DNA of 64,000 nucleotides, from contig JAYFMW010000017.1 of the NCBI GenBank assembly GCA_042408215.1, positions 32,001 to 96,000 on the forward strand. Direction: 5' to 3'. A program made the position numbers and the translations under genes. Shown piece after piece: positions 1-64,000 of the stretch. This stretch comes from Microcoleus sp. GTDB lineage: Bacteria > Cyanobacteriota > Cyanobacteriia > Cyanobacteriales > Microcoleaceae. The number at the start of each line of letters is the position of its first letter. The stretch's first letter is position 1. Below the pieces are notes generated by a model. That model was not told the origin of the DNA. It searched no databases and worked only from the letters and a program-made list of their open reading frames with translations.

Positions 1-184
1 TGATGTGATTGAGTACAGAAACGCCATAGGTTCTTTCCATTGCCCGTACTTCAAAGGAAGAGATCCCATCCACCAACAAGCAAATAGGAACATCCTCCAT
101 AAAATACCTAATGCTGGCACAAACTCCTTCGGCAAAATTGTAATCCTGATTACAACAGCCAACTATGACACCAAAGTCTTTCAT
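1..184 (-). CDS. Partial CDS (runs off window start), probable glycosyltransferase-like protein of a polysaccharide cluster
   Basis: Manual translation from ATG at 184 gives MKDFGVIVGCCNQDYNFAEGVCASIRYFMEDVPICLLVDG..., open to the window edge; divergent from a WecB/TagA gene. Confidence 0.65.
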   Translation of the reverse strand, partial: MKDFGVIVGCCNQDYNFAEGVCASIRYFMEDVPICLLVDGISSFEVRAMERTYGVSVLNHI

Positions 185-520
185 AATTCATTTTTCTGCA
201 AGTCATTTAGCCTCTGATTATAGCACAAAAGTAGAAATGTAAATAAAATCAGACTGAACAGATCTCAAAAAACAGGAATAATGCTATTGTTAGATAATAA
301 ATGTAAACTCCAGCAATTTTGTTTCTCTAGGCAGATTAAAATAGAAGCCAAAGGATGAAAGTCAACTCTAGTATGTTGTCTAGCGAACGCTAGCAGATCG
401 CAAGCTCGCTTTCGTAGCTAAATTGCTAGAAATCTACGATCATTACAAGAGTTTCAGATTATACTGTCATCAGAGTCGCAGAAGATAGCTAGATTTTAAG
501 TCCGTAGGACAGGTGGCGTA

Positions 521-1327
521 ATGATAGATCAAGGAAAGAAAAACATCATTGGCGTTTTGGTCAATTCACTAGACTATGAAGCGGCTGTGAATAAAATTAT
601 TACAGCAGCACACCAACAACAACCATGCTCTGTTTCGGCTTTAGCTGTTCACGGGGTAATGACTGGAGTGCTTGACAGCACTCACCGCTATCGTCTCAAT
701 CACATTGACTTAGTATTGCCAGATGGACAACCAGTCAGGTGGGCAATGAATTTGCTCTACAATACGGGATTGCCCGATCGCGTTTGCGGGCCGGCTGCGA
801 TGTTAGATATCTGCGAACGCGCGGCCGAAGAAGGGTTGTCTATCTATTTGTACGGTTCTCAAGCTTCTGTACTAGAGGTTTTATCTCAAAATCTTTGCAA
901 GCGTTTTCCCAAGTTAATTATTGCAGGGACTCAGCCTTCTAAATTTAGGCTGGTTTCCCCGAAAGAGAAACAGGAAATTGCCCAGGAAATTCGCAATAGT
1001 GGTGCGGCAATTACTTTTGTTGGTTTGGGGTGTCCGCGACAAGAAGTCTGGGCTTATGAATACCGGGACGATTTATCAATGCCGCTGATTGCTGTAGGTG
1101 CTGCCTATGATTTTCATGCGGGTAATTTGGCGAAATCTCCTGAGTTTTTATCGAGAATAGGTTTGGAATGGCTGTTTCGACTGATCGTGGAACCAGGGCG
1201 TCTTTGGCAGCGCTATGTGTTGTTGAATCCACTTTATATCTGGCTGTTTTTGCTACAAGCTTTGAAATTAAAACAGTTCGATCCTAAAGACGCCACGGCA
1301 CCTAGGGAAGAAGTGCTGTACGGTTGA
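521..1327 (+). CDS. WecB/TagA/CpsF family glycosyltransferase
   Basis: Motifs LPDGQPV, FVGLGCPRQE, VGAAYDF, GLEWLFRL..EP.RLW.RY. Confidence 0.95.
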   Translation: MIDQGKKNIIGVLVNSLDYEAAVNKIITAAHQQQPCSVSALAVHGVMTGVLDSTHRYRLNHIDLVLPDGQPVRWAMNLLYNTGLPDRVCGPAAMLDICERAAEEGLSIYLYGSQASVLEVLSQNLCKRFPKLIIAGTQPSKFRLVSPKEKQEIAQEIRNSGAAITFVGLGCPRQEVWAYEYRDDLSMPLIAVGAAYDFHAGNLAKSPEFLSRIGLEWLFRLIVEPGRLWQRYVLLNPLYIWLFLLQALKLKQFDPKDATAPREEVLYG

Positions 1328-1494
1328 AATTTCAAGATTGCTTGTGAATTATGGGTGCTCACAAGTAAAAAGTAAAAAAGCAACAAGTACAGAGCATCAC
1401 TAATTGTTTAGACTGGGAACTGGGAAAGTTTGAGTTGGTCCATCGATAATTAAGGGCTTGTTTTCTGTGAATTCAATTTGCCTGATTATCTAGA

Positions 1495-1791
1495 TTACTG
1501 AGGAACTGTCAACCGTCCTTGTTGGAGCGTTTGGATTACTTGAGTTCGACAGCCATTACAGTCGCAGCCTAAAGTCAGGGTAGCAAGGTTTACGATTTTT
1601 TAAGAATTCATTTATGGCAGCGACGATTGGCTCTCATCTTGAGTTATTCCTGCATTGACTGCGATTTGGCTAGTCTGTTTAATGCCTGCATCTTGGGAGG
1701 GTTTTGTGCTAGCATTAGCGGGATTGACGCTAAGTAGAATCTAGGCTAAAGAGCCAGATGTGCCTAGTAAAGTCAGTAGGTTTTTGTTCAT
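1495..1791 (-). pseudogene. Pseudogene of a small secreted protein with C-terminal GCDCxGC motif
   Basis: One frame reads MNKNLLTLLGTSGSLA*ILLSVNPANAS...LP*MNS*KIVNLATLTLGCDCNGCRTQVIQTLQQGRLTVPQ*; signal peptide ending ANA; three in-frame stops. Confidence 0.65.
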
Positions 1792-2602
1792 AGTTAACCT
1801 GAAAATAGACGACATAAATTTTAGTTTAACAGAGCCAGCAATTTATTTTTACAGATTGCATGAAAGGTTAATGTTTATTTGATAGTGCTGATTTTTATTG
1901 GTAGTTTAATGTGATGTTCGTGTTAAAGTTAAAGATATATGAACCCATAGACCGCGCTGCTATATCATTGATTTTTTGGCTGAGTTTGGCGATCGGGTTA
2001 TATCAATTCCGGTTGCACTCTTGGAGATGATTGTTGACGGTTGACGGTTGACGGTTGATTAACTGTTAACTCAAATTTACTATTCCGATGAAGAGAGGAT
2101 TTGATATTATTGGTCATAGGGGGCGATCGCCATGTACCAAAAATCAGAGATTTTAGCTGGCAAAACAAAGTTGTATGGGCGAGAGATACTGCTTTTATCA
2201 TAACTGTTAGTCGTCCAATGGATCGGGCAAGCGTAGAGTAAAATTTGCGAATAGAACCTGCACTGCCAGGAAAAATTAGTTGGTCGGGGCGACGGCTGGT
2301 ATATACTCTAATAGCTGCGTCACTGTACTTACCACCATATTCTCGCCTACCTCAAATTGATTGAGCGTGAAGAGTCTTGGTTAAAGAGTCGAATCCGCAA
2401 ACAACTGGAACAGTTTGATTGTTTGCGAAATGCGAGCAAGTATGTCTTACGCAGGCGCGTCATAACCGCCTGGGCGGTTGCTATACATAAAGCAGGCATC
2501 TTGCCTGTATGCACTCCTGTAATACATAAATTATAAAATTAATATCTTCGCCTAAAATTAGGGAAGGTATTAATTTTATAACCTATTCAACTGGAGAGCT
2601 TA

Positions 2603-3274
2603 CTATGCAGCTTTTTGGGCGCGTCTTTGCTTGATTTTAGCAAACAAGCCTAAAGCTAAGACCGATCCTAACATGGTTGTAGGTTCAGGTACAGGTTCAG
2701 CAACGTAAGAATCACTTGCGCCATTTGGCAACGCTTGGACGTGCAAACCTAATCTTAAAGAACCATTATTCAGAGCGCTAACTACGCTATTATAATTACC
2801 ATTAAAGGCAATTCCTAAAGATTCCCCACCTTGAACACCCCATTTGTTTCCACCACCATTGTTGCTGCTAGCAGAAAAATCTGTCGAGAAAGAAGTAGCA
2901 AGATTAGCAGCTTGAGGTAGATTGCCGGGGCTGCTATCTTTAGTAAACCCAACCGTACCACTGTTACCACTATTAGTTATCAGATTCGATAGCAAATTGG
3001 CGTTAGAACCTGTGTCAAAGAAAACTCTGCTGATAAACATACTAGAGGCTGCTGCATTGCCAGAGTTAAATATGTTAAACAAAACTGAATTGGCCTCACC
3101 AGCAGTTACATTAAACCCAAAGCTACTTTGATAGGCATCTCCAACTGTATCCCCGCCCGCAATATTACCAAAGCTAAAATCGGCGGCGGTGGCGGAATTG
3201 GCACTCATTGTGGCGATCGCAACTACACTACTAGCCACTAAGATAGATTTAATTAAGGATAATTTGGCTTTCAT
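2603..3274 (-). CDS. PEP-CTERM sorting domain-containing secreted protein
   Basis: N-terminal signal peptide, Ser/Asn/Gly-rich body, C-terminal VPEP + TM helix + basic tail (KIKQRR). Confidence 0.93.
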   Translation of the reverse strand: MKAKLSLIKSILVASSVVAIATMSANSATAADFSFGNIAGGDTVGDAYQSSFGFNVTAGEANSVLFNIFNSGNAAASSMFISRVFFDTGSNANLLSNLITNSGNSGTVGFTKDSSPGNLPQAANLATSFSTDFSASSNNGGGNKWGVQGGESLGIAFNGNYNSVVSALNNGSLRLGLHVQALPNGASDSYVAEPVPEPTTMLGSVLALGLFAKIKQRRAQKAA

Positions 3275-3942
3275 ATTCAGCCCCTAGGAATTTTGTGTTT
3301 GTTTCTATTGACATCAGGAACGATCTATTGACCAATCGCCTGAACTCGATAGCTGCATTAATTGGACTTTTTTTCTTTCCTGTTTTTATTATAAGAGGGG
3401 ATCGATTGAATATTTATAAATCTTTGGTAAACAATTGACCATTTTGTGTAAAGGTTCTGTAAAGTTTGATACAAATACCCAGTGGCTACTAGGACATAGA
3501 GCCTTGTGTGCAGGCTCTAGGGGTGCCGTATTAACTGCCACGCCAGCCAAAGCCTTCAGTTTGTCCGCAGCTCCTCAGTTCGATAGTACCAATGGGATCG
3601 GCACTGGTGCTGGGGATGGGGTTAGCAAGTTTAGTAACAGCCCGCCACAAGCAGGCTCAAAAGACGATCGCCTAAATTTTCTCAGGGGCGATCGCTTGTA
3701 TAGGAAAAAAAACCCGCCCCGATTCCTCAAAATTAAGGTTAATTACCAAAAAGAGCCAGAGATGCGATCGCGCCTCTAGCTCTTTTGTTGGCTGATGGGC
3801 TATCTGAAGAATTACCCGGAGTCAGGAGGAGGAAGTAAAATGCAATACAAACAATGGTTTCAGCAATTAAAAACGTCCTAATCCTCTGGGCGGTTGCTAG
3901 ATAAATTGTCAGTTTTACCCCATAAATCCTCAGCTTTACTGC

Positions 3943-4290
3943 TTGTTAACTAGGCGGAAGCCAGGGAAAAATTTTTCCGAGAAACTCACCTTTGAAGCAA
4001 TAGATTTGAAGACATTTCAAGTAAAACGGCTGTTATTTTTACCCGCTCAAATTGAAAGAAAAATGAGTTTTTCCCCCGATGGTTTAGAGTTGCTGTTGGA
4101 TCGGGTAGTTGCCCAGAAAACGGCACCAGTCAAAGGAGACTTGAGAACCGATTTGAGAACCAATGGAGGAAGTGCGATCGCCGAGTCGAGTTGGATGCTA
4201 TTAAGTTTGAAAAAAACATCTAAATCTCATGGCGATCCATCACCTCAACCGCCTTTACAAGGCTTCCGACCTCAGTGGCTACCTGAATAA
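3943..4290 (+). pseudogene. C-terminal fragment resembling a cyanobacterial Ig-like/TolB-like beta-propeller protein
   Basis: AIDLKT..VK.LL...MSFSPDGLELLLDRVV...SSWMLL...GFRPQWLP resembles a recalled family C-terminus; no N-terminal part upstream. Confidence 0.4.
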
Positions 4291-4339
4291 AACTTGTTGA
4301 TCTCAATCATAGGCAGCAGGATGCTTAAGGAAGTTGGCA

Positions 4340-5587
4340 TTACGCAAAAATCGGATTTGTATCATCGGATAATTGACTTGCGGTGGCTTGATTAGCCTGC
4401 CTTGAGTGGGCAATAACCTGCTGCATATGTTCTACGCGAGCTTTAAAAGTGTTTTCAAAAGTGTGCTGTTGAGCAAACTTCAGCGACTTGAACGACATCG
4501 ATTTAATTGCTTCCCGGTTGTTGCTGAGCTCTGCAATTTTCTTCGCCATCAGTTTAGGTTGATTCATTGGCACAACCCATCCTGTTTCGGACATTGCTGA
4601 AATTCCCTCGAATGCTTCGTTAGCATAGCCAACAATCGGCACGCCACAAGACATAGTTTCTATGTAAGTACAGGAAGGATCGCCCTGGCGGTGACAGCAA
4701 ACAAACAAATCAATATTCTGCTTGACGAATGGGAAAAACTCTGTCTTAAAGTCTGGTACGCCGAGCATTTTCACGCAGTTCTGAAGTTGATTAGCTGCTA
4801 TTGTCTCGTGCATCGTCTTTTCTAAATCGCCGGCACCGCTGATGAACATTTCAAAGTTTACTTTCATTTGCTTCAGTTCTTGAGCAACTGAAAGTAAATG
4901 ATCGGCTCCTTTCATTTTAATCAGACGACCTGAGAACAACAACCGCAGAGGCTGATCTGGCGTGCTGTTTTCTGTCCGCCTTTCAATGTCAGCTTCTGTG
5001 GCTAACATATCCTCGCTAATCCGCGTGTCTAAGAAAAATAGTGGATTGCGATTGAGACCCTTGTAGGCTTCGTAGGTAGGAGTGCCGTTGCACTGCAATC
5101 CATCTGCCATTGCGATCGCCTTGCGCTGCTTGATTTCCTGATTCTGCTCCCAGAGCATTTTCCGCAGGCGTATAATCGGATTGCTCGCACTCACAGTGGC
5201 AATTTGTTGGCGAGTTTTCAAAGTGTATTCAGAAACATAGATACAAGGCACTCCAGCTAAACGACAGACTTGAGCGATCTGGTTTTGTCGGTATCCCAGC
5301 ACTGCCAATACTAGGGAAGTTTTGTGCTTTTGCAGTAGAGCAGGCGTGATTTGATCGAAAGAAATTACTTCTAAGTTGAAAGGCAATTCATGAAGATTGA
5401 AGATTTTTTGATCGATATTGCCGTTGTCGAATTTGGATTCTTCCATCATCACAGTGATGGAGCGATACCGATAATTATTGAACTCTTCTACCGCTTCTAT
5501 TAACTTGCGAGTGAGTAAAACTTGGCCGTTTGGCAATAGCTTCGCTTGTAGAGGTTGTAGGATTGTCAGGTTGCTGTTAGTAGGCAT
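4340..5587 (-). CDS. Glycosyltransferase family 4 (GT-B)
   Basis: LLFSGRLIKMKG, YIETMSCGVPIV motifs. Confidence 0.9.
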   Translation of the reverse strand: MPTNSNLTILQPLQAKLLPNGQVLLTRKLIEAVEEFNNYRYRSITVMMEESKFDNGNIDQKIFNLHELPFNLEVISFDQITPALLQKHKTSLVLAVLGYRQNQIAQVCRLAGVPCIYVSEYTLKTRQQIATVSASNPIIRLRKMLWEQNQEIKQRKAIAMADGLQCNGTPTYEAYKGLNRNPLFFLDTRISEDMLATEADIERRTENSTPDQPLRLLFSGRLIKMKGADHLLSVAQELKQMKVNFEMFISGAGDLEKTMHETIAANQLQNCVKMLGVPDFKTEFFPFVKQNIDLFVCCHRQGDPSCTYIETMSCGVPIVGYANEAFEGISAMSETGWVVPMNQPKLMAKKIAELSNNREAIKSMSFKSLKFAQQHTFENTFKARVEHMQQVIAHSRQANQATASQLSDDTNPIFA

Positions 5588-6181
5588 ATGCTATATATTC
5601 CTTGGTTTGAAGTTTTTACTGTTGATGTGGTAGTGAATCGTTGGCGTAATTGAAAACGAATGTCGATCGCCATAACAGACATCGACAAAATTTAGGTTTC
5701 CACGCCTGATACGACAAGCGTTTCAGACGCTGTTTCGGAGATCTTTAATATTATAAAATGGATACAGGAACTGGATTTGAGCTTTAAACTTTTATACCAT
5801 ACCTGTTTGATATATCGCAATCATCTTGCAATCTACGTATAAATGTCAATCAGCTTTTTCGAGCTTTACTGATTCTTTACAATTGATCGGTCAATTATAA
5901 ACATTAGCGCAATTTTAGGGTGAATTTGGTTAAAATCAACTGTTTTATAAGTATTTATATTTAAGTAAAATCCTCAAGCTGCTTCGAGCTAGCTCGAATA
6001 GCAAGAGCGATCGCGATTTCCGAATACGGCGAGACAAATGCTTTAAACCATAAGATTTATGACAAAGTTAGTGAAATTTTACCTAAATATATATCTTGTA
6101 ACATAGCCATCATATTTCTTCACAATTAACAATGGGAACGGGAAGGAATAAAAAAAAGAAATTTTACCCCTTCTCGATTCG

Positions 6182-7141
6182 CTAATGGGAAGCCTTGATG
6201 CTGAACTTTTCTTTAATCAACCGGATATAAAAGTGCTTGAAGGCCGACTTAATGACGCGGGGCATACCAAAGTCGATCGGCATCATATTTTCCGGCAATT
6301 TCCAATCCAAAATTTTCACATCTTCCGGCTGCAAAAGCGGAAAATCAATAGCCTCTAAATTCGAGCAAAGTCCCAACTTCATCGCCGCAGCTACAGTCGG
6401 AACACTAGCCGGATTAGCATTAATAATTTCAACTACCGTTCTATCCAAAGCAAACACATCACTCGACGCGCCCAAAATTCCCAAAAACTTAGGTTCGCCG
6501 CCGCTTGGGCCGTTACCTTCATGACCAATAATTCCATCCAAAATAGTCAAATTTGGGTTAATTGTGCGTGCAGTTTCTACCAGCATTTGACCAAATCTGG
6601 CGCTATCTTTGCCAGCTTCCATATGCCACCAAGCCTTCATTTTGCCGGGAACACAGCCAAACAAATTTTTGACGCCCATTGTCACGGTTAATTGGACGTG
6701 AGATTTCAATTTTGGCAAATTAATTACGACATCTGCTTCCATTGCTTCCTTGCAAAGTCGGAGATGATTAAAGTCTTTGCTGACAGTTTCATAACGTTTT
6801 CCCTGAAATTCTACTACTGGCAAATTCAGTTCTTCTAGCAGCGGCAAGTACCCGTTGGCTTTGGCTACGCCCATTGCACTACCAAAGGCCGGACTATCGC
6901 CTAAAAACGGTTTTCCTCCTGCTTCGATCACCATTTTCGCCACACAGTAAACCAATTCTGGGCGGGTGACGCATTCTTTGGTAGGGCGAGAACCTGTGAG
7001 GAGATTGGGTTTGAGAAGAACGCGATCGCCCTTTTTCACAAAAGCTGAAATTCCGCCAAGAGGTGCCAGTAAACTTTCTAAAGATGCTTGTAAGATTTGG
7101 CGATCGTATGAATTGGCACGAATTAAACTAACAGCAGCCAT
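6182..7141 (-). CDS. DUF362 domain-containing protein
   Basis: [38 protein letters not shown]. Confidence 0.9.
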
Positions 7142-7143
7142 AG

Positions 7144-7330
7144 TGGGAATGGGGAATGGGGAATGGGGAATGGGGAATGGGGAATGGGGAATGGGGAATT
7201 GGGAATGGGGAATGGGGAATGGGGAATGGGGAATTGGGAATGGGGAATTGGGAATTGGGAATGGGGAATGGGGAATTTGGAATGGGGAATTGGGAATTGG
7301 TAATGGGGAATTGATAATGGGGAATTGCTA
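7144..7330. repeat. STRR-type heptamer tandem array (GGGAATG/GGGAATT)
   Basis: More than 20 tandem 7-nt units visible. Confidence 0.97.
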
Positions 7331-7417
7331 TTAGTGATTGGATATTGGCTATGGGTTATGGGTTATTAGTTATGAGGAGAAGGAATAATTATATAGCAGT
7401 TCTCAATCTTGGTGAGG

Positions 7418-7453
7418 TATGCCCTATGCCCTATGCCCTATGCCCTATGCCCT
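7418..7453. repeat. Short heptamer tandem repeat (ATGCCCT)
   Basis: About five tandem copies. Confidence 0.85.
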
Positions 7454-7529
7454 AGATCCGAGAACACCGCACTGTTACTGAGAAAGGCTATATATTCCCC
7501 ATGCCCAATTCCCCATGCCCCATGCCCTC

Positions 7530-7856
7530 TTATGTATCCATCGGTAATCTACCAGAAGCAGCCCGCTGCATGGTACTAACTCGCTGGGAGTTAGGGAATA
7601 TTCCTTGACCTTGAAGTTCAGGAATCGGCGGTTTGACTTCGACTTTTACCAATCTGGCGGTACAGATAAAAACGGTTTGATCGTTTAAATGAAAAGTCAA
7701 CCAAGGTTGGTTTAACAAATTCAGCACTAGCTCTTGAAACTCTCGTGCAGGCATCGGAAGAGTAAACGTTTCTGTGTGACCTTCCACATAATGAAATGTC
7801 ACTTGTGTTGTATTCTCTCTATCTGGAGTTATTTTTCCAAAAGAACCCGCGCGCAT
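7530..7856 (-). CDS. Hypothetical protein (about 108 aa)
   Basis: Protein-like C-terminal part of ORF 7530..8042; the upstream extension crosses palindromic repeats, so the start is moved to ATG 7856. Confidence 0.65.
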   Translation of the reverse strand: MRAGSFGKITPDRENTTQVTFHYVEGHTETFTLPMPAREFQELVLNLLNQPWLTFHLNDQTVFICTARLVKVEVKPPIPELQGQGIFPNSQRVSTMQRAASGRLPMDT

Positions 7857-8081
7857 AAATGTTGCTCCTAAAATTGAGACTATCAAAGAATAACGTAAGA
7901 CGCGATATCTGTTAGATACCCGACTTCTTAAAGAAGTCGGGTATCTGCGTATTCTGTTTTTTAAGTTGAACTTGCAGTTTGAGACGCACTCAACCCAAAA
8001 AACCCGGTTTCTCGTTTTCATCCTCAATCTAAAATGACGCAATTAGGTTAAGAAACCGGGTTGAGTGTGTCCAGGACTAGC

Positions 8082-9503
8082 TTACTTAGCAGAAGATGTC
8101 GGCATCTGACTCATTTTCTCTAAATCGAGAACTTTTGCCAAGTCTTCTGCACTCATTAAACCACGTTCTAGCACAATTTGCCGCAAAGATTTGCCAGTGT
8201 CTAGGGATTCTTTAGCGACGGCGGCGGCGTTGAGATAACCGATGTGGGTGTTGAGGGCGGTAACGAGGGCGAGACTACCTTCAGCATAAGCGAGACATCG
8301 ATCGCCCTTAGCTTCAATTTTTTCGAGGCATTTTGTGGTAATGGCGCTAATCGTATTGCCCAAAATTTCGATGCTGTGAATCAGATTGTAGGCGATGAGG
8401 GGCATCATCACGTTCAATTCTAATTGTCCCGCTTGGGCGGCCAGGGCGATCGCACTATCATAACCCATAACTTGAAAACAAACCATCGAGGTCATTTCCG
8501 CCATCACAGGATTGTATTTTCCCGGCATAATTGACGAACCAGGTTGCACAGGAGGCAGTTGAATTTCTTTCAAACCCGTTTTCGGCCCAGAGTCCATCAA
8601 ACGCAAGTCATGGGACATTTTAACGCAATCCTGAGCGAGATTTCGCAGTGCGCCAGACACATTTACAAACGGTGCCATACTCTGCATAGCAGCCATTAAA
8701 TGCCTTGCTGGTTTCAGGGGTTGATCGATTAATTCCGAGAGAATTTCAGCAACTTTTTGACAATATTCAGGGTGAGTATTTAAGCCTGTTCCTGCCGCAC
8801 TTCCCCCCAATCCCAGGGATGTCAAATCATCGGATGCCCTGTCAATTCTCAAGGTATGTTCTCGGAGAATTTGTGCCCAAGCGCCGAAGGTATCGCCGAG
8901 TCGAACCGGCACAGCATCTTGCATATGAGTGCGGCCGGATTTAACAATATCTTTGAATTCTTCGGCTTTGTTTTCAAGGGCGACTACGGCATCCGACAAA
9001 GCCGGAAAAAGAGTTGTTTCTAAGGCCAACAATCCGCCGATGCGAATCGCAGTCGGAATCACATCATTGGTCGATTGACCGTAGTTTACATGATCGTTAG
9101 GACTAACGCGCTTGTAGTTGCCTTTTTCATCGCCCATAATTTCCAAAGCGCGATTAGAAAGAACTTCATTAACGTTCATGTGGTGAGAAGTTCCGGCCCC
9201 GGCTTGGTAGACATCTACCACAAATTGATCGCGCAATTTTCCGGCTAGGATTTCGTCGGCGGCTTGGACAATGGCTTGACTGATATCTTGGGGAATGCAG
9301 CCGAGTTCACCATTGGCGATCGCCGTTGCTTTCTTAATGAAAACACAAGCATCAACATAAGTCGATAAAGGTTTAATCCCGCTGATTGGGAAATTTTCTA
9401 TAGCGCGCAGAGTTTGGATGCCGTAGTAGACATTAGATGGGATTTGTTTGTCTCCCATCGAGTCGCTTTCAGTGCGGTAGGTTGCGGTTGGCTGTTGAGT
9501 CAT
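8082..9503 (-). CDS. aspA: Aspartate ammonia-lyase (aspartase/fumarase class II superfamily)
   Basis: YYGIQTLRA.ENF, GRTHMQDAVP, GSSIMPGKYNPV signature. Confidence 0.85.
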   Translation of the reverse strand: MTQQPTATYRTESDSMGDKQIPSNVYYGIQTLRAIENFPISGIKPLSTYVDACVFIKKATAIANGELGCIPQDISQAIVQAADEILAGKLRDQFVVDVYQAGAGTSHHMNVNEVLSNRALEIMGDEKGNYKRVSPNDHVNYGQSTNDVIPTAIRIGGLLALETTLFPALSDAVVALENKAEEFKDIVKSGRTHMQDAVPVRLGDTFGAWAQILREHTLRIDRASDDLTSLGLGGSAAGTGLNTHPEYCQKVAEILSELIDQPLKPARHLMAAMQSMAPFVNVSGALRNLAQDCVKMSHDLRLMDSGPKTGLKEIQLPPVQPGSSIMPGKYNPVMAEMTSMVCFQVMGYDSAIALAAQAGQLELNVMMPLIAYNLIHSIEILGNTISAITTKCLEKIEAKGDRCLAYAEGSLALVTALNTHIGYLNAAAVAKESLDTGKSLRQIVLERGLMSAEDLAKVLDLEKMSQMPTSSAK

Positions 9504-9548
9504 TCGATTTTAGATTTTAGCTTTTAGATTTTAGATTATCGCACGTTT

Positions 9549-9716
9549 ATACCAATTTAATGGGTCGTTGCACAGATCTCGATCCCCCTAAATCCCCCTT
9601 AAGAAGGGGAGTAGGGGGTGACTTTGAGAAGAATCTTGTCCCCCCCTTATTAAGGGGGAGTAGGGGGCAAGCTAAGGGGGGATCAGATTCTATGCAGCCT
9701 CATAAAAAATTGGTAT
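9549..9716. mobile_element. MITE-like palindromic element (ATACCAATTT...AATTGGTAT shell, CCCCCTTAAGAAGGGG core)
   Basis: Terminal inverted repeats; related copies at about 21781-21922 and 56130-56281. Confidence 0.75.
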
Positions 9717-9732
9717 TAGAGGTAGTTTAATT

Positions 9733-9830
9733 AGTCCTGGACGCATAAATACCCAAGAAACCGGGTTTTTCACCAGTATTCAAGCGTCAAATACAGTATG
9801 TCCGTAAAAAACCCGGTTTCTGCGTCTAGG
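9733..9830. repeat. Palindromic repeat AGAAACCGGGTTTTT...AAAAACCCGGTTTCT
   Basis: Family also at about 7996-8062, 45426-45492, 62378-62442. Confidence 0.8.
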
Positions 9831-9947
9831 CTATCAATGCTGAAATTAAATCTAAAAAGCAACCAGTGCAGAATATCTGGCAACCATCCGAATTATACCT
9901 CCTAAGATCCTGCTACACTATTAACAACCATATCCTCACCCACATCT

Positions 9948-12380
9948 ATGATCGCAAAAGCAATCCTCGCCATCGCGCCCTACATATTGGAAGTGCTCTC
10001 ACCCATCGCTAGAAACATCGGCTACAAAGTCGGAGAAGCCTTCGGCAATAAATCTCAAAAGTACCGAGATATCCTGATTCCCGATCCCAATAATTCATCA
10101 GATTCGACTGAGATAGAGCAAGCAAAACAGCGTTATTCCCAAGAAATGCTGGAATACGCGAAAGCGAAAGATGCCAGAGATAACGAATTGTTAAAGCTGA
10201 CAATAGCACAAACGGCACGTCGCATTGAGTTGCAGGAACAGGAACAGCAAGATAGACTAAATCTGGCCGCCTTGCAGCGGGATTTGATGCGGGAATTGCC
10301 AGCGAAGGATATTCAGAATTCCCAAGAAATGCTCGAATACGCGAAAGCGAAAAATGTCAGAGATAACGAATTGTTAAAGCTGACATTAGCACAAACAGCA
10401 CGTCGCATTGAGTTGCAGGAACAGCAACAGCAAGATAGACTAAATCTGGCCGCCTTGCAGCGGGATTTGATGCGGGAATTGCAAGCAAAGGATATTCAGA
10501 TAAAGCTGACTGAAATTCAAACAATTTGGGATAAAGATACTTGGTTTTCTAAGTTGAATCGAGAGGAAACTAAGCAGATTTTACTTGAGCAGCAACATCG
10601 CCTCTTAATCTTACTATCACCGCCCAAAATTAGCAAGCGATGCCCGGAAACTTTCTGTGAAGATTTGCCAATTGAGATCAGAAGTGTGGGAGATTTTCTC
10701 AGACAGCATTATCCTCAACAGGATGTCTTACGCCCAGTTAAGTTTTATAGCGACTATTTCACTGAGTCGATTGGTGATATTGATGTGGAACGCTTGCAGC
10801 GAATTTTATCTCCGGTTCCGACTACAATTTTATATAGCGATATCAGCGATTATGCCGTAACTTTTCGCGTCGGCTTTTGGGGATTCCTGAATAATCAGGA
10901 AGTCTCCCTGTTTTCTACCAAAGTTTTTGACTGGGAAGAGGCAAAAGATGCACTTTTAGCATCTGGGATAAGTGAGAAAAAAGCCCTCCGCATGATTCGG
11001 CAGTTGATTGTGGCGATTCACAAGTTGCTGGCGGGATTTTTAGCAGATTTGTATTATCTGAATATTGACCCCTGCTATGAACCTCAGTTGTTTAATTTAA
11101 AGGATGAATTGGCTGAAGATGGGTTGGCAGAAGAATGGGTGAAACCTTATTTTGATATTCTTCAGGATATTCAGCGGCGACAGGGAGAACAGTATGAAGA
11201 GGAGTTGAAAAAGCTGATTGAGCAAGTAGAAGCGGAACGTCTATCTCAAGCATCTGCCAAAGCTGAAGCACAACATAAACAACCAATAGAAAAAGCTGCC
11301 AAAGCTGAAGCAAAAAGCAGACAAGAAATACAAGAAGCATCTGCCAAAGCTGAAGCCCAACGCCAACAACAAATAGAAAAAGCTGCCAAAGCTGAAGCAC
11401 AACGCAAACAACAAATACAAGAAGCGTCTGCCAAAGCTGAAGCACAACGCCAACAACAAATAGAAGAAAAATTCCTGAGAAAATCTCACTCTTTCAAATG
11501 TGTAAAAACTCTTAATGGCGTATGTGTTTCATCTGTTGACTGCGTAGTTATTAGTCCAGACGGCAAGACTTTTGCTAGTAACAGCAGTGCCAATTTCAGC
11601 CAACTTTGGAATCTCCATACAGGAGAGCTGATTCGTACTTTTTCATGGCATTCAGGTGCGGTTAATTGCGTTGCAATTAACCCTAATGGAACAACTTTAG
11701 CTGGTGGAAGTTATGACCAACAAATTAAGCTGTGGAATCTGGAAACTGGACAAGAAATTAGCAGCATAAAAGGTCACTCATCTTTAATTTGGTCTCTTGC
11801 TTTTAGTCCAGACGGAGAAACTCTTGCTAGTGGCAGTCGAGACAATACTATCAAACTGTGGAATCTGAAAAATGGAGAGGAAATTCGCACTCTCACAGGG
11901 CATTCAGAGTCGGTTTTTTCCGTTGTCATCAGCCCGGATGGAAACACTCTTGCTAGTGGCAGTTATGACCATACAATCAAACTGTGGAATCTGAAAAATG
12001 GAGAGGAAATTCGCACTCTCACAGGCCATTCACAGTCGGTTTATTCTGTCGCCTTCAGCCCGGATGGACAAATTCTTGCTAGTGGTAGTGGAGACAACAC
12101 TATCAAGCTTTGGAATCTGAAAACCGGACAGGAAATTCGCACTCTTACAGGGCATTTACAGTCGATTTTTTCCGTTGTCATCAGCCCGGATGGAGAAATT
12201 CTTGCTAGTGGTAGTGGAGACAACACTATCAAGCTTTGGAATCTGAAAACCGGACAGGAAAATCGCACTCTCACAGGGCATTCAGCCAAGGTTAATTCTG
12301 TCAGTTTTAGCCCGGATGGAAACACTCTGGTTAGTGGCAGTTTTGATGGGAGTATTAAGATTTGGCGGTGTGATGGGTGA
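9948..12380 (+). CDS. WD40-repeat protein with N-terminal coiled-coil/repeat region
   Basis: About seven GH...SPDG.TLASGS.DNTIKLWNL repeats; 61-aa tandem duplication; Ala/Gln/Glu/Lys-rich linker repeats. Confidence 0.93.
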   Translation: MIAKAILAIAPYILEVLSPIARNIGYKVGEAFGNKSQKYRDILIPDPNNSSDSTEIEQAKQRYSQEMLEYAKAKDARDNELLKLTIAQTARRIELQEQEQQDRLNLAALQRDLMRELPAKDIQNSQEMLEYAKAKNVRDNELLKLTLAQTARRIELQEQQQQDRLNLAALQRDLMRELQAKDIQIKLTEIQTIWDKDTWFSKLNREETKQILLEQQHRLLILLSPPKISKRCPETFCEDLPIEIRSVGDFLRQHYPQQDVLRPVKFYSDYFTESIGDIDVERLQRILSPVPTTILYSDISDYAVTFRVGFWGFLNNQEVSLFSTKVFDWEEAKDALLASGISEKKALRMIRQLIVAIHKLLAGFLADLYYLNIDPCYEPQLFNLKDELAEDGLAEEWVKPYFDILQDIQRRQGEQYEEELKKLIEQVEAERLSQASAKAEAQHKQPIEKAAKAEAKSRQEIQEASAKAEAQRQQQIEKAAKAEAQRKQQIQEASAKAEAQRQQQIEEKFLRKSHSFKCVKTLNGVCVSSVDCVVISPDGKTFASNSSANFSQLWNLHTGELIRTFSWHSGAVNCVAINPNGTTLAGGSYDQQIKLWNLETGQEISSIKGHSSLIWSLAFSPDGETLASGSRDNTIKLWNLKNGEEIRTLTGHSESVFSVVISPDGNTLASGSYDHTIKLWNLKNGEEIRTLTGHSQSVYSVAFSPDGQILASGSGDNTIKLWNLKTGQEIRTLTGHLQSIFSVVISPDGEILASGSGDNTIKLWNLKTGQENRTLTGHSAKVNSVSFSPDGNTLVSGSFDGSIKIWRCDG

Positions 12381-12485
12381 AGTAACAGGGAAAGATGAAA
12401 ATTATGGCGCGATTTGCAAGTATGGTTCTACAAAACTTGACTGCGTGAGAAATAAACCTAGAAACACTTAAGGAAGGTAATTCAA

Positions 12486-12827
12486 ATGGCAGAAACAATT
12501 AATTTTGAGCAAGCAGTGTTAGAGAATCTGCGACAGTTGCCAACGGAAAAACAACAAGAAGTGCTCGACTTTGCACAATTCCTCGTGCAAAAAGCGGAAC
12601 AGAAAAAGCAGTTACCCAGCGAAAGTTCTGAGTCTAACATTTCGTCAGCAACCGCACCTACTCTCAAGCTATCACTTAGAGAAATTGCTAGCCTGCCGAT
12701 CGCAGAACGCCATAAAATACTAGCACCATTTATACCTGCCACAGCCGAAGATTTTTTGACCGATATTGAATTAACCGAGTTTTCCGTACTCGATGGCGAA
12801 GACTGGGAGGCTGAGTATGACTGCTAA
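12486..12827 (+). CDS. DUF2281-like putative antitoxin
   Basis: LRQLPTEKQQEVLDFAQFL motif; acidic C-terminus; overlaps the start of a toxin-like stump. Confidence 0.7.
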   Translation: MAETINFEQAVLENLRQLPTEKQQEVLDFAQFLVQKAEQKKQLPSESSESNISSATAPTLKLSLREIASLPIAERHKILAPFIPATAEDFLTDIELTEFSVLDGEDWEAEYDC

Positions 12828-12852
12828 CCCAAAACGAGGAGATATCTTGTAG
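12817..12852 (+). pseudogene. N-terminal stump of a PemK/MazF-like toxin
   Basis: MTANPKRGDIL* overlapping the antitoxin 3' end; PKRGDI is a typical PemK/MazF start. Confidence 0.55.
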
Positions 12853-12862
12853 TAAATCAACT

Positions 12863-12928
12863 TGTAGGGTGCGTCAGAAATTGATTATTTCGATTTCAAC
12901 AGGTTTTCCCGATCTGACGCACCCTACA
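12863..12928. repeat. REP-like inverted repeat GTAGGGTGCGTCAG...CTGACGCACCCTAC
   Basis: Related copies at about 30492-30555 and 31748-31810. Confidence 0.8.
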
Positions 12929-12968
12929 GTTTAAAGAAGTCGCGGTTCTGGGTGTTTTTAGATACAAT

Positions 12969-15149
12969 CTAAAAGTTATAAATGATGTTGAAGTAAAGGC
13001 CGGAATCTTGGAGATTGTCTCCTTTATCGCTAATTCCTACCAAAGGAAAAGCGTATTCTACGCGGACGTTCACCCGCTGTATGGGTTCCCAGATTGCCGC
13101 TAAACCCGCACCTGCTAAGAATCTCTGATTGGTTAATTTATTAGGATTGTTGGGTAGGTTCCAGACAGTGCCCGCATCGAAAAACGGAGCTAATTGAAAT
13201 TTGGGATTCCCAGAAGAATCTCGCTGCAAAGTAATCCGATCCTCGATGGAAAATCGGAAGCCGTTGTCGCCAGAACGGACATTTTGTCGGTAGCCCCGCA
13301 AAGATTGTCCGCCGCCGATTACGAATTGCTGGGAAGCCAATAAACTATTAGCTGATAACTGCAAGTCTCCCTGCACAATTAATAAATGTTGGTCGTTCAA
13401 TCGCTGCACTCGCTGCACTTGACCTAGCCAACTCAAAAAGAGCCCGTCTGGATCGGAACCTTCGTTGATTGTTGCATCAAACAAGCTAGTGCCGATCGTG
13501 AATTGCGATCGCAGAGTCCAAGCCCCTTGTCGATCGCGCCGAATATAATCCTGTCCCAGTTTAATTGCACTCGTAGTGCTGACACCTTTGGCGTCGGGGC
13601 CGACACCAAACGGAAAGGGTTCGCCGGCGAGAAAAGTGCGGCCTCTCTGATAGGTAAAACCGGCAGATAGGGCAAATTCTTCGATCGGCGATCGTACTAG
13701 CGGCTGGCGGTAACTAACTTCAAATAAATGGGATTTTCCCGAAATATCAAAACTGTCGAAAGGTGCTTGCACGATACTGTTGCGGTTGGGTGCCGCCCTC
13801 AATTGCAAGGTGCCGTTCATCGCATTTAGGGGGAGGCGGTAGCTGAAATCGAACAAGTCAGAATCGCCGATCGCTCTGTAATAAGCCGCCGCAAGTTCGT
13901 CACCATTTCCTGTAATATTGCGGTGGCGCAAAGTAACTCCCAATCTTTCGGAACCGACGCTCGGAGGCGAGTAATTGTCAAAGCTGAAACTACCTTGAAA
14001 CGGATTAGCTTCCGTGACGCGAACTATCAGAATGCTCTCCCCTTCGCGATCGCCAGCCCGCAAGCTAGCTTCTACATTGTCAAATAAAGGATCGACTCGC
14101 AGCAGCCGGAGTTGATCTTCTAATGAAGCTGTGCTTAAAGGTATTCCGGCACCGAGTCGAAGCCGACTGCGGATGTAACTTTGATGCAATCTCTTAGTTC
14201 CTTCTACCTCAATTCTGGCGAGCTTGCCTTCGATGACTTGAATTTGGACTACCCCTGCGGTGAGAGTTTGGGGCGGCAAGACGGCTCTCGAAGTGATGTA
14301 GCCTCGATTGAGGTAAATTTCGGTAATTTTGTCGGCTACCTGTTTGAGTTCTTCCAGGGTGCTAGAACGCCCCTCTAGTGGCTTGACTAAGGCATTAATT
14401 TCCTCCTGGCTCAGAATTGTGCTGCCAACTACTTGAATTTTCTGAACCGGAATTGCCTCAGAAGGTAGTGGCTGGGGCACTGGCGCAGGTGGCTGGGGCT
14501 TAACTGTTGGTGGCGCTTGGGGAGGTTCCGGTTCTGGCTGCGGGGCTGGTTGTAAAAACCGATCGCGATTTGGATCTGGCCTCGTCGATGGCGGTGGCAG
14601 ATTTTCTGGCCCAGTCTGCCGGTTCTGGGCTAAAAAATCGCAATTTAGCTGATTCTGGCATTTTGGCTCCTTCTCAACCTGTTGTTTTGCTACGAGCAAG
14701 ATGTCCGCACCACAAGCAGTTTCATTGATTGTGGCACAGGCATCTTGGCTGTTCCCGATCGGGCTGCCCGATCCAAGCTGGTTGTGAGATTTTTCACTAT
14801 TCTCAACTAGCTGAGTTAAGTCTGTTGCAGTTTCATCCTGCTGGATTTCCGGTTTTTCAGCACTTACGCAGCTATTGTCTGTCATGCTGAACTTTCCACA
14901 GTATAGTGAAACATCTGTGAGATTCTTCGCTTCGCTCAGAATGACAGAATTAGGTTGAAATGCGTAAGTCCTGTTTTGCAGTGCTAATGGGGAGTGCCCG
15001 GTATCAACCGAGTTGGCCGTGGCGGCGGGCAAATCTGAAAGATCGGAAGTTTGAGATCTAGCTTGATTGGCAGATAAGCAAGCGATCGAGACTGCACTCA
15101 GCAGTGAGACCCCAAACCGAAATATTACAATATTTACAGTGCGACGCAT
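12969..15149 (-). CDS. ShlB/FhaC/HecB (TpsB) two-partner secretion outer-membrane protein
   Basis: Signal peptide, POTRA-like (Y..RGYITSRA...IEG), IGG..SLRGY motif, C-terminal aromatic residue. Confidence 0.93.
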   Translation of the reverse strand: MRRTVNIVIFRFGVSLLSAVSIACLSANQARSQTSDLSDLPAATANSVDTGHSPLALQNRTYAFQPNSVILSEAKNLTDVSLYCGKFSMTDNSCVSAEKPEIQQDETATDLTQLVENSEKSHNQLGSGSPIGNSQDACATINETACGADILLVAKQQVEKEPKCQNQLNCDFLAQNRQTGPENLPPPSTRPDPNRDRFLQPAPQPEPEPPQAPPTVKPQPPAPVPQPLPSEAIPVQKIQVVGSTILSQEEINALVKPLEGRSSTLEELKQVADKITEIYLNRGYITSRAVLPPQTLTAGVVQIQVIEGKLARIEVEGTKRLHQSYIRSRLRLGAGIPLSTASLEDQLRLLRVDPLFDNVEASLRAGDREGESILIVRVTEANPFQGSFSFDNYSPPSVGSERLGVTLRHRNITGNGDELAAAYYRAIGDSDLFDFSYRLPLNAMNGTLQLRAAPNRNSIVQAPFDSFDISGKSHLFEVSYRQPLVRSPIEEFALSAGFTYQRGRTFLAGEPFPFGVGPDAKGVSTTSAIKLGQDYIRRDRQGAWTLRSQFTIGTSLFDATINEGSDPDGLFLSWLGQVQRVQRLNDQHLLIVQGDLQLSANSLLASQQFVIGGGQSLRGYRQNVRSGDNGFRFSIEDRITLQRDSSGNPKFQLAPFFDAGTVWNLPNNPNKLTNQRFLAGAGLAAIWEPIQRVNVRVEYAFPLVGISDKGDNLQDSGLYFNIIYNF

Positions 15150-15324
15150 AATTAATATGATCTCTTAAATAAGTCTGTCTGCTGGTTTAACACGCCAGTG
15201 GATCGTTTAGTATTATAAAGATTGACATATTTTATAGTCTAGTCTATATTTATATAAACTAGATAAGTCTTTAAGCTTTATGTACTACAATAATCATACC
15301 CAGTAAAAACCACAATTAAAAGCT

Positions 15325-15990
15325 GTGCAATTAGCAGACCGTCATATTATAAAGCTCCGCAGCCCTAGGTGGGCTGAGCTAGACCTGCTTGCTTTTAAGT
15401 CTAAGAATCTTGACAATCTAGCCAACTATCATATTCGTTAGGCTTTTATTAAAGATGCTGAGTTATTAAACTACTCACAGATGGCGGGTTTGCTTAAAGC
15501 TGAAGACTGTTATAAAGACATCCCAGCTAAAGTGAGTCAACAAGTCCTTCGTAAGTTAGAAACAAACTGGAAGGCGTTCCGATCGGCAATTCAAGCTGAT
15601 CGGAGTAATCCATCTAAGTTTTTAGGTATACCTAAATTACCTAAATACAAAGATCGAGAGAAACGACGTAATCTTCATGTCTCCATTCAAGTTATCAGTA
15701 AGCCTGGACTTAGATTAGGTTGGATTAAATTCTCAAAAACTCATATTAAAGTACCTGTATTACATAGAAATACTTGCGAGGTACGGATTGTTCCCAAGTT
15801 AGATCGCTATGTAATTGAGGTTGTATATGAACAAGAAGAAACTCAACACGAGTTAAATCCCAAGTGGTCTGCGGCCGATATTGGGATAGATAACTTAGCA
15901 GCGTTAACATCCAACAAGCCTGGGTTTATACCAGTTCTTGTTGGACGACCACTAAAAAGTATCAACCAATACTACAAACAAAACATCTAG
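15325..15990 (+). pseudogene. tnpB: Truncated RNA-guided endonuclease TnpB (IS200/IS605/IS607-associated)
   Basis: GTG start MQLADRHIIK...KSKNL.NLANY, internal TAG near 15439, PKLPKYK, RuvC-I ADIGIDNLA; ends before RuvC-II and zinc finger. Confidence 0.85.
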
Positions 15991-16115
15991 TTTGACTAGA
16001 TTTGACTAGATGTTTTGGAAATCTCAGGAACATCAGCAAAATTGCCGATCAACTCCAAGCGATCGGTGATCGGCTACAATCGGGTTTTCTGTACAGTACG
16101 GGCAGTATATTCACA

Positions 16116-16380
16116 GTCAGTAACTCAGCCCTAAAGGGACTGAGCTTGTAAGAGAAATCTCTCGCGAGCTATACTGACCAGCTATCGTCTTAACTGACTA
16201 CGTTATTTGAGTCACGACACTCCTTGAATGCGACGCCAGTTTTGGGCTCTGTCGCTAGTGGTTAAACAGTCTTAAAGTCACGCTCGACAGTGCTGCTAGC
16301 CTAAAAAGCTTTTATAACATTGGCGAGGCGAACATTACTCTCGCAAGGGAGATCGAGGCAACCATACCTCACCGGAGGGG
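16116..16380 (+). ncRNA. HEARO/omega-RNA scaffold (IscB/IsrB type), no downstream ORF
   Basis: Recognisable blocks GTCAGTAACTCAGCCCTAAAGGGACTGAGCTTG, TGACCAG, CTACGTT, GAATGC..GCCAGT...CTCTG, GTTAAACAG, CAGTG, AACATTGGCGAGGCGAACATTAC; 3' boundary approximate. Confidence 0.8.
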
Positions 16381-16488
16381 CAACCATACCCCTCCAACCC
16401 CGCAAGGGGATTCAAGGCGGTTGAAACCGCCGGGTCGTTTCCCTCTCAGGGCTGAAGCCACTGAGTTTCCCACTTACCGAACTTTTTT
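16116..16488 (+). mobile_element. Non-autonomous IS200/IS605-type (OMEGA) mini-element
   Basis: Subterminal hairpins at both ends (CTCAGCCCTAAAGGGACTGAG; CTCAGGGCTGAAGCCACTGAG), followed by ATGA. Confidence 0.75.
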
Positions 16489-18181
16489 ATGAATCTAGAT
16501 TCATCAGTTCTCTCGGATAAACAGCCTTCGGGGCTGCGGACGGTAAGACCGATCGGGGTCTCTGGAGTGCATGGCATTGCGTTTTTAGGCAATAGGTTGT
16601 TCGCTGTCGATCGGAACGAAGGGCTGCTATTGGAGATCGATCGAGAAAGTGACAACACGACTGTTTTGAATCCCGATCAAACGGCTAAGTTTGCGGGTGC
16701 AACTGGGCTGGCTATTTGGGAAGATACCCTTTGGTTTGCACGGGATGAGGATATTTGTTGCTGTCGGGGCGCAATTCAGGGACGGGGCGATCGCTGAACT
16801 GAAACCGGAACACTTTGTTTCGCTTTCTTATCCTGCTGACGGGATTGCTGTTTGGGAATCTACGCTGTATGTGACTTGTCAGAGACTGGGCTATATTCTG
16901 GTTTTTGACTGCAATACGGGCCGGGAGATTACTCGATTGTACGCTCCCGGTATTGGGGTAGAAAATATTACTGTGCGGGATGAAGAAATTTGGGTTTGCG
17001 ACAAGACTGAGCAAACTGTTTATTGTTTGGAGCGGGCCAATGGGGATCTGAAATTTAGCGTGTTAACGCCATTTGAGTACCCCTCTGGCTTGGCTTTTCA
17101 CAAGGATTCTGAAACTGGGGAAGAAGTTCTTTATGTGGCTTATTCGGGCGAGGAACTTTACATCCGGGATGACCCGAATGCGGCCGATCCTTTTCAGTTG
17201 ACCAAGCGCGCTCGCACTTTTGTTCACCCTTTGTATTTTCATTACAATCAGGCCGATGGCTACGCTCTGTCAAATGGTTTTTTGATGGAAATGTCTTATG
17301 TTGAGGAACTCGCTCCTCTCGATGACGTAAAAATCGAAAATTTGGAGTGGCGGATTGCTTTACCGTCGGAAACTCACAGGCAAAAAGTGAGGAAAATTAC
17401 GCCGATTGGGATGCCTTTTACTGAGGAAATTCAGGAGGGGGAACGGGTAGCGGTGTTTAAGTTCGATCGGCTTCACAAGCACGAACGGCGAATTTTTGGC
17501 TGGAAGGCTTTGTTGGAGGTGCGAGCAATTAAGTATCAATTGTCGCCTCGGGATGTGGAAAAGATTCCTAAGCTGTCGCCTGAGTTTGAAGCTAAGTATT
17601 TGGTGGACAATGACAATTTGGCGATGGATACGGAGATTGTGCGATCGGCAGCCAAGGCGGCTATTGGCTCGGAAACTAACATTCTCAGGCAATTGCTGAG
17701 CATTCGCAATTTTGTTTACGACCAACTTGCTTACGGAATTAGACCTCACATTGACACGCCCGATATTGTGCTGCGCCGGGGTATTGGTTCCTGTGGCGAA
17801 TACGTGGGGGTTTTGTTGGCTTTAGCAAGGTTAAACGGGATTGCTTGTCGCACGATTGGGCGCTACAAGTGTCCGGCTTTTGCTGACAGAAAAGGTTTGC
17901 CGCTGGAGCCGGATTTCAATCACGTTTGGCTGGAGTTTTACATTCCGGGTTTTGGCTGGGTACCGATGGAATCGAATCCTGATGACATCCAAGAAAGAGG
18001 CCCTTATCCTTTGCGATTTTTTATGGGTTTGGCCTGGTATCACGTCGAAATTGGCAAGGGAGTTCGGTTTCAAAGTCTCACAAGTGGCGGTGTTCCTTTG
18101 AAGAAGGATGAGGTTTCTGTGGGCACGCTGGCAATTAATCATGTGAGGTTTACAATTTTGTCAGAGTTGCCAGCAGTGTGA
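16489..18181 (+). pseudogene. Transglutaminase-like domain protein with N-terminal beta-propeller, frameshifted
   Basis: ORFs 16489..16797 and 16691..18181 join by removing one G in the run at 16784-16787; GSCGEY, NHVWLEFY..GW motifs; could be a sequencing error. Confidence 0.8.
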
Positions 18182-18226
18182 AGTCATTGGTCATTAGTCA
18201 TTAGTCATTAGCCATTAGGAGGCGTT

Positions 18227-18367
18227 GTGGAATTTTCTATTGCTAATATTCTGGTTTTGCTGGCCTTTGTACTGCTGGTGACTGTTACTGGTGGCGTCGC
18301 TTATTTGACGGCTCTTGAGTGGCGCGATCGCAGACGGTTAGATGAGGCTAAACGGAAAAAGAAATAG
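18227..18367 (+). CDS. Small (46 aa) single-pass membrane protein, absent from the ORF track
   Basis: AGGAGG RBS then GTG; MEFSIANILVLLAFVLLVTVTGGVAYLTALEWRDRRRLDEAKRKKK. Confidence 0.8.
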   Translation: MEFSIANILVLLAFVLLVTVTGGVAYLTALEWRDRRRLDEAKRKKK

Positions 18368-18407
18368 CTATTTGCTATTGACAAATTGCTGCTTTTATGA
18401 TATAGAG

Positions 18408-18434
18408 CCCCGACTTCTTAAAGAAGTCGGGGCT
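18408..18434. repeat. Palindrome CCCGACTTCTTAAAGAAGTCGGG
   Basis: Copies at about 7919-7942, 35811-35835 and a degenerate one at 36043-36067; often downstream of genes (possible terminator). Confidence 0.8.
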
Positions 18435-18457
18435 CTAACTATGTTGACCTACTTATT

Positions 18458-18641
18458 TTGACATACCTCCCCGTCTATCAAGTCCGAGGATTCCTTGACG
18501 CTTCATAGCAACGCGCTCCGCAAGCGGTAGTCTTACCGTCGCTCCACGTCCGTTTAGAGTCTCCCAATGCCCGCGAGGCGACTATCTGTATTCTAGCAAA
18601 AAGCCGTCCTTCTAGGACGGGGCTTGTATCCCAGTTTTTTG
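18458..18641 (-). mobile_element. 184-bp non-autonomous IS605-type element (left end + tnpB 3' reRNA-like region + right end)
   Basis: Minus strand TGAC|CAAAAAACTGGGATACAAGCCCCGTCC...GGGGAGGTATGTCAA; removing it in silico restores a host gene ending ...WIIDNK*. Confidence 0.8.
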
Positions 18642-19529
18642 GTCAATTATCCACTCACGAATCAGTTCGTTGATCTCTTCTGGTACTTCGTCGTGGGGAC
18701 AGTGCCCGGCTTTGATGAAGTGTTCTGTTAACTGTGGATAATATTTGCGAAATTTGGCGCTTCTTTCTGTAGAATTCATCCAAGGATCGCCAGAGCCCCA
18801 CAGCATTAGCAGCCCACAAGTTAATTGACTCAGTAATATGTCTATTTTTTCGCCTTGGGGCGTTCTGAATACGGAGGCGAATACTTTGGGAGCACCCCGA
18901 TCGCAGGATGGTTGATAAATTTCCTCTACTAATTGGTCTGTGACGGCGCTTTGGTCGAGATAAACTTTTTCTAGGGTTTTCCGAATTGTCGATCGCCGCC
19001 GCACGTATTGGAACAGTAGAAAACTGGCCCAATCTTGCCGAAAAAGGGCTTTAGCTACCGCAGATATGGCTTTTTGCACTGGTGGGGCTTCGGGTGCGGG
19101 TTGGGGTTCGCTGAAGGGGCCGGCGCTGTTGATTAAGATTAACCCGGCGGCTGACTGGGGACGCTGGGCCGCTGTGCACAAGGCGGCGTAACCTCCGAGG
19201 GAGTTTCCGGCTAATACGGCGGGCCGGCAGATGACTTCGGTAATGAAGTCGTGGAGTTGGTCGCGCCAGAGGTCGCCGCTGTACTGCATTTCGGGTTTTG
19301 CCGATCGCCCGAATCCGATCAGGTCGATCGCCCACACTTCAAAATCTTTACTGAGTCCGCTGATATTTTTGCGCCAGTGGTCTGTGGATGCTCCAAAACC
19401 GTGAATTAACAGCAGCGGAGGGCGTTGGGGATGCCGATCGCCAGATCGAACATAATACACAGAATGGCCCCGCCACTGCCAGTAAGTGCCTGGAATGGGG
19501 GCTGCGGTGATGGCCGGGGTTGTTTGCAT
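18612..19529 (-). CDS. Alpha/beta fold hydrolase
   Basis: HGFGAS..HW, GNSLGG nucleophile elbow, GHCPHDE. Confidence 0.93.
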   Translation of the reverse strand: MQTTPAITAAPIPGTYWQWRGHSVYYVRSGDRHPQRPPLLLIHGFGASTDHWRKNISGLSKDFEVWAIDLIGFGRSAKPEMQYSGDLWRDQLHDFITEVICRPAVLAGNSLGGYAALCTAAQRPQSAAGLILINSAGPFSEPQPAPEAPPVQKAISAVAKALFRQDWASFLLFQYVRRRSTIRKTLEKVYLDQSAVTDQLVEEIYQPSCDRGAPKVFASVFRTPQGEKIDILLSQLTCGLLMLWGSGDPWMNSTERSAKFRKYYPQLTEHFIKAGHCPHDEVPEEINELIREWIIDQKTGIQAPS

Positions 19530-20192
19530 AATGTAAAGAATTAATTATTTATATTAATTATTGTATCGCGCTGTTTCGATTACTGAAGGAGAGGGTTCCG
19601 TGGGTTCCGGGGGAGAATTTTGATGCTGACATCGGACAACGGACAACGAACAACGGACAACGGACAACGGACTATCAATTTGTCATGAGACGATGACTAT
19701 CCCACCAATGTGGGCCCAAACAGAAGTCGGATTGCGCCATACACCAGGGCATGATGTTTGTGTTTTTTTGGCGGGGAGCGCGAATTCTGGGCCCGGAGGC
19801 GATCTTTGGCGGGCGAGGGATGTTCCCGCGAGGCGATCGGTAAAGGGATCGACTCTTTTATATATATTTCCTAGCCGTTCGAGGTGGGGATCGTTTAGTG
19901 GTCGGGCTGTTGAGGTATCGCAGATGGGCCCTAGAGCTTTGGGATCTGCCAAAAGTAGACACAAAAATTTTGCCCCGGGCGGTGGTTATAAGTAAAATTA
20001 CTGAGAGTGGCTGGGGCGATCTTTCAGAGAGTCGCAGAATATTTTGTGAGGTTATTTGCTGTTCTTAACTGCTTTAATACTCTAAAATATAAGTAGAGCA
20101 GCGCCGCTCAATTAATTAGCATTTTGAATACTAGGGGAGCCAACTATGCAGGGTGTGAAAATTATCCACCTGAAAGTTAGGGAGTTTTCTGA

Positions 20193-20669
20193 GTGATTGC
20201 TATTTCAGCCCGTCCGGTCGGACGCAATTGGATTACGATTAGTTTCGCATCTACTCTATACCTTTGTCCTATTTTGGATCTGCTCCTAGCAGAGGTTCCG
20301 GCTCACTGGCAAGCGGAATTGCGGTTAGGACTTCAAGAAGCTTTGGTAAATGCTGCTAAACACGGAAATAAGCTAGACCCCAATAAAACTGTTGGAGTCC
20401 GTTTTTCGATTGTACAAAATCAATATTGGTGGGTGATATCGGACGAAGGTTCTGGCTTTGATGCCCCTTGTCGTTGCAACTTGGATGCCGATAATTACGA
20501 CAGTCATGTTGCAGAGCACTCTGAACTCCCCCACGTTGAAAATGAATGTGGCAGGGGGTTGTTTATTCTTTACCAGATCTTCGATCGGGTTGAGTGGAAT
20601 TCTCAGGGTACAGAGTTAAGGGTATGCAAAGAAATTCCCGGTCGATATCGGTTGCCTCGCTTGCGCTAA
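20193..20669 (+). CDS. pmgA: RsbW-like anti-sigma factor/Ser-Thr kinase (PmgA-like)
   Basis: SFASTLYLCPILDLLL, LQEALVNAAKHGN, D.G.GF, GRGLFIL. Confidence 0.85.
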   Translation: MIAISARPVGRNWITISFASTLYLCPILDLLLAEVPAHWQAELRLGLQEALVNAAKHGNKLDPNKTVGVRFSIVQNQYWWVISDEGSGFDAPCRCNLDADNYDSHVAEHSELPHVENECGRGLFILYQIFDRVEWNSQGTELRVCKEIPGRYRLPRLR

Positions 20670-20996
20670 AACTACCATTCTTTGGCAGAATTTTCAACCT
20701 GAGACAGAGCCTCGAATTTTTTGTTTCCCTGCTCAACCGGGCAACGATCGTTTGCAAGCTCTGTCTATAGATGGTCGATCGTACTACCAAATGTGAGTTT
20801 TGATTGAGAAAGATCTAAACTTTTTTTTACTTACCATCGCGCCGCAATCCAGCGACGCGATGGTTTAAGTTTTAGGGCATCGGCCTCATAGGGCATTGGC
20901 CTCATAGGGTATCGGGCCTGGTCGGAGAAAAGTATCATAACTATTCAACCGGACATGATATTTAGATATTTAATTGGCTTACTCGTTCGCTCAAAA

Positions 20997-21278
20997 CTAT
21001 TTGCCGTGTCCGTGGGTGGGGCAAGGAGGAGCTGAGATCGATCGATCTAGCCATCCTGCGGCTTGATTCAAGCGGGGGAGAGCTTCTTCTGGCTGATTTT
21101 TGAGCAAAAAGACCAAAGCAGCTCCAGCTTGCTCACAGGCGCGAGCGGAACGGTTAGCTTTGAGGCGGTGCCAATCTTTTTCGGAAATGGCGAGGCGGGC
21201 GGCTAGAGCTTGGGCTAGTTCTACTGTGCTAAGCTCGTTGAGGTTGACAGTTTTAGGCGTTTGTGTAGTTTCAAGCAT
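20997..21278 (-). CDS. Conserved cyanobacterial protein (DUF6439-like)
   Basis: DWHRLK.NR..RA.EQ, WLDRSISAPPCPTHG. Confidence 0.75.
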   Translation of the reverse strand: MLETTQTPKTVNLNELSTVELAQALAARLAISEKDWHRLKANRSARACEQAGAALVFLLKNQPEEALPRLNQAAGWLDRSISAPPCPTHGHGK

Positions 21279-21393
21279 AATTGGTAATTATAGCGATTTG
21301 GCTACAGTTCCTTAATTTAGAAAATATACTGCATATAATAGCAACTAAATTGTAAATTGGCTTTTTTAATTCTTGTCAAGTTTACGGATCAAA

Positions 21394-21765
21394 ATGCCTC
21401 AACAGCCGTCAGAGTTAAATCCAGAGACGCCGGGAGATGAAAGGGAGTTTGTTCAAGCGCTGGAAACTGTGGAGCGATCGCTCGCGGCAGTCAAAGAACG
21501 GTACACTCAAATTCAGGTCGATCGCCAGCGCCAAGCCGAACTCGGTAATCTACGGGAAGATGTCCGCAAATCAGTGCGCCAAAATCCCCTACCGCAACTT
21601 AAGCAGGAATTGCGGCAAATTGAGCAAGAATTGGCTGCGATCGAGTTAAATTTAGAAAGCAGTCTGTTTTCCTGGGGAAGCATAAAACAACCTTTTTGGC
21701 AAGCTGTTCGCTTTGGGGGACTTGGCATTTTGCTCGGTTGGATTTTGAAATCCTATGCAGGTTGA
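21394..21765 (+). CDS. Conserved coiled-coil protein with C-terminal TM segment
   Basis: LESSLFSW...FWQAVRFGGLGILLGW; ATG at 21394 preferred over TTG at 21373. Confidence 0.75.
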   Translation: MPQQPSELNPETPGDEREFVQALETVERSLAAVKERYTQIQVDRQRQAELGNLREDVRKSVRQNPLPQLKQELRQIEQELAAIELNLESSLFSWGSIKQPFWQAVRFGGLGILLGWILKSYAG

Positions 21766-21780
21766 ACTCTGTTGGGAGTG

Positions 21781-21922
21781 ATACCAATTTAATGTGAAGT
21801 TGCACATATCTCGATCCCCCTAAATCCCCCTTAAGAAGGGGGACTTTGATCGGACTCTTGTCCCCCCCTTATTAAGGGGGGCTAGGGGGGATCGGATTCT
21901 ATGCAGCCTCACAAAAAATTGG
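21781..21922. mobile_element. MITE-like palindromic element (same family as 9549-9716)
   Basis: Shared shell and G/C hairpin core. Confidence 0.7.
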
Positions 21923-22009
21923 GAGTTAGGATTTTTTTTATTAACCGCAGAGGGCGCAGAGGAAGAGAAAAACAGAGATAATATGGTGCAAAATATTAAA
22001 TAAACGGGA

Positions 22010-23407
22010 GTGGATATGATAAATCAACGAATTGCTGCTATTTTGCGGGCTGGTGAACCTGACCAAAATGTAATTGTTCAAGGCTGGGTTCGGACTAAGC
22101 GCGAATTGAAAGAGTTTGCTTTTGTGGAAGTCAATGATGGTTCGGCGATGGCTAATTTACAAGTAGTCATCAATGCTGATTTGCCAGATTTTGAAAATGT
22201 ACTCAAACAATTAAATACAGGTGCGTCTGTCGAGGTTTCGGGGGTGTTGGTAGCATCTCCGGCGAAGGGACAACGAATTGAGTTGAAAGCATCCGCTGTT
22301 CAAGTTTACGGAGATGCTGATCCGCAAAGTTATCCGCTCCAAAAGAAGCGGCATTCCTTGGAGTTTTTGCGAACAATCGCTCATTTGCGGCCGCGCACCA
22401 ACACTCACGGTGCTGTTTTTCGTGTTCGCAATGCTTGTTCCGCAGCTATACACCAATTTTTTCAAGAACGCGGTTTTTTGTGGGTGCATACTCCGATTAT
22501 TGCTGCTAGCGACTGCGAAGGTGCGGGGGAAATGTTTGCTGTTACTAATTTTGATTTGAAAAATATCCCGCGCACTGATTCCCAAGAGGTTGATTATGCT
22601 AAAGACTTTTTTGGAAAACGTGCTTATTTAACAGTAAGTGGCCAGTTGGAAGCGGAAATTATGGCGATGGCTTTCGGGAATGTTTATACTTTTGGGCCGA
22701 CTTTCCGAGCGGAAAATTCTAATACTTCGCGGCATTTGGCTGAGTTTTGGATGATTGAACCTGAGATGGCTTTTTGCGATTTGCAGGGAGATATGGATTT
22801 GGCTGAGGCGTTTTTAAAGTATATCTTTAAATACGTGCTGGATCATTGCCCGGAAGATATGGAGTTTTTCAATGAGCGCATTGATCGGACGGTTTTGGCG
22901 ACTGCGGAAAATATCATTAATAATCAGTTTGAGCGGATTACTTATACGGAGGCGATCGCACTTTTGGAAAAATCTGACAAAAAGTTTGAATTTCCCGTAA
23001 GTTGGGGTTTAGATTTGCAGTCGGAACACGAGCGCTATTTGGCTGAGGAATTGTTTCAAAAGCCGACAATTGTTACAGATTATCCAGTCGGAATTAAAGC
23101 ATTTTATATGCGTTTAAATGAAGACGAAAAAACCGTGCGAGCAATGGATATTCTGGCTCCTAAACTGGGCGAAATCATCGGTGGTTCCCAGCGGGAAGAA
23201 CGGTTGGATGTCTTGGAGAAACGCATGGAAGCTCAGGGTATGAATAAGGAGGAATTGTGGTGGTATTTGGATTTGCGCCGCTACGGTACTGTACCTCACG
23301 CTGGCTTTGGTTTGGGCTTTGAACGGCTGGTGCAGTTTATGACGGGAATGGGGAATATTCGTGATGTGATTCCGTTTCCGAGAGCTCCTTTGAGTATTGA
23401 TTTTTAG
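22010..23407 (+). CDS. asnS: Asparagine--tRNA ligase
   Basis: [47 protein letters not shown]. Confidence 0.98.
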
Positions 23408-23444
23408 GATTGTGTGACAAAACGTAGGGACACTCCAAGAACCC

Positions 23445-23649
23445 ATTGGTGTCAACTTAAGCCTGAAAGCCATGAGAAATCTCGCTTTCACCCCAGTCTA
23501 GATCCCCCTAAATCCCCCTTAAGAAGGGGAGTAGGGGTTGACTTTGAGAAGATTCCTGTCCCCCCCTTCTTAAGGGGGGCTAGGGGGGATCTAGGCTTAA
23601 TGGTCAAACAGCAGTCTCTGACTAAGTTTAACGTTAAGTTGACACCAAT
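23445..23649. mobile_element. MITE-like element with ATTGGTGTCAACTTAA terminal inverted repeats around the G/C hairpin core
   Basis: ATTGGTGTCAACTTAA ... TTAAGTTGACACCAAT. Confidence 0.75.
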
Positions 23650-23742
23650 AGGCTCTTGGAGTGTCCTTACCCGGAGGACACTCCAAGAGCCGTGTCCCTA
23701 CTAAGAATGGTTAGTAGTAAGGACTTTAGTCCTGATTATTGA

Positions 23743-25224
23743 TTAACTGGCTGAGGGAATTGTGATATCAATAGATTGCACTTTCACCGAAGTTCCCAAA
23801 CTCGATAATGGTGGTTGAATTCCCGCAGTATTTCCCACTACTAATGTCACCAAATTCTCCGGTTTCAAGTAAGTGTTTGCGACGCGCTGTACGTCAGCAA
23901 TTGTTGCTGCTTCGACGCTTCGACGGTAGCTAAAAATGAAATCTTGCGGATAACCGTAGTATTCGTAGTTCATTACGCGGGACAAAGTTTGACTTGGATC
24001 TTCAAATTTGAAGATGAAGGAATTGATTTTTGAATCTTTAGCAAAAGCTAATTCTTCCGGGGTAATTGCTTCGGTGCGAATGCGATCGATTTCGGTGCGA
24101 ATTGCCTGAATAAACGGTAATGTTGCTGCCGATCGCGTTTGTCCTCCTGCGACAAACACCCCTGGATAGTCAAACCTCGGACTCCAAGCAGCATACACTG
24201 AATAAGCTAAACCTTGGCGCGATCGCACATTATTGAACAAACGCCCGCCAAAACCGTTCAAAACCCCATTCATTACATCCAAAGCACCGTAATCTGGACT
24301 ATTTAACATTCCGCCCAAATGTCCCATTAGCACATAACTTTGAGTTAGTTGTGGCTGATTTACCAAAAATATGCCACCTTGATTGGCTGCTGATACCGTT
24401 GGTAACGGCGGCATTTCTGCACTCTGCATCGGTTCCCAGTTGCCGAATTTTGACTCGATGAGCGATCGCATTTTTGCAGTATCAAAGTCGCCGGAAATAC
24501 CCAAAATCATATTCTTGGGATGGAAATATTTCTGGTAGAAACTCACCAAATCGTCGCGGGAGATATTCGCCAGAGTTTTGTATTCTACCGTGCGGGCGTA
24601 AGGACTGCGATCGCCATAAATCAGCTTTTGAAATTCCCGGCTGCTAATGGCGTTGGGATCGTCATTGCGGCGCGCGATTCCACCTTGCTCTTGTTTCTTA
24701 GCTAAATCCAACTTTTCCTGAGCAAATATTGGCTGTTGAATGACTTCCGCAAACAAGTCAAATACCGGCTCAATATCTTCAGCTAAAGCGCTAAAATTAG
24801 CGCTCCCAGAAGTAGTGCTAATCCCCGTTTCTACCGAAGCAGCGCGGCGCTCTAGCAACTGATTTAGTTCGTCTGACGAATGCTGTTTAGTGCCGCCAGT
24901 TCGCATTACTTCTCCCGTCAAATTTGCCAAGCCAATTTTATCGATCGGCTCAAATCTTTCTCCCGTGCGAAATAGCGCAGTTCCACCGACTAGCGGCAGT
25001 TCTTTGTCTTCCATTAAATAGACTCGCATCCCGTTTTTTAGTTCAAAGCGAGTGTATTTAGGTAGTTTTAATTCTGGTAGTGCGGGGAATGTTAATTCGT
25101 CGTAGTGCTTCGGTGTCGCCGCGAAGGAAGGTAACAAATTCAATGTTGAAAATGAAACAGTAAAAAAGCAAAGCGCCAGCAGAAATAACTTGACTTTTTT
25201 CAGTTTCAATTTAGTCCTTTTCAT
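23743..25224 (-). CDS. M16 family peptidase, non-catalytic subunit
   Basis: LKNGMRVYL, RLFNNVRSRQGLAY; lacks HxxEH; signal peptide. Confidence 0.9.
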   Translation of the reverse strand: MKRTKLKLKKVKLFLLALCFFTVSFSTLNLLPSFAATPKHYDELTFPALPELKLPKYTRFELKNGMRVYLMEDKELPLVGGTALFRTGERFEPIDKIGLANLTGEVMRTGGTKQHSSDELNQLLERRAASVETGISTTSGSANFSALAEDIEPVFDLFAEVIQQPIFAQEKLDLAKKQEQGGIARRNDDPNAISSREFQKLIYGDRSPYARTVEYKTLANISRDDLVSFYQKYFHPKNMILGISGDFDTAKMRSLIESKFGNWEPMQSAEMPPLPTVSAANQGGIFLVNQPQLTQSYVLMGHLGGMLNSPDYGALDVMNGVLNGFGGRLFNNVRSRQGLAYSVYAAWSPRFDYPGVFVAGGQTRSAATLPFIQAIRTEIDRIRTEAITPEELAFAKDSKINSFIFKFEDPSQTLSRVMNYEYYGYPQDFIFSYRRSVEAATIADVQRVANTYLKPENLVTLVVGNTAGIQPPLSSLGTSVKVQSIDITIPSAS

Positions 25225-25468
25225 TCTTTCTCCTAAGTTTCCTATTGTGACATAGCATAGGGGCGGTGCTCCTTGCCCGCCCTAGATGCGAGTCTATCTC
25301 TTAGTCTGCGGAGGCAGACTTCGTTTGTGTAGAAGCGGTTTCAACCGCCGAGTCTAAATCGAGGCAGAGCCTAGGAACGAGTCTTAATCGCTCAAAAATT
25401 GTGATCCTTGCGTCTAGGACTGCTTTTTATCCGTTACATCCGTTACACAATCCGTTGCCGAACCTTCC

Positions 25469-27040
25469 TTAAAGTGGTAAAAGCTTACCAATTGTCTTAT
25501 TTTCTGGGCGGAAAGTTTTCTGGGCGACTCGCTGAATATCGGTAGGATCAACTTTTGCGATCGCATCCAATTGTTTGAACAAATTTCGCCAAGAACCAGT
25601 TTTTACTTGATAATCCAGTAGGGAAAATGCCATGCCCATGTTAGAATTGAGCGATCGCAATAAACCAGCTCTCGCCTGAGTTTTCACTTGCTCCAATTCC
25701 GCAGCAGAAACCGGCTCATTTTTCAATCTCTCCATTTCCTGACTCAAAGCCACCGCCACCTCATCAACCGTGCGACCAGGAGCAGTTTGAGCGTAAAATA
25801 ACATCAAATTCGGATACTTTTCCCCCGGATAACCGCTCAAACCTTGAGCCACCAAAGCTAATTCCTTTTCTACTACTAAAGATTTGTAAAGTCGAGAAGT
25901 GCGACCATCGCTGAGCAAAGAACCAATTATTTCATAAACCGCATTGTCAGGATGATTCATCCCAGGCCTATGGTATCCTTCCAAATACCAAGGTTGAGTT
26001 TGCAATTTCAGCGTTACTTCCTTAGTTTTAGTTTGGGGAGGTTCGACAATTTGCAATTTAGGAGCGGCTGGCTTCGCCTTGTAGCGGCCGAAATAAATTT
26101 GAGCGAGTCGCTTCACCTCCGAGGCTTTCACGTCTCCTACGACCGCAACAGTGAGGTTGCTGGGGACGTAGTGAGTGTCAAAAAACTTCTGCACATCGCT
26201 GCGGGTGAGGTTTTGAATGTCTTGAGTGTAGCCAATTACGGGGCGGCGATAGGGATGGACTGAGAAAGCTTTGTCGGCAAAAAGTTCAACCATCTGTCCG
26301 ATGGGGGAATTTTCGGTTCGCATTCGGCGCTCTTCTAGAATTACCTGTTTTTCTTTGTAAAATTCCCGAAATACTGGTTCTAGAAATCGCTCTGATTCCA
26401 GCGACATCCACAGTTCTAATTTATTAGCTGGCAGGCTATAAAAATACATGGTGGCGTCGATAGAAGTTGCAGCATTTAGCCCGACACCGCCTGCTTGTTC
26501 GACTATTTTTCCGAATTCGTTGCGTTTGACAAATTGCAATGCTTCGCCTTCAACTTGGTCAAATTCTGCTTTGAATTTGGCGACTTCTTCGGTTTTACCG
26601 CTGGCTTGGGCTGCTTGGATTTGCTCGAAGAGTTTGTCTTGTTTTTCTAAGAGCGGTTTTTCGGCTTTGTAGTCGGTAGTGCCGATTTTTTGCGTGCCTT
26701 TGAAGGCTAAATGTTCTAGGTAATGGGCGACTCCTGTTTGCCCGTCTGGCTCGTTTGCTCCTCCCACGTCAGCATGAATTAGAAACGATGTTACGGGTGC
26801 TCTTGGCCTTTCGAGCACGATGAATGTCATGCCGTTGTCGAGCTTAAATTCTGTGACTTGGCGGATTACTCGATCGAGCGAGGGCACAACAGACGCTGCT
26901 GGGGAGCCGTTAGCGGGGTTCTCGCGGGCGATCGCCATTTGGGGCGAAATTCCCCACCACAGCAGAACAGCGGCCAGCAGGGATGCTAGGAATCGAGTTT
27001 TGCGATCGGTCGATCGAGGTTTTTGAGACGGCGGGGTCAT
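25469..27040 (-). CDS. M16 family zinc peptidase, catalytic subunit
   Basis: GVAHYLEHLAFKGT (HxxEH); start moved to ATG 27040 (MTPPSQK) because the upstream extension crosses a heptamer repeat. Confidence 0.92.
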   Translation of the reverse strand: MTPPSQKPRSTDRKTRFLASLLAAVLLWWGISPQMAIARENPANGSPAASVVPSLDRVIRQVTEFKLDNGMTFIVLERPRAPVTSFLIHADVGGANEPDGQTGVAHYLEHLAFKGTQKIGTTDYKAEKPLLEKQDKLFEQIQAAQASGKTEEVAKFKAEFDQVEGEALQFVKRNEFGKIVEQAGGVGLNAATSIDATMYFYSLPANKLELWMSLESERFLEPVFREFYKEKQVILEERRMRTENSPIGQMVELFADKAFSVHPYRRPVIGYTQDIQNLTRSDVQKFFDTHYVPSNLTVAVVGDVKASEVKRLAQIYFGRYKAKPAAPKLQIVEPPQTKTKEVTLKLQTQPWYLEGYHRPGMNHPDNAVYEIIGSLLSDGRTSRLYKSLVVEKELALVAQGLSGYPGEKYPNLMLFYAQTAPGRTVDEVAVALSQEMERLKNEPVSAAELEQVKTQARAGLLRSLNSNMGMAFSLLDYQVKTGSWRNLFKQLDAIAKVDPTDIQRVAQKTFRPENKTIGKLLPL

Positions 27041-27321
27041 TGGATTTGAGATTTTAGATTTGAGATTTTGGATTGTCAAACAAAAAATGTTTGCGCTAAA
27101 TGCCAAGGATTCTACTTTAAGTATAAAGATTTTTTGAGGCATAAGTTATCTGTGGCGTCGCAAGTGCTACGCTGATACAGCAAAGCTCAAAAATGGTCTA
27201 TGGTTGAACAAGGAGTTTTGAGTTTAAGATTAAAGTCACGCACCACTTAAAACTTAACATTATTTTAGTCCCTCAGTCCCGCTCCTGCTGTTCCAAGTCG
27301 CCAATTACCGATTGCAAAGCC

Positions 27322-27939
27322 ATGCGAATTTTTCATCAGTCTCCTCCATCTGAAACCGAAACTAAGAAGCGGATTTTACAAGCGGCTCAAAAGTTGTTTG
27401 CCCGCAGTGGATACGACGGTACAACAACTCGCGACTTAGCAGCGGCAGCGGGGGTGGCCGAGGGTACGCTGTTTCGGCATTTTGTTAATAAAAAAGCAAT
27501 TTTGGTTGAGGTAGCGACAGAAGGATGGGTGGAATTATTAACAGATTTGCTGACGGAATTAAGCGAGATGGGCAGTTACAAAGCTGTGGCTCAGGTGATG
27601 CGGCGGCGGATGCTAAATATCCGCGATAATAGCGACATGATGCGGGTGTGTTTTTTGGAGGCGCAATTTCACCCGGATTTGCGCGATAGAATTCAGTTAG
27701 AAGTAATCGGAAAAATGAGTGATGTGGCTGAGGCTTTTTTTGAAACGGCGATGGAAAAAGGAGTTTATCGGAAGATGAATCCGAAGATTGTGGCTCAGGT
27801 ATTTTTGGGAATGTTTGCAATCGCGGGTTTTAGTCAAAATACGATTATGGCTCCCAATGCTTCTCCGCAGCAAATGCAGGAAATGGCAGAAGGACTCGCA
27901 GATATTTTTCTGAATGGGGTTTTAGTCAAGGATGAATAA
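27322..27939 (+). CDS. TetR/AcrR family transcriptional regulator
   Basis: ILQAAQKLFA..GYDGTTTRDLA..AGVAEGTLFRHF..K. Confidence 0.95.
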   Translation: MRIFHQSPPSETETKKRILQAAQKLFARSGYDGTTTRDLAAAAGVAEGTLFRHFVNKKAILVEVATEGWVELLTDLLTELSEMGSYKAVAQVMRRRMLNIRDNSDMMRVCFLEAQFHPDLRDRIQLEVIGKMSDVAEAFFETAMEKGVYRKMNPKIVAQVFLGMFAIAGFSQNTIMAPNASPQQMQEMAEGLADIFLNGVLVKDE

Positions 27940-28105
27940 TTAGGATGTTGAAGGAAGAAGGAAGTTCAGCAACGGATTCTGTAACGGATGTAACGGATGT
28001 AACGGATTGAAGGTCCTTCGACGGAGTTTATCCTGAGCGTAGCCGAAGGGCTCAGGAACCGAAGAAGGAAGAGGGAAGAGAGAAGAAGGAAGAAAAAGAA
28101 ACTAT

Positions 28106-28260
28106 TCCCAATTCCCAATTCCCAATGCCCAATTCCCAATGCCCAATTCCCAATTCCCAATGCCCAATTCCCAATGCCCAATTCCCAATTCCCAATTCCC
28201 AATTCCCAATTCCCAATGCCCAATTCCCAATTACCAATCCCCAATTCCCAATTCCCAATT
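28106..28260. repeat. STRR-type heptamer array (CCCAATT/CCCAATG)
   Basis: About 20 tandem units; reverse complement of the 7144-7330 type. Confidence 0.97.
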
Positions 28261-28621
28261 ACTCGATAAACTCGTACATTTCTTGCACCCAATTCTCCCG
28301 ATTATCCTGCCATTCATCCGTCACTACTTCCCAAGTTGTATTGCTTTCAAGTTCCAGCAATAGACTTGATACTTCTTCAAGCGTCGATGCTACGTGACAT
28401 TCTTCTACCCAACTTTCCCGGAGCATTTTCCATTGACTTTGTACCGCTTCATGCTGAAACTTTGATTCTAATTCAACTAGCAATTCTGCTAGCTGTTCTT
28501 CGTCAATTGCTGCTGACACCTCGCTCGCCCAGTCGTCGCGTCGTTCTTTCCATTCTTCCGTCACTGCGTCCCAGTTTAGGTGGGCTTCAAACTCTAACAG
28601 TAATTGGTTTAGTTCTACCAT
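28259..28621 (-). CDS. Hypothetical acidic protein with three Trp-rich helical repeats
   Basis: LL.ELE....W.AV...W...R..W repeated three times. Confidence 0.75.
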
Positions 28622-28696
28622 ATTAAATTTTGTCTTGTTTGCAGTTTGTGCTAAAATTATACAACTTTTATTTATTAAGAATGTTAATTATTTATA

Positions 28697-29458
28697 ATGA
28701 TTAATGAATTTACTTTAGAGCGACTAGATATTCCCTGCGGTTGGATTCGCGGCGAGGGTGACTGGGCTGGAGTCGCGGCGGCTATTGCTAGGGGGGAAAC
28801 GGTAGAAGTTATTCAAGAAGTTGGTTCTACTTTGTGGAAAACTACTCTACCAGAAGGACATTCATTGTCTTGGAATGGTGATAATTTATCAACTATCAAA
28901 GCTATAATTTGGATTAGTTTCACCCAGAGAAGATTTGCGCCAGAATCTGCTTTGCCAAAAGTTCAGTGGCATCCGAGAGTGTTGTGGGTAGGGATAGGTT
29001 GCGAAGGCGGAACATCGAGAGAATTAATCGAAACTGCGATTACACAAGTATGTCACGCCTATGATTTAGCGTCAAGTGCGATCGCAGGTATTGCGACAAT
29101 AGACACTAAAGCCAATGAAGCCGGAATTATCGAACTTTGTCAAGGGCGAAACTGGCCTTTAAAAACCTTTGCTGCTAATATTTTAAATTCTGTAGAAGTT
29201 CCCAATCCTTCAAATATTGTAGCGCAAAAAGTCGGGACATCCAGTGTAGCAGAAGCCGCAGCACTTTGTGCAGTTAGGGAAGAATTTTTAACCGCTGATG
29301 AACGCAAATATACGCAGATATCCATCCATCAGCGTTCATCTGCGTTTATCTGCGGTTCAAATCCCCTCTTAGTTCCTAAAAAAATATTTCGATCGGGAGA
29401 AAAACCAGGCTCTGTAACAGTAGCCGTTGCGGTTTGTGCGATCGAATATCTGGGATAA
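28697..29458 (+). CDS. cbiG: Cobalamin biosynthesis CbiG-like protein (mid/C-terminal domains)
   Basis: LWVGIGCEGGTS, IATIDTKA.E.G, VGTSSVAEAAAL, VTVAVA; N-terminal CbiG domain not evident. Confidence 0.75.
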   Translation: MINEFTLERLDIPCGWIRGEGDWAGVAAAIARGETVEVIQEVGSTLWKTTLPEGHSLSWNGDNLSTIKAIIWISFTQRRFAPESALPKVQWHPRVLWVGIGCEGGTSRELIETAITQVCHAYDLASSAIAGIATIDTKANEAGIIELCQGRNWPLKTFAANILNSVEVPNPSNIVAQKVGTSSVAEAAALCAVREEFLTADERKYTQISIHQRSSAFICGSNPLLVPKKIFRSGEKPGSVTVAVAVCAIEYLG

Positions 29459-29462
29459 TATA

Positions 29463-29822
29463 TTACTGATCGGCATTCACAAATTGACCAATCAAGCCCG
29501 AAACAAACGACAAAACAATTGAACCAAACAAAGCAGGCCAAAAACCGTTAACCGCAAAACCGATACTGAACACACCCGCCAACCACGAAGCCAGGGACAG
29601 CGAAATCGCGTTCACAACGAATAAAAACAAACCCAAAGAAAGAATGCTCAAAGGCAGAGTCAGCAATGTCAGAATCGGTCTGACAACCGCATTCACAAAT
29701 CCGATCACCACCGCAGCCAGCATCGCCGCCGGAAAGCTAACCACCGTGATACCTGGTACAATGTTAGCTGTAATCACTAGCGAAACCGCTGCTACTACCC
29801 AAGTTAAGAAAAAACTTAGCAT
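29463..29822 (-). CDS. YvlD/4-TMS phage-holin-family membrane protein
   Basis: GFVNAVVRPILTLLTLPL..LSLGLFLFVVNA. Confidence 0.9.
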   Translation of the reverse strand: MLSFFLTWVVAAVSLVITANIVPGITVVSFPAAMLAAVVIGFVNAVVRPILTLLTLPLSILSLGLFLFVVNAISLSLASWLAGVFSIGFAVNGFWPALFGSIVLSFVSGLIGQFVNADQ

Positions 29823-29931
29823 ATCGTTTTTTTCATCTCCATCACTATTAATTAAGATTGTAACTGTTTAGTCGATCGCCCAAAGTTCGGGATACACTAC
29901 CAAATATCCACCTTGCGAGAATATCAGATTT

Positions 29932-30429
29932 ATGAAACTCCGGCAACTAGCTGCATTCCTATTGACGCTCACTATCTTAATCTTCCCGCTACCAGCCTGG
30001 GCGCAATCTAAATATTATCCACCTCCCCTGTCGTTTAGCAACGCCGAACTGACAAGGCGCGATTTTTCCGGTCAGGTTTTGCGGGCTGCGGAATTTTCTA
30101 ACGCTAATATGGATTTGACCAACTTTTCTCAGGCCGATTTGCGAGGAGCAATTATGAGTGCTTCGGTGATGACTCAAGCGAATTTGCACGGAGCAAATTT
30201 AACTAATGCTATGATCGATCAAATTAAATTCACGAAGGCTGATTTAAGCGATGCAATTTTAGTGGAAACAATTTTGCTGCGTTCTACTTTTGATGGAGTT
30301 GATATCACCGGCGCTGACTTTACCGACGCAATTATGGACGGTGCACAAGTTAAAGAATTGTGCAAAATAGCTAGCGGAATTAATTCTCAAACAGGAGTTT
30401 TTACTCGCGATTCTTTGGGATGTCGCTGA
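29932..30429 (+). CDS. Pentapeptide repeat protein (exported/lumenal)
   Basis: Signal peptide AWA; A(D/N)L repeats; LC..ASG.N..TG..TRDSLGC. Confidence 0.92.
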   Translation: MKLRQLAAFLLTLTILIFPLPAWAQSKYYPPPLSFSNAELTRRDFSGQVLRAAEFSNANMDLTNFSQADLRGAIMSASVMTQANLHGANLTNAMIDQIKFTKADLSDAILVETILLRSTFDGVDITGADFTDAIMDGAQVKELCKIASGINSQTGVFTRDSLGCR

Positions 30430-30565
30430 TTTATTTCACCCTCAAAATTAGAATTTGCTAAGTCATAAATTTAACTGTTTCCCAGTAGTTAGTAGGGTGC
30501 GTTAGCTCTGAGACGATCGATGCTCGACACGATCGTAATCTGTTGACGCACCCTAGGAGATTTAC

Positions 30566-30900
30566 TTAGGACTAAGGCGTGTTTTCAAACCCGGAGCTCT
30601 CCCTAAATCCCCCTTAAGAAGGGAGTAGGGTGTGAGTAGGGGTTGACTTTGACGCTCATTCTCCCCCCTTAATAAGGGGGGCCGGGGGGGGATCTTCTTC
30701 GCAACAGACAGGTAAATATAGACTTTGAAAACACGCCCTAATGCCAAAAAAAACCGGTTTCTCCGAACACTTCGGCTACCCTTCGGCTACGCTCAGGGGG
30801 CCGCTCAGTGCGCCGATGCGCGGTTCCTGAGCGAAGTCGAAGGGTAGTGCAACGCTTCGCTCAACCACCAGGGTTTTTGGCCCCGCGTGCGTCCAGGACT
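30566..30900. repeat. Cluster of adjacent or nested palindromic repeats
   Basis: GGCGTGTTTTCAAA...TTTGAAAACACGCC shell around G/C core, then AAACCGGTTTCT and CTTCGGCTACGCTCAG...CTGAGCGAAGTCGAAG units. Confidence 0.75.
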
Positions 30901-30901
30901 G

Positions 30902-31606
30902 TTACTCAAAGGTAGGAACTGTTAAAGCTGCGTCATCCAAGCCGATCGCCGGTTCCAGATGATCCGCCCGCGAGCCGTTAATTCTCTCACTGTAGGCAAA
31001 AGCTAGGTTATTTTGAGTTTGAGCAAACTTTTCGCTCCCCGGTTCCCGATTATTTAAAACTATTTGATAACCAGTAATTGCAATTTCCAGATTATTTGCC
31101 CTATTACCGGGAATTTGACTAATATGATTACTCAAATTTTCAATGAGGCCGACAATTGAGCTAATTGTTTCTGGATTTTCACCGGCAATTAACTTCTGTG
31201 CCACTTGCTGTAAAATCTCGGCAAAACGGGGATTGAGGAGATCTTGTCGTTGAGCGAGCATGGGGTCAATTACTGCAATATCGCTATTGCTAGCTTGTTC
31301 TGCTTGCAATAATTCTAGGATAAAATTTGCATACTCTTGTGATTTTTCACCTGGAGAGTTATCGCTATCTCCCTCATCATTCATCCCCAAGAATTGCCAT
31401 AGCTGACTGGCAACATTTCGCAAGAAATTAGCTCCATTCTCCCCTCCTTGCTCTGCCAAACTTGCCGCTACTAACTCGCAAGTTTCCAGAAATCCTCGAT
31501 CGAGCAATTCTGAGTTATCCTGTAAAATCTGCGGTTCCTCACCGTTGGGGCAATTCAGCAGGGTGTGAATTAATTGCAGATAGGCTTGGGCGCGGTTTTC
31601 ATCCAT
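30902..31606 (-). pseudogene. Truncated N-terminal part of a TPR (probably TPR-CHAT) protein
   Basis: MDENRAQAYLQLIHTLLNCPNGEEPQIL, RANNLEIAI, AQTQNNLA.AY..RI; ends after one or two TPRs at a repeat cluster. Confidence 0.65.
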
Positions 31607-31974
31607 TGTGGGGAGTAGTCAATAACACCGAAATTCATTTTAGCATTATTTATGGTTGGGTGGGGGCGGGTTTTTGAGATTGTTTGTTTCAGGCGATTAT
31701 TGTTGGTGAACCCGCCCCTAGGAAACCATATTTTGTAGCACCAGTTTGTAAGGTGCGTCAGCTTCTAGTTGCTAGACGATCAACGATCATACTCTGCTGA
31801 CGCACCTTACGGGAATTACTATCGCGTGTTTTTAAACCCGGAGATCCCCCCTAACCCCCCTTAAGAAGGGGGGGACAAGAGCCTTCAAAGTCAACCGCTA
31901 CTCACACCCTACTCCCTTATTAAGGGGGATGCGAGGGGGATCGAGACTCGGCTACAACCGTTGTTAAATTGCGA

Positions 31975-34176
31975 TCATTTAGGTGCTTTTTTCTGGGCTG
32001 CTTCGTAATTTTGTGTCATTAACTGGCTGACTTCGGGATTGTAAATCCGCAGATAATTCCAGTAATTCTCCAATACCGATTTCACGTATCCCTGAGTCTC
32101 AGGAAACGGAATTTTATTCACAAAATCGTCCGGGTCATTAAAGCTAAATCTCTTCAACCAATCCCCTACCGCATTGGGCCCGGCATTGTAACTCGCGACA
32201 GCTAACAAAGAGTTATTCTTGTACTCGTCGTGGGTGTGACCCAAATACCAAGTGCCGAGTTTAACGTTGTCGTTCACATCCTCCAAGGAATACTTTTTGA
32301 GGTTAATTTGTTCAGCAATCCAAGAGCCAGTTTCTGGCATTACTTGCATTAAACCCGTGGCACCAACTGCTGATTTAATTTTTGGCATAAATCGGGATTC
32401 TTGCCGGATTAATGCTGTTACTAATCCCGGATTTAATTTGCGTTGTTGCGACCATTTGACAATGGTTTCTAAGTAAGGAAAAGGATAGAGTGCTTGCCAA
32501 TAAGTCGGCTGCTGTCTGAGGGCGAGATATTGGGTTCTCTCTTCGGGTTTTTCTCGCTGCCGCAAACTTCCAATCATCCACAAACCGTCTAAGTTGTCTC
32601 CAACTCCAATTCGCATTAAACCATCGGTGAACTGTTCAGAAATAGTCGGTTCTACGCGGTTGGTAAATTCGATTTGCCACAGGGTCCAAGCATCTCTATC
32701 TTGACCTAGTTGATAGAGTTCTTTTAAAGCAGGAGAACCGGCTGGTGGTTCGGGTCGTTGAGGGGGGCGGACTAGATTGGGAGACAAATCGCGGACTGTG
32801 GTAAAATCGCCAACTGGCCAGCCGAGAAATACTGCCGATCGCCAAGCAAAATATGACTCTGGATAGTGTAAAATTGTGTACTCAAATGCTGTTTTTGCAT
32901 CTGCTTCCCGCCCGATTTGCTTGGCCCATTTCCCCACCCAAAATGCTGCTTCTGGAGCGAGTTCGCTGTCGGGATTGTGAGTGGTTAATTCCCTCGCCCA
33001 TTGCCAAGCTGAATTTACATCTCCGCCTTTGGCGAATTGTTGGGAAATAGTCCAGCGTAGTTCGCCTGCTTTCTCAGAATTGTTGTATTTTGTCAATAGC
33101 AATTTGCGGGTATCTGAGGCTGATTGAGCGCTGCCTAGTTGGTCGAGAAGTTTGGATTTATCTAATAGGGCTTCGGCGGCATGATTGGGAAAAGTGCTAA
33201 TAACTCGATCGAGCAAAACTACAGCTTCTTTGGGATCGACTAGCCGCGAGAGTCGAATTAATCCTAAACCGGTATCTTCGGAATCGGGAAAATCTCGCAC
33301 TAATTCTTGATAGGCAATTCTCGATTCCGGTATTTTCCCGTCTAACCACAAACCGCGAGCTTTGCGGTAAAGATTTCTGCCTGTTGGGGGAGCTTTGCCA
33401 TAGGCAAGAGCGCCTTTGCCATAATCCTGTTTTTCCCAATAGCCAAAAGCGATTTGTTCCCAATCTTGTGGTTTCAAAGCGCTGCTGTTTTGCTGCACCA
33501 GTTGTTCTAAAATTGTACCGTAATTATTGACATAATGACCGTGTTTTGCTACTATCAGCATCAACGGTGGCTGATTAGGGTTGGCTTTTAACTTAGTTTG
33601 GGCAATTTCTACGCTGCGGGGATGGGCGGGAAATTGAGTAATTGCCTGCTGCCAATATTCCGGTTTTGACTTGCCTAAAACATACAAAGCTTCGGCCGCT
33701 ACCGGGTCGTTGGGATAGTTTTTGAGCAGTTCTTGCCAAGCTTTTTCAGCTTGACCTTTGTCGCCGCTCAATTGGTAAGCTTGCGCCCGTTTTAGGGCAA
33801 TATGAGATGCTAATATTGGATATTCTTGCTCTAATTTGTCTAATAAAGTCAGAGCTTTCTTGGCATTTCCTTGCTGGATTAAATCGCTGGCAAGCAGGTA
33901 GCGGGCGCGACTTTGAGGGGAGACTTGCTGCTTGTCAGTTGCGCTTTGAGAGCTGGTGGCTGCGATCGCATCTAATTTCGTTGCTCTCTCCACTGGTGAC
34001 AGCGATACCAGCGTCTTAACTTCTGACTCGGAATTCGCTGCATCCCCTGGCTGCACCGCTTTTTGAAACGGGCTGACACCCATCCATTTCGCCGCAGCAA
34101 GTAGAGAGCCGATCGCGATCAGGGTAACTGAAATACTTATTAAAACAGAAAGTTTGGTTGTACGTCGCTTGAACAT
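31975..34176 (-). CDS. Soluble lytic transglycosylase (SLT) with TPR-like N-terminus
   Basis: LIRQESRF, GATGLMQVMP.T, ASYNAGP, IPFPETQGYVK. Confidence 0.95.
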   Translation of the reverse strand: MFKRRTTKLSVLISISVTLIAIGSLLAAAKWMGVSPFQKAVQPGDAANSESEVKTLVSLSPVERATKLDAIAATSSQSATDKQQVSPQSRARYLLASDLIQQGNAKKALTLLDKLEQEYPILASHIALKRAQAYQLSGDKGQAEKAWQELLKNYPNDPVAAEALYVLGKSKPEYWQQAITQFPAHPRSVEIAQTKLKANPNQPPLMLIVAKHGHYVNNYGTILEQLVQQNSSALKPQDWEQIAFGYWEKQDYGKGALAYGKAPPTGRNLYRKARGLWLDGKIPESRIAYQELVRDFPDSEDTGLGLIRLSRLVDPKEAVVLLDRVISTFPNHAAEALLDKSKLLDQLGSAQSASDTRKLLLTKYNNSEKAGELRWTISQQFAKGGDVNSAWQWARELTTHNPDSELAPEAAFWVGKWAKQIGREADAKTAFEYTILHYPESYFAWRSAVFLGWPVGDFTTVRDLSPNLVRPPQRPEPPAGSPALKELYQLGQDRDAWTLWQIEFTNRVEPTISEQFTDGLMRIGVGDNLDGLWMIGSLRQREKPEERTQYLALRQQPTYWQALYPFPYLETIVKWSQQRKLNPGLVTALIRQESRFMPKIKSAVGATGLMQVMPETGSWIAEQINLKKYSLEDVNDNVKLGTWYLGHTHDEYKNNSLLAVASYNAGPNAVGDWLKRFSFNDPDDFVNKIPFPETQGYVKSVLENYWNYLRIYNPEVSQLMTQNYEAAQKKAPK

Positions 34177-34321
34177 GGGAATTTAAGATAATCAGAATAA
34201 AGAGCGGGTGATTTCTCAAAAGTTATCACAGGTAGGATAGCTGTTCCACAAGAAATAAAAACATAAATCACCAACTACCAAGTACAATCAAAAATCGAAA
34301 ATCTAAACTGTAAATCAAAAC

Positions 34322-35797
34322 ATGGAATTTCGAGTTACCGATACGCCCTCCTCTGTTTGGACGGGAGATGCCCTGGCAATTGGCCTATTTGAAGACGCGG
34401 TAGAGTTGACCGACGAACTGGCACAATTAGATGAAAAGCTTGCAGGGACGCTGAAAGAGCTGATTGAGGAAGTAGATTTCAAGGGCAAAGCTGGCACCAG
34501 CGCCATCACTCGCGTCGGCGGCAACAGTCCCATCCGCAAAATTGCGATCGTCGGTTTGGGGAAAGCAGAGAACTTAAAATTAGACATTTTGCGGCAAGCT
34601 GCGGGTATTTGCGCCAAGTTAGCCAAAAAGGAAAAATGTAAAACCTTGGGAATTAGCTTTCCTCTGTGGAAAAGTGCGCCGGATTCTACAGCTTCAGCCA
34701 TCGCCGAAGGTGTGGAACTCGCCCTGCATCAAGACAACCGTTTCAAATCGGAACCCGACGATCAAAGCCAGTCGATCGCACAAATAGACTTGCTAGGTTT
34801 AGCTGGTACCGAAAGTGCGATCGTCCGCGCCCGCCAAATCACTGCTGGAGTAATTTTAGCACGGGAATTGGTCGCAGCGCCGGCAAATTCTGTCACCCCA
34901 ATTACAATGGCCGAAACCGCTCAAAGTCTGGCGGCTGAATGTGGTTTAACATTAGAAATCTTGGAGCGAGAAGACTGTGAAAAACTCGGCATGGGAGCAT
35001 TTCTCGGCGTTGCCCAAGCATCCGACTTGCCCCCAAAATTCATCCACTTAATTTACAAACCAGAAGGCCAACCGCGCCGCAAAATAGCAATTGTGGGCAA
35101 AGGATTGACTTTCGATTCCGGCGGCTTGAACATCAAAGGTGTCGGCAGTGGCATTGAAATGATGAAAGTCGATATGGGCGGCGCAGCGGCAACTTTGGGA
35201 GCGGCAAAGGCGATCGGTCACATCAAACCCGATGTCGAAGTTCACTTTATCAGTGCCGTCACTGAAAACATGATCAGCGGCCACGCTATGCGCCCTGGAG
35301 ACATCCTCACAGCTTCTAACGGCAAAACAATCGAAGTTAACAATACCGACGCTGAAGGGCGTTTAACCCTCGCTGATGCTTTGGTATTTGCTGATAAATT
35401 GGGAGTTGATGCGATCGTCGATTTAGCGACTTTGACCGGGGCTTGTGTAATTGCTTTAGGCGATGATATCGCTGGTTTGTGGAGTCCTCAAGACAGCGTT
35501 GCTGCGGAACTTTCAGCCGCCTCAGAATTAGCCGGAGAAAAGTTTTGGCGAATGCCGATGGAAGAGAAGTATTTTGAAGGCATGAAAGCTTTGCACGCTG
35601 ACATGAAAAACACTGGGCCACGTCCCGGTGGAGCAATTACAGCAGCCCTATTTTTGCAGCAGTTTGTGAAGGATACTGCTTGGGCTCACTTAGATATTGC
35701 CGGGCCAGTTTGGACTGAAAAAGAAAACGGCTACAACAATGCTGGGGCTACTGGTTTTGGGGTTCGGACTCTGGTGCATTGGGCTCTAGGGGAATAG
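34322..35797 (+). CDS. pepA: Leucyl aminopeptidase (M17)
   Basis: [33 protein letters not shown]. Confidence 0.97.
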
Positions 35798-36122
35798 AGA
35801 ATACCCAGATCCCCGACTTCTTAAAGAAGTCGGGGATCTAACGCGCGATCGCGTTTTACGTTGAATTAGGTTGACTTACTTAATTAATCCGGGTATCCCT
35901 GTCAAAATCTCTGAGAGTGCCTTCCTGATTCCTCAAAAAAGTGAACTAGCATAAAATACAAAAAAAGTATATAATCATCTAAACATTTCAAAAACTGCAA
36001 TCAGATAAGTGAGCAACGGCTAAAAAAACAGAATACCCAGATCCCCGACTTCTTTAAGCCTGCGGGGATCTAACAGAATAATTACTTTTCAGGAGATTTG
36101 CATTGATACAGAACACTTTTTA

Positions 36123-37481
36123 TTGAACTTTATGCAAACAATATTAACCAACTTGTTTTTGGCAAATTCTCTGTCGGCCGCACTGGGCTGCAACGAGCCG
36201 GAGTTACTACTAAACGCTGTTTTTGAATCGCTGACGGGACTGGCATATTTCGCGATCGCACTATCTTTAGTCTATTTTGTTCGCAAAGGCTCTCACAACA
36301 AGATTTGGCTGCTATTGGCCGTTGTCTTGTTTGTCTGTAGCACAGCTCAAGTTGCGAAAGTTTGGATGCTTTGGCATCCAATTTATTGGCTGTTGGGATA
36401 TGTCAAAGCGACAATTGCTTTGATGTCTTTGTTAGCAGCTACAATTGCGATCGCCCAAATCAACAAAGCACTAGCAGAATCAAGTTTAGAGCTGGAAAAA
36501 AATCTTCAACAATTGCTAGAAGAAAGCCCGCAGGGAGAGGAATTGGATTGCATCCAGCAACCGGAATTGGCTCAGGATTCGATCGATATTTCTGAATCTG
36601 ACACTATTGTCGATCGCACTGCGGAGATCAATTCGCTTAACGAACAGTTACAAAAGGAAATTGCCGCTCGCCAGCGGGCCGAGGAAAAGTTGCAACTGAC
36701 TCAGTTTGCGATCGATCGATCGGCGGATGCAGTATTCTGGATCGGGTCGGATGCTAAGTTTTTATACGTCAACAATGCAGCTTGCTCTTCTTTGGGATAT
36801 TCTGCGGCAGAATTGCTCTCGATGAACGTACACGACATCAATCCAGAATTTCCAGAAACTGCTTGGAATCTGCACTGGAATGTGTTAAAAAGGTGCGGTT
36901 CAGTTAAGATTGAAGTTCACCACATCACTAAGTACGGTAGGATTTTTCCGGTAGAAATTACGCTCAATCATTTGAAATTTAACGGCCAAGAATATCAGTG
37001 CGTGTTTGCTCGCGATATTAGCGCTCGGAAACGGATTGAAGCCACTTTCCTAGCAAGGGAACAAGAGTTTAGGTCATTAGTTTCTAATATTCCCGGTGCT
37101 GTTTATCGTTGTAGCCCGGAAGGTCGATATGCTCTGACTTTTATCAGCAGCGACATAGAAGTTATTGCCGGCTATCCTGCTACTAATTTTCTGCTCAAAC
37201 CAGTGCAGGATTTTGCTAGTATTGTTCATCCAGATGACCGAGATTTCATCAATAAAATGATCGCGAGTTCAGTGAAAGCAAAACAACCTTACATGATTGA
37301 ATATCGCCTGATACACTTGGACGGAAATGTCAGGTGGGTAGCAGAGAAAGGTCAAGCTATTTTCGGCGAATCCGGGCAAGTTTTATCGCTCAACGGTGCC
37401 ATTTTTGACATAACTGAACGCAAGGAATCTGAGGATGCTTTGCGGCTTTCAGAGGCGATCGCCAACAACAGAGCTCAGTAG
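36123..37481 (+). pseudogene. Membrane-anchored PAS-domain sensor, truncated before the kinase domain
   Basis: Three TM helices resembling an ethylene-receptor-like domain, two PAS/PAC domains; frame continues RAQ*L*IAL; no HisKA/HATPase. Confidence 0.65.
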
Positions 37482-37590
37482 CTATAAATAGCCCTAAGCC
37501 TCTGCATATAGCGTTTTGTAGGGGGCAATCCCCCCGTGGTTGCCCCCTGTGGTGATGTTGCGTCTGTTGTTATTAGCCAGGAATGTTCTA

Positions 37591-38430
37591 TTAACTGTGA
37601 AACGGAATAGTTACTAAAGGCAAAAGCGTTAAAACCAGCCAACTCCAAAACCACTTATTCGGTTTTGGCGACGTTTCCGGTTCTGCTAACAGCGCCTCTA
37701 TTCTCTCTCCCAATCTATTTGGCAACCCGACAGCACCAACCACGCAAGCTATCTCAAAATAGTGGTGCGGATAACTCGCTACCAACAGCAAAGCTTCTGC
37801 TAATAATAAAGAATCTACACCCGCCGCAGCTTTGGCATCAGCCCGCAATTCCCGCAGTGTTAATAACTCTTCCCACAAAGCCTGGGTATTCGGTAGCCAA
37901 GCTGTGATTTGCCGCAGCAATCCCAGCCCAAAAAAACCGAAGGTATCGCGATAATAGTAGTGCGCTTGCTCGTGGGCAATAACGGCTTCAATGTGTACTT
38001 GATCCAAGGTTTTTAACAACCCCGTACTGACTACAAATTCTGGATGCCAAAAGCCAATTAGAGCAGAAAATAAAGCGGGTGTCTCCATAATTCTGACGGT
38101 GGTTCCGGCTATTTTTTGCTGAGGATAATTGCGAATTTTATTGAGAAATAAACTACCGTCTACCGCTAGCTTGATGCCGGAAAATACTGCTTTTCCTAAA
38201 AAGGCTGCGGCTAGCAAATAGCTCAACCATCCGTCCCACAATCCTACCATTTGTCCTTTAGTTCCCATGCTAAAAACTGCGGCGGATGTTACGAGCAATA
38301 GCAGCGGAGGAAATAGAAATAATAAGAGCGATCGCTGCCAGCGTTGGGCCCAATTTCCTGTAGGATGAGACCAGGTGAGTCTGAGATAGTAACCGAGACT
38401 TAGTGCAACTATAATTAGGATTAAGTGCAT
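37591..38430 (-). CDS. petP: M56/BlaR1-type membrane metalloprotease (PetP-like)
   Basis: AVIAHEQAH (HExxH), RELRAD, TM segments; coupled to a BlaI/CopY gene. Confidence 0.8.
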   Translation of the reverse strand: MHLILIIVALSLGYYLRLTWSHPTGNWAQRWQRSLLLFLFPPLLLLVTSAAVFSMGTKGQMVGLWDGWLSYLLAAAFLGKAVFSGIKLAVDGSLFLNKIRNYPQQKIAGTTVRIMETPALFSALIGFWHPEFVVSTGLLKTLDQVHIEAVIAHEQAHYYYRDTFGFFGLGLLRQITAWLPNTQALWEELLTLRELRADAKAAAGVDSLLLAEALLLVASYPHHYFEIACVVGAVGLPNRLGERIEALLAEPETSPKPNKWFWSWLVLTLLPLVTIPFHS

Positions 38431-38858
38431 TATTTTTGCTCCTCCCTAGCTTGGCGGACAGCTTGAATGCGAAGGGAAATTTCTTCTAATTGTTCGACGG
38501 TTGCTTGGTCAAGACTGTCAGCAAATCCTGCTACAATATCGGGGTTTCCTACTGCTAGGAATTTCTGCAAGCGATCGTAAGCAAAAAGTGCTTGAGCTTG
38601 TGGGCGAGAAACTAATGGTTGCCAAGTGAAAGTCCGCTCTGTTTTGTCGCAAGCTAGCCAACCTTTGTCTGTCAAGCGACGCAGCACTGTTGTGACTGAG
38701 GCGTAAGCTAATTCGCGATCGGGATCTGACAAAATGCGATCGTGTACTTCTTTAACTGTAGCACAGCTTAGTTCCCAAACAATATTCAAAATCTCTGCCT
38801 CCAAAGGGCCGAGAGAAAGTTGTTTCGGACGATAATTTGGTAGAGGGTTCATAGGCAA
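38430..38858 (-). CDS. petR: BlaI/MecI/CopY family transcriptional regulator (PetR-like)
   Basis: LSLGPLEAEIL.IVW...ATVKEVHDRIL.DPDRELAYASVTTVLRRL..KGWL. Confidence 0.85.
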   Translation of the reverse strand: MPMNPLPNYRPKQLSLGPLEAEILNIVWELSCATVKEVHDRILSDPDRELAYASVTTVLRRLTDKGWLACDKTERTFTWQPLVSRPQAQALFAYDRLQKFLAVGNPDIVAGFADSLDQATVEQLEEISLRIQAVRQAREEQK

Positions 38859-39003
38859 TTAACAATTCAAAATGTGATTTTTCCTTCAAATATTAATTGA
38901 CTTTATACTCCATCGCCAATTCTCTACTTTAGAGTACAGCCATTCTGGATCGCTCCGTGTTTATTTTAGAAATATTTAATCTAAATCATCCAAATATCAA
39001 GTT

Positions 39004-39023
39004 TGACAGTCTGTCATTTGACA
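39004..39023 (+). promoter_or_regulatory. Palindromic operator (GAC-N5-GTC) abutting a TTGACA -35 box upstream of mbnP
   Basis: TGACAGTCTGTCATTTGACA; 18/20 identical to the minus-strand site at 56089-56108. Confidence 0.7.
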
Positions 39024-39103
39024 GGAGCAGCACCTCAGTGTCAGAATCTAGATTTTGTGAGTAATTTTTGGATGATTGACTTCATTTCATCTCAGATTAA
39101 CCT

Positions 39104-40075
39104 ATGTTCAAAAAACAACTATTATTAGCGTCAACTACCGCTGCTGGCATTGCTGTTTTGAGCGGCTATCTGGGAATTGCCCGGAATCAAGCTCAAGCGG
39201 CAGAAACTCAAGAAGTCGATCTAAAATTTAGCGGTCAAGTAGGCGACAAACCCTTTAATTGTGGCGAAAGCTACAGCAATTTAGGTATGGCAGCTACTAC
39301 AGTTACGCCCACCGACTTTCGGTTTTATGTATCTGAAATTGCCTTAATTGATGCTAATGGCAAAGCAGTACCCGTAACTCTCAAACAAGACGGAAAGTGG
39401 CAGCATCAAAATGTTGCTTTGCTGGATTTTGAGAATAAATCTAGTGCTTGTGCAAATGGGACAGTAGAAATTCGCGATCGCATTCTCGGCACTATACCCA
39501 AAGGCAACTACAAAGGCTTACAATTCACCCTCGGCGTACCCTTCAATCTCAATCACAAAGACGCCACACTCGCACCTTCTCCCCTGAATTTAACATCTCT
39601 GTGGTGGAACTGGCGCGGCGGCTACAAATTTCTGCGGATCGACATGAAAAATCCAAGTAAAAGCACAATGCCTGGAAGCCACAGTCAGGGCGATCGCATT
39701 CAGGAAACTGCTAGCACAAAACCCGAACAACACAGTCCTGAAAACAACCAAAATCACGGCTATACAGCAGGTTTTGTCATTCATTTAGGCAGCACCGGAT
39801 GCACAGCCGGAGACAAAAATCAGCAACCAAATAGCTGTACAAATCATCACAAAGCAAAAGTTGTTTTCAATAACTTTGACCCAGCCCAAAATACAGTAGT
39901 TGCCGACATCAAATCCCTGGTAGCTAATAGCAATTTGGCAATAAATCAACCGAATACTCCTCCCGGTTGTATGTCAGACCCCAAGGATAGTGATTGTGCT
40001 GGGATTATGAATAATTTAGGTTTGCCATTTGATGGAAAAGTTGCGGGTAAACAGACTTTTTTCAAAGTTAAATAA
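39104..40075 (+). CDS. mbnP: MbnP family copper-binding protein (metallo-mystery pair, Cys-motif protein)
   Basis: Signal peptide, DFRFYVS, LLDFE, FTLGVPF.LNH, WWNWRGGYKF (WxW), HLGSTGC, GCMS. Confidence 0.88.
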   Translation: MFKKQLLLASTTAAGIAVLSGYLGIARNQAQAAETQEVDLKFSGQVGDKPFNCGESYSNLGMAATTVTPTDFRFYVSEIALIDANGKAVPVTLKQDGKWQHQNVALLDFENKSSACANGTVEIRDRILGTIPKGNYKGLQFTLGVPFNLNHKDATLAPSPLNLTSLWWNWRGGYKFLRIDMKNPSKSTMPGSHSQGDRIQETASTKPEQHSPENNQNHGYTAGFVIHLGSTGCTAGDKNQQPNSCTNHHKAKVVFNNFDPAQNTVVADIKSLVANSNLAINQPNTPPGCMSDPKDSDCAGIMNNLGLPFDGKVAGKQTFFKVK

Positions 40076-40307
40076 CCGCTCCGGGGCAGGGCTGTTTCAT
40101 TCTGAGGAAAACGAGGATTTTGTAGGGGTAGTGCTACCCCTACTCCCCGTACCCCCCCACCAACCTTCGAATGGGCGTTTGGGCCATCGGGGCACCACGG
40201 GGGGGTTTGCCCCTAGAAAGAATGAAACAGCCCTGCGCTCCGGGGCGGGTTCGCCAATAACCTTGAAGATGGCAGATAATTTAAATAAACCCGCCCCCAC
40301 ACCACAA

Positions 40308-41486
40308 ATGAAATTGAGTCGCTTATTCACCTTTACTATGATTTGCATTTTGTCATGTTTTTTGGCGATCGCCCTGACTCAACTTTTAGGGCAGGAAAAA
40401 AGTGCGATCGCCACTCCCCCACCTCAAACCTACAACTGGAATATCCCCCCTTGGATGCCGAAACCAATTGTACCAGCCGACAACCCAATGAACAACGAAA
40501 AAATCGAATTGGGACGGCATCTTTTCTACGAAAAACGCTTGTCAATTACAGGAGAATTTTCCTGTGCATCCTGTCACATTCAAGCCAAAGCTTTTACAGA
40601 CGGTAAAACAGTAGGAGTCGGCGCAACCGGAGAAAAACACCCGCGAAATGCCATGAGTTTAACCAATATTGGCTACAATTCAGTGCTGACTTGGGCAAAT
40701 CCGTTAATGGCTAAACTAGAATTTCAAGCCTTAGTTCCCATGTTTGGCGAACACCCAGTCGAGATGGGAATGGTAGGAAAAGAACAGGAAATTATCGCAA
40801 TGTTTGGACAAGATGCGCGATACAAAAAAATGTTTATCGCAGCTTTTGGTGACGGCGAAAACGCTATTAGCATCAGCAACATCATGAAAGCCATAGCAGC
40901 ATTTGAACGCACTCTAATTTCCGTCAATTCTCCCTACGATCGCTATCGCTACGGCGGCGACAAGAACGCTATCTCAGCGTCAGCTAAGCGGGGCGAAGAA
41001 TTATTTAATAGCGAACGCTTAGAATGCTTCCACTGTCACGGTGGCATGAATTTTTCAGATTCAATTATGCACGATCGCTTAGCTTTTAAAGAAATTGCTT
41101 TTCACAATACTGGACTGTATAATATAGATGGCAAGGGCGCTTATCCGCCAAACAACACTGGGGTTTACGAGGTTACTGGCGAACCATCAGATATGGGAAA
41201 ATTCAAAGCACCGACTTTACGAAATATTGCCTTAACAGCACCTTATATGCACGACGGAAGTATCAAGACTTTGTCAGAAGTTATCGGTCACTATAAAGCA
41301 GGTGGCAGAACTATTAAAAAAGGAGAATTTGCCGGAGTAGGGAGCGAAAACCCACTCAAAAGTAATTTTGTTTCTGGCTTTAAATTGACGGTACAAGAAC
41401 AACGGGATTTGCTGGCTTTCCTGAAAAGTTTAACAGAGGTAGAATTTATCAACAACCCCGCTTTTCGAGACCCAACTTTACCCTAG
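40308..41486 (+). CDS. mbnH: MbnH family di-heme enzyme (MauG/CCP superfamily)
   Basis: Two CxxCH (CASCH, CFHCH), LGRHLFYE.RLS, FKAPTLRNIALTAPYMHDGS; directly after mbnP; start moved to ATG 40308 because the upstream extension is palindromic repeat DNA. Confidence 0.88.
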   Translation: MKLSRLFTFTMICILSCFLAIALTQLLGQEKSAIATPPPQTYNWNIPPWMPKPIVPADNPMNNEKIELGRHLFYEKRLSITGEFSCASCHIQAKAFTDGKTVGVGATGEKHPRNAMSLTNIGYNSVLTWANPLMAKLEFQALVPMFGEHPVEMGMVGKEQEIIAMFGQDARYKKMFIAAFGDGENAISISNIMKAIAAFERTLISVNSPYDRYRYGGDKNAISASAKRGEELFNSERLECFHCHGGMNFSDSIMHDRLAFKEIAFHNTGLYNIDGKGAYPPNNTGVYEVTGEPSDMGKFKAPTLRNIALTAPYMHDGSIKTLSEVIGHYKAGGRTIKKGEFAGVGSENPLKSNFVSGFKLTVQEQRDLLAFLKSLTEVEFINNPAFRDPTLP

Positions 41487-44400
41487 TTCCAAATGGGAAA
41501 TCGGCAACTCGATCGCAAACTTAGTCCCCTCACCAGGGGTAGAAAAACACCGCAAATTACCCCGATGATTTTCCGTCACAATTTGATAGCTAGTTGCTAA
41601 CCCCATACCCGTACCTTTCCCCACTGGTTTAGTAGTAAAAAATGGATTAAATATTTGTTCTTGCACCTCTGAATTCATCCCACAACCATTATCCTGAATC
41701 GAGACGATCACCTGATTTTCAGAAGTAATAGAAGTCGTAATCGTAATCCCACCAATATAATCTAATTCTTCGGTAGGGACACGGCATTGCCGTGTCCCTA
41801 GGCTTAATCGCCGTTGTTCGATCGCATCAATAGCATTGATTAACAAATTCAGAAACACCTGATTTAATAAACCACAATAACACTCAACCAGGGGTAATTT
41901 TCCATAATTTTTGGTGAGATGAATCTCTGGTTCTCCCGCCCGACCATGCAAGCGATTTTGTAAAATAACTAAGGTACTATCGATATTTTCGTGAAGATCT
42001 ATTTCTTTTAATCCCGCTTCATCTAGGCGCGAAAATGTCCGCAGAGACTTAACAATATCTCTGATGCGTGTGGCTCCAGTTTTCATGGATTTTAGCAACT
42101 TAGAAAAATCACTTACTAGATACTCAAAGTCAATATCTTCTGTAAAATCAGAAATCGCCTGCGGTGGACTCGGAGCGTGCTTTTGGTAGAGTCGAATTAA
42201 CTCAATTAAATCATTAACATAATTGGTGGCGGGTTGAATATTGCCATAAATGAAACTTATGGGGTTATTAATTTCATGGGCAATACCGGCCACTAATTGC
42301 CCCAAACTTGACATTTTTTCGGCTTGAATTAACTGAGTTTGGGTATTTTGCAACTTTTTGAGGGTTGCTTCTAATTTTTCAGATTGCAGCCGCAGTTGAA
42401 TTTCAGATTGACGGACTGTTTCCGCCTGTATCCTATCCATTTCAGCACCAGCACGAGTGGCAAAGATTTTCAAGATAGCTGACTGCATTTCTAGATTTTT
42501 TTCCATCGGCTTAGTGTCTAAAACTGCCAGCAATCCCAAATGATTACCAGCAGCATCTATAATCGGCAAACCAGCATAACTTTCGGCTTGGAGGGCGACT
42601 AAATCATCATCTTCAGGAAAAAGAGACTGAACCGAATTTGGGTATAGGCAGAACTCTGTTTGACTATTCTCACAGGGTGCACCTATTAAGTTATAGGTAA
42701 AGTTATCGCCAAAGTCGTCTCCTGCCCAAAATGCTAGGGTGGTCGCAATCGATTTTTCTGGGTTCACAAATTCAGCGATTAAAGCATAACGAACTCCTAA
42801 GACTTGGGCGAGATATTGGACGCAACTTTTGAAGAAGTCTGCACCAGTTTTAGCCGCCGTACCTTCGACTATTAAACGGAGAGCTTGTTCTTGACGTTTG
42901 CGATCGCTGATATCAGTTATAGTGCCAACATATCCTTCTATTTCGCCTTCGCTGTCAATCAGAGGTAAGGCTTGACCAATCACCCAAGCGACACTGCTAT
43001 CGGGACGCAGGAAGCGATACTCAGATTGAAATTGTTGTTTGATTAAGGCGCTTTCATACCATTCTTGAAAAACCCGCTCTCGGTCTTCAGGATGGAGCGT
43101 TTGCGCCCAATCTGGCCCCAGAGCTTCTTCTCTAGTTAAGCCTGTAGTTTGCAACCAAGTTTGATTGACATAGAGGCAGTCACCCTTGGCATCAGTTAAA
43201 AACACGCCAATCGGTGATGCTTCTGCTAGGGTTTGATAGCGTTTTTGGCTTTGTTGGAGTAGGATTTCGGCTTGTTTGCGATCGCTAATATCAAAGTTAA
43301 CCCCAATCATCTTTTGCGGATTGCCCTCTGCGTCGCGCCGAACTATACCGAATGCTTTAATGAAATGGATACTGCCATCAGGATGAACAACACGAAATTC
43401 TGGATTGAATTCTGTTTCTCCCAAAACAGTTTGGCGGATTAATGTTTCGGAGGCATTTCGATCATCAGGATGTAGCCCCTGGCTCCAAATTTCGTAAGCT
43501 AATCTGGAATCGGAGTTTTTGGTGATGCCATATAGCTCGTACATCCGATCGTCCCAAACAAGGGTGTTATCTACGATGTCCCATTCCCAACAGCCCATTG
43601 CCCCAGATTTGAGTGACAGTGACAAACGTTCAGATATTTCGTTCAGTTGGGTTTCGGCTTGTTTGCGATCGGTAATATCCATCGCCGTGCCAAACAAACG
43701 GAAGTTTTTTCCATTTTGCTGTTCGATTTCGATGCGACTATTGATATAGTGGATAGCACCATCCGAGCGCAAGATCCGCAGGTCAAAGTTTTGGGGAATT
43801 CCCTGCTCGCTTGCTGCTTTAACACAACTTACAAATAATTCCCGATCGTCTGGATGATATTGTTTTATATGGTCGTCAAACTCTGGTTCTCCCTGTGAGG
43901 GATGCATACCAAAAATCCGAAATAACTCGGCAGACCAGGTAATTTTTTGCGTGGCTAGGTCAAAAGACCAATTGCCAATGCGGGCAACTCGTTGTGCTTC
44001 TTCCAGTTGTCGAGTAAGTTCCTGTTGGGCGATGTCGGCTGCTTTGCGATCGCTAATATCGCTATGGGTGCCAATCAACCGCAAAGGTTGACCTTCTTTG
44101 TCCCTTTCAGTCACCTGAGCGCGAGCTAAAATCCACTTGTAAGAACCATCTTTACAACGCAGGCGATGTTCGTTGTCATAAGTAGATGTTTCGCCCTTTA
44201 GGTGTTTGCTAACAAGTTCATAGCATCGAGCTTTATCCTCTGGATGTACCAGACTATCCCACCCTTCTAAAGCATTGGCAATTTCATGCTCTGCGTAGCC
44301 CAGCATCGCTTTCCACTGCCGAGAAAAGATCGCTTCATTAGTTTTGAGGTTCCAATCCCAAGTGCCATCTCCGGCACTTTCTATGGCCAACTGCCAGCGG

Positions 44401-45809
44401 CTATTACTTTCCTGCAAAGCGATTTCTATGGCTTTACTTTCTGTGATATCCCGAATGATTGTAGAAAAGTATTCCACTTTTCCATCTGTTGATTTGTGAG
44501 CTAAGATTACCTGAGAAACAGGCATTTCACGTCCTGTCTGAGGATCTAGTATTGCCGTCTCGCCCTGCCAACTGCCAGAACGTGCCGCTTCCGGCAAACC
44601 CTGATTTAATAAAATATCTAAAGCCCACTCTGGATGAGCTTTAGAGATTTCCATATCTGCGATCGCTGCTTCATTATTATCGAGCAAATTTCGCCAAGCT
44701 TGATTGAGGTAAAAAGTTTTACCCGTCAAATCAGCCGTTGCGATCAAATCTGACGTGGTTTCCAGAATGGCAAGCAGACGTTGATTGTCAGCTTCAGCAC
44801 GTTTGCTGTCTGTGATATCCCGAATATAGCCATGCCAAATGGTACTGCCATCGGGTTTTCGCTGAGGTGTAGAATTACCTAACAACCAAAGCAATCGCCC
44901 ATCGGGTAAACAAACTTGATATTCGCAATACCAAGGGGTAAGATGTTCGGCGGAATCGAGAATGGATTGACAGACGCGATCGAGATCATCCGGGTGAATA
45001 ACACTAAAAATCTTAGCAGCATCCTCCCGCACTTCTTCTGGGGAAACGCCAGAAATCTCTCGCAACCTTTCGCTGGAGTATGGAAAATGAGAAGTACCAT
45101 CAGGACGCATCCGAAACTGATAAATAATGCCGGGGATGTGGCTGGCAATTTGCTTTAGGCGATGATCCTCTGTGGGGGTAGCTGGGCTCACAGGTTCAAT
45201 GCCAGCCTCCCGTAATTGAGCTTGGGTTTGTTCGAGTTGGCGGGTAAGTTCTTGGACTTTTACCTCTGCTCGTTTGCGCTCTGTAATATCTCGCATTATT
45301 GATAGATGGCGGTGAGGCAGAAAGTTTGCCGTCGCTGCATATTCCACTACGCGAATCTCCCCATCGGGCCGCACTAACTGGAACTCACCCCGCAGTTTTT
45401 CTGTAGCACTTACGCATGGGGCCCCAGAAACCGGGTTTTTTACTGAATCTGCGGGCTGCAATGCGTCTTTTCGTAAAAAAAACCCGGTTTCTTTGGTCAG
45501 ACTGCGTAAGTCCTGTTCTGGTTGTTGAAATTCTTGCCACACCTGTTGAAAATTAAATCCAGGCTCAGTAAAATCACTAATGCAGCATCCGAGGAGTTCA
45601 TCTTTCTCTAGTCCAAATAATTCACAGGCGGCGGGGTTGACGTCGAGATATCGCCCTTCGTCATCGGCGATCGCGATCGCATCTAGGGCCATTTCAAAAA
45701 CAGTCCGTAATTGTCTGTCTCTCAGGGATAGCAAAGTGCGATCGTCTTCAGATCTATCATCGTCTAAGGATGGGCACATAAATTGTAACGTGGGAAGTAA
45801 AAAATTCAA
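41478..45809 (-). CDS. Multi-PAS/PAC + GAF sensor histidine kinase
   Basis: Several PAS/PAC repeats, GIAHEINNP, NQVFLNLLINAIDA, DNG.G, GKGTGMGL. Confidence 0.95.
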   Translation of the reverse strand: MNFLLPTLQFMCPSLDDDRSEDDRTLLSLRDRQLRTVFEMALDAIAIADDEGRYLDVNPAACELFGLEKDELLGCCISDFTEPGFNFQQVWQEFQQPEQDLRSLTKETGFFLRKDALQPADSVKNPVSGAPCVSATEKLRGEFQLVRPDGEIRVVEYAATANFLPHRHLSIMRDITERKRAEVKVQELTRQLEQTQAQLREAGIEPVSPATPTEDHRLKQIASHIPGIIYQFRMRPDGTSHFPYSSERLREISGVSPEEVREDAAKIFSVIHPDDLDRVCQSILDSAEHLTPWYCEYQVCLPDGRLLWLLGNSTPQRKPDGSTIWHGYIRDITDSKRAEADNQRLLAILETTSDLIATADLTGKTFYLNQAWRNLLDNNEAAIADMEISKAHPEWALDILLNQGLPEAARSGSWQGETAILDPQTGREMPVSQVILAHKSTDGKVEYFSTIIRDITESKAIEIALQESNSRWQLAIESAGDGTWDWNLKTNEAIFSRQWKAMLGYAEHEIANALEGWDSLVHPEDKARCYELVSKHLKGETSTYDNEHRLRCKDGSYKWILARAQVTERDKEGQPLRLIGTHSDISDRKAADIAQQELTRQLEEAQRVARIGNWSFDLATQKITWSAELFRIFGMHPSQGEPEFDDHIKQYHPDDRELFVSCVKAASEQGIPQNFDLRILRSDGAIHYINSRIEIEQQNGKNFRLFGTAMDITDRKQAETQLNEISERLSLSLKSGAMGCWEWDIVDNTLVWDDRMYELYGITKNSDSRLAYEIWSQGLHPDDRNASETLIRQTVLGETEFNPEFRVVHPDGSIHFIKAFGIVRRDAEGNPQKMIGVNFDISDRKQAEILLQQSQKRYQTLAEASPIGVFLTDAKGDCLYVNQTWLQTTGLTREEALGPDWAQTLHPEDRERVFQEWYESALIKQQFQSEYRFLRPDSSVAWVIGQALPLIDSEGEIEGYVGTITDISDRKRQEQALRLIVEGTAAKTGADFFKSCVQYLAQVLGVRYALIAEFVNPEKSIATTLAFWAGDDFGDNFTYNLIGAPCENSQTEFCLYPNSVQSLFPEDDDLVALQAESYAGLPIIDAAGNHLGLLAVLDTKPMEKNLEMQSAILKIFATRAGAEMDRIQAETVRQSEIQLRLQSEKLEATLKKLQNTQTQLIQAEKMSSLGQLVAGIAHEINNPISFIYGNIQPATNYVNDLIELIRLYQKHAPSPPQAISDFTEDIDFEYLVSDFSKLLKSMKTGATRIRDIVKSLRTFSRLDEAGLKEIDLHENIDSTLVILQNRLHGRAGEPEIHLTKNYGKLPLVECYCGLLNQVFLNLLINAIDAIEQRRLSLGTRQCRVPTEELDYIGGITITTSITSENQVIVSIQDNGCGMNSEVQEQIFNPFFTTKPVGKGTGMGLATSYQIVTENHRGNLRCFSTPGEGTKFAIELPISHLELG

Positions 45810-45841
45810 TTTTCAAGAAACATCAAAACACTAGGTATAAA

Positions 45842-48800
45842 TTACCAAGCTAATGATCGACATGGAATTGAAATCGTAAATTCTGTACCTCGACCTAAAG
45901 TTGAGTTCACTTCTAGCATACCACAGTGTTTCTCAACTACAATCTGCCGTGCGATCGCCAATCCCAACCCCGTACCTTTACCTACACCCTTGGTAGTAAA
46001 TAATTCATCAAAAATCTGCTCCCGCACTGCCTCACTCATCCCCACACCATTGTCTTTGATCCGAATCATCGCTTGTTTTTTATCCCCATCAAATTCGGTT
46101 TTGATAGTAATTTGATTGGCGATTTGTGCATAAGATAGTCCTTGATTTGATTCATCCAAAGCATCGATCGCATTTGCCAACAGATTCATAAACACCTGAT
46201 TCAACTGTCCAGCATAGCACTCTACCTGTGGCAAATTACCGTATTCCCTAATCACTTGGATTTCTGGACGAGTTTCATTAGCCTTGAGGCGGTGCTTGAG
46301 AATCATAATGGTGCTATCGATGCCTTCGTGGATATTGCAAGCTACAGGATGGTCTGTGTCGGCACGGGAGAAGGTCCGTAGACTGGTACTGATATCCCGA
46401 ATCCGCTTCACGCCTTCCCGCATCGAACTCACTAACTTCGGTAAGTCTTCTCGAATGTAGTCAAGATCGATGTTCTCGATTTCCTCTTGAATCTCTGGAT
46501 CTGGTTGGGGATATTTTTGTTGATACAAATCGAGCAATCCAAACAAATCATTGATGTAATCTAAGGCAGGGGTAATATTACCAGTCAGAAAGCCAACAGG
46601 GTTATTAATTTCGTGAGCAACTCCAGCCACTAGATTCCCCAATGCTGACATCTTTTCACTTTGAACTATTTTGAGTTGTGCTTGTTTTAGATTGGTTAAT
46701 GATTGTTGTGCTGCTTGATAAAGACGGGCATTTTCTAAGGAAATAGCAGCTTGAGAAGCCAGCATATTTAGCACTTCAATGCGTCCGCTCGTAAACGCAC
46801 CCACTGTCAGATTATTTTCCAAGTATAAAACTCCAATCAATAATCCTTGATTCAGAATGGGACTACAAAGAACACTTATCGGCTGGTTTTTTTTGATGTA
46901 AATATCGCCGGCAAAATGGGGATCTACCCTCGCATCAACTAATACTAAAGGTTTCAAATTCCGCTTGACAGTATTCACCAAATTAATCGGCACATCCCAG
47001 CTTGATTCTAGGGGAATTGATGGTAATAGTTGCGGTAATTTTCCCTCTTCTACAAGAGCTACTACTTTTAACTCAAGATCTTGTTTGAGGAGTAAGACAC
47101 ACTTATCGGCTCCAGCATTAGCAATTACTATTTTTAGGAGAGTAGTTAGGAGTTGATCGAGTTCAATTTCCCCAGAAATCGCTTGAGAGGCTTTGAGCAA
47201 AGTTGCCAAATCTAGTGCTTCAGAGATGCTGGTAGAGGTGTGAGTAGAAGTAATCGTTCCCCGTGCGATCGTTTCCTTGAAGGAGTCAGCAGCGTGAGGT
47301 TGTTGCAGGATGGGTGCGAGGAGTTGAGGATAACATTTTTCTAAATCGTCTACTTTAGCCTTAGCTCCCCAATGAGCATAGCAGTAGTAGGCTTCTTGCA
47401 TATATCCGGCGGCAATTTTCTCTTTGCCACATTTGAGGTAGAATTTAGCTGCTAGTTCATTGGCGAGGGCTTCTTCTTGAATAAAGCTATTTTCTTTAGC
47501 TCCAGAAATGGCGCGATCGTAGAGGTCGATCGCCTCTGCTTTCTGACCTAAAATTCGCTGCATTTCAGCCCGAATCAAATCGCATTTGTGGGCAAAGTTC
47601 ATGGGTGCATGATTTGCCCAGTTAGTAAGCTGCTCAAGATCCTTAGTAACCGCTTCACTAATTGGTAAGGTGTTCGTGTTTGCGAGGAGCGTGAGTGCAT
47701 GATAGAAATAAAAGACTCCATAGAAAACAGTTCCGATAATGCCACCAATCGTTTTCTCGGCAATTTGAGCCATTTCCAGAGTTTCCTGGGGTTGCCCAAA
47801 ATGGTAAGCCAGAATCAATTTATGACTATAGAAGCTCCCGATCGAATAACTATCTCCTGCTAATTGATGCTGAGGTAATCGCGTCGTTTCATCGTAAGCT
47901 GTTCCAACGAGTTTCTGAGGATCATCTGCTTTACCCGTCCAATTTAAGACTGCCTGTTCCACAATTTGGTGAAAGTTCAGAGCTGTTGTTTGTTTGAGTT
48001 GCGCGATCGCAAGAGCATAGGTTTGCATCTCTTGCCGGAGTTGTAGAAGTTCATTTCCCGCAGCATAAGCGAGTTGACAGCGGTTATAGGCACAGTAAGC
48101 CGCGAACTCCAAATCTCCCGTTTCCAAACCCGCTTGATAGCCTTCCAGCAAAGGCATCAATACAGTGTGAATTGGCTGCTGCCAAATGCGAACAAACGGA
48201 TAAACTAAATTAAAAATTTTCGCTTTAAAACTCGATGCTTTAAATGTTTCCATCAAGGCGATCGCAATATCGGCAGCGCGATTTCCGGCGACAATTTCAC
48301 CGCCAAATGCACAAAGAATCAGTCCATAGGTTGAATAGGCATAGGGTGTTTGGATGGCATTGCCAAACTGAAGTGACAACTCAATTTGTTTCAGCACAAT
48401 TAATGGATAAAGTGCTGGCGAACCGATATAGGCTGCTGAAGCCTGGGTGCTAAGAATATTCATTGCAGCCAGCTTCTCTGGATCGCTCATTCTGGGTGAA
48501 TTTATGACATTCTCTATCGTCAGTCGATCGCCAATAGCATCGAGAGCAGGGGCTACCATGTCTTGGGTAGGATGTTCTGGTAACTCAACATCCAACTGCT
48601 TAAGGATTTCCCTCGCGACATGAATCGCCTCTGATAATTGATTACGAGCAATCAAAGATTGAATCTTTATTTCTAAGGCTTTGACTTGTTCTAGGGGGTC
48701 TGACCTATGCTGGAGAACTGCCTCGATGCAAGCATCTACCCGCTCAAATTTGCCAATCAAACAGGCTGAATTAGCCCCTTCAATGTGCAGATTTAAAGTA

Positions 48801-51323
48801 AGAATGGGCTGTCGCTTCCATTCACCAGAATTGTCAGTGGCTAAAAGTTGCAGCCCTATTTCACAGTATTGAGCTGATGCTGGGTAAGCAGCCGAAAGCC
48901 GCGCTTTACGCCCAGCTATAAGATTGAGGTTTGCTAGATAGTCTCGCTGCTTCTGTAATACAATGCGATCGATGCCCAGATTAAATTGACTGACAAGGGC
49001 AAAAATTCTCTCATCCAGTTGCTCTGGTGAAGTGCGATCGAGCAGCAATTGCCCAATGTGCAAATGGACGGCTGGCTTTTTGGTCTTCAGGAATCAGGGA
49101 ATAGGCGGCTTGCTGAACGCGATCGTGCAAAAAATTATACGTGGCATTGATAGCGGTTTGATGCGTCGATATTATGTCAGTCTGAGTAAAGAACTTATAG
49201 ATATCAGAAATAGGCAGAATAAAGCCTTCTTGCAATGCCTTCCATAGATCGCCCGCTGTTGCTTCTAGGGATTTTTCTGAAACAATCGCCAGCGTATTCA
49301 AATCAAACTGTGCCCCAATACAAGCGGCTAATTTGAGAACATCCTGAGTTTCTCTGGGCAACTTCTGCAATTGCAATGCCATGAATTTCACGACATCATC
49401 GGTGATCGCCAAAGATTTTACTTTGGCAATATCGCACTGCCACCCCCCTTGACTTCCCCCCTTACCAAGGGGGGACTGAGGGGGGTAAAAGCTAATTAGC
49501 TGATCGTCATGTAATGCCTTGAGAAACTGAGTTGCAAAGAAAGGATTTCCCTGAGTTTTTTGAGATACTAATTTTGTCAAAGGTTGTGCAAGGGATGATT
49601 CGCAATTCAGCGTATCCGCCACCAACAAATTCAGTTCTGCTTCGCTTAACGGTGACAAAGTAATTGTATTCACCGTTCCCCCAGTTTTGAGAATCTCATC
49701 CACTGTCAACATAAATGGATGTACAGGGGAGACTTCGTTATCTCGATAAGCACCTAATATCAATAAATGTCCATTATCTTGCATCAACAGTTTTAGCAAA
49801 TTCAGTGAGGCTGAATCTGACCATTGCAAGTCATCCAAAAAAATCACTAAAGGATGTTCTTTACTGGTGAAAACTTGCACAAACTTTTGAAACAACAAAT
49901 TAAAGCGATTTTGGGCGGCACTTCCTGACAATTCTGTTGCAGCAGGCTGTTTACCGATGATGTTTTCTAACTCAGGAATCACGTCAATCAAGACTTGTCC
50001 ATTGTCTCCCACTGCTGTTAAAATCTGGTGTTTCCAGGTTTGCAGTTCTGTATCCGATTCTGATAATAATTGCCCGATTAAGTCGCGGAAGGCTTGAACA
50101 AATGCCGAAAAGGGAATATTTCGCTGAAATTGGTCATATTTGCCTTTGATAAAATAACCGCGCTGACGAAGAATTGGTTTATGAACTTCATTGACCACTG
50201 CTGTTTTGCCAATGCCAGAAAAACCCGCCACTAGCATCATTTCACTACCGGACAAATGCGATACCTCCCCGCCCCCCTTAATCAGGGGGGAGTCTTCTAA
50301 AGCCCCCCTTATTAAGGGGGGTTGGGGGGATCGTCCTGATGCAACTCGTTCAAAGGCAGCTAATAGGTGAGCAACTTCTTTTTCTCTACCGTAGAGTTTT
50401 TCGGGGATGGTAAAGCGATCGCTAATATCTCGCTTTCCAAGTTCAAAAGGTTCTATTTTGCCTGTTTTTTGTAACTGTTCTAAACAAATCTCTAAATCCT
50501 GCTTCAGTCCTAATACACTCTGATAGCGATTTTCGGCATTCTTCGCCATCAGTTTAATGACAATTTGTGATAAAATTATGGGGATTTCTGGATTAATTTG
50601 AGAGAGCGGTATCGACTGTTTGGCGAGATGACAATGCACCAATTCCATTGGGTCATCTGAGACGAAGGGTAACTGTCCTGTCAACAATTCATAGAAGGTA
50701 ACACCGAGGGAATAAAAGTCACTCCGGTAGTCAATGCCGCGATTCATTCTTCCGGTTTGTTCTGGGGAGAGATAGGCTAATGTTCCTTCTAAGATATTGG
50801 GATTCTGGATTTCTTGGGTTTCTCTCGGCAGTAGTGAGGCGATACTGAAGTCTATTAATTTGACTTGTTTTGTTTCTGGATTAATTAAAATATTGGCTGG
50901 TTTGATGTCTTTATGAATGACTCGGTTTTGGTAGAGATAGTCGAGAATGTCAGCCAGTTGCAGAGCTAGGTTAAGAAATTCTTTTAAAGATAAAAAGTTA
51001 GAGGGTTGCTTTTCATTTGTTTCTGCTTTAAGATAAGTACATAGGGAGACTCCGCTAAAGTTTTCCATGACTAGGGCATAGCTATTGCCGTAGACTTCTA
51101 GACTTAGGGGTTTGATAATGCTGGGGATGTCGAGATTTTTGGCAATGGTATATTGGTTGCGGAATTGGACGAGTTCGTTGAAGTTGGGGTACTTGTTCCG
51201 CAGTATTTTGATGACGACTGGGTATTGGTCACTGGTACGGATGCCTCGATAGACGAGGGTGCGTGTACCTGCGTAAAGTTGCTCTGTTATTTGATAACCG
51301 GATAAATTGGCGATCGCATCCAT
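45842..51323 (-). pseudogene. Trifunctional Ser/Thr kinase-AAA ATPase-GAF-histidine kinase, split by a single-base frameshift
   Basis: ORF 49011..51323 ([22 protein letters not shown]) and ORF 45842..49063 (GAF, AHEINNP) join by removing one base of the T-run at 49077-49081; could be a sequencing error. Confidence 0.85.
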
Positions 51324-51539
51324 AACTCGTTGCTCCTCTATTAGACAATAGTTAAATTAAAACATTCCATTTCATTCTATTGTATTTTATTGTGCTATGT
51401 ATAGTACGAACGCGTAAGTTGTGATGGTATCAGAAAACAATAATCTCTAATTTTTCACCGCAGATGCACAAAAATATACGCAGATCAGAGCTACTCTATA
51501 TCTGCGTATATTTGCGTATATCTGCGGTTTTATTCTGCT

Positions 51540-52553
51540 TTATTCCCCGTAGTGGCCCCCAGCAACTTTACCCCGAAACACAACATAATTGTAGATGTTG
51601 TAGAAAATCATAATCGGGATGAGAAAGCCAATGAACACAATCATAAATACCAGGGCGCTGGGCGAAGCTGCGGCTTGGTAAATCGTGACTTGCGAGGGAA
51701 TAATGTAGGGAAAAACAATCAATCCCAAGCCGATGAAAGTGAGCAAGAAAATCAAAATTGTCCAGACAAACGGCGTGCGTTCTTCTTTGCGATCGAGACT
51801 TCTAAGCAACAGTCCAATTAACAGCACTCCCAGCAAAGGAATCGCAGCAAAGACATAAACTAGCGGTTTCTCGAACAACCTGGATCTAGCACTTTCGTAA
51901 AAAATCGGAGTGGCGATCGTAATTAAGATTGCTCCAATTAACGTCGTCACCGCCGCAATTTTAGCCGTGCGATAGTGAGTTGTCTGTAGTTCCCCCTGAG
52001 TCTTCATAATCAGATAGGTTGAACCAATCAAAACGTAACCTTGAACTAGCGTCAAAGCCACCAATATAGATCGCCAATCCAGCCAATCCCAAGTAGTACC
52101 GACAAAGTGACCAGTTGCATCAACAGCAATACCTTCGAGTACGGCACCGAGGGCTAAACCTTGAGCTAAAGCTGCCAAGAAACTGCCGGCACCAAAGGCA
52201 TAATTCCAAAATAATTTGCGGTTGGAATGCTCGCGAAACTCAAATGCTACTGCCCGAAAAATCAAGCCAAAAAGCATCATCATAATCGGGATATACAAGG
52301 CAGTTAAAATTGTGCCATAAGCGAGGGGAAATGCGCCAAACAAAGCGCCTCCCATCAACACTAACCAAGTTTCGTTAGCATCCCAAACATTGCCCAAACT
52401 CGTCATTAAAATGCCCCTGCGTTCGTCGTCTGAGGCAGTCAGAGACAGGATTCCTACGCCTAAGTCAAAACCGTCTAGCATGACGTAGAGCAATAGAAAC
52501 AAAGCCAAAACTACAAACCAAACTTGCGGGAGAAAATGCTCCAAAGCTTGCAT
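51540..52553 (-). CDS. cydB: Cytochrome bd ubiquinol oxidase subunit II
   Basis: LDGFDLGVG, WDANETWLV, RAVAFEFR, VFRGKV. Confidence 0.96.
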   Translation of the reverse strand: MQALEHFLPQVWFVVLALFLLLYVMLDGFDLGVGILSLTASDDERRGILMTSLGNVWDANETWLVLMGGALFGAFPLAYGTILTALYIPIMMMLFGLIFRAVAFEFREHSNRKLFWNYAFGAGSFLAALAQGLALGAVLEGIAVDATGHFVGTTWDWLDWRSILVALTLVQGYVLIGSTYLIMKTQGELQTTHYRTAKIAAVTTLIGAILITIATPIFYESARSRLFEKPLVYVFAAIPLLGVLLIGLLLRSLDRKEERTPFVWTILIFLLTFIGLGLIVFPYIIPSQVTIYQAAASPSALVFMIVFIGFLIPIMIFYNIYNYVVFRGKVAGGHYGE

Positions 52554-52561
52554 AAAATCTC

Positions 52562-54004
52562 CTATTGTTGTGCTTCTGCGGGACGGCGATCGGGAATGTG
52601 TTCTGCGGGTTCTGTTTCGATTGCAGGTAGATTGTCTAAACCAGGCACCGGCAGATTTAAATTAGGGCCTTTGCGGATAATGCGGCTGCCAAAATACAAG
52701 GCACAAAAAAACAAAAAGCTGTAAACAACTGCAAAGAAACTGAGAGAAGTTAAAACATTGCTAGCGGGGATGTTTGACACCGCGTCAGCCGTGCGAATTT
52801 GCCCGTATAAAACCCAGGGCTGTCTGCCGACACAGCGCACAATCCAACCCGATTCTACAGCAATATATCCCAGTGGCGCTGCTAATATCCAAGCGCGCAT
52901 CAGCCAAGTTTGTTGAGCAATATTTTCAGCAGAAAGTTTGCCTCGCATCCACTGAATTATACTAAATAACATCAATCCTACAAAGAAGAATCCAATGCCG
53001 GACATGATGCGGAAAGAATAGTAGATTAAACTGACCATTCTGGGTCGATCTTCTGGTTTCCATTCTTTTAATCCGAGGACTGGTTCGGAGAGTTTTTGTT
53101 TGAATTCTAGAACGTATCCTAAGCCATTAGGTACGGTGATTTCCCAGTCGTTTTTTTGGGCTTTTTCATTAGGTAAAGCCATTAAAGTCCAATCGGCTGA
53201 ACTTCCCGCTGGGGAGGTTTCCCATTTAGCTTCGATTGCTGCTAATTTGGTCGGCTGATAGTGATAGACTTGTTCGGCGCTCAAATGTCCGATGAATATC
53301 TGCAAAGGTGCAACTGCGATCGCCGTCGCTATGGCAATCTTTAAAGACTTGGAAAAAAAGGCTTCGTTGCGCTTATTAAGAATGTACCAAGCGCTAATTC
53401 CGCCAATGACAAATAGCGAGGTTTCCCATGTTGCAAAAAACATATGGAGAATGCTCTTTAATGCAAACGGGTTCATAATTGCTTGAAAGTAGTCGGTGAC
53501 AATAAACTTGCCATTGACCATTTCTCCGCCGGCGGGAGTTTGCAGCCAAGAGTTAGCGACTAGAATCCAGACGGTTGATAGGTTTGCGCCGAAGGCTACC
53601 ATGATTGTAGCGAAATAATGGACGATCGGGTGAACGCGGCCCCAACCGAAGAGCATAATTCCTAAAAAGCCGGCTTCTAGCATAAATGCCATTGAAGCTT
53701 CAAACCCTAAAATGCTGCCAAAAAAGTCACCAACTGCTTCAGAAAATGGTGCCCAGTTTGTGCCGAATTGAAATTCCATTGGAATGCCGGAAGCTACCCC
53801 AATGCCGAAGTTTAGGACATAGAGTTTAGACCAAAAACGAGCGTGGCGGTAATAGTCAGGATTGCGAGTTTTCAGCCACATTCCTTCAATAATTACCAGA
53901 TAAATTCCCATTCCAGTAGTCAAAACTGGCCAGAGCATATGGAATATGGCGGTTAGCGCAAATTGCATCCGCGATAGGGCGACGGTGTTAGATAATAAAT
54001 CCAT
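52562..54004 (-). CDS. cydA: Cytochrome bd ubiquinol oxidase subunit I
   Basis: RMQFALTAIFH, EFQFGTNW, QPTKLAAIE, GRQPW. Confidence 0.97.
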   Translation of the reverse strand: MDLLSNTVALSRMQFALTAIFHMLWPVLTTGMGIYLVIIEGMWLKTRNPDYYRHARFWSKLYVLNFGIGVASGIPMEFQFGTNWAPFSEAVGDFFGSILGFEASMAFMLEAGFLGIMLFGWGRVHPIVHYFATIMVAFGANLSTVWILVANSWLQTPAGGEMVNGKFIVTDYFQAIMNPFALKSILHMFFATWETSLFVIGGISAWYILNKRNEAFFSKSLKIAIATAIAVAPLQIFIGHLSAEQVYHYQPTKLAAIEAKWETSPAGSSADWTLMALPNEKAQKNDWEITVPNGLGYVLEFKQKLSEPVLGLKEWKPEDRPRMVSLIYYSFRIMSGIGFFFVGLMLFSIIQWMRGKLSAENIAQQTWLMRAWILAAPLGYIAVESGWIVRCVGRQPWVLYGQIRTADAVSNIPASNVLTSLSFFAVVYSFLFFCALYFGSRIIRKGPNLNLPVPGLDNLPAIETEPAEHIPDRRPAEAQQ

Positions 54005-54338
54005 GTTTTGTATCCTTTAGTCAGTTCAAGAGATGTTTGTTTGCACGAGTTCAAGAATTGACACTGGTTATAATATAATGTAAAAATTCGTGACAATTTG
54101 TAGCTCAAGCAACTTTTAAGGTTTTATACAGATTTGGGTTGTATCGGAATGATTTAACCGCAGAGAACGCAGAGAACGCAGAGAAAGAGAAGAGAGAGAC
54201 GAATACAGGACGATGAAGAGCGGATATGATATTACCTAACTTTGGGTGGGGGCGGGTTTACGAGATTGTGGATTTTAGGTAATTATTGTTTGTGGAACCC
54301 GCCCCTACAAGATTTATGTTTATTGACGGGAGATGATA

Positions 54339-54812
54339 TTATCGAACGGTGACTGTATAAGTCAGTTTAAAGGGTTTAAAATTAGCTGCGGTTTTCGCTG
54401 TTCCGCTGAGTTCTAATTCATAAATGCCAGCCTTGGGAAAGACAATATCAGCTCCCGGAATGCCTTTGTACCGCTCGGCAGATATTGCTTTTAAAGGCGG
54501 TTCCATCAGCGCTGTATCCCCCTCTTTATAACCTTTGGGATAGACCGCTAACTTGCAATTACACTGCTCTAATGGGATAATTTGACCGCCCCTGCGGGTG
54601 AGTGAAAACCAGACTCTCGCAGTCTCTCCGGCGCGGGGATTGTGATTGGGTTCTAGGTGAAAGGTGGCGGCGACATCTCCCGATACTTCGACTTCGTGGG
54701 CTAAAACTGAAGTTGAGTTGAACGGCGGTATGGGAAATATTCCTGCTTCTATTAGCAATCCCAAGAAAACTAACAATCCTAAACTTTTACTTTTGTTTGA
54801 CTGGGGAAACAT
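54339..54812 (-). CDS. Exported protein with predicted mature N-terminal His (putative metal-binding)
   Basis: Signal ending VLA|HEVEVSGDV, FHLEPNHNP, FPKAGIYEL; start ATG 54812 overlaps the upstream gene. Confidence 0.7.
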   Translation of the reverse strand: MFPQSNKSKSLGLLVFLGLLIEAGIFPIPPFNSTSVLAHEVEVSGDVAATFHLEPNHNPRAGETARVWFSLTRRGGQIIPLEQCNCKLAVYPKGYKEGDTALMEPPLKAISAERYKGIPGADIVFPKAGIYELELSGTAKTAANFKPFKLTYTVTVR

Positions 54813-55992
54813 AGAAATTATCCAGAGATAAAAGTGACCAAAATAAGCGCGATCGCACAAACATAACTAACAGCGTAACCACCGCTAACAGGGCTGTCAG
54901 CAGTTGATTGTGCAATTTCCATTCAAAACCGCCGAGATAGCGAGAACCGATGAGTGCAGTGTGAAGGTTGCACAGCAAAAAAGCGGGAACACTTAACAGG
55001 TGAATTTGCCGCCACCGCTTCCCTAAATATTCTTGAAGGCGATCGCAACTTGTAACCGCCGCCGGTATCATCAACAGTAGCGCCACTATCCCAGCTATCA
55101 TCCCTAACTGATGCTGCGGCAACATAAAAGATAGGGCGTCAAAATTCCATTGCAGTGTATGATCTAGCATATGAAATGTGTGGGCAAGGGCGATCGCAAA
55201 CCCTCCGACACCCAAAGCCCGACGGTAGCGCAGCAGTTGCGGGAAAAACTGACTAACCGGACGCGCGATCAGTGCTAGCATCAAGCATAGTAGGGATGCG
55301 TGACCAGTCACATCAACCATTTCATCGGTTCGCAGTAGAGTAATAATGCCGATCGCAATTGTCACCCAACCACCAGCGCGAAAAAGTTGACTGCGTTTGT
55401 GGGCGCTCAATCTACCAGCAAAAAACCCCACTCCCAGCATAGTTGGCAGCGTACCCATTCCAAATGCAAACATCGTTGCGGCACCCAAAATCGGGTTTCC
55501 GGTTTCCGCTGCTTTAATTTGCGCTACATACAGGAAACCGCAGGGAATTAAACCCCAAAGCAAACCCAAAGCTGCTGGTATCCACCAACTTTTTTGAGTT
55601 GAAATCTTAGTCATTGCATTGCTGATGCGATCGTGGGAAACTGGATGCAGCAATGGCAAACGCGGCAACAAATCTGGTTGAATTTGTACCAATCCAAACC
55701 AAACCAGCATCGTACCAATCAGAATAGCGATCGCCCGTCGCCATCCGCTACCAGTACCAGCCATTTGTCCGCCAGCAATTAATACCGAACCCACTCCGCC
55801 AATTACAGCACCTACTAAAGCATAAGCAACAATTCTTCCCAAGTTTAGTAGCAAATGAAAGCGGAAAGAAGCTAATTTATCTTTACCCGCAGCCGACAGG
55901 GAAAACGCCACTGTCAGCGGGCCGCACATTCCCGCGCAGTGTCCGAAACTGCCGAGAAATCCTAAAGTGCTAATTAATACTAAGTCTAGCAT
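54787..55992 (-). CDS. DsbD_2/TauE-like Cys-motif membrane protein fused to a ferric-reductase-like TM domain
   Basis: GSFGHCAGMCGPL, GLIPCGFLY; C-terminal RRALGV...H...VTS....LG..W..IH. Confidence 0.85.
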   Translation of the reverse strand: MLDLVLISTLGFLGSFGHCAGMCGPLTVAFSLSAAGKDKLASFRFHLLLNLGRIVAYALVGAVIGGVGSVLIAGGQMAGTGSGWRRAIAILIGTMLVWFGLVQIQPDLLPRLPLLHPVSHDRISNAMTKISTQKSWWIPAALGLLWGLIPCGFLYVAQIKAAETGNPILGAATMFAFGMGTLPTMLGVGFFAGRLSAHKRSQLFRAGGWVTIAIGIITLLRTDEMVDVTGHASLLCLMLALIARPVSQFFPQLLRYRRALGVGGFAIALAHTFHMLDHTLQWNFDALSFMLPQHQLGMIAGIVALLLMIPAAVTSCDRLQEYLGKRWRQIHLLSVPAFLLCNLHTALIGSRYLGGFEWKLHNQLLTALLAVVTLLVMFVRSRLFWSLLSLDNFYVSPVKQK

Positions 55993-56088
55993 TTTGAGTT
56001 AGTAGTCAGCAGTCATTAGTCCTTGGTTTTTTTACTGCCGATCGATGATTAATGATTGCTGACTATAATGACTGTCGGCTATCCTTTT

Positions 56089-56108
56089 TGTCAAAAGACA
56101 GCCTGTCA
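56089..56108 (-). promoter_or_regulatory. Palindromic operator plus TTGACA upstream of the DsbD_2-like gene
   Basis: Minus strand TGACAGGCTGTCTTTTGACA, 18/20 to the mbnP upstream site. Confidence 0.7.
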
Positions 56109-56129
56109 TATCAAATCCGTTGACATCGG

Positions 56130-56281
56130 TTTTTTATGAGGCTGCATAGAATCTGATCCCCCCTAACCCCCCTTAATAAGGGGGGAACAAGATTCTGCTC
56201 TTTCGTCACCCCCTACTCACAGCCTACTCCCTTATTAAGGGGGATTTAGGGGGATCGAGATATATGCAACGACCCATTAAA
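56130..56281. mobile_element. MITE-like element (inverted copy of the 9549 family) flanked by a 17-bp direct repeat
   Basis: AAATCCGTTGACATCGG at 56113-56129 and 56279-56295. Confidence 0.7.
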
Positions 56282-56551
56282 TCCGTTGACATCGGAATTA
56301 TTCATCTCTCTCTTCTCTGACTCTGCGGACTCTGTGGCCTAGAAAGGTTTAATCATTCCGAAAAAACCCTAGACGGTATCACAATCAACAATCAACAGCG
56401 TTCCCCTGAGCGAAGCCGAAGGGTCAACCATTCCGGTGTTACCGGAATTGATATCAAACTTATCTCAATCAGAGGGGCGGGTTTATTTATCCCCTGAATT
56501 AGTTACAAATATTTCTCGTGAAACCCGCCCCTACAGACAACTGACTAATAA

Positions 56552-57619
56552 CTACTTTTGTTCTGGATGCACCGCCGCCGGCGAAGCTGCGCCCATTTGA
56601 TTGACAGTAGCAATTAGCTGATAAAGCCGCCCCAAATTCCGCTGGTTGAAATGCAAAATCAGGCGTGACAAATCGAAAGTTTGATCTCCGACTTCGGCGG
56701 GTAAAGCTTGACTTTTTTCAATTTTTCCCTTGACTAAAATATCGCTGAAATCCGTATTTAACCGATCGACATGAGCATCAGAAAGTTCAGACTTCAAGCG
56801 AATTACCAGTTTTTCATCCACATAGCGACAGGAGTGATAAACTAGATAAAAACTCGCGATCGCCTCGCAGGCCACCTCCACACTGTCAGTAATCGTATAT
56901 AGACTGCGATCGTCAGCAGAAATCAAACCCCTACCCCGCAATTGTTTTTGCACAAAAGCATTCCAATCGTGCCAATAATCTCCCCCTGGTCGATCGATTA
57001 ACACCAGAGGAGCTGGCCCAAACTTACCCGTTTGAGTCAAAGTCAGACACTCAAAAGCCTCGTCCAGAGTGCCGAAACCGCCGGGAAACAGAGCCAAAGC
57101 ATCGCTTTCCCGCAGAAAAAATAACTTGCGAGTGAAAAAATATTTAAAATTGAGCAACTTGCGATCGCCCGCAATGAAAGGATTAGAATTTTGCTCGAAA
57201 GGCAACTGAATATTCAGTCCAAAAGAATGTTCAGCAGTCGCGCCCTCATTCCCCGCTTGCATAATTCCCCCGCCGCCGCCAGTAATCACCATAAACCCCT
57301 GCTGGGTAATGGCTCTAGCCAAATCTTTGGCCATCTGATATTCCGGCGATTCCGGGGACACCCTCGCCGAACCAAAAATCACAATTTTACGAAGGTGACG
57401 GTAAGGATAAAACATCTCGACAGCATTTTCCATATCTCGCAGAGATGCCGAGATAATTTTCCAGTCTAGGCGATCGATCTCCTCTCCGGCTATCCGCACT
57501 ATAGTAGAGAGCGATCGCTCGATCCACTCTTCGTGCTTCAACATTGGCAAGTGATTAATCAAATCAATCACTTCAGCGTGGAGGGACTCAAAAACTTGAC
57601 CAGACGGAGAAGGAATCAT
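56552..57619 (-). CDS. LOG family (lysine decarboxylase-like) nucleotide-binding protein
   Basis: IFGSAR, TGGGGGIMQAGN, FKYFFTRK, PGGFGTLDE. Confidence 0.92.
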   Translation of the reverse strand: MIPSPSGQVFESLHAEVIDLINHLPMLKHEEWIERSLSTIVRIAGEEIDRLDWKIISASLRDMENAVEMFYPYRHLRKIVIFGSARVSPESPEYQMAKDLARAITQQGFMVITGGGGGIMQAGNEGATAEHSFGLNIQLPFEQNSNPFIAGDRKLLNFKYFFTRKLFFLRESDALALFPGGFGTLDEAFECLTLTQTGKFGPAPLVLIDRPGGDYWHDWNAFVQKQLRGRGLISADDRSLYTITDSVEVACEAIASFYLVYHSCRYVDEKLVIRLKSELSDAHVDRLNTDFSDILVKGKIEKSQALPAEVGDQTFDLSRLILHFNQRNLGRLYQLIATVNQMGAASPAAVHPEQK

Positions 57620-57811
57620 GAATTTTTCCGAAACGGTAACAATTTGTAGCTACAAAAAATTAAGGGGCAAGGCAAAATTAGAAGCTCTTAGCTACCAGCA
57701 AATTGCCCTGCTGGCGACTAATGACTTTTTCAGTAGCCTTACCCCCGTCTGCTAAGCGAGTTAGCATCCTCGCAGCCCCAAAAAAACAGCGCACAACTGC
57801 TAGCAGTTGCG

Positions 57812-58135
57812 TTAAATGTACTTTTCCAAAGTGTTGGAAAGAGTAGTTTTCGGAACCGCCCCAACTACCATATCCACCCGTTGGCCGTCCTTAAATATCA
57901 TCAGCGTCGGAATGCTGCGGATACCGTATTGACTAGCCACATTAGGATTCTCGTCGGTATTAACTTTTACTACCTTCACCTGCCCTTCGTATTGCTGGGC
58001 AATTTCCTCTACCACAGGTGCGACCATCCTGCAGGGCCCGCACCAGGGAGCCCAAAAATCCACTAGAACTGGAACTTTACTATCGAGCACTTCCTGCTTA
58101 AAGGTAGAGTCGGTTACTTGCGCGGCTGCTGACAT
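57812..58135 (-). CDS. trxA: Thioredoxin (m-type)
   Basis: [18 protein letters not shown]. Confidence 0.97.
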
Positions 58136-58301
58136 CCCTAGCCATCCTTGTAAATACTATTTCTCAAATTACAAGTTTAGCAAAAAGTGTTACTACTGGC
58201 ACTAAACATTTTAGCAGGAAGAAGGAAGAAGGAAGAGGGAAGAAGGAAGAGGGAAGAAGGAAGGCACTCTGAGAGTGATTTTGATCAGGATACACCGATT
58301 A

Positions 58302-58706
58302 TTGACACTCTCAGGGCTAAAGCCACTGAGATTCTGCGGACAGAGTAAAACTCTCGCTACGACCGTCAAACGCCGTCTACCTAGTCACCAATCGTCAAGC
58401 GATAGTTTCTAGCTACTTTTATTTTTTCCAATGCTTTCAGAATCCATCACTAAGCCAAGACGCGGTACGCTCCGCAACCTGCCTTTATTTGCTCTTTCCT
58501 GTCATACTGCGCCAGGACTTAAACCTAACCGTTGTTTCATAGGAGCCGGGATTTCTCCGATACTAGGATGCTTCAACACGTAGATGTTTTTTGTTCTTAC
58601 TCACGATCTAATTTTAACACAAATACCACTGCGACTGAAGTCGCTCGTGCCGCTTCCCTAGGAAGGGCTAAAGCCACTGAGTTTCCCGCATCCCGTATTA
58701 ATTTTT
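58302..58706 (-). mobile_element. Non-autonomous IS200/IS605 element, copy A (reRNA-like scaffold retained)
   Basis: Minus strand TCAT|AAAAATTAATACGGGATGCGGGAAACTCAGTGGCTTTAGCCC...GAATCTCAGTGGCTTTAGCCCTGAGAGTGTCAA; homologous to 60761-61152. Confidence 0.8.
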
Positions 58707-58861
58707 ATGATTAAGCCTGAGTCAAAAGTCAGGAGTCAGAGGGAAGAAGGAAGAGGGAAGACGGCTGCCTTCGGTAGAAAGCAGAGGGTTGTCGATCGAC
58801 TTTTCTGGCCGCTCAAAGCCTCAAACCCTTACTTAGCAAGTAAAAACTAGATTTTTGGTAC

Positions 58862-58932
58862 AAAAGGAACCGCCCGAACAGTAGTCCGGGCGGAGTGTGG
58901 TGTGAGGAGTGAACGGAAACTTGTGTCTCCGC
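58862..58932 (-). ncRNA. yfr1: Yfr1 small RNA
   Basis: Two stem-loops flanking the ACTCCTCACAC motif, U-rich tail, canonical position between guaB and trxA. Confidence 0.92.
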
Positions 58933-59037
58933 TTACTCTATTGTGACATCTTCACCTCGATAATTCCACAATATTATGTAAATTTCGAGACTATCCAACC
59001 AAGTTTGTCCAGGTAAGCTTGTAAGTAGCAAGCAAAT

Positions 59038-60201
59038 CTACTTACCCATACCCAACTGCTGAGCTTTTTGATAGACTTTACCCTCCGTCAGCAGAGAAGG
59101 AGCAATCACCACCTCCACTTGCTGCATCTCCTTAAGATCCTTAGCACCCAGGGTGCCCATGCTCGTTTTCAGAGCCCCAAGGAAGTTGTGAGTACCGTCG
59201 TCGAGTTGCGCCGGGCCCCGGAGAATCTGCTCCAAAGTGCCGGTAGTTCCCACGCGAATGCGAGTACCGCGCGGCAAAACCGGGCTCGGAGTCGCCATTC
59301 CCCAGTGGAAGCCCCGGCCGGGAGCTTCTGCTGCCCTGGCGAAGGGCGAACCAATCATCACCCCATCAGCTCCACAGGCAATGCACTTACAGATATCGCC
59401 ACCAGTAATCAAACCGCCGTCAGCAATCACCGACACGTATTTGCCAGTTTCGCGATAGTATTCGTCCCGCGCTGCGGCACAGTCTGCTACCGCTGTCGCT
59501 TGGGGAACCCCGACACCCAACACGCCGCGGGATGTGCAAGCAGCCCCCGGCCCGATGCCCACGAGGATGCCAGCAGCGCCAGTTTTCATTAAATTCAAGG
59601 CGACTTCGTAGGTGACGCAGTTGCCCAAAATTACCGGTATTGGCATCTCTTGACAAAATTGAGTTAAGTCTAGAGGCGTTACCGATTCTGGGGAAAGGAA
59701 AGCTGTTGACACTACAGTTGCTTGCACAAAAAATATATCGGCTCCTGCTGCTGCAACTGTTGAGCCGTATTGGCTCGCGCCAGCGGGGGTAGCGCTGACA
59801 GCGGCAATCCCTCCTCCATCTTTAATTTCTTTAATTCGCTGACCGATTAATTCTGGCTTGATGGGTTCGGCATAGAGTTGCTGCATCAGCGAGACAAATT
59901 CGTGATTCCCGACCGAAGCGATGCGCTCTAATATTGGTTGGGGGTCAGTATAGCGGGTGTAAATTCCTTCTAGGTTGAGGACGCCCATTGCTCCCAATTC
60001 CGACAGCAAAACGGCCATGCGGACATCGACCACCCCATCCATTGCGCTGGCGATGATCGGGATTTCTCGATCGATCCCGCCAATCTGCCACCTGGTCTCT
60101 GCCAAACTCGGATCGAGGGTGCGCTGTCCGGGAACGAGCGCGATTTCATCTATCCCGTAAGCTCGGCGAGCACTTTTGCCCCGCCCAATTTCAATATTCA
60201 C
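59038..60201 (-). CDS. guaB: GuaB3-family IMP dehydrogenase-related protein
   Basis: [43 protein letters not shown]. Confidence 0.92.
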
Positions 60202-60234
60202 GCTGTTTCACTTCCACAATGTATTTAAATTAGA

Positions 60235-60683
60235 TGGACACTCCTCTGCCTGAAGGCGAGAGGATTCTTGGATCGACGATCTACCTTTAAATTGTCTATC
60301 CTTTCGGCATTGCTTAAACCTGAAGCCCGGTCGATTGACCCAAGATTCGAGCCTAATTTAGACAACCCCAGTGGGCTGATCTCCCCAAGAAGAGTGAGAA
60401 TCACTTCTCTTGTTCCCGTGTGCCCCACGGTACAATTAATTAATAATGCTGGTTTTTCTGGGATTGGGTGCGCGGTGGTTACCCTAGCTTTGATTTTGTG
60501 GTGTTCGCTACCCACGAGACATTATTGTTTTCTAGCCAGTCGTTTTGGGGTTGATTATCCAATCGATGCTCGCGGTTATACTACCTGTATCTATTTCTAG
60601 AGTACCACCTTTCTCAAAAAAATCTGGGAAAGTTCGAATCCAAGCCGTCAAGGGAAGGACGGGGCTTTAAACCCAATTTTTCG
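60235..60683 (-). mobile_element. Internally deleted IS605-type element with tnpB 3' remnant
   Basis: Minus strand TTAC|CGAAAAATTGGGTTTAAAGCCCCGTCC left end; TVGHTGT tnpB tail; right end GAATCCTCTCGCCTTCAGGCAGAGGAGTGTC. Confidence 0.75.
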
Positions 60684-60760
60684 GTAACAAAATCGTAGCC
60701 AGCCCGCAGGTAGCGATCGCGCGAATCAGTTGAAAAAAGCTCGATCTAGATTATAATTCT

Positions 60761-61152
60761 TTGACACTCTCAGGTCTAAAGACACGCTCGATTCTGCTGA
60801 CAGAGTAAAACTCTCGCTACGGCCGTCAAACGCCGTCTACTTAGTCACCAATCGTCAAGCGATAGTTACTAGCTACTTTTGTCTCCAATGCTTTCAGAAT
60901 CCATCACTAAGCCAAGACACGGTACGCTCAACATCCAGCCATCCCACCGCTCTTTTTGTGTTACCTCTCACTCTTGTGTACTAAGTTGCTGGGATTTCTC
61001 CGATACTAGGATGTTTCAACACGTAGATGTTTTTGTTCTTACTCACAACTCAATTCTAGCACATTTTCAATACCACGGCGGTTAAAACCGCACGAGTCGC
61101 TTCCCTCTCAGGTCTTTAGACTCGCTCGTTGCCCGCATCCCGTATTATTTTT
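60761..61152 (-). mobile_element. Non-autonomous IS200/IS605 element, copy B
   Basis: Homologous to 58302-58706; ends immediately before the ATG at 61153. Confidence 0.8.
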
Positions 61153-62361
61153 ATGAAATCCAAGAGCGTACTCTTCCTCAGCAACGGCCACGGCGAAGAC
61201 GCGATTAACTGTCAAATTCTCCAAGCTTTGAGAGCATCTCCCTCGGATGTCGATGTGGCGGCGATGCCGATTGTCGGTGACGGGGCTGCTTACGGGCGAT
61301 CGGGCGTACCGATGATTGGGCCCACCAGTAAAATGCCGTCAGGCGGCGTTTTTTACATGAATCCCCTGTTTTTGCTCCAAGATCTTGGGGCCGGGCTGAT
61401 TGCTTTGACATGGCAGCAATTGCGGGCTGTTTGGAGCCATTCGCGCCACTGCGATTTAGTTGTGGCGACTGGGGATATTGTAGCTGCCGCGATCGCTCAT
61501 TTGACCGATCGCCCCTATATAATTTTTCTGTCCGCTCATTCTAGTTATTATGAAGGTCGAGTCAATTTAGGTTTAGTCTTGTGGAAATTGCTTTCCTCGC
61601 CTCGATGTCTGGCAGTATTTACTAGAGATGCCTTGACTGCTGCCGACTTAAATCGACAGGGTTTAAAGAAAGCCAAATTTGTCGGCAATCCCGTCATGGA
61701 CAACCTAAATTATACTGGCAAAGATTTGCAATTAATCCCCGGAGTTCGGACGATCGCCCTCCTCCCCGGTTCTCGCCTCCCGGAAGCTAACCACAATCTA
61801 ATTCTGCTGCTGAAATTGGTAAAAGAAATTGCGGCTGTCTCTGCTATACCCGTCCAGTTTCGCGCTGCTTTAGTTCCAAGTTTGATGCCAGAATTAGATC
61901 GTATTGCCGCGCGGTCTGGCTGGCAACACCAATCGGGAAAGCTAATTATTCAAGGCATCAAACAGTCTTTTTGTCAACAGCAATTAGCCGTTGAGGTACT
62001 TTGCTATTCCGATGCTTTTGCCGATATTTTGCAGCAATCTAGTTTAGTAATTGGCATGACAGGAACTGCTGTAGAACAAGCCGTTGGCTTGGGAAAACCT
62101 GTAATTGCCGTACCGGGAAACGGCCCATCTTTCACCTATAGATTTGCTGAAGCTCAACACAGACTTTTAGGTAATTCTGTACAGGTAATTGGCACAAAAC
62201 CAGCAAATAATGATATTATTAAACAAGCTGCTTTAGCGCTATATCGAACTTTGCAAGATGATAATTATTTAGCAAGTTGCGTGAAAAATGGCTTAGAAAG
62301 AATGGGGCGATCGGGCGCTAGCATCAAGATTGCTAACTACCTGGTAAAATATCTAAACTAG
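61153..62361 (+). CDS. Lipid-A-disaccharide synthase-related protein
   Basis: LSNGHGED, PIVG.G, MPSGG, GNPVMD, LLPGSR.PEA, GTAVEQAVGLGKP; start at MKSK (61153) because the upstream codons are element DNA. Confidence 0.9.
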   Translation: MKSKSVLFLSNGHGEDAINCQILQALRASPSDVDVAAMPIVGDGAAYGRSGVPMIGPTSKMPSGGVFYMNPLFLLQDLGAGLIALTWQQLRAVWSHSRHCDLVVATGDIVAAAIAHLTDRPYIIFLSAHSSYYEGRVNLGLVLWKLLSSPRCLAVFTRDALTAADLNRQGLKKAKFVGNPVMDNLNYTGKDLQLIPGVRTIALLPGSRLPEANHNLILLLKLVKEIAAVSAIPVQFRAALVPSLMPELDRIAARSGWQHQSGKLIIQGIKQSFCQQQLAVEVLCYSDAFADILQQSSLVIGMTGTAVEQAVGLGKPVIAVPGNGPSFTYRFAEAQHRLLGNSVQVIGTKPANNDIIKQAALALYRTLQDDNYLASCVKNGLERMGRSGASIKIANYLVKYLN

Positions 62362-62459
62362 AGCAATATGGGTAGCCAGAAACCGGGTTTTTGCTGAGAA
62401 TACCCGTCACAAAACTCAGAAACGGCAAAAAACCCGGTTTCTTTGGTCGGAGTGCGCTA

Positions 62460-63161
62460 TTATTTCAGCAACTCAGAAACAGTTTTAAATGCGTAACCTT
62501 TCGACTGCAAAGTCTTGACAATCATGTCAGTTGCTGCTACAGTTTTAGAGCGATCGCCCCCGCCGTCATGCATCACCACAATCGAACCCGATCGCACATT
62601 GTCAATCACCCGATTTGCAATATCTTCCGCCGAGTGCGTTTTTTCATAATCTTGCGAATCCACATCCCACATAATCAGTTTTTTGTGCATTTGCGACAGC
62701 AAATAAGGCAAAACTACAAATCTCCGACCCCAAGGCGGCCGAAAACTAATACTCTCCTGCTTAACACCCAATTCCAGCAAAAGTTTGTCTGTTTTTGCAA
62801 TTTCCGACAACAAAAACTCGCGGGGTTTAAACATCATATCCTTGTGGGAGTAGGAATGGTTTCCCAACTCATTTCCCCTCGCAATAATCATCGGCACGAT
62901 TTCTGGATGTTTCTCAATATTGCGGCCAATTTCAAAAAAAGTTGCTTTAACTTGGTAGCGCTCTAAAACATCTAAAAGCTGATTTGTATAGGGAGGATAG
63001 GGGCCGTCATCGTAGGTAATCGCCACAACTTTCTCTCGAATATCAGCGCGGTTAAAACCTAAAAAATTGTGAAATTTAGTAACTCTTATCAACAGCGATA
63101 CTGCAAAAAAAAACGCTATTGTGAAAAGCAGAAACTTTTGTAAATTTTTACCGATTCGCAT
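62460..63161 (-). CDS. Polysaccharide deacetylase (NodB/CE4)
   Basis: ITYDDGP, GNHSYSH, FRPPWG, IVVMHDG; N-terminal TM helix from ATG 63161. Confidence 0.92.
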   Translation of the reverse strand: MRIGKNLQKFLLFTIAFFFAVSLLIRVTKFHNFLGFNRADIREKVVAITYDDGPYPPYTNQLLDVLERYQVKATFFEIGRNIEKHPEIVPMIIARGNELGNHSYSHKDMMFKPREFLLSEIAKTDKLLLELGVKQESISFRPPWGRRFVVLPYLLSQMHKKLIMWDVDSQDYEKTHSAEDIANRVIDNVRSGSIVVMHDGGGDRSKTVAATDMIVKTLQSKGYAFKTVSELLK

Positions 63162-63352
63162 AGTTGCACGCACTCGTTCGTGGGTAAGTCCTATTGATGT
63201 CAGATTATAGCACGATCCGGGGCAGATTAGTCTTAACATTATCCTGAAGAAAAATGTTAGACTCATAAGAGATCTTACCTACTCATAATTCGACCTTTGA
63301 GACTAGAGACAAAAAAAAGCTGTAGTTCACAAGTACGAAAGCGAACTCCATT

Positions 63353-64000
63353 ATGATTTCACTGCCAGATATCACAATTGTCAGCCAAATTTACGAAAGT
63401 GCTAACTCACTCGTATACCGAGGCATCCTGAATCAAAATCAGCAACCATTGATTTTGAAACTCCTCAAACAGGAGTATCCGAACCCAGCCGAACTCTACC
63501 GCTATCAGCAGGAATACGAAATCACTTGCCGTCTTAATTTCAAGGGAACGATTAAAGCCTACGAACTGCGAAAATATCAGAACACACAAGTTATGTTGTT
63601 GGAGGATTTTGGCGGAGAGTCATTAAAAATCCTACTGGAACGTCGTACCTTTTCAGTATCAGAATTTCTCCACCTTGCCATCCAAATTACACAGGCTTTA
63701 GGCAAAGTTCATCAAAACAAAGTCATTCACAAAGATCTCAATTCATCTAACCTTGTCTTGAATCCTCAAACCAAACAATTAAAAATCATTGACTTTGGCT
63801 TATCTACCATCCTATCCCAAGAAAATCCCAGCCTCAAAAGTCCTAATCTTCTAGAAGGAACATTAGCTTATATTTCCCCCGAACAAACAGGACGGATGAA
63901 TCGAGTAATCGACTACCGCACCGACTTTTATTCTCTGGGCGTTACTTTCTATGAACTGCTAACCAACCAGTTGCCTTTTGAATCCGTCGATGCCCTTGAA
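63353..64000 (+). CDS. Partial Ser/Thr kinase (N-terminus of an AAA-ATPase/kinase hybrid sensor), runs off window end
   Basis: MISLPDITIVSQIYESANSLVYRG..., [43 protein letters not shown]. Confidence 0.9.
   Translation, partial: MISLPDITIVSQIYESANSLVYRGILNQNQQPLILKLLKQEYPNPAELYRYQQEYEITCRLNFKGTIKAYELRKYQNTQVMLLEDFGGESLKILLERRTFSVSEFLHLAIQITQALGKVHQNKVIHKDLNSSNLVLNPQTKQLKIIDFGLSTILSQENPSLKSPNLLEGTLAYISPEQTGRMNRVIDYRTDFYSLGVTFYELLTNQLPFESVDALE

Follow-up and report, generated by a model that had tools for sequence, protein, structure and literature searches.

In the 64,000-nucleotide stretch of Microcoleus DNA analyzed here (the window), two putative PetR boxes precede mbnP-mbnH and an operon for a DsbD_2-reductase fusion, suggesting that PetR probably activates both at low copper in a lineage in which no plastocyanin gene was detected. 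The best reading of these sequences is a module for low-copper scavenging and copper sparing, and we infer a copper-acquisition role, activation, and a copper response for the boxed genes. The positions of the features are given in Table 1.

Table 1. Genes and candidate promoter elements, with positions in the window
Feature	Position	Strand	Evidence or remark
petP, M48/M56 membrane protease, 279 aa	37591..38430	-	PF01435, 29.5 bits
petR, BlaI/CopY-family regulator	38430..38852	-	PF03965, 98 bits
Candidate PetR activator-type box 1	38999..39023	+	37.2 bits; right repeat is the -35 TTGACA at 39018-39023 (+)
Predicted -10 of the mbnP promoter	39042..39047	+	CAGAAT, spacer 18 bp, TG at 39039-39040
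mbnP, WxW copper-binding family protein	39104..40075	+	TIGR04052, 310.5 bits (cut-off 140); PDB ID 7L6G, E 5.7e-36
mbnH, di-heme enzyme, two CxxCH	40308..41486	+	TIGR04039, 532 bits (cut-off 363); PDB ID 6E1C, E 3e-121
cydB	51540..52553	-	Profile search
cydA	52562..54004	-	No box of its own
Site before cydA, rejected as PetR box	54092..54102	.	-20.7 bits
157-aa protein, hydrophobic N-terminus, no known family	54339..54812	-	Overlaps the end of the DsbD_2 gene
DsbD_2 and ferric-reductase-like membrane fusion, 401 aa	54787..55992	-	PF13386, 161.6 bits; PF01794, 39.2 bits
Predicted -10 of the DsbD_2-fusion promoter	56065..56070	-	CATTAT, spacer 18 bp
Candidate PetR activator-type box 2	56089..56113	-	25.3 bits; -35 TTGACA at 56094-56089 (-); local repeat in place of the left flank

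Both 20-mers described in an earlier note on this DNA are present where it placed them, 80 bp (mbnP) and 96 bp (DsbD_2-like gene) before the start codons, and are 18/20 identical. The note had read each as a GAC-N5-GTC palindrome followed by a TTGACA; both elements stand, with the correction that the published TTTGAC-N9-TTTGAC repeat takes in the TTGACA as its second copy; site 1 has no mismatch to this repeat and site 2 has one. The GAC-N5-GTC-like PetR site that it had put forward is the published petJ-type (activator) motif, this extended repeat being described as the activator arrangement in the PetR paper (bioRxiv 10.1101/2020.07.31.226407). Of the 904 strand-matches to the bare core in the genome, only the two boxes fit GAC-N5-GTC-NN-TTGAC, which excludes a dispersed 20-mer repeat; one further 20-mer with at most two mismatches to site 2 is intragenic and on the opposite strand (contig C10). 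A scoring matrix trained on 11 petJ promoters from other genera ranks box 1 first and box 2 second in the 7.36-Mb genome, the next site scoring 18.5 bits, and the training sites themselves score 25.1 to 37.5 bits when left out one at a time. The matrix is not fully independent, since the pattern used to collect its training sites came from the sites of the window and from the PetR paper, and one shuffled matrix out of 12 gave 24.3 bits, near the score of site 2, which counts against the main reading.

The gene pair next to box 1 is a single-copy PetR/PetP orthologue, as the earlier note had assumed. petR is the sole PF03965 match of the genome, its stop overlaps the petP start at the common base 38430, and its product is 57 to 75% identical to nine cyanobacterial PetR proteins, which do not include the Synechocystis sequence, and 61 to 75% identical to the five PetR proteins adjoining a boxed petJ. 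In PetP, the HExxH at positions 153 to 157 (H153, E154, and H157) and the residues M55 and M61, which probably correspond to the published loop methionines M53 and M58, are invariant in 9/9 sequences. The pair resembles Synechocystis PetR/PetP in the overlap of a BlaI-type gene with an M48/M56 protease gene, in the conserved loop methionines and HExxH, and in the GAC-N5-GTC core with the TTTGAC-N9-TTTGAC repeat over the -35. It shares the regulator family (PF03965) and the protease family with BlaI/BlaR1 and CopY, but differs from them in an activator-type site, a protease without the C-terminal penicillin-binding domain, and profile scores below the CopY, BlaI, and MecI cut-offs (38.3 versus 121.95 bits for TIGR02698, 28/180 bits, and 21/250 bits). 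Autoregulation of petRP through box 1 was ruled out because the box stays with mbnP where petR is not adjacent, and the asymmetric box faces mbnP.

For Synechocystis sp. PCC 6803, where PetR and PetP are Slr0240 and Slr0241, the PetR paper gives petE, petJ, slr0601, and slr0602 as the regulon and stresses its specificity, petJ expression needing petR and PetR binding to the petJ promoter (bioRxiv 10.1101/2020.07.31.226407). A 2023 review describes PetR/PetP as a system without a downstream copper-homeostasis response (PMC10141476), petE and petJ are still the sole targets listed in a 2026 review (PMC13421787), and a literature search, made largely without subscription journals, returned no report of PetR control over mbnPH, cydAB, or uptake genes. 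The Microcoleus genome differs from the Synechocystis regulon in that strong boxes are found only at mbnPH and the DsbD_2-reductase operon. No petE above the cut-off was found in the 37 Microcoleus genomes, while 16/24 others have one; the best score in this genome is 34 bits against a cut-off of 87.85 (best tblastn E value, 7e-4), and a weak cupredoxin on contig C30 was rejected as plastocyanin, being below the cut-off. The best box score in the petJ region is 0.0 bits, and the petJ box is absent in 14/14 evaluable family loci. With petE not found and petJ unboxed, the known PetR switch is therefore missing here; the earlier note had expected the motif at petJ/petE and took the boxes for an extension of the plastocyanin/cytochrome c6 switch, and neither idea holds for this genome. 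Its PetR regulon appears to be reduced to the two boxed promoters. As a repressor site, the TGAC-N5-GTCA palindrome that precedes the cox operon was dropped: the genome has 50 copies of it, and a bare core was seen in 3/29 loci, at unrelated positions.

The box is kept at mbnP across cyanobacteria and at the DsbD_2 gene within the genus. It was found upstream of mbnP in 56/79 named cyanobacterial loci, with none in 73 control stretches, in 11/11 evaluable genus loci, where the N5 spacer varies, and in 12/13 loci from a 251-genome sample of the phylum; loci with too short upstream DNA were left out (L187; L011 and L021 for mbnP; L275 for petJ). A petJ homologue lies within 9/80 mbnP loci. The gene order is box-petJ-mbnP-mbnH at one mbnP locus, box-mbnP-cydA-cydB-mbnH at four, and box-mbnP-mbnH-DsbD_2 fusion-small protein at one. 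Strains of Nostoc, Anabaena, and Tolypothrix also have the module. Among the genus genomes, whose kinship limits the weight of all counts within the genus, mbnP is found in 12/13 with petR and 0/24 without it (including G012, whose PF03965 match is below the cut-off), and petRP is retained almost only alongside mbnPH.

The adjacent mbnP and mbnH have the gene order of methanobactin producers, both pass their TIGR cut-offs, and their products retain the WxW, the cysteines, and the two CxxCH, the WxW, His227, and Met290 of MbnP being invariant. The likely mbnH start was placed by homologues, the frame being open from 40029. Unlike in methanobactin producers, the genome (99.98% complete) has no MbnB match (TIGR04159), and no TonB receptor was found in it, which together count against the main reading; here, mbnPH lies behind a PetR box, beside petRP, in a cyanobacterium. 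In the proposed mechanism, PetP would degrade PetR when copper is present and PetR would accumulate when it is absent, as shown in Synechocystis and suggested here by the conserved residues. PetR on the box over the -35 would then activate a promoter with a -10 in which the first T of the consensus is missing; an xAxxxT hexamer lies 17 to 18 bp past the box in 41/47 distinct sites (chance, about 19%), and just 12 of these 41 have a T at -12. MbnH, going by work on methanotrophs, would turn a WxW tryptophan of exported MbnP into kynurenine, and the copper-binding site thus formed would capture scarce copper. The DsbD_2-reductase fusion and its small partner might reduce or pass on the metal, which is the weakest step, and the likely sink would be the heme-copper oxidase still encoded in the genome. 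In two metatranscriptome runs only small shares were present, as contigs with patchy cover.

Activation by PetR at low copper could instead supply iron, heme, or reductant to heme proteins (cytochrome bd and MbnH) rather than capture copper, which we consider unlikely. Boxed genes in relatives also encode TonB receptors, exbBD, PepSY-TM proteins, and OprB porins, families often annotated as iron uptake. PF13386 is described as a membrane region of cytochrome c biogenesis, and its fusion partner as ferric-reductase-like. However, low-copper induction of a copper-binding protein better suits scavenging, the WxW, His227, and Met290 are invariant, and the crystal structure of MbnP co-expressed with MbnH shows bound copper (PMC11951088).

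The DsbD_2 fusion carries the motifs HCAGMCG and PCGFLY, and the ESM Atlas assigns the 157-aa protein to no family. Within the genus, the box precedes the fusion gene in 11/12 genomes with petR versus 7/23 without it; these seven boxes of at least 25 bits, four of them with an intact core, including that of G025 (100% complete, 6 contigs), count against the main reading, as does a sense box of at least 25 bits in only 2/12 fusion loci outside the genus. Box 2 might be a relic kept mainly for its -35 hexamer, with PetR controlling mbnPH only, a rather improbable alternative that draws on this persistence without petR, on the patchy link outside the genus, on the AAGT flank of site 2 having been lost to a repeat, and on degenerate boxes that lose the left half and retain TTTTGACA (G035 and G031). 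The core is nevertheless intact in 11/12 genomes with petR versus 4/23 without it, and site 2 scores inside the range of true petJ boxes.

It is very improbable that PetR represses by covering the -35, the genes being copper induced for buffering or detoxification. The box does overlap a perfect TTGACA, and BlaI/CopY proteins are otherwise reported solely as repressors, but MbnP-like methanotroph systems are reported to be down-regulated by copper, a statement made of MopE/CorA pairs (PMC3621798). Activated petJ has its direct repeat in this placement, whereas the repressed petE site lies between the -35 and the -10, and 11 petJ promoters of relatives show the pattern of the boxes as well. That another regulator reads the TTTGAC repeat, or that the match is due to chance, is hardly credible: OmpR-family sites typically contain direct repeats, and G130 (99% complete) has an mbnP box of 29.5 bits without a petR match, against the main reading, but the exact motif has 99 matches in 44/121 genomes versus 3 for the reversed pattern, the sole unboxed mbnP locus of the phylum sample belongs to a genome without petR, and Synechocystis petJ depends on petR, whose product binds its promoter.

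The earlier note had extended direct PetR control to the copper-free oxidase through a weaker site before cydA, where we find no box. The site reads TAC-N5-GTC, has no second repeat, and belongs to a conserved element upstream of cydA that is retained in genomes with or without petR, and the best score in the spacer is -9.9 bits. cydAB is possibly within reach of PetR only through read-through from box 2, by which the oxidase may be co-induced.

We lean slightly toward a wider reading, in which PetR/PetP would be a general low-copper regulator of cyanobacteria beyond the electron-carrier switch, Microcoleus having lost plastocyanin, uncoupled petJ, and kept PetRP only for methanobactin-free MbnP/MbnH scavenging, and in which the box would mark missing copper-uptake genes (specific TonB receptors, porins, PepSY-TM proteins, and the DsbD_2-reductase fusion). 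With a conserved activator box at MbnP/MbnH, membrane reductase, uptake, and oxidase genes, PetRP would have to be seen as a regulator of copper starvation, MbnP/MbnH would gain a physiological setting beyond methanotrophs, and a brief, testable set of candidates for copper uptake would result, the plastocyanin-free genus being a natural separation of the two roles of PetRP.

The DsbD_2 operon was rejected as a counterpart of slr0601-slr0602, from which it is set apart by the description of two small proteins in the PetR paper. Boxed small GLTT-repeat proteins in four other genomes are better candidates for slr0601.

Comparative evidence suggests that PetR probably activates mbnP-mbnH (mbnPH) and the operon of a DsbD_2–ferric reductase fusion gene under copper scarcity, in a lineage in which plastocyanin was not detected. 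The two 20-mers that an earlier note had reported before these genes, 18/20 identical, were found as described and are treated here as predicted PetR boxes 1 and 2. In the available part of bioRxiv 10.1101/2020.07.31.226407, the core PetR motif is GAC-N5-GTC, matching the site given in that note, and activated petJ promoters also contain TTTGAC-N9-TTTGAC, a direct repeat whose centre is the -35 box. GAC-N5-GTC has 904 strand-matches in the 7.36-Mb genome, of which only those at sites 1 and 2 continue into NN-TTGAC; the petJ-type repeat occurs without mismatch at site 1 and with one at site 2, the two best matches of the genome. The TTGACA noted 2 bp from the palindrome is present, but it is the second copy of the published direct repeat.

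Predicted PetR boxes, neighbouring genes and other features of the window
Feature	Position	Strand	Remarks
Ethylene-receptor-like N-terminus + PAS domains	36123-37481	+	ends without kinase domain
petP	37591-38430	-	
petR	38430-38852	-	
Box 1	38999-39023	+	core 20-mer 39004-39023
mbnP	39104-40075	+	
Inverted-arm element	40086-40236		18-bp perfect arms, 115 bp apart
mbnH	40308-41486	+	
Ser/Thr kinase-AAA-GAF-histidine kinase gene	45842-51323	-	two overlapping frames, 770 and 1073 aa
cydA upstream element	54060-54110	-	conserved; TACA-like repeats, ~10-bp period
Rejected cydA site	54092-54102		
Small gene	54339-54812	-	157 aa
Box 2	56089-56113	-	

A pattern search in 61 genomes gave 33 matches in the 24 genomes outside the genus Microcoleus, all inspected; 12 precede petJ, at 11 promoters, and those 11 sites, all from outside the genus, form the scoring matrix. 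This matrix, which is not fully independent because its training sites came from a pattern partly informed by the window, gives site 1 37.2 bits and site 2 25.3 bits, the next site in the genome reaching 18.5. Left out one at a time, the training sites score 25.1-37.5 bits, and the top scores of 12 column-shuffled matrices are 16.2-24.3 bits. Of 47 distinct mbnP boxes, 41 have a -10-like hexamer (xAxxxT) 17-18 bp further on (about 19% by chance), its first base being T in just 12 of the 41; at sites 1 and 2 the spacer is 18 bp long and that base is C. A good -35 under the box with a weak -10 would be consistent with activation like that of petJ.

The petR gene is the sole PF03965 match in the genome, and its product is 57-75% identical to nine other cyanobacterial PetRs, five of which adjoin a boxed petJ. 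HExxH and two loop methionines are conserved in the petP product, which lacks a sensor domain. In Synechocystis, according to the available part of bioRxiv 10.1101/2020.07.31.226407, PetP degrades PetR in a copper-dependent manner, and a site geometry like that found here gives activation. Of the 37 genus genomes, 13 carry petR, and mbnP is found in 12 of these 13 versus 0 of the 24 lacking petR; petRP and mbnPH are divergent in 11/11 evaluable loci. Box 1 is present in 11/11 evaluable genus loci, and its N5 spacer varies. In G014 (92% complete; locus L182), which may represent an intermediate stage of loss, petRP lies right behind cydAB, mbnPH is missing and 8 kb of sequence contains no box.

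Among 251 sampled genomes, 12 of 13 mbnP loci have the box, the lone unboxed one being in a genome without petR; G130 is a counter-example, keeping the box with petR not detected. Of the best 80 of 247 mbnP loci in GTDB genomes (about 19 of the 80 from close relatives of the window's genome), 79 were evaluable, and a box of at least 22 bits lies within 500 bp in 56 and within 5 kb in 65; none of 73 control stretches has one. mbnH is found together with mbnP in 78 of the 80. The named relatives nearest to the window's MbnP are Microcoleaceae and Microcoleus records. The orders box-petJ-mbnP-mbnH, box-mbnP-cydA-cydB-mbnH (four Nostocales loci) and box-mbnP-mbnH-DsbD_2 fusion-small protein, found elsewhere, link the genes of the proposed module to one another.

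Box 2 reaches at least 25 bits in 11 of 12 petR-containing versus 7 of 23 petR-lacking genus genomes with the fusion gene (kin, not independent, and thus given without a P value), with an intact core in four of the latter seven. Where petR is lacking, decayed copies tend to retain the -35 half, suggesting that box 2 is ancestral and was lost later. Since a sense box occurs at only 2 of 12 fusion loci outside the genus, we regard box 2 as less secure than box 1. The DsbD_2 gene, the small gene and cydBA all lie within 6 kb of mbnP in seven relatives, and the 10 kb of kinase genes separating them in the window is an insertion. The weaker operator proposed before cydA was rejected as a PetR box: it scores -20.7 bits, lacks the second repeat and is also conserved in genomes without petR. 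A search of the coding strand from the small gene to cydA turned up no terminator-like site, but cydA has a conserved upstream element of its own, which we take to resemble an OmpR/RpaB-type site; read-through from the box 2 operon is possible.

No plastocyanin over the TIGR02656 cut-off was found in the 37 genus genomes, versus 16 of 24 others, and six plastocyanin queries against the window's genome (99.98% complete) gave a best E of 7e-4; a table in the available part of PMC10812107 gives one Microcoleus MAG as lacking petE. petJ (167 bits, cut-off 135) sits behind psbV-psbV2, with no PetR box found before it here or in 14/14 evaluable family loci, and the motif matches expected at petJ/petE accordingly did not appear. 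Five genomes of other genera (G043, G054, G055, G056, G059) also have petR and no plastocyanin over the cut-off; their boxes (L098, L126, L132, L134, L128) precede petJ, porin, TonB receptor, PepSY-TM or small GLTT genes.

When copper is scarce, PetR would bind both boxes and induce mbnPH and the DsbD_2–reductase operon; MbnP and MbnH would capture copper, and the fusion may have a role in the low-copper response. The one heme-copper oxidase kept by the genome is likely a copper sink. For methanotroph MbnP, the available part of PMC11951088 has kynurenine and copper binding depend on MbnH. Neither a TonB receptor nor MbnB was found in the window's genome. The main rival, unchanged PetR wiring with iron or heme supply as its output, seems improbable to us. 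The copper regulon would be a variant on the known PetR/PetP system, well supported by comparative evidence. A literature search, with subscription titles mostly outside it, found no account of such a regulon; the available parts of PMC13421787, PMC12292863, PMC10141476 and PMC7896320 describe known PetR targets only, and that of PMC3621798 calls the role of MbnP/H unclear.

Across 121 genomes, the exact 20-base pattern occurs 99 times (in 44 of the genomes) and the reversed pattern 3 times. Beyond petJ, the 33 outgroup matches precede small GLTT-repeat proteins (four), PepSY-TM genes (three), TonB receptors (two) and, once each, exbBD, an OprB porin, a DsbD_2 fusion, a DsrE protein, a phytochrome, a His-rich protein, a MetA-pathway barrel, an unknown 509-aa protein, cydA directly (another family) and the alternative oxidase operon DUF2231-DUF2231-ctaC (L124, G057); of the remaining two, one is at the end of a contig and the other is without a gene within 1.2 kb. 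Two genus genomes, in one of which petR was not detected, have a box in front of a cbb3-type ccoN-ccoO-ccoS operon (L142:416, L147:425); low-copper induction of this copper-requiring oxidase would be contrary to expectation. Four petR-containing Microcoleus genomes, the window's not among them, have a single box or a tandem pair 370-500 bp upstream of a Tab2/Atab2-like gene (L140:405, L141:441 and 489, L148:409 and 459, L150:449); no long ORF intervenes, and this may reflect a small RNA or a relic.

The inverted-arm element between mbnP and mbnH is likely a small mobile or repeat element, the split kinase gene is due to a frameshift or to an error in the sequence, and the ethylene-receptor-like gene is possibly truncated. 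ctaC in the genus (L291-L319) is of two types that share about 56% identity; the rarer is the one in the window's genome, and both occur in G016 and G018.
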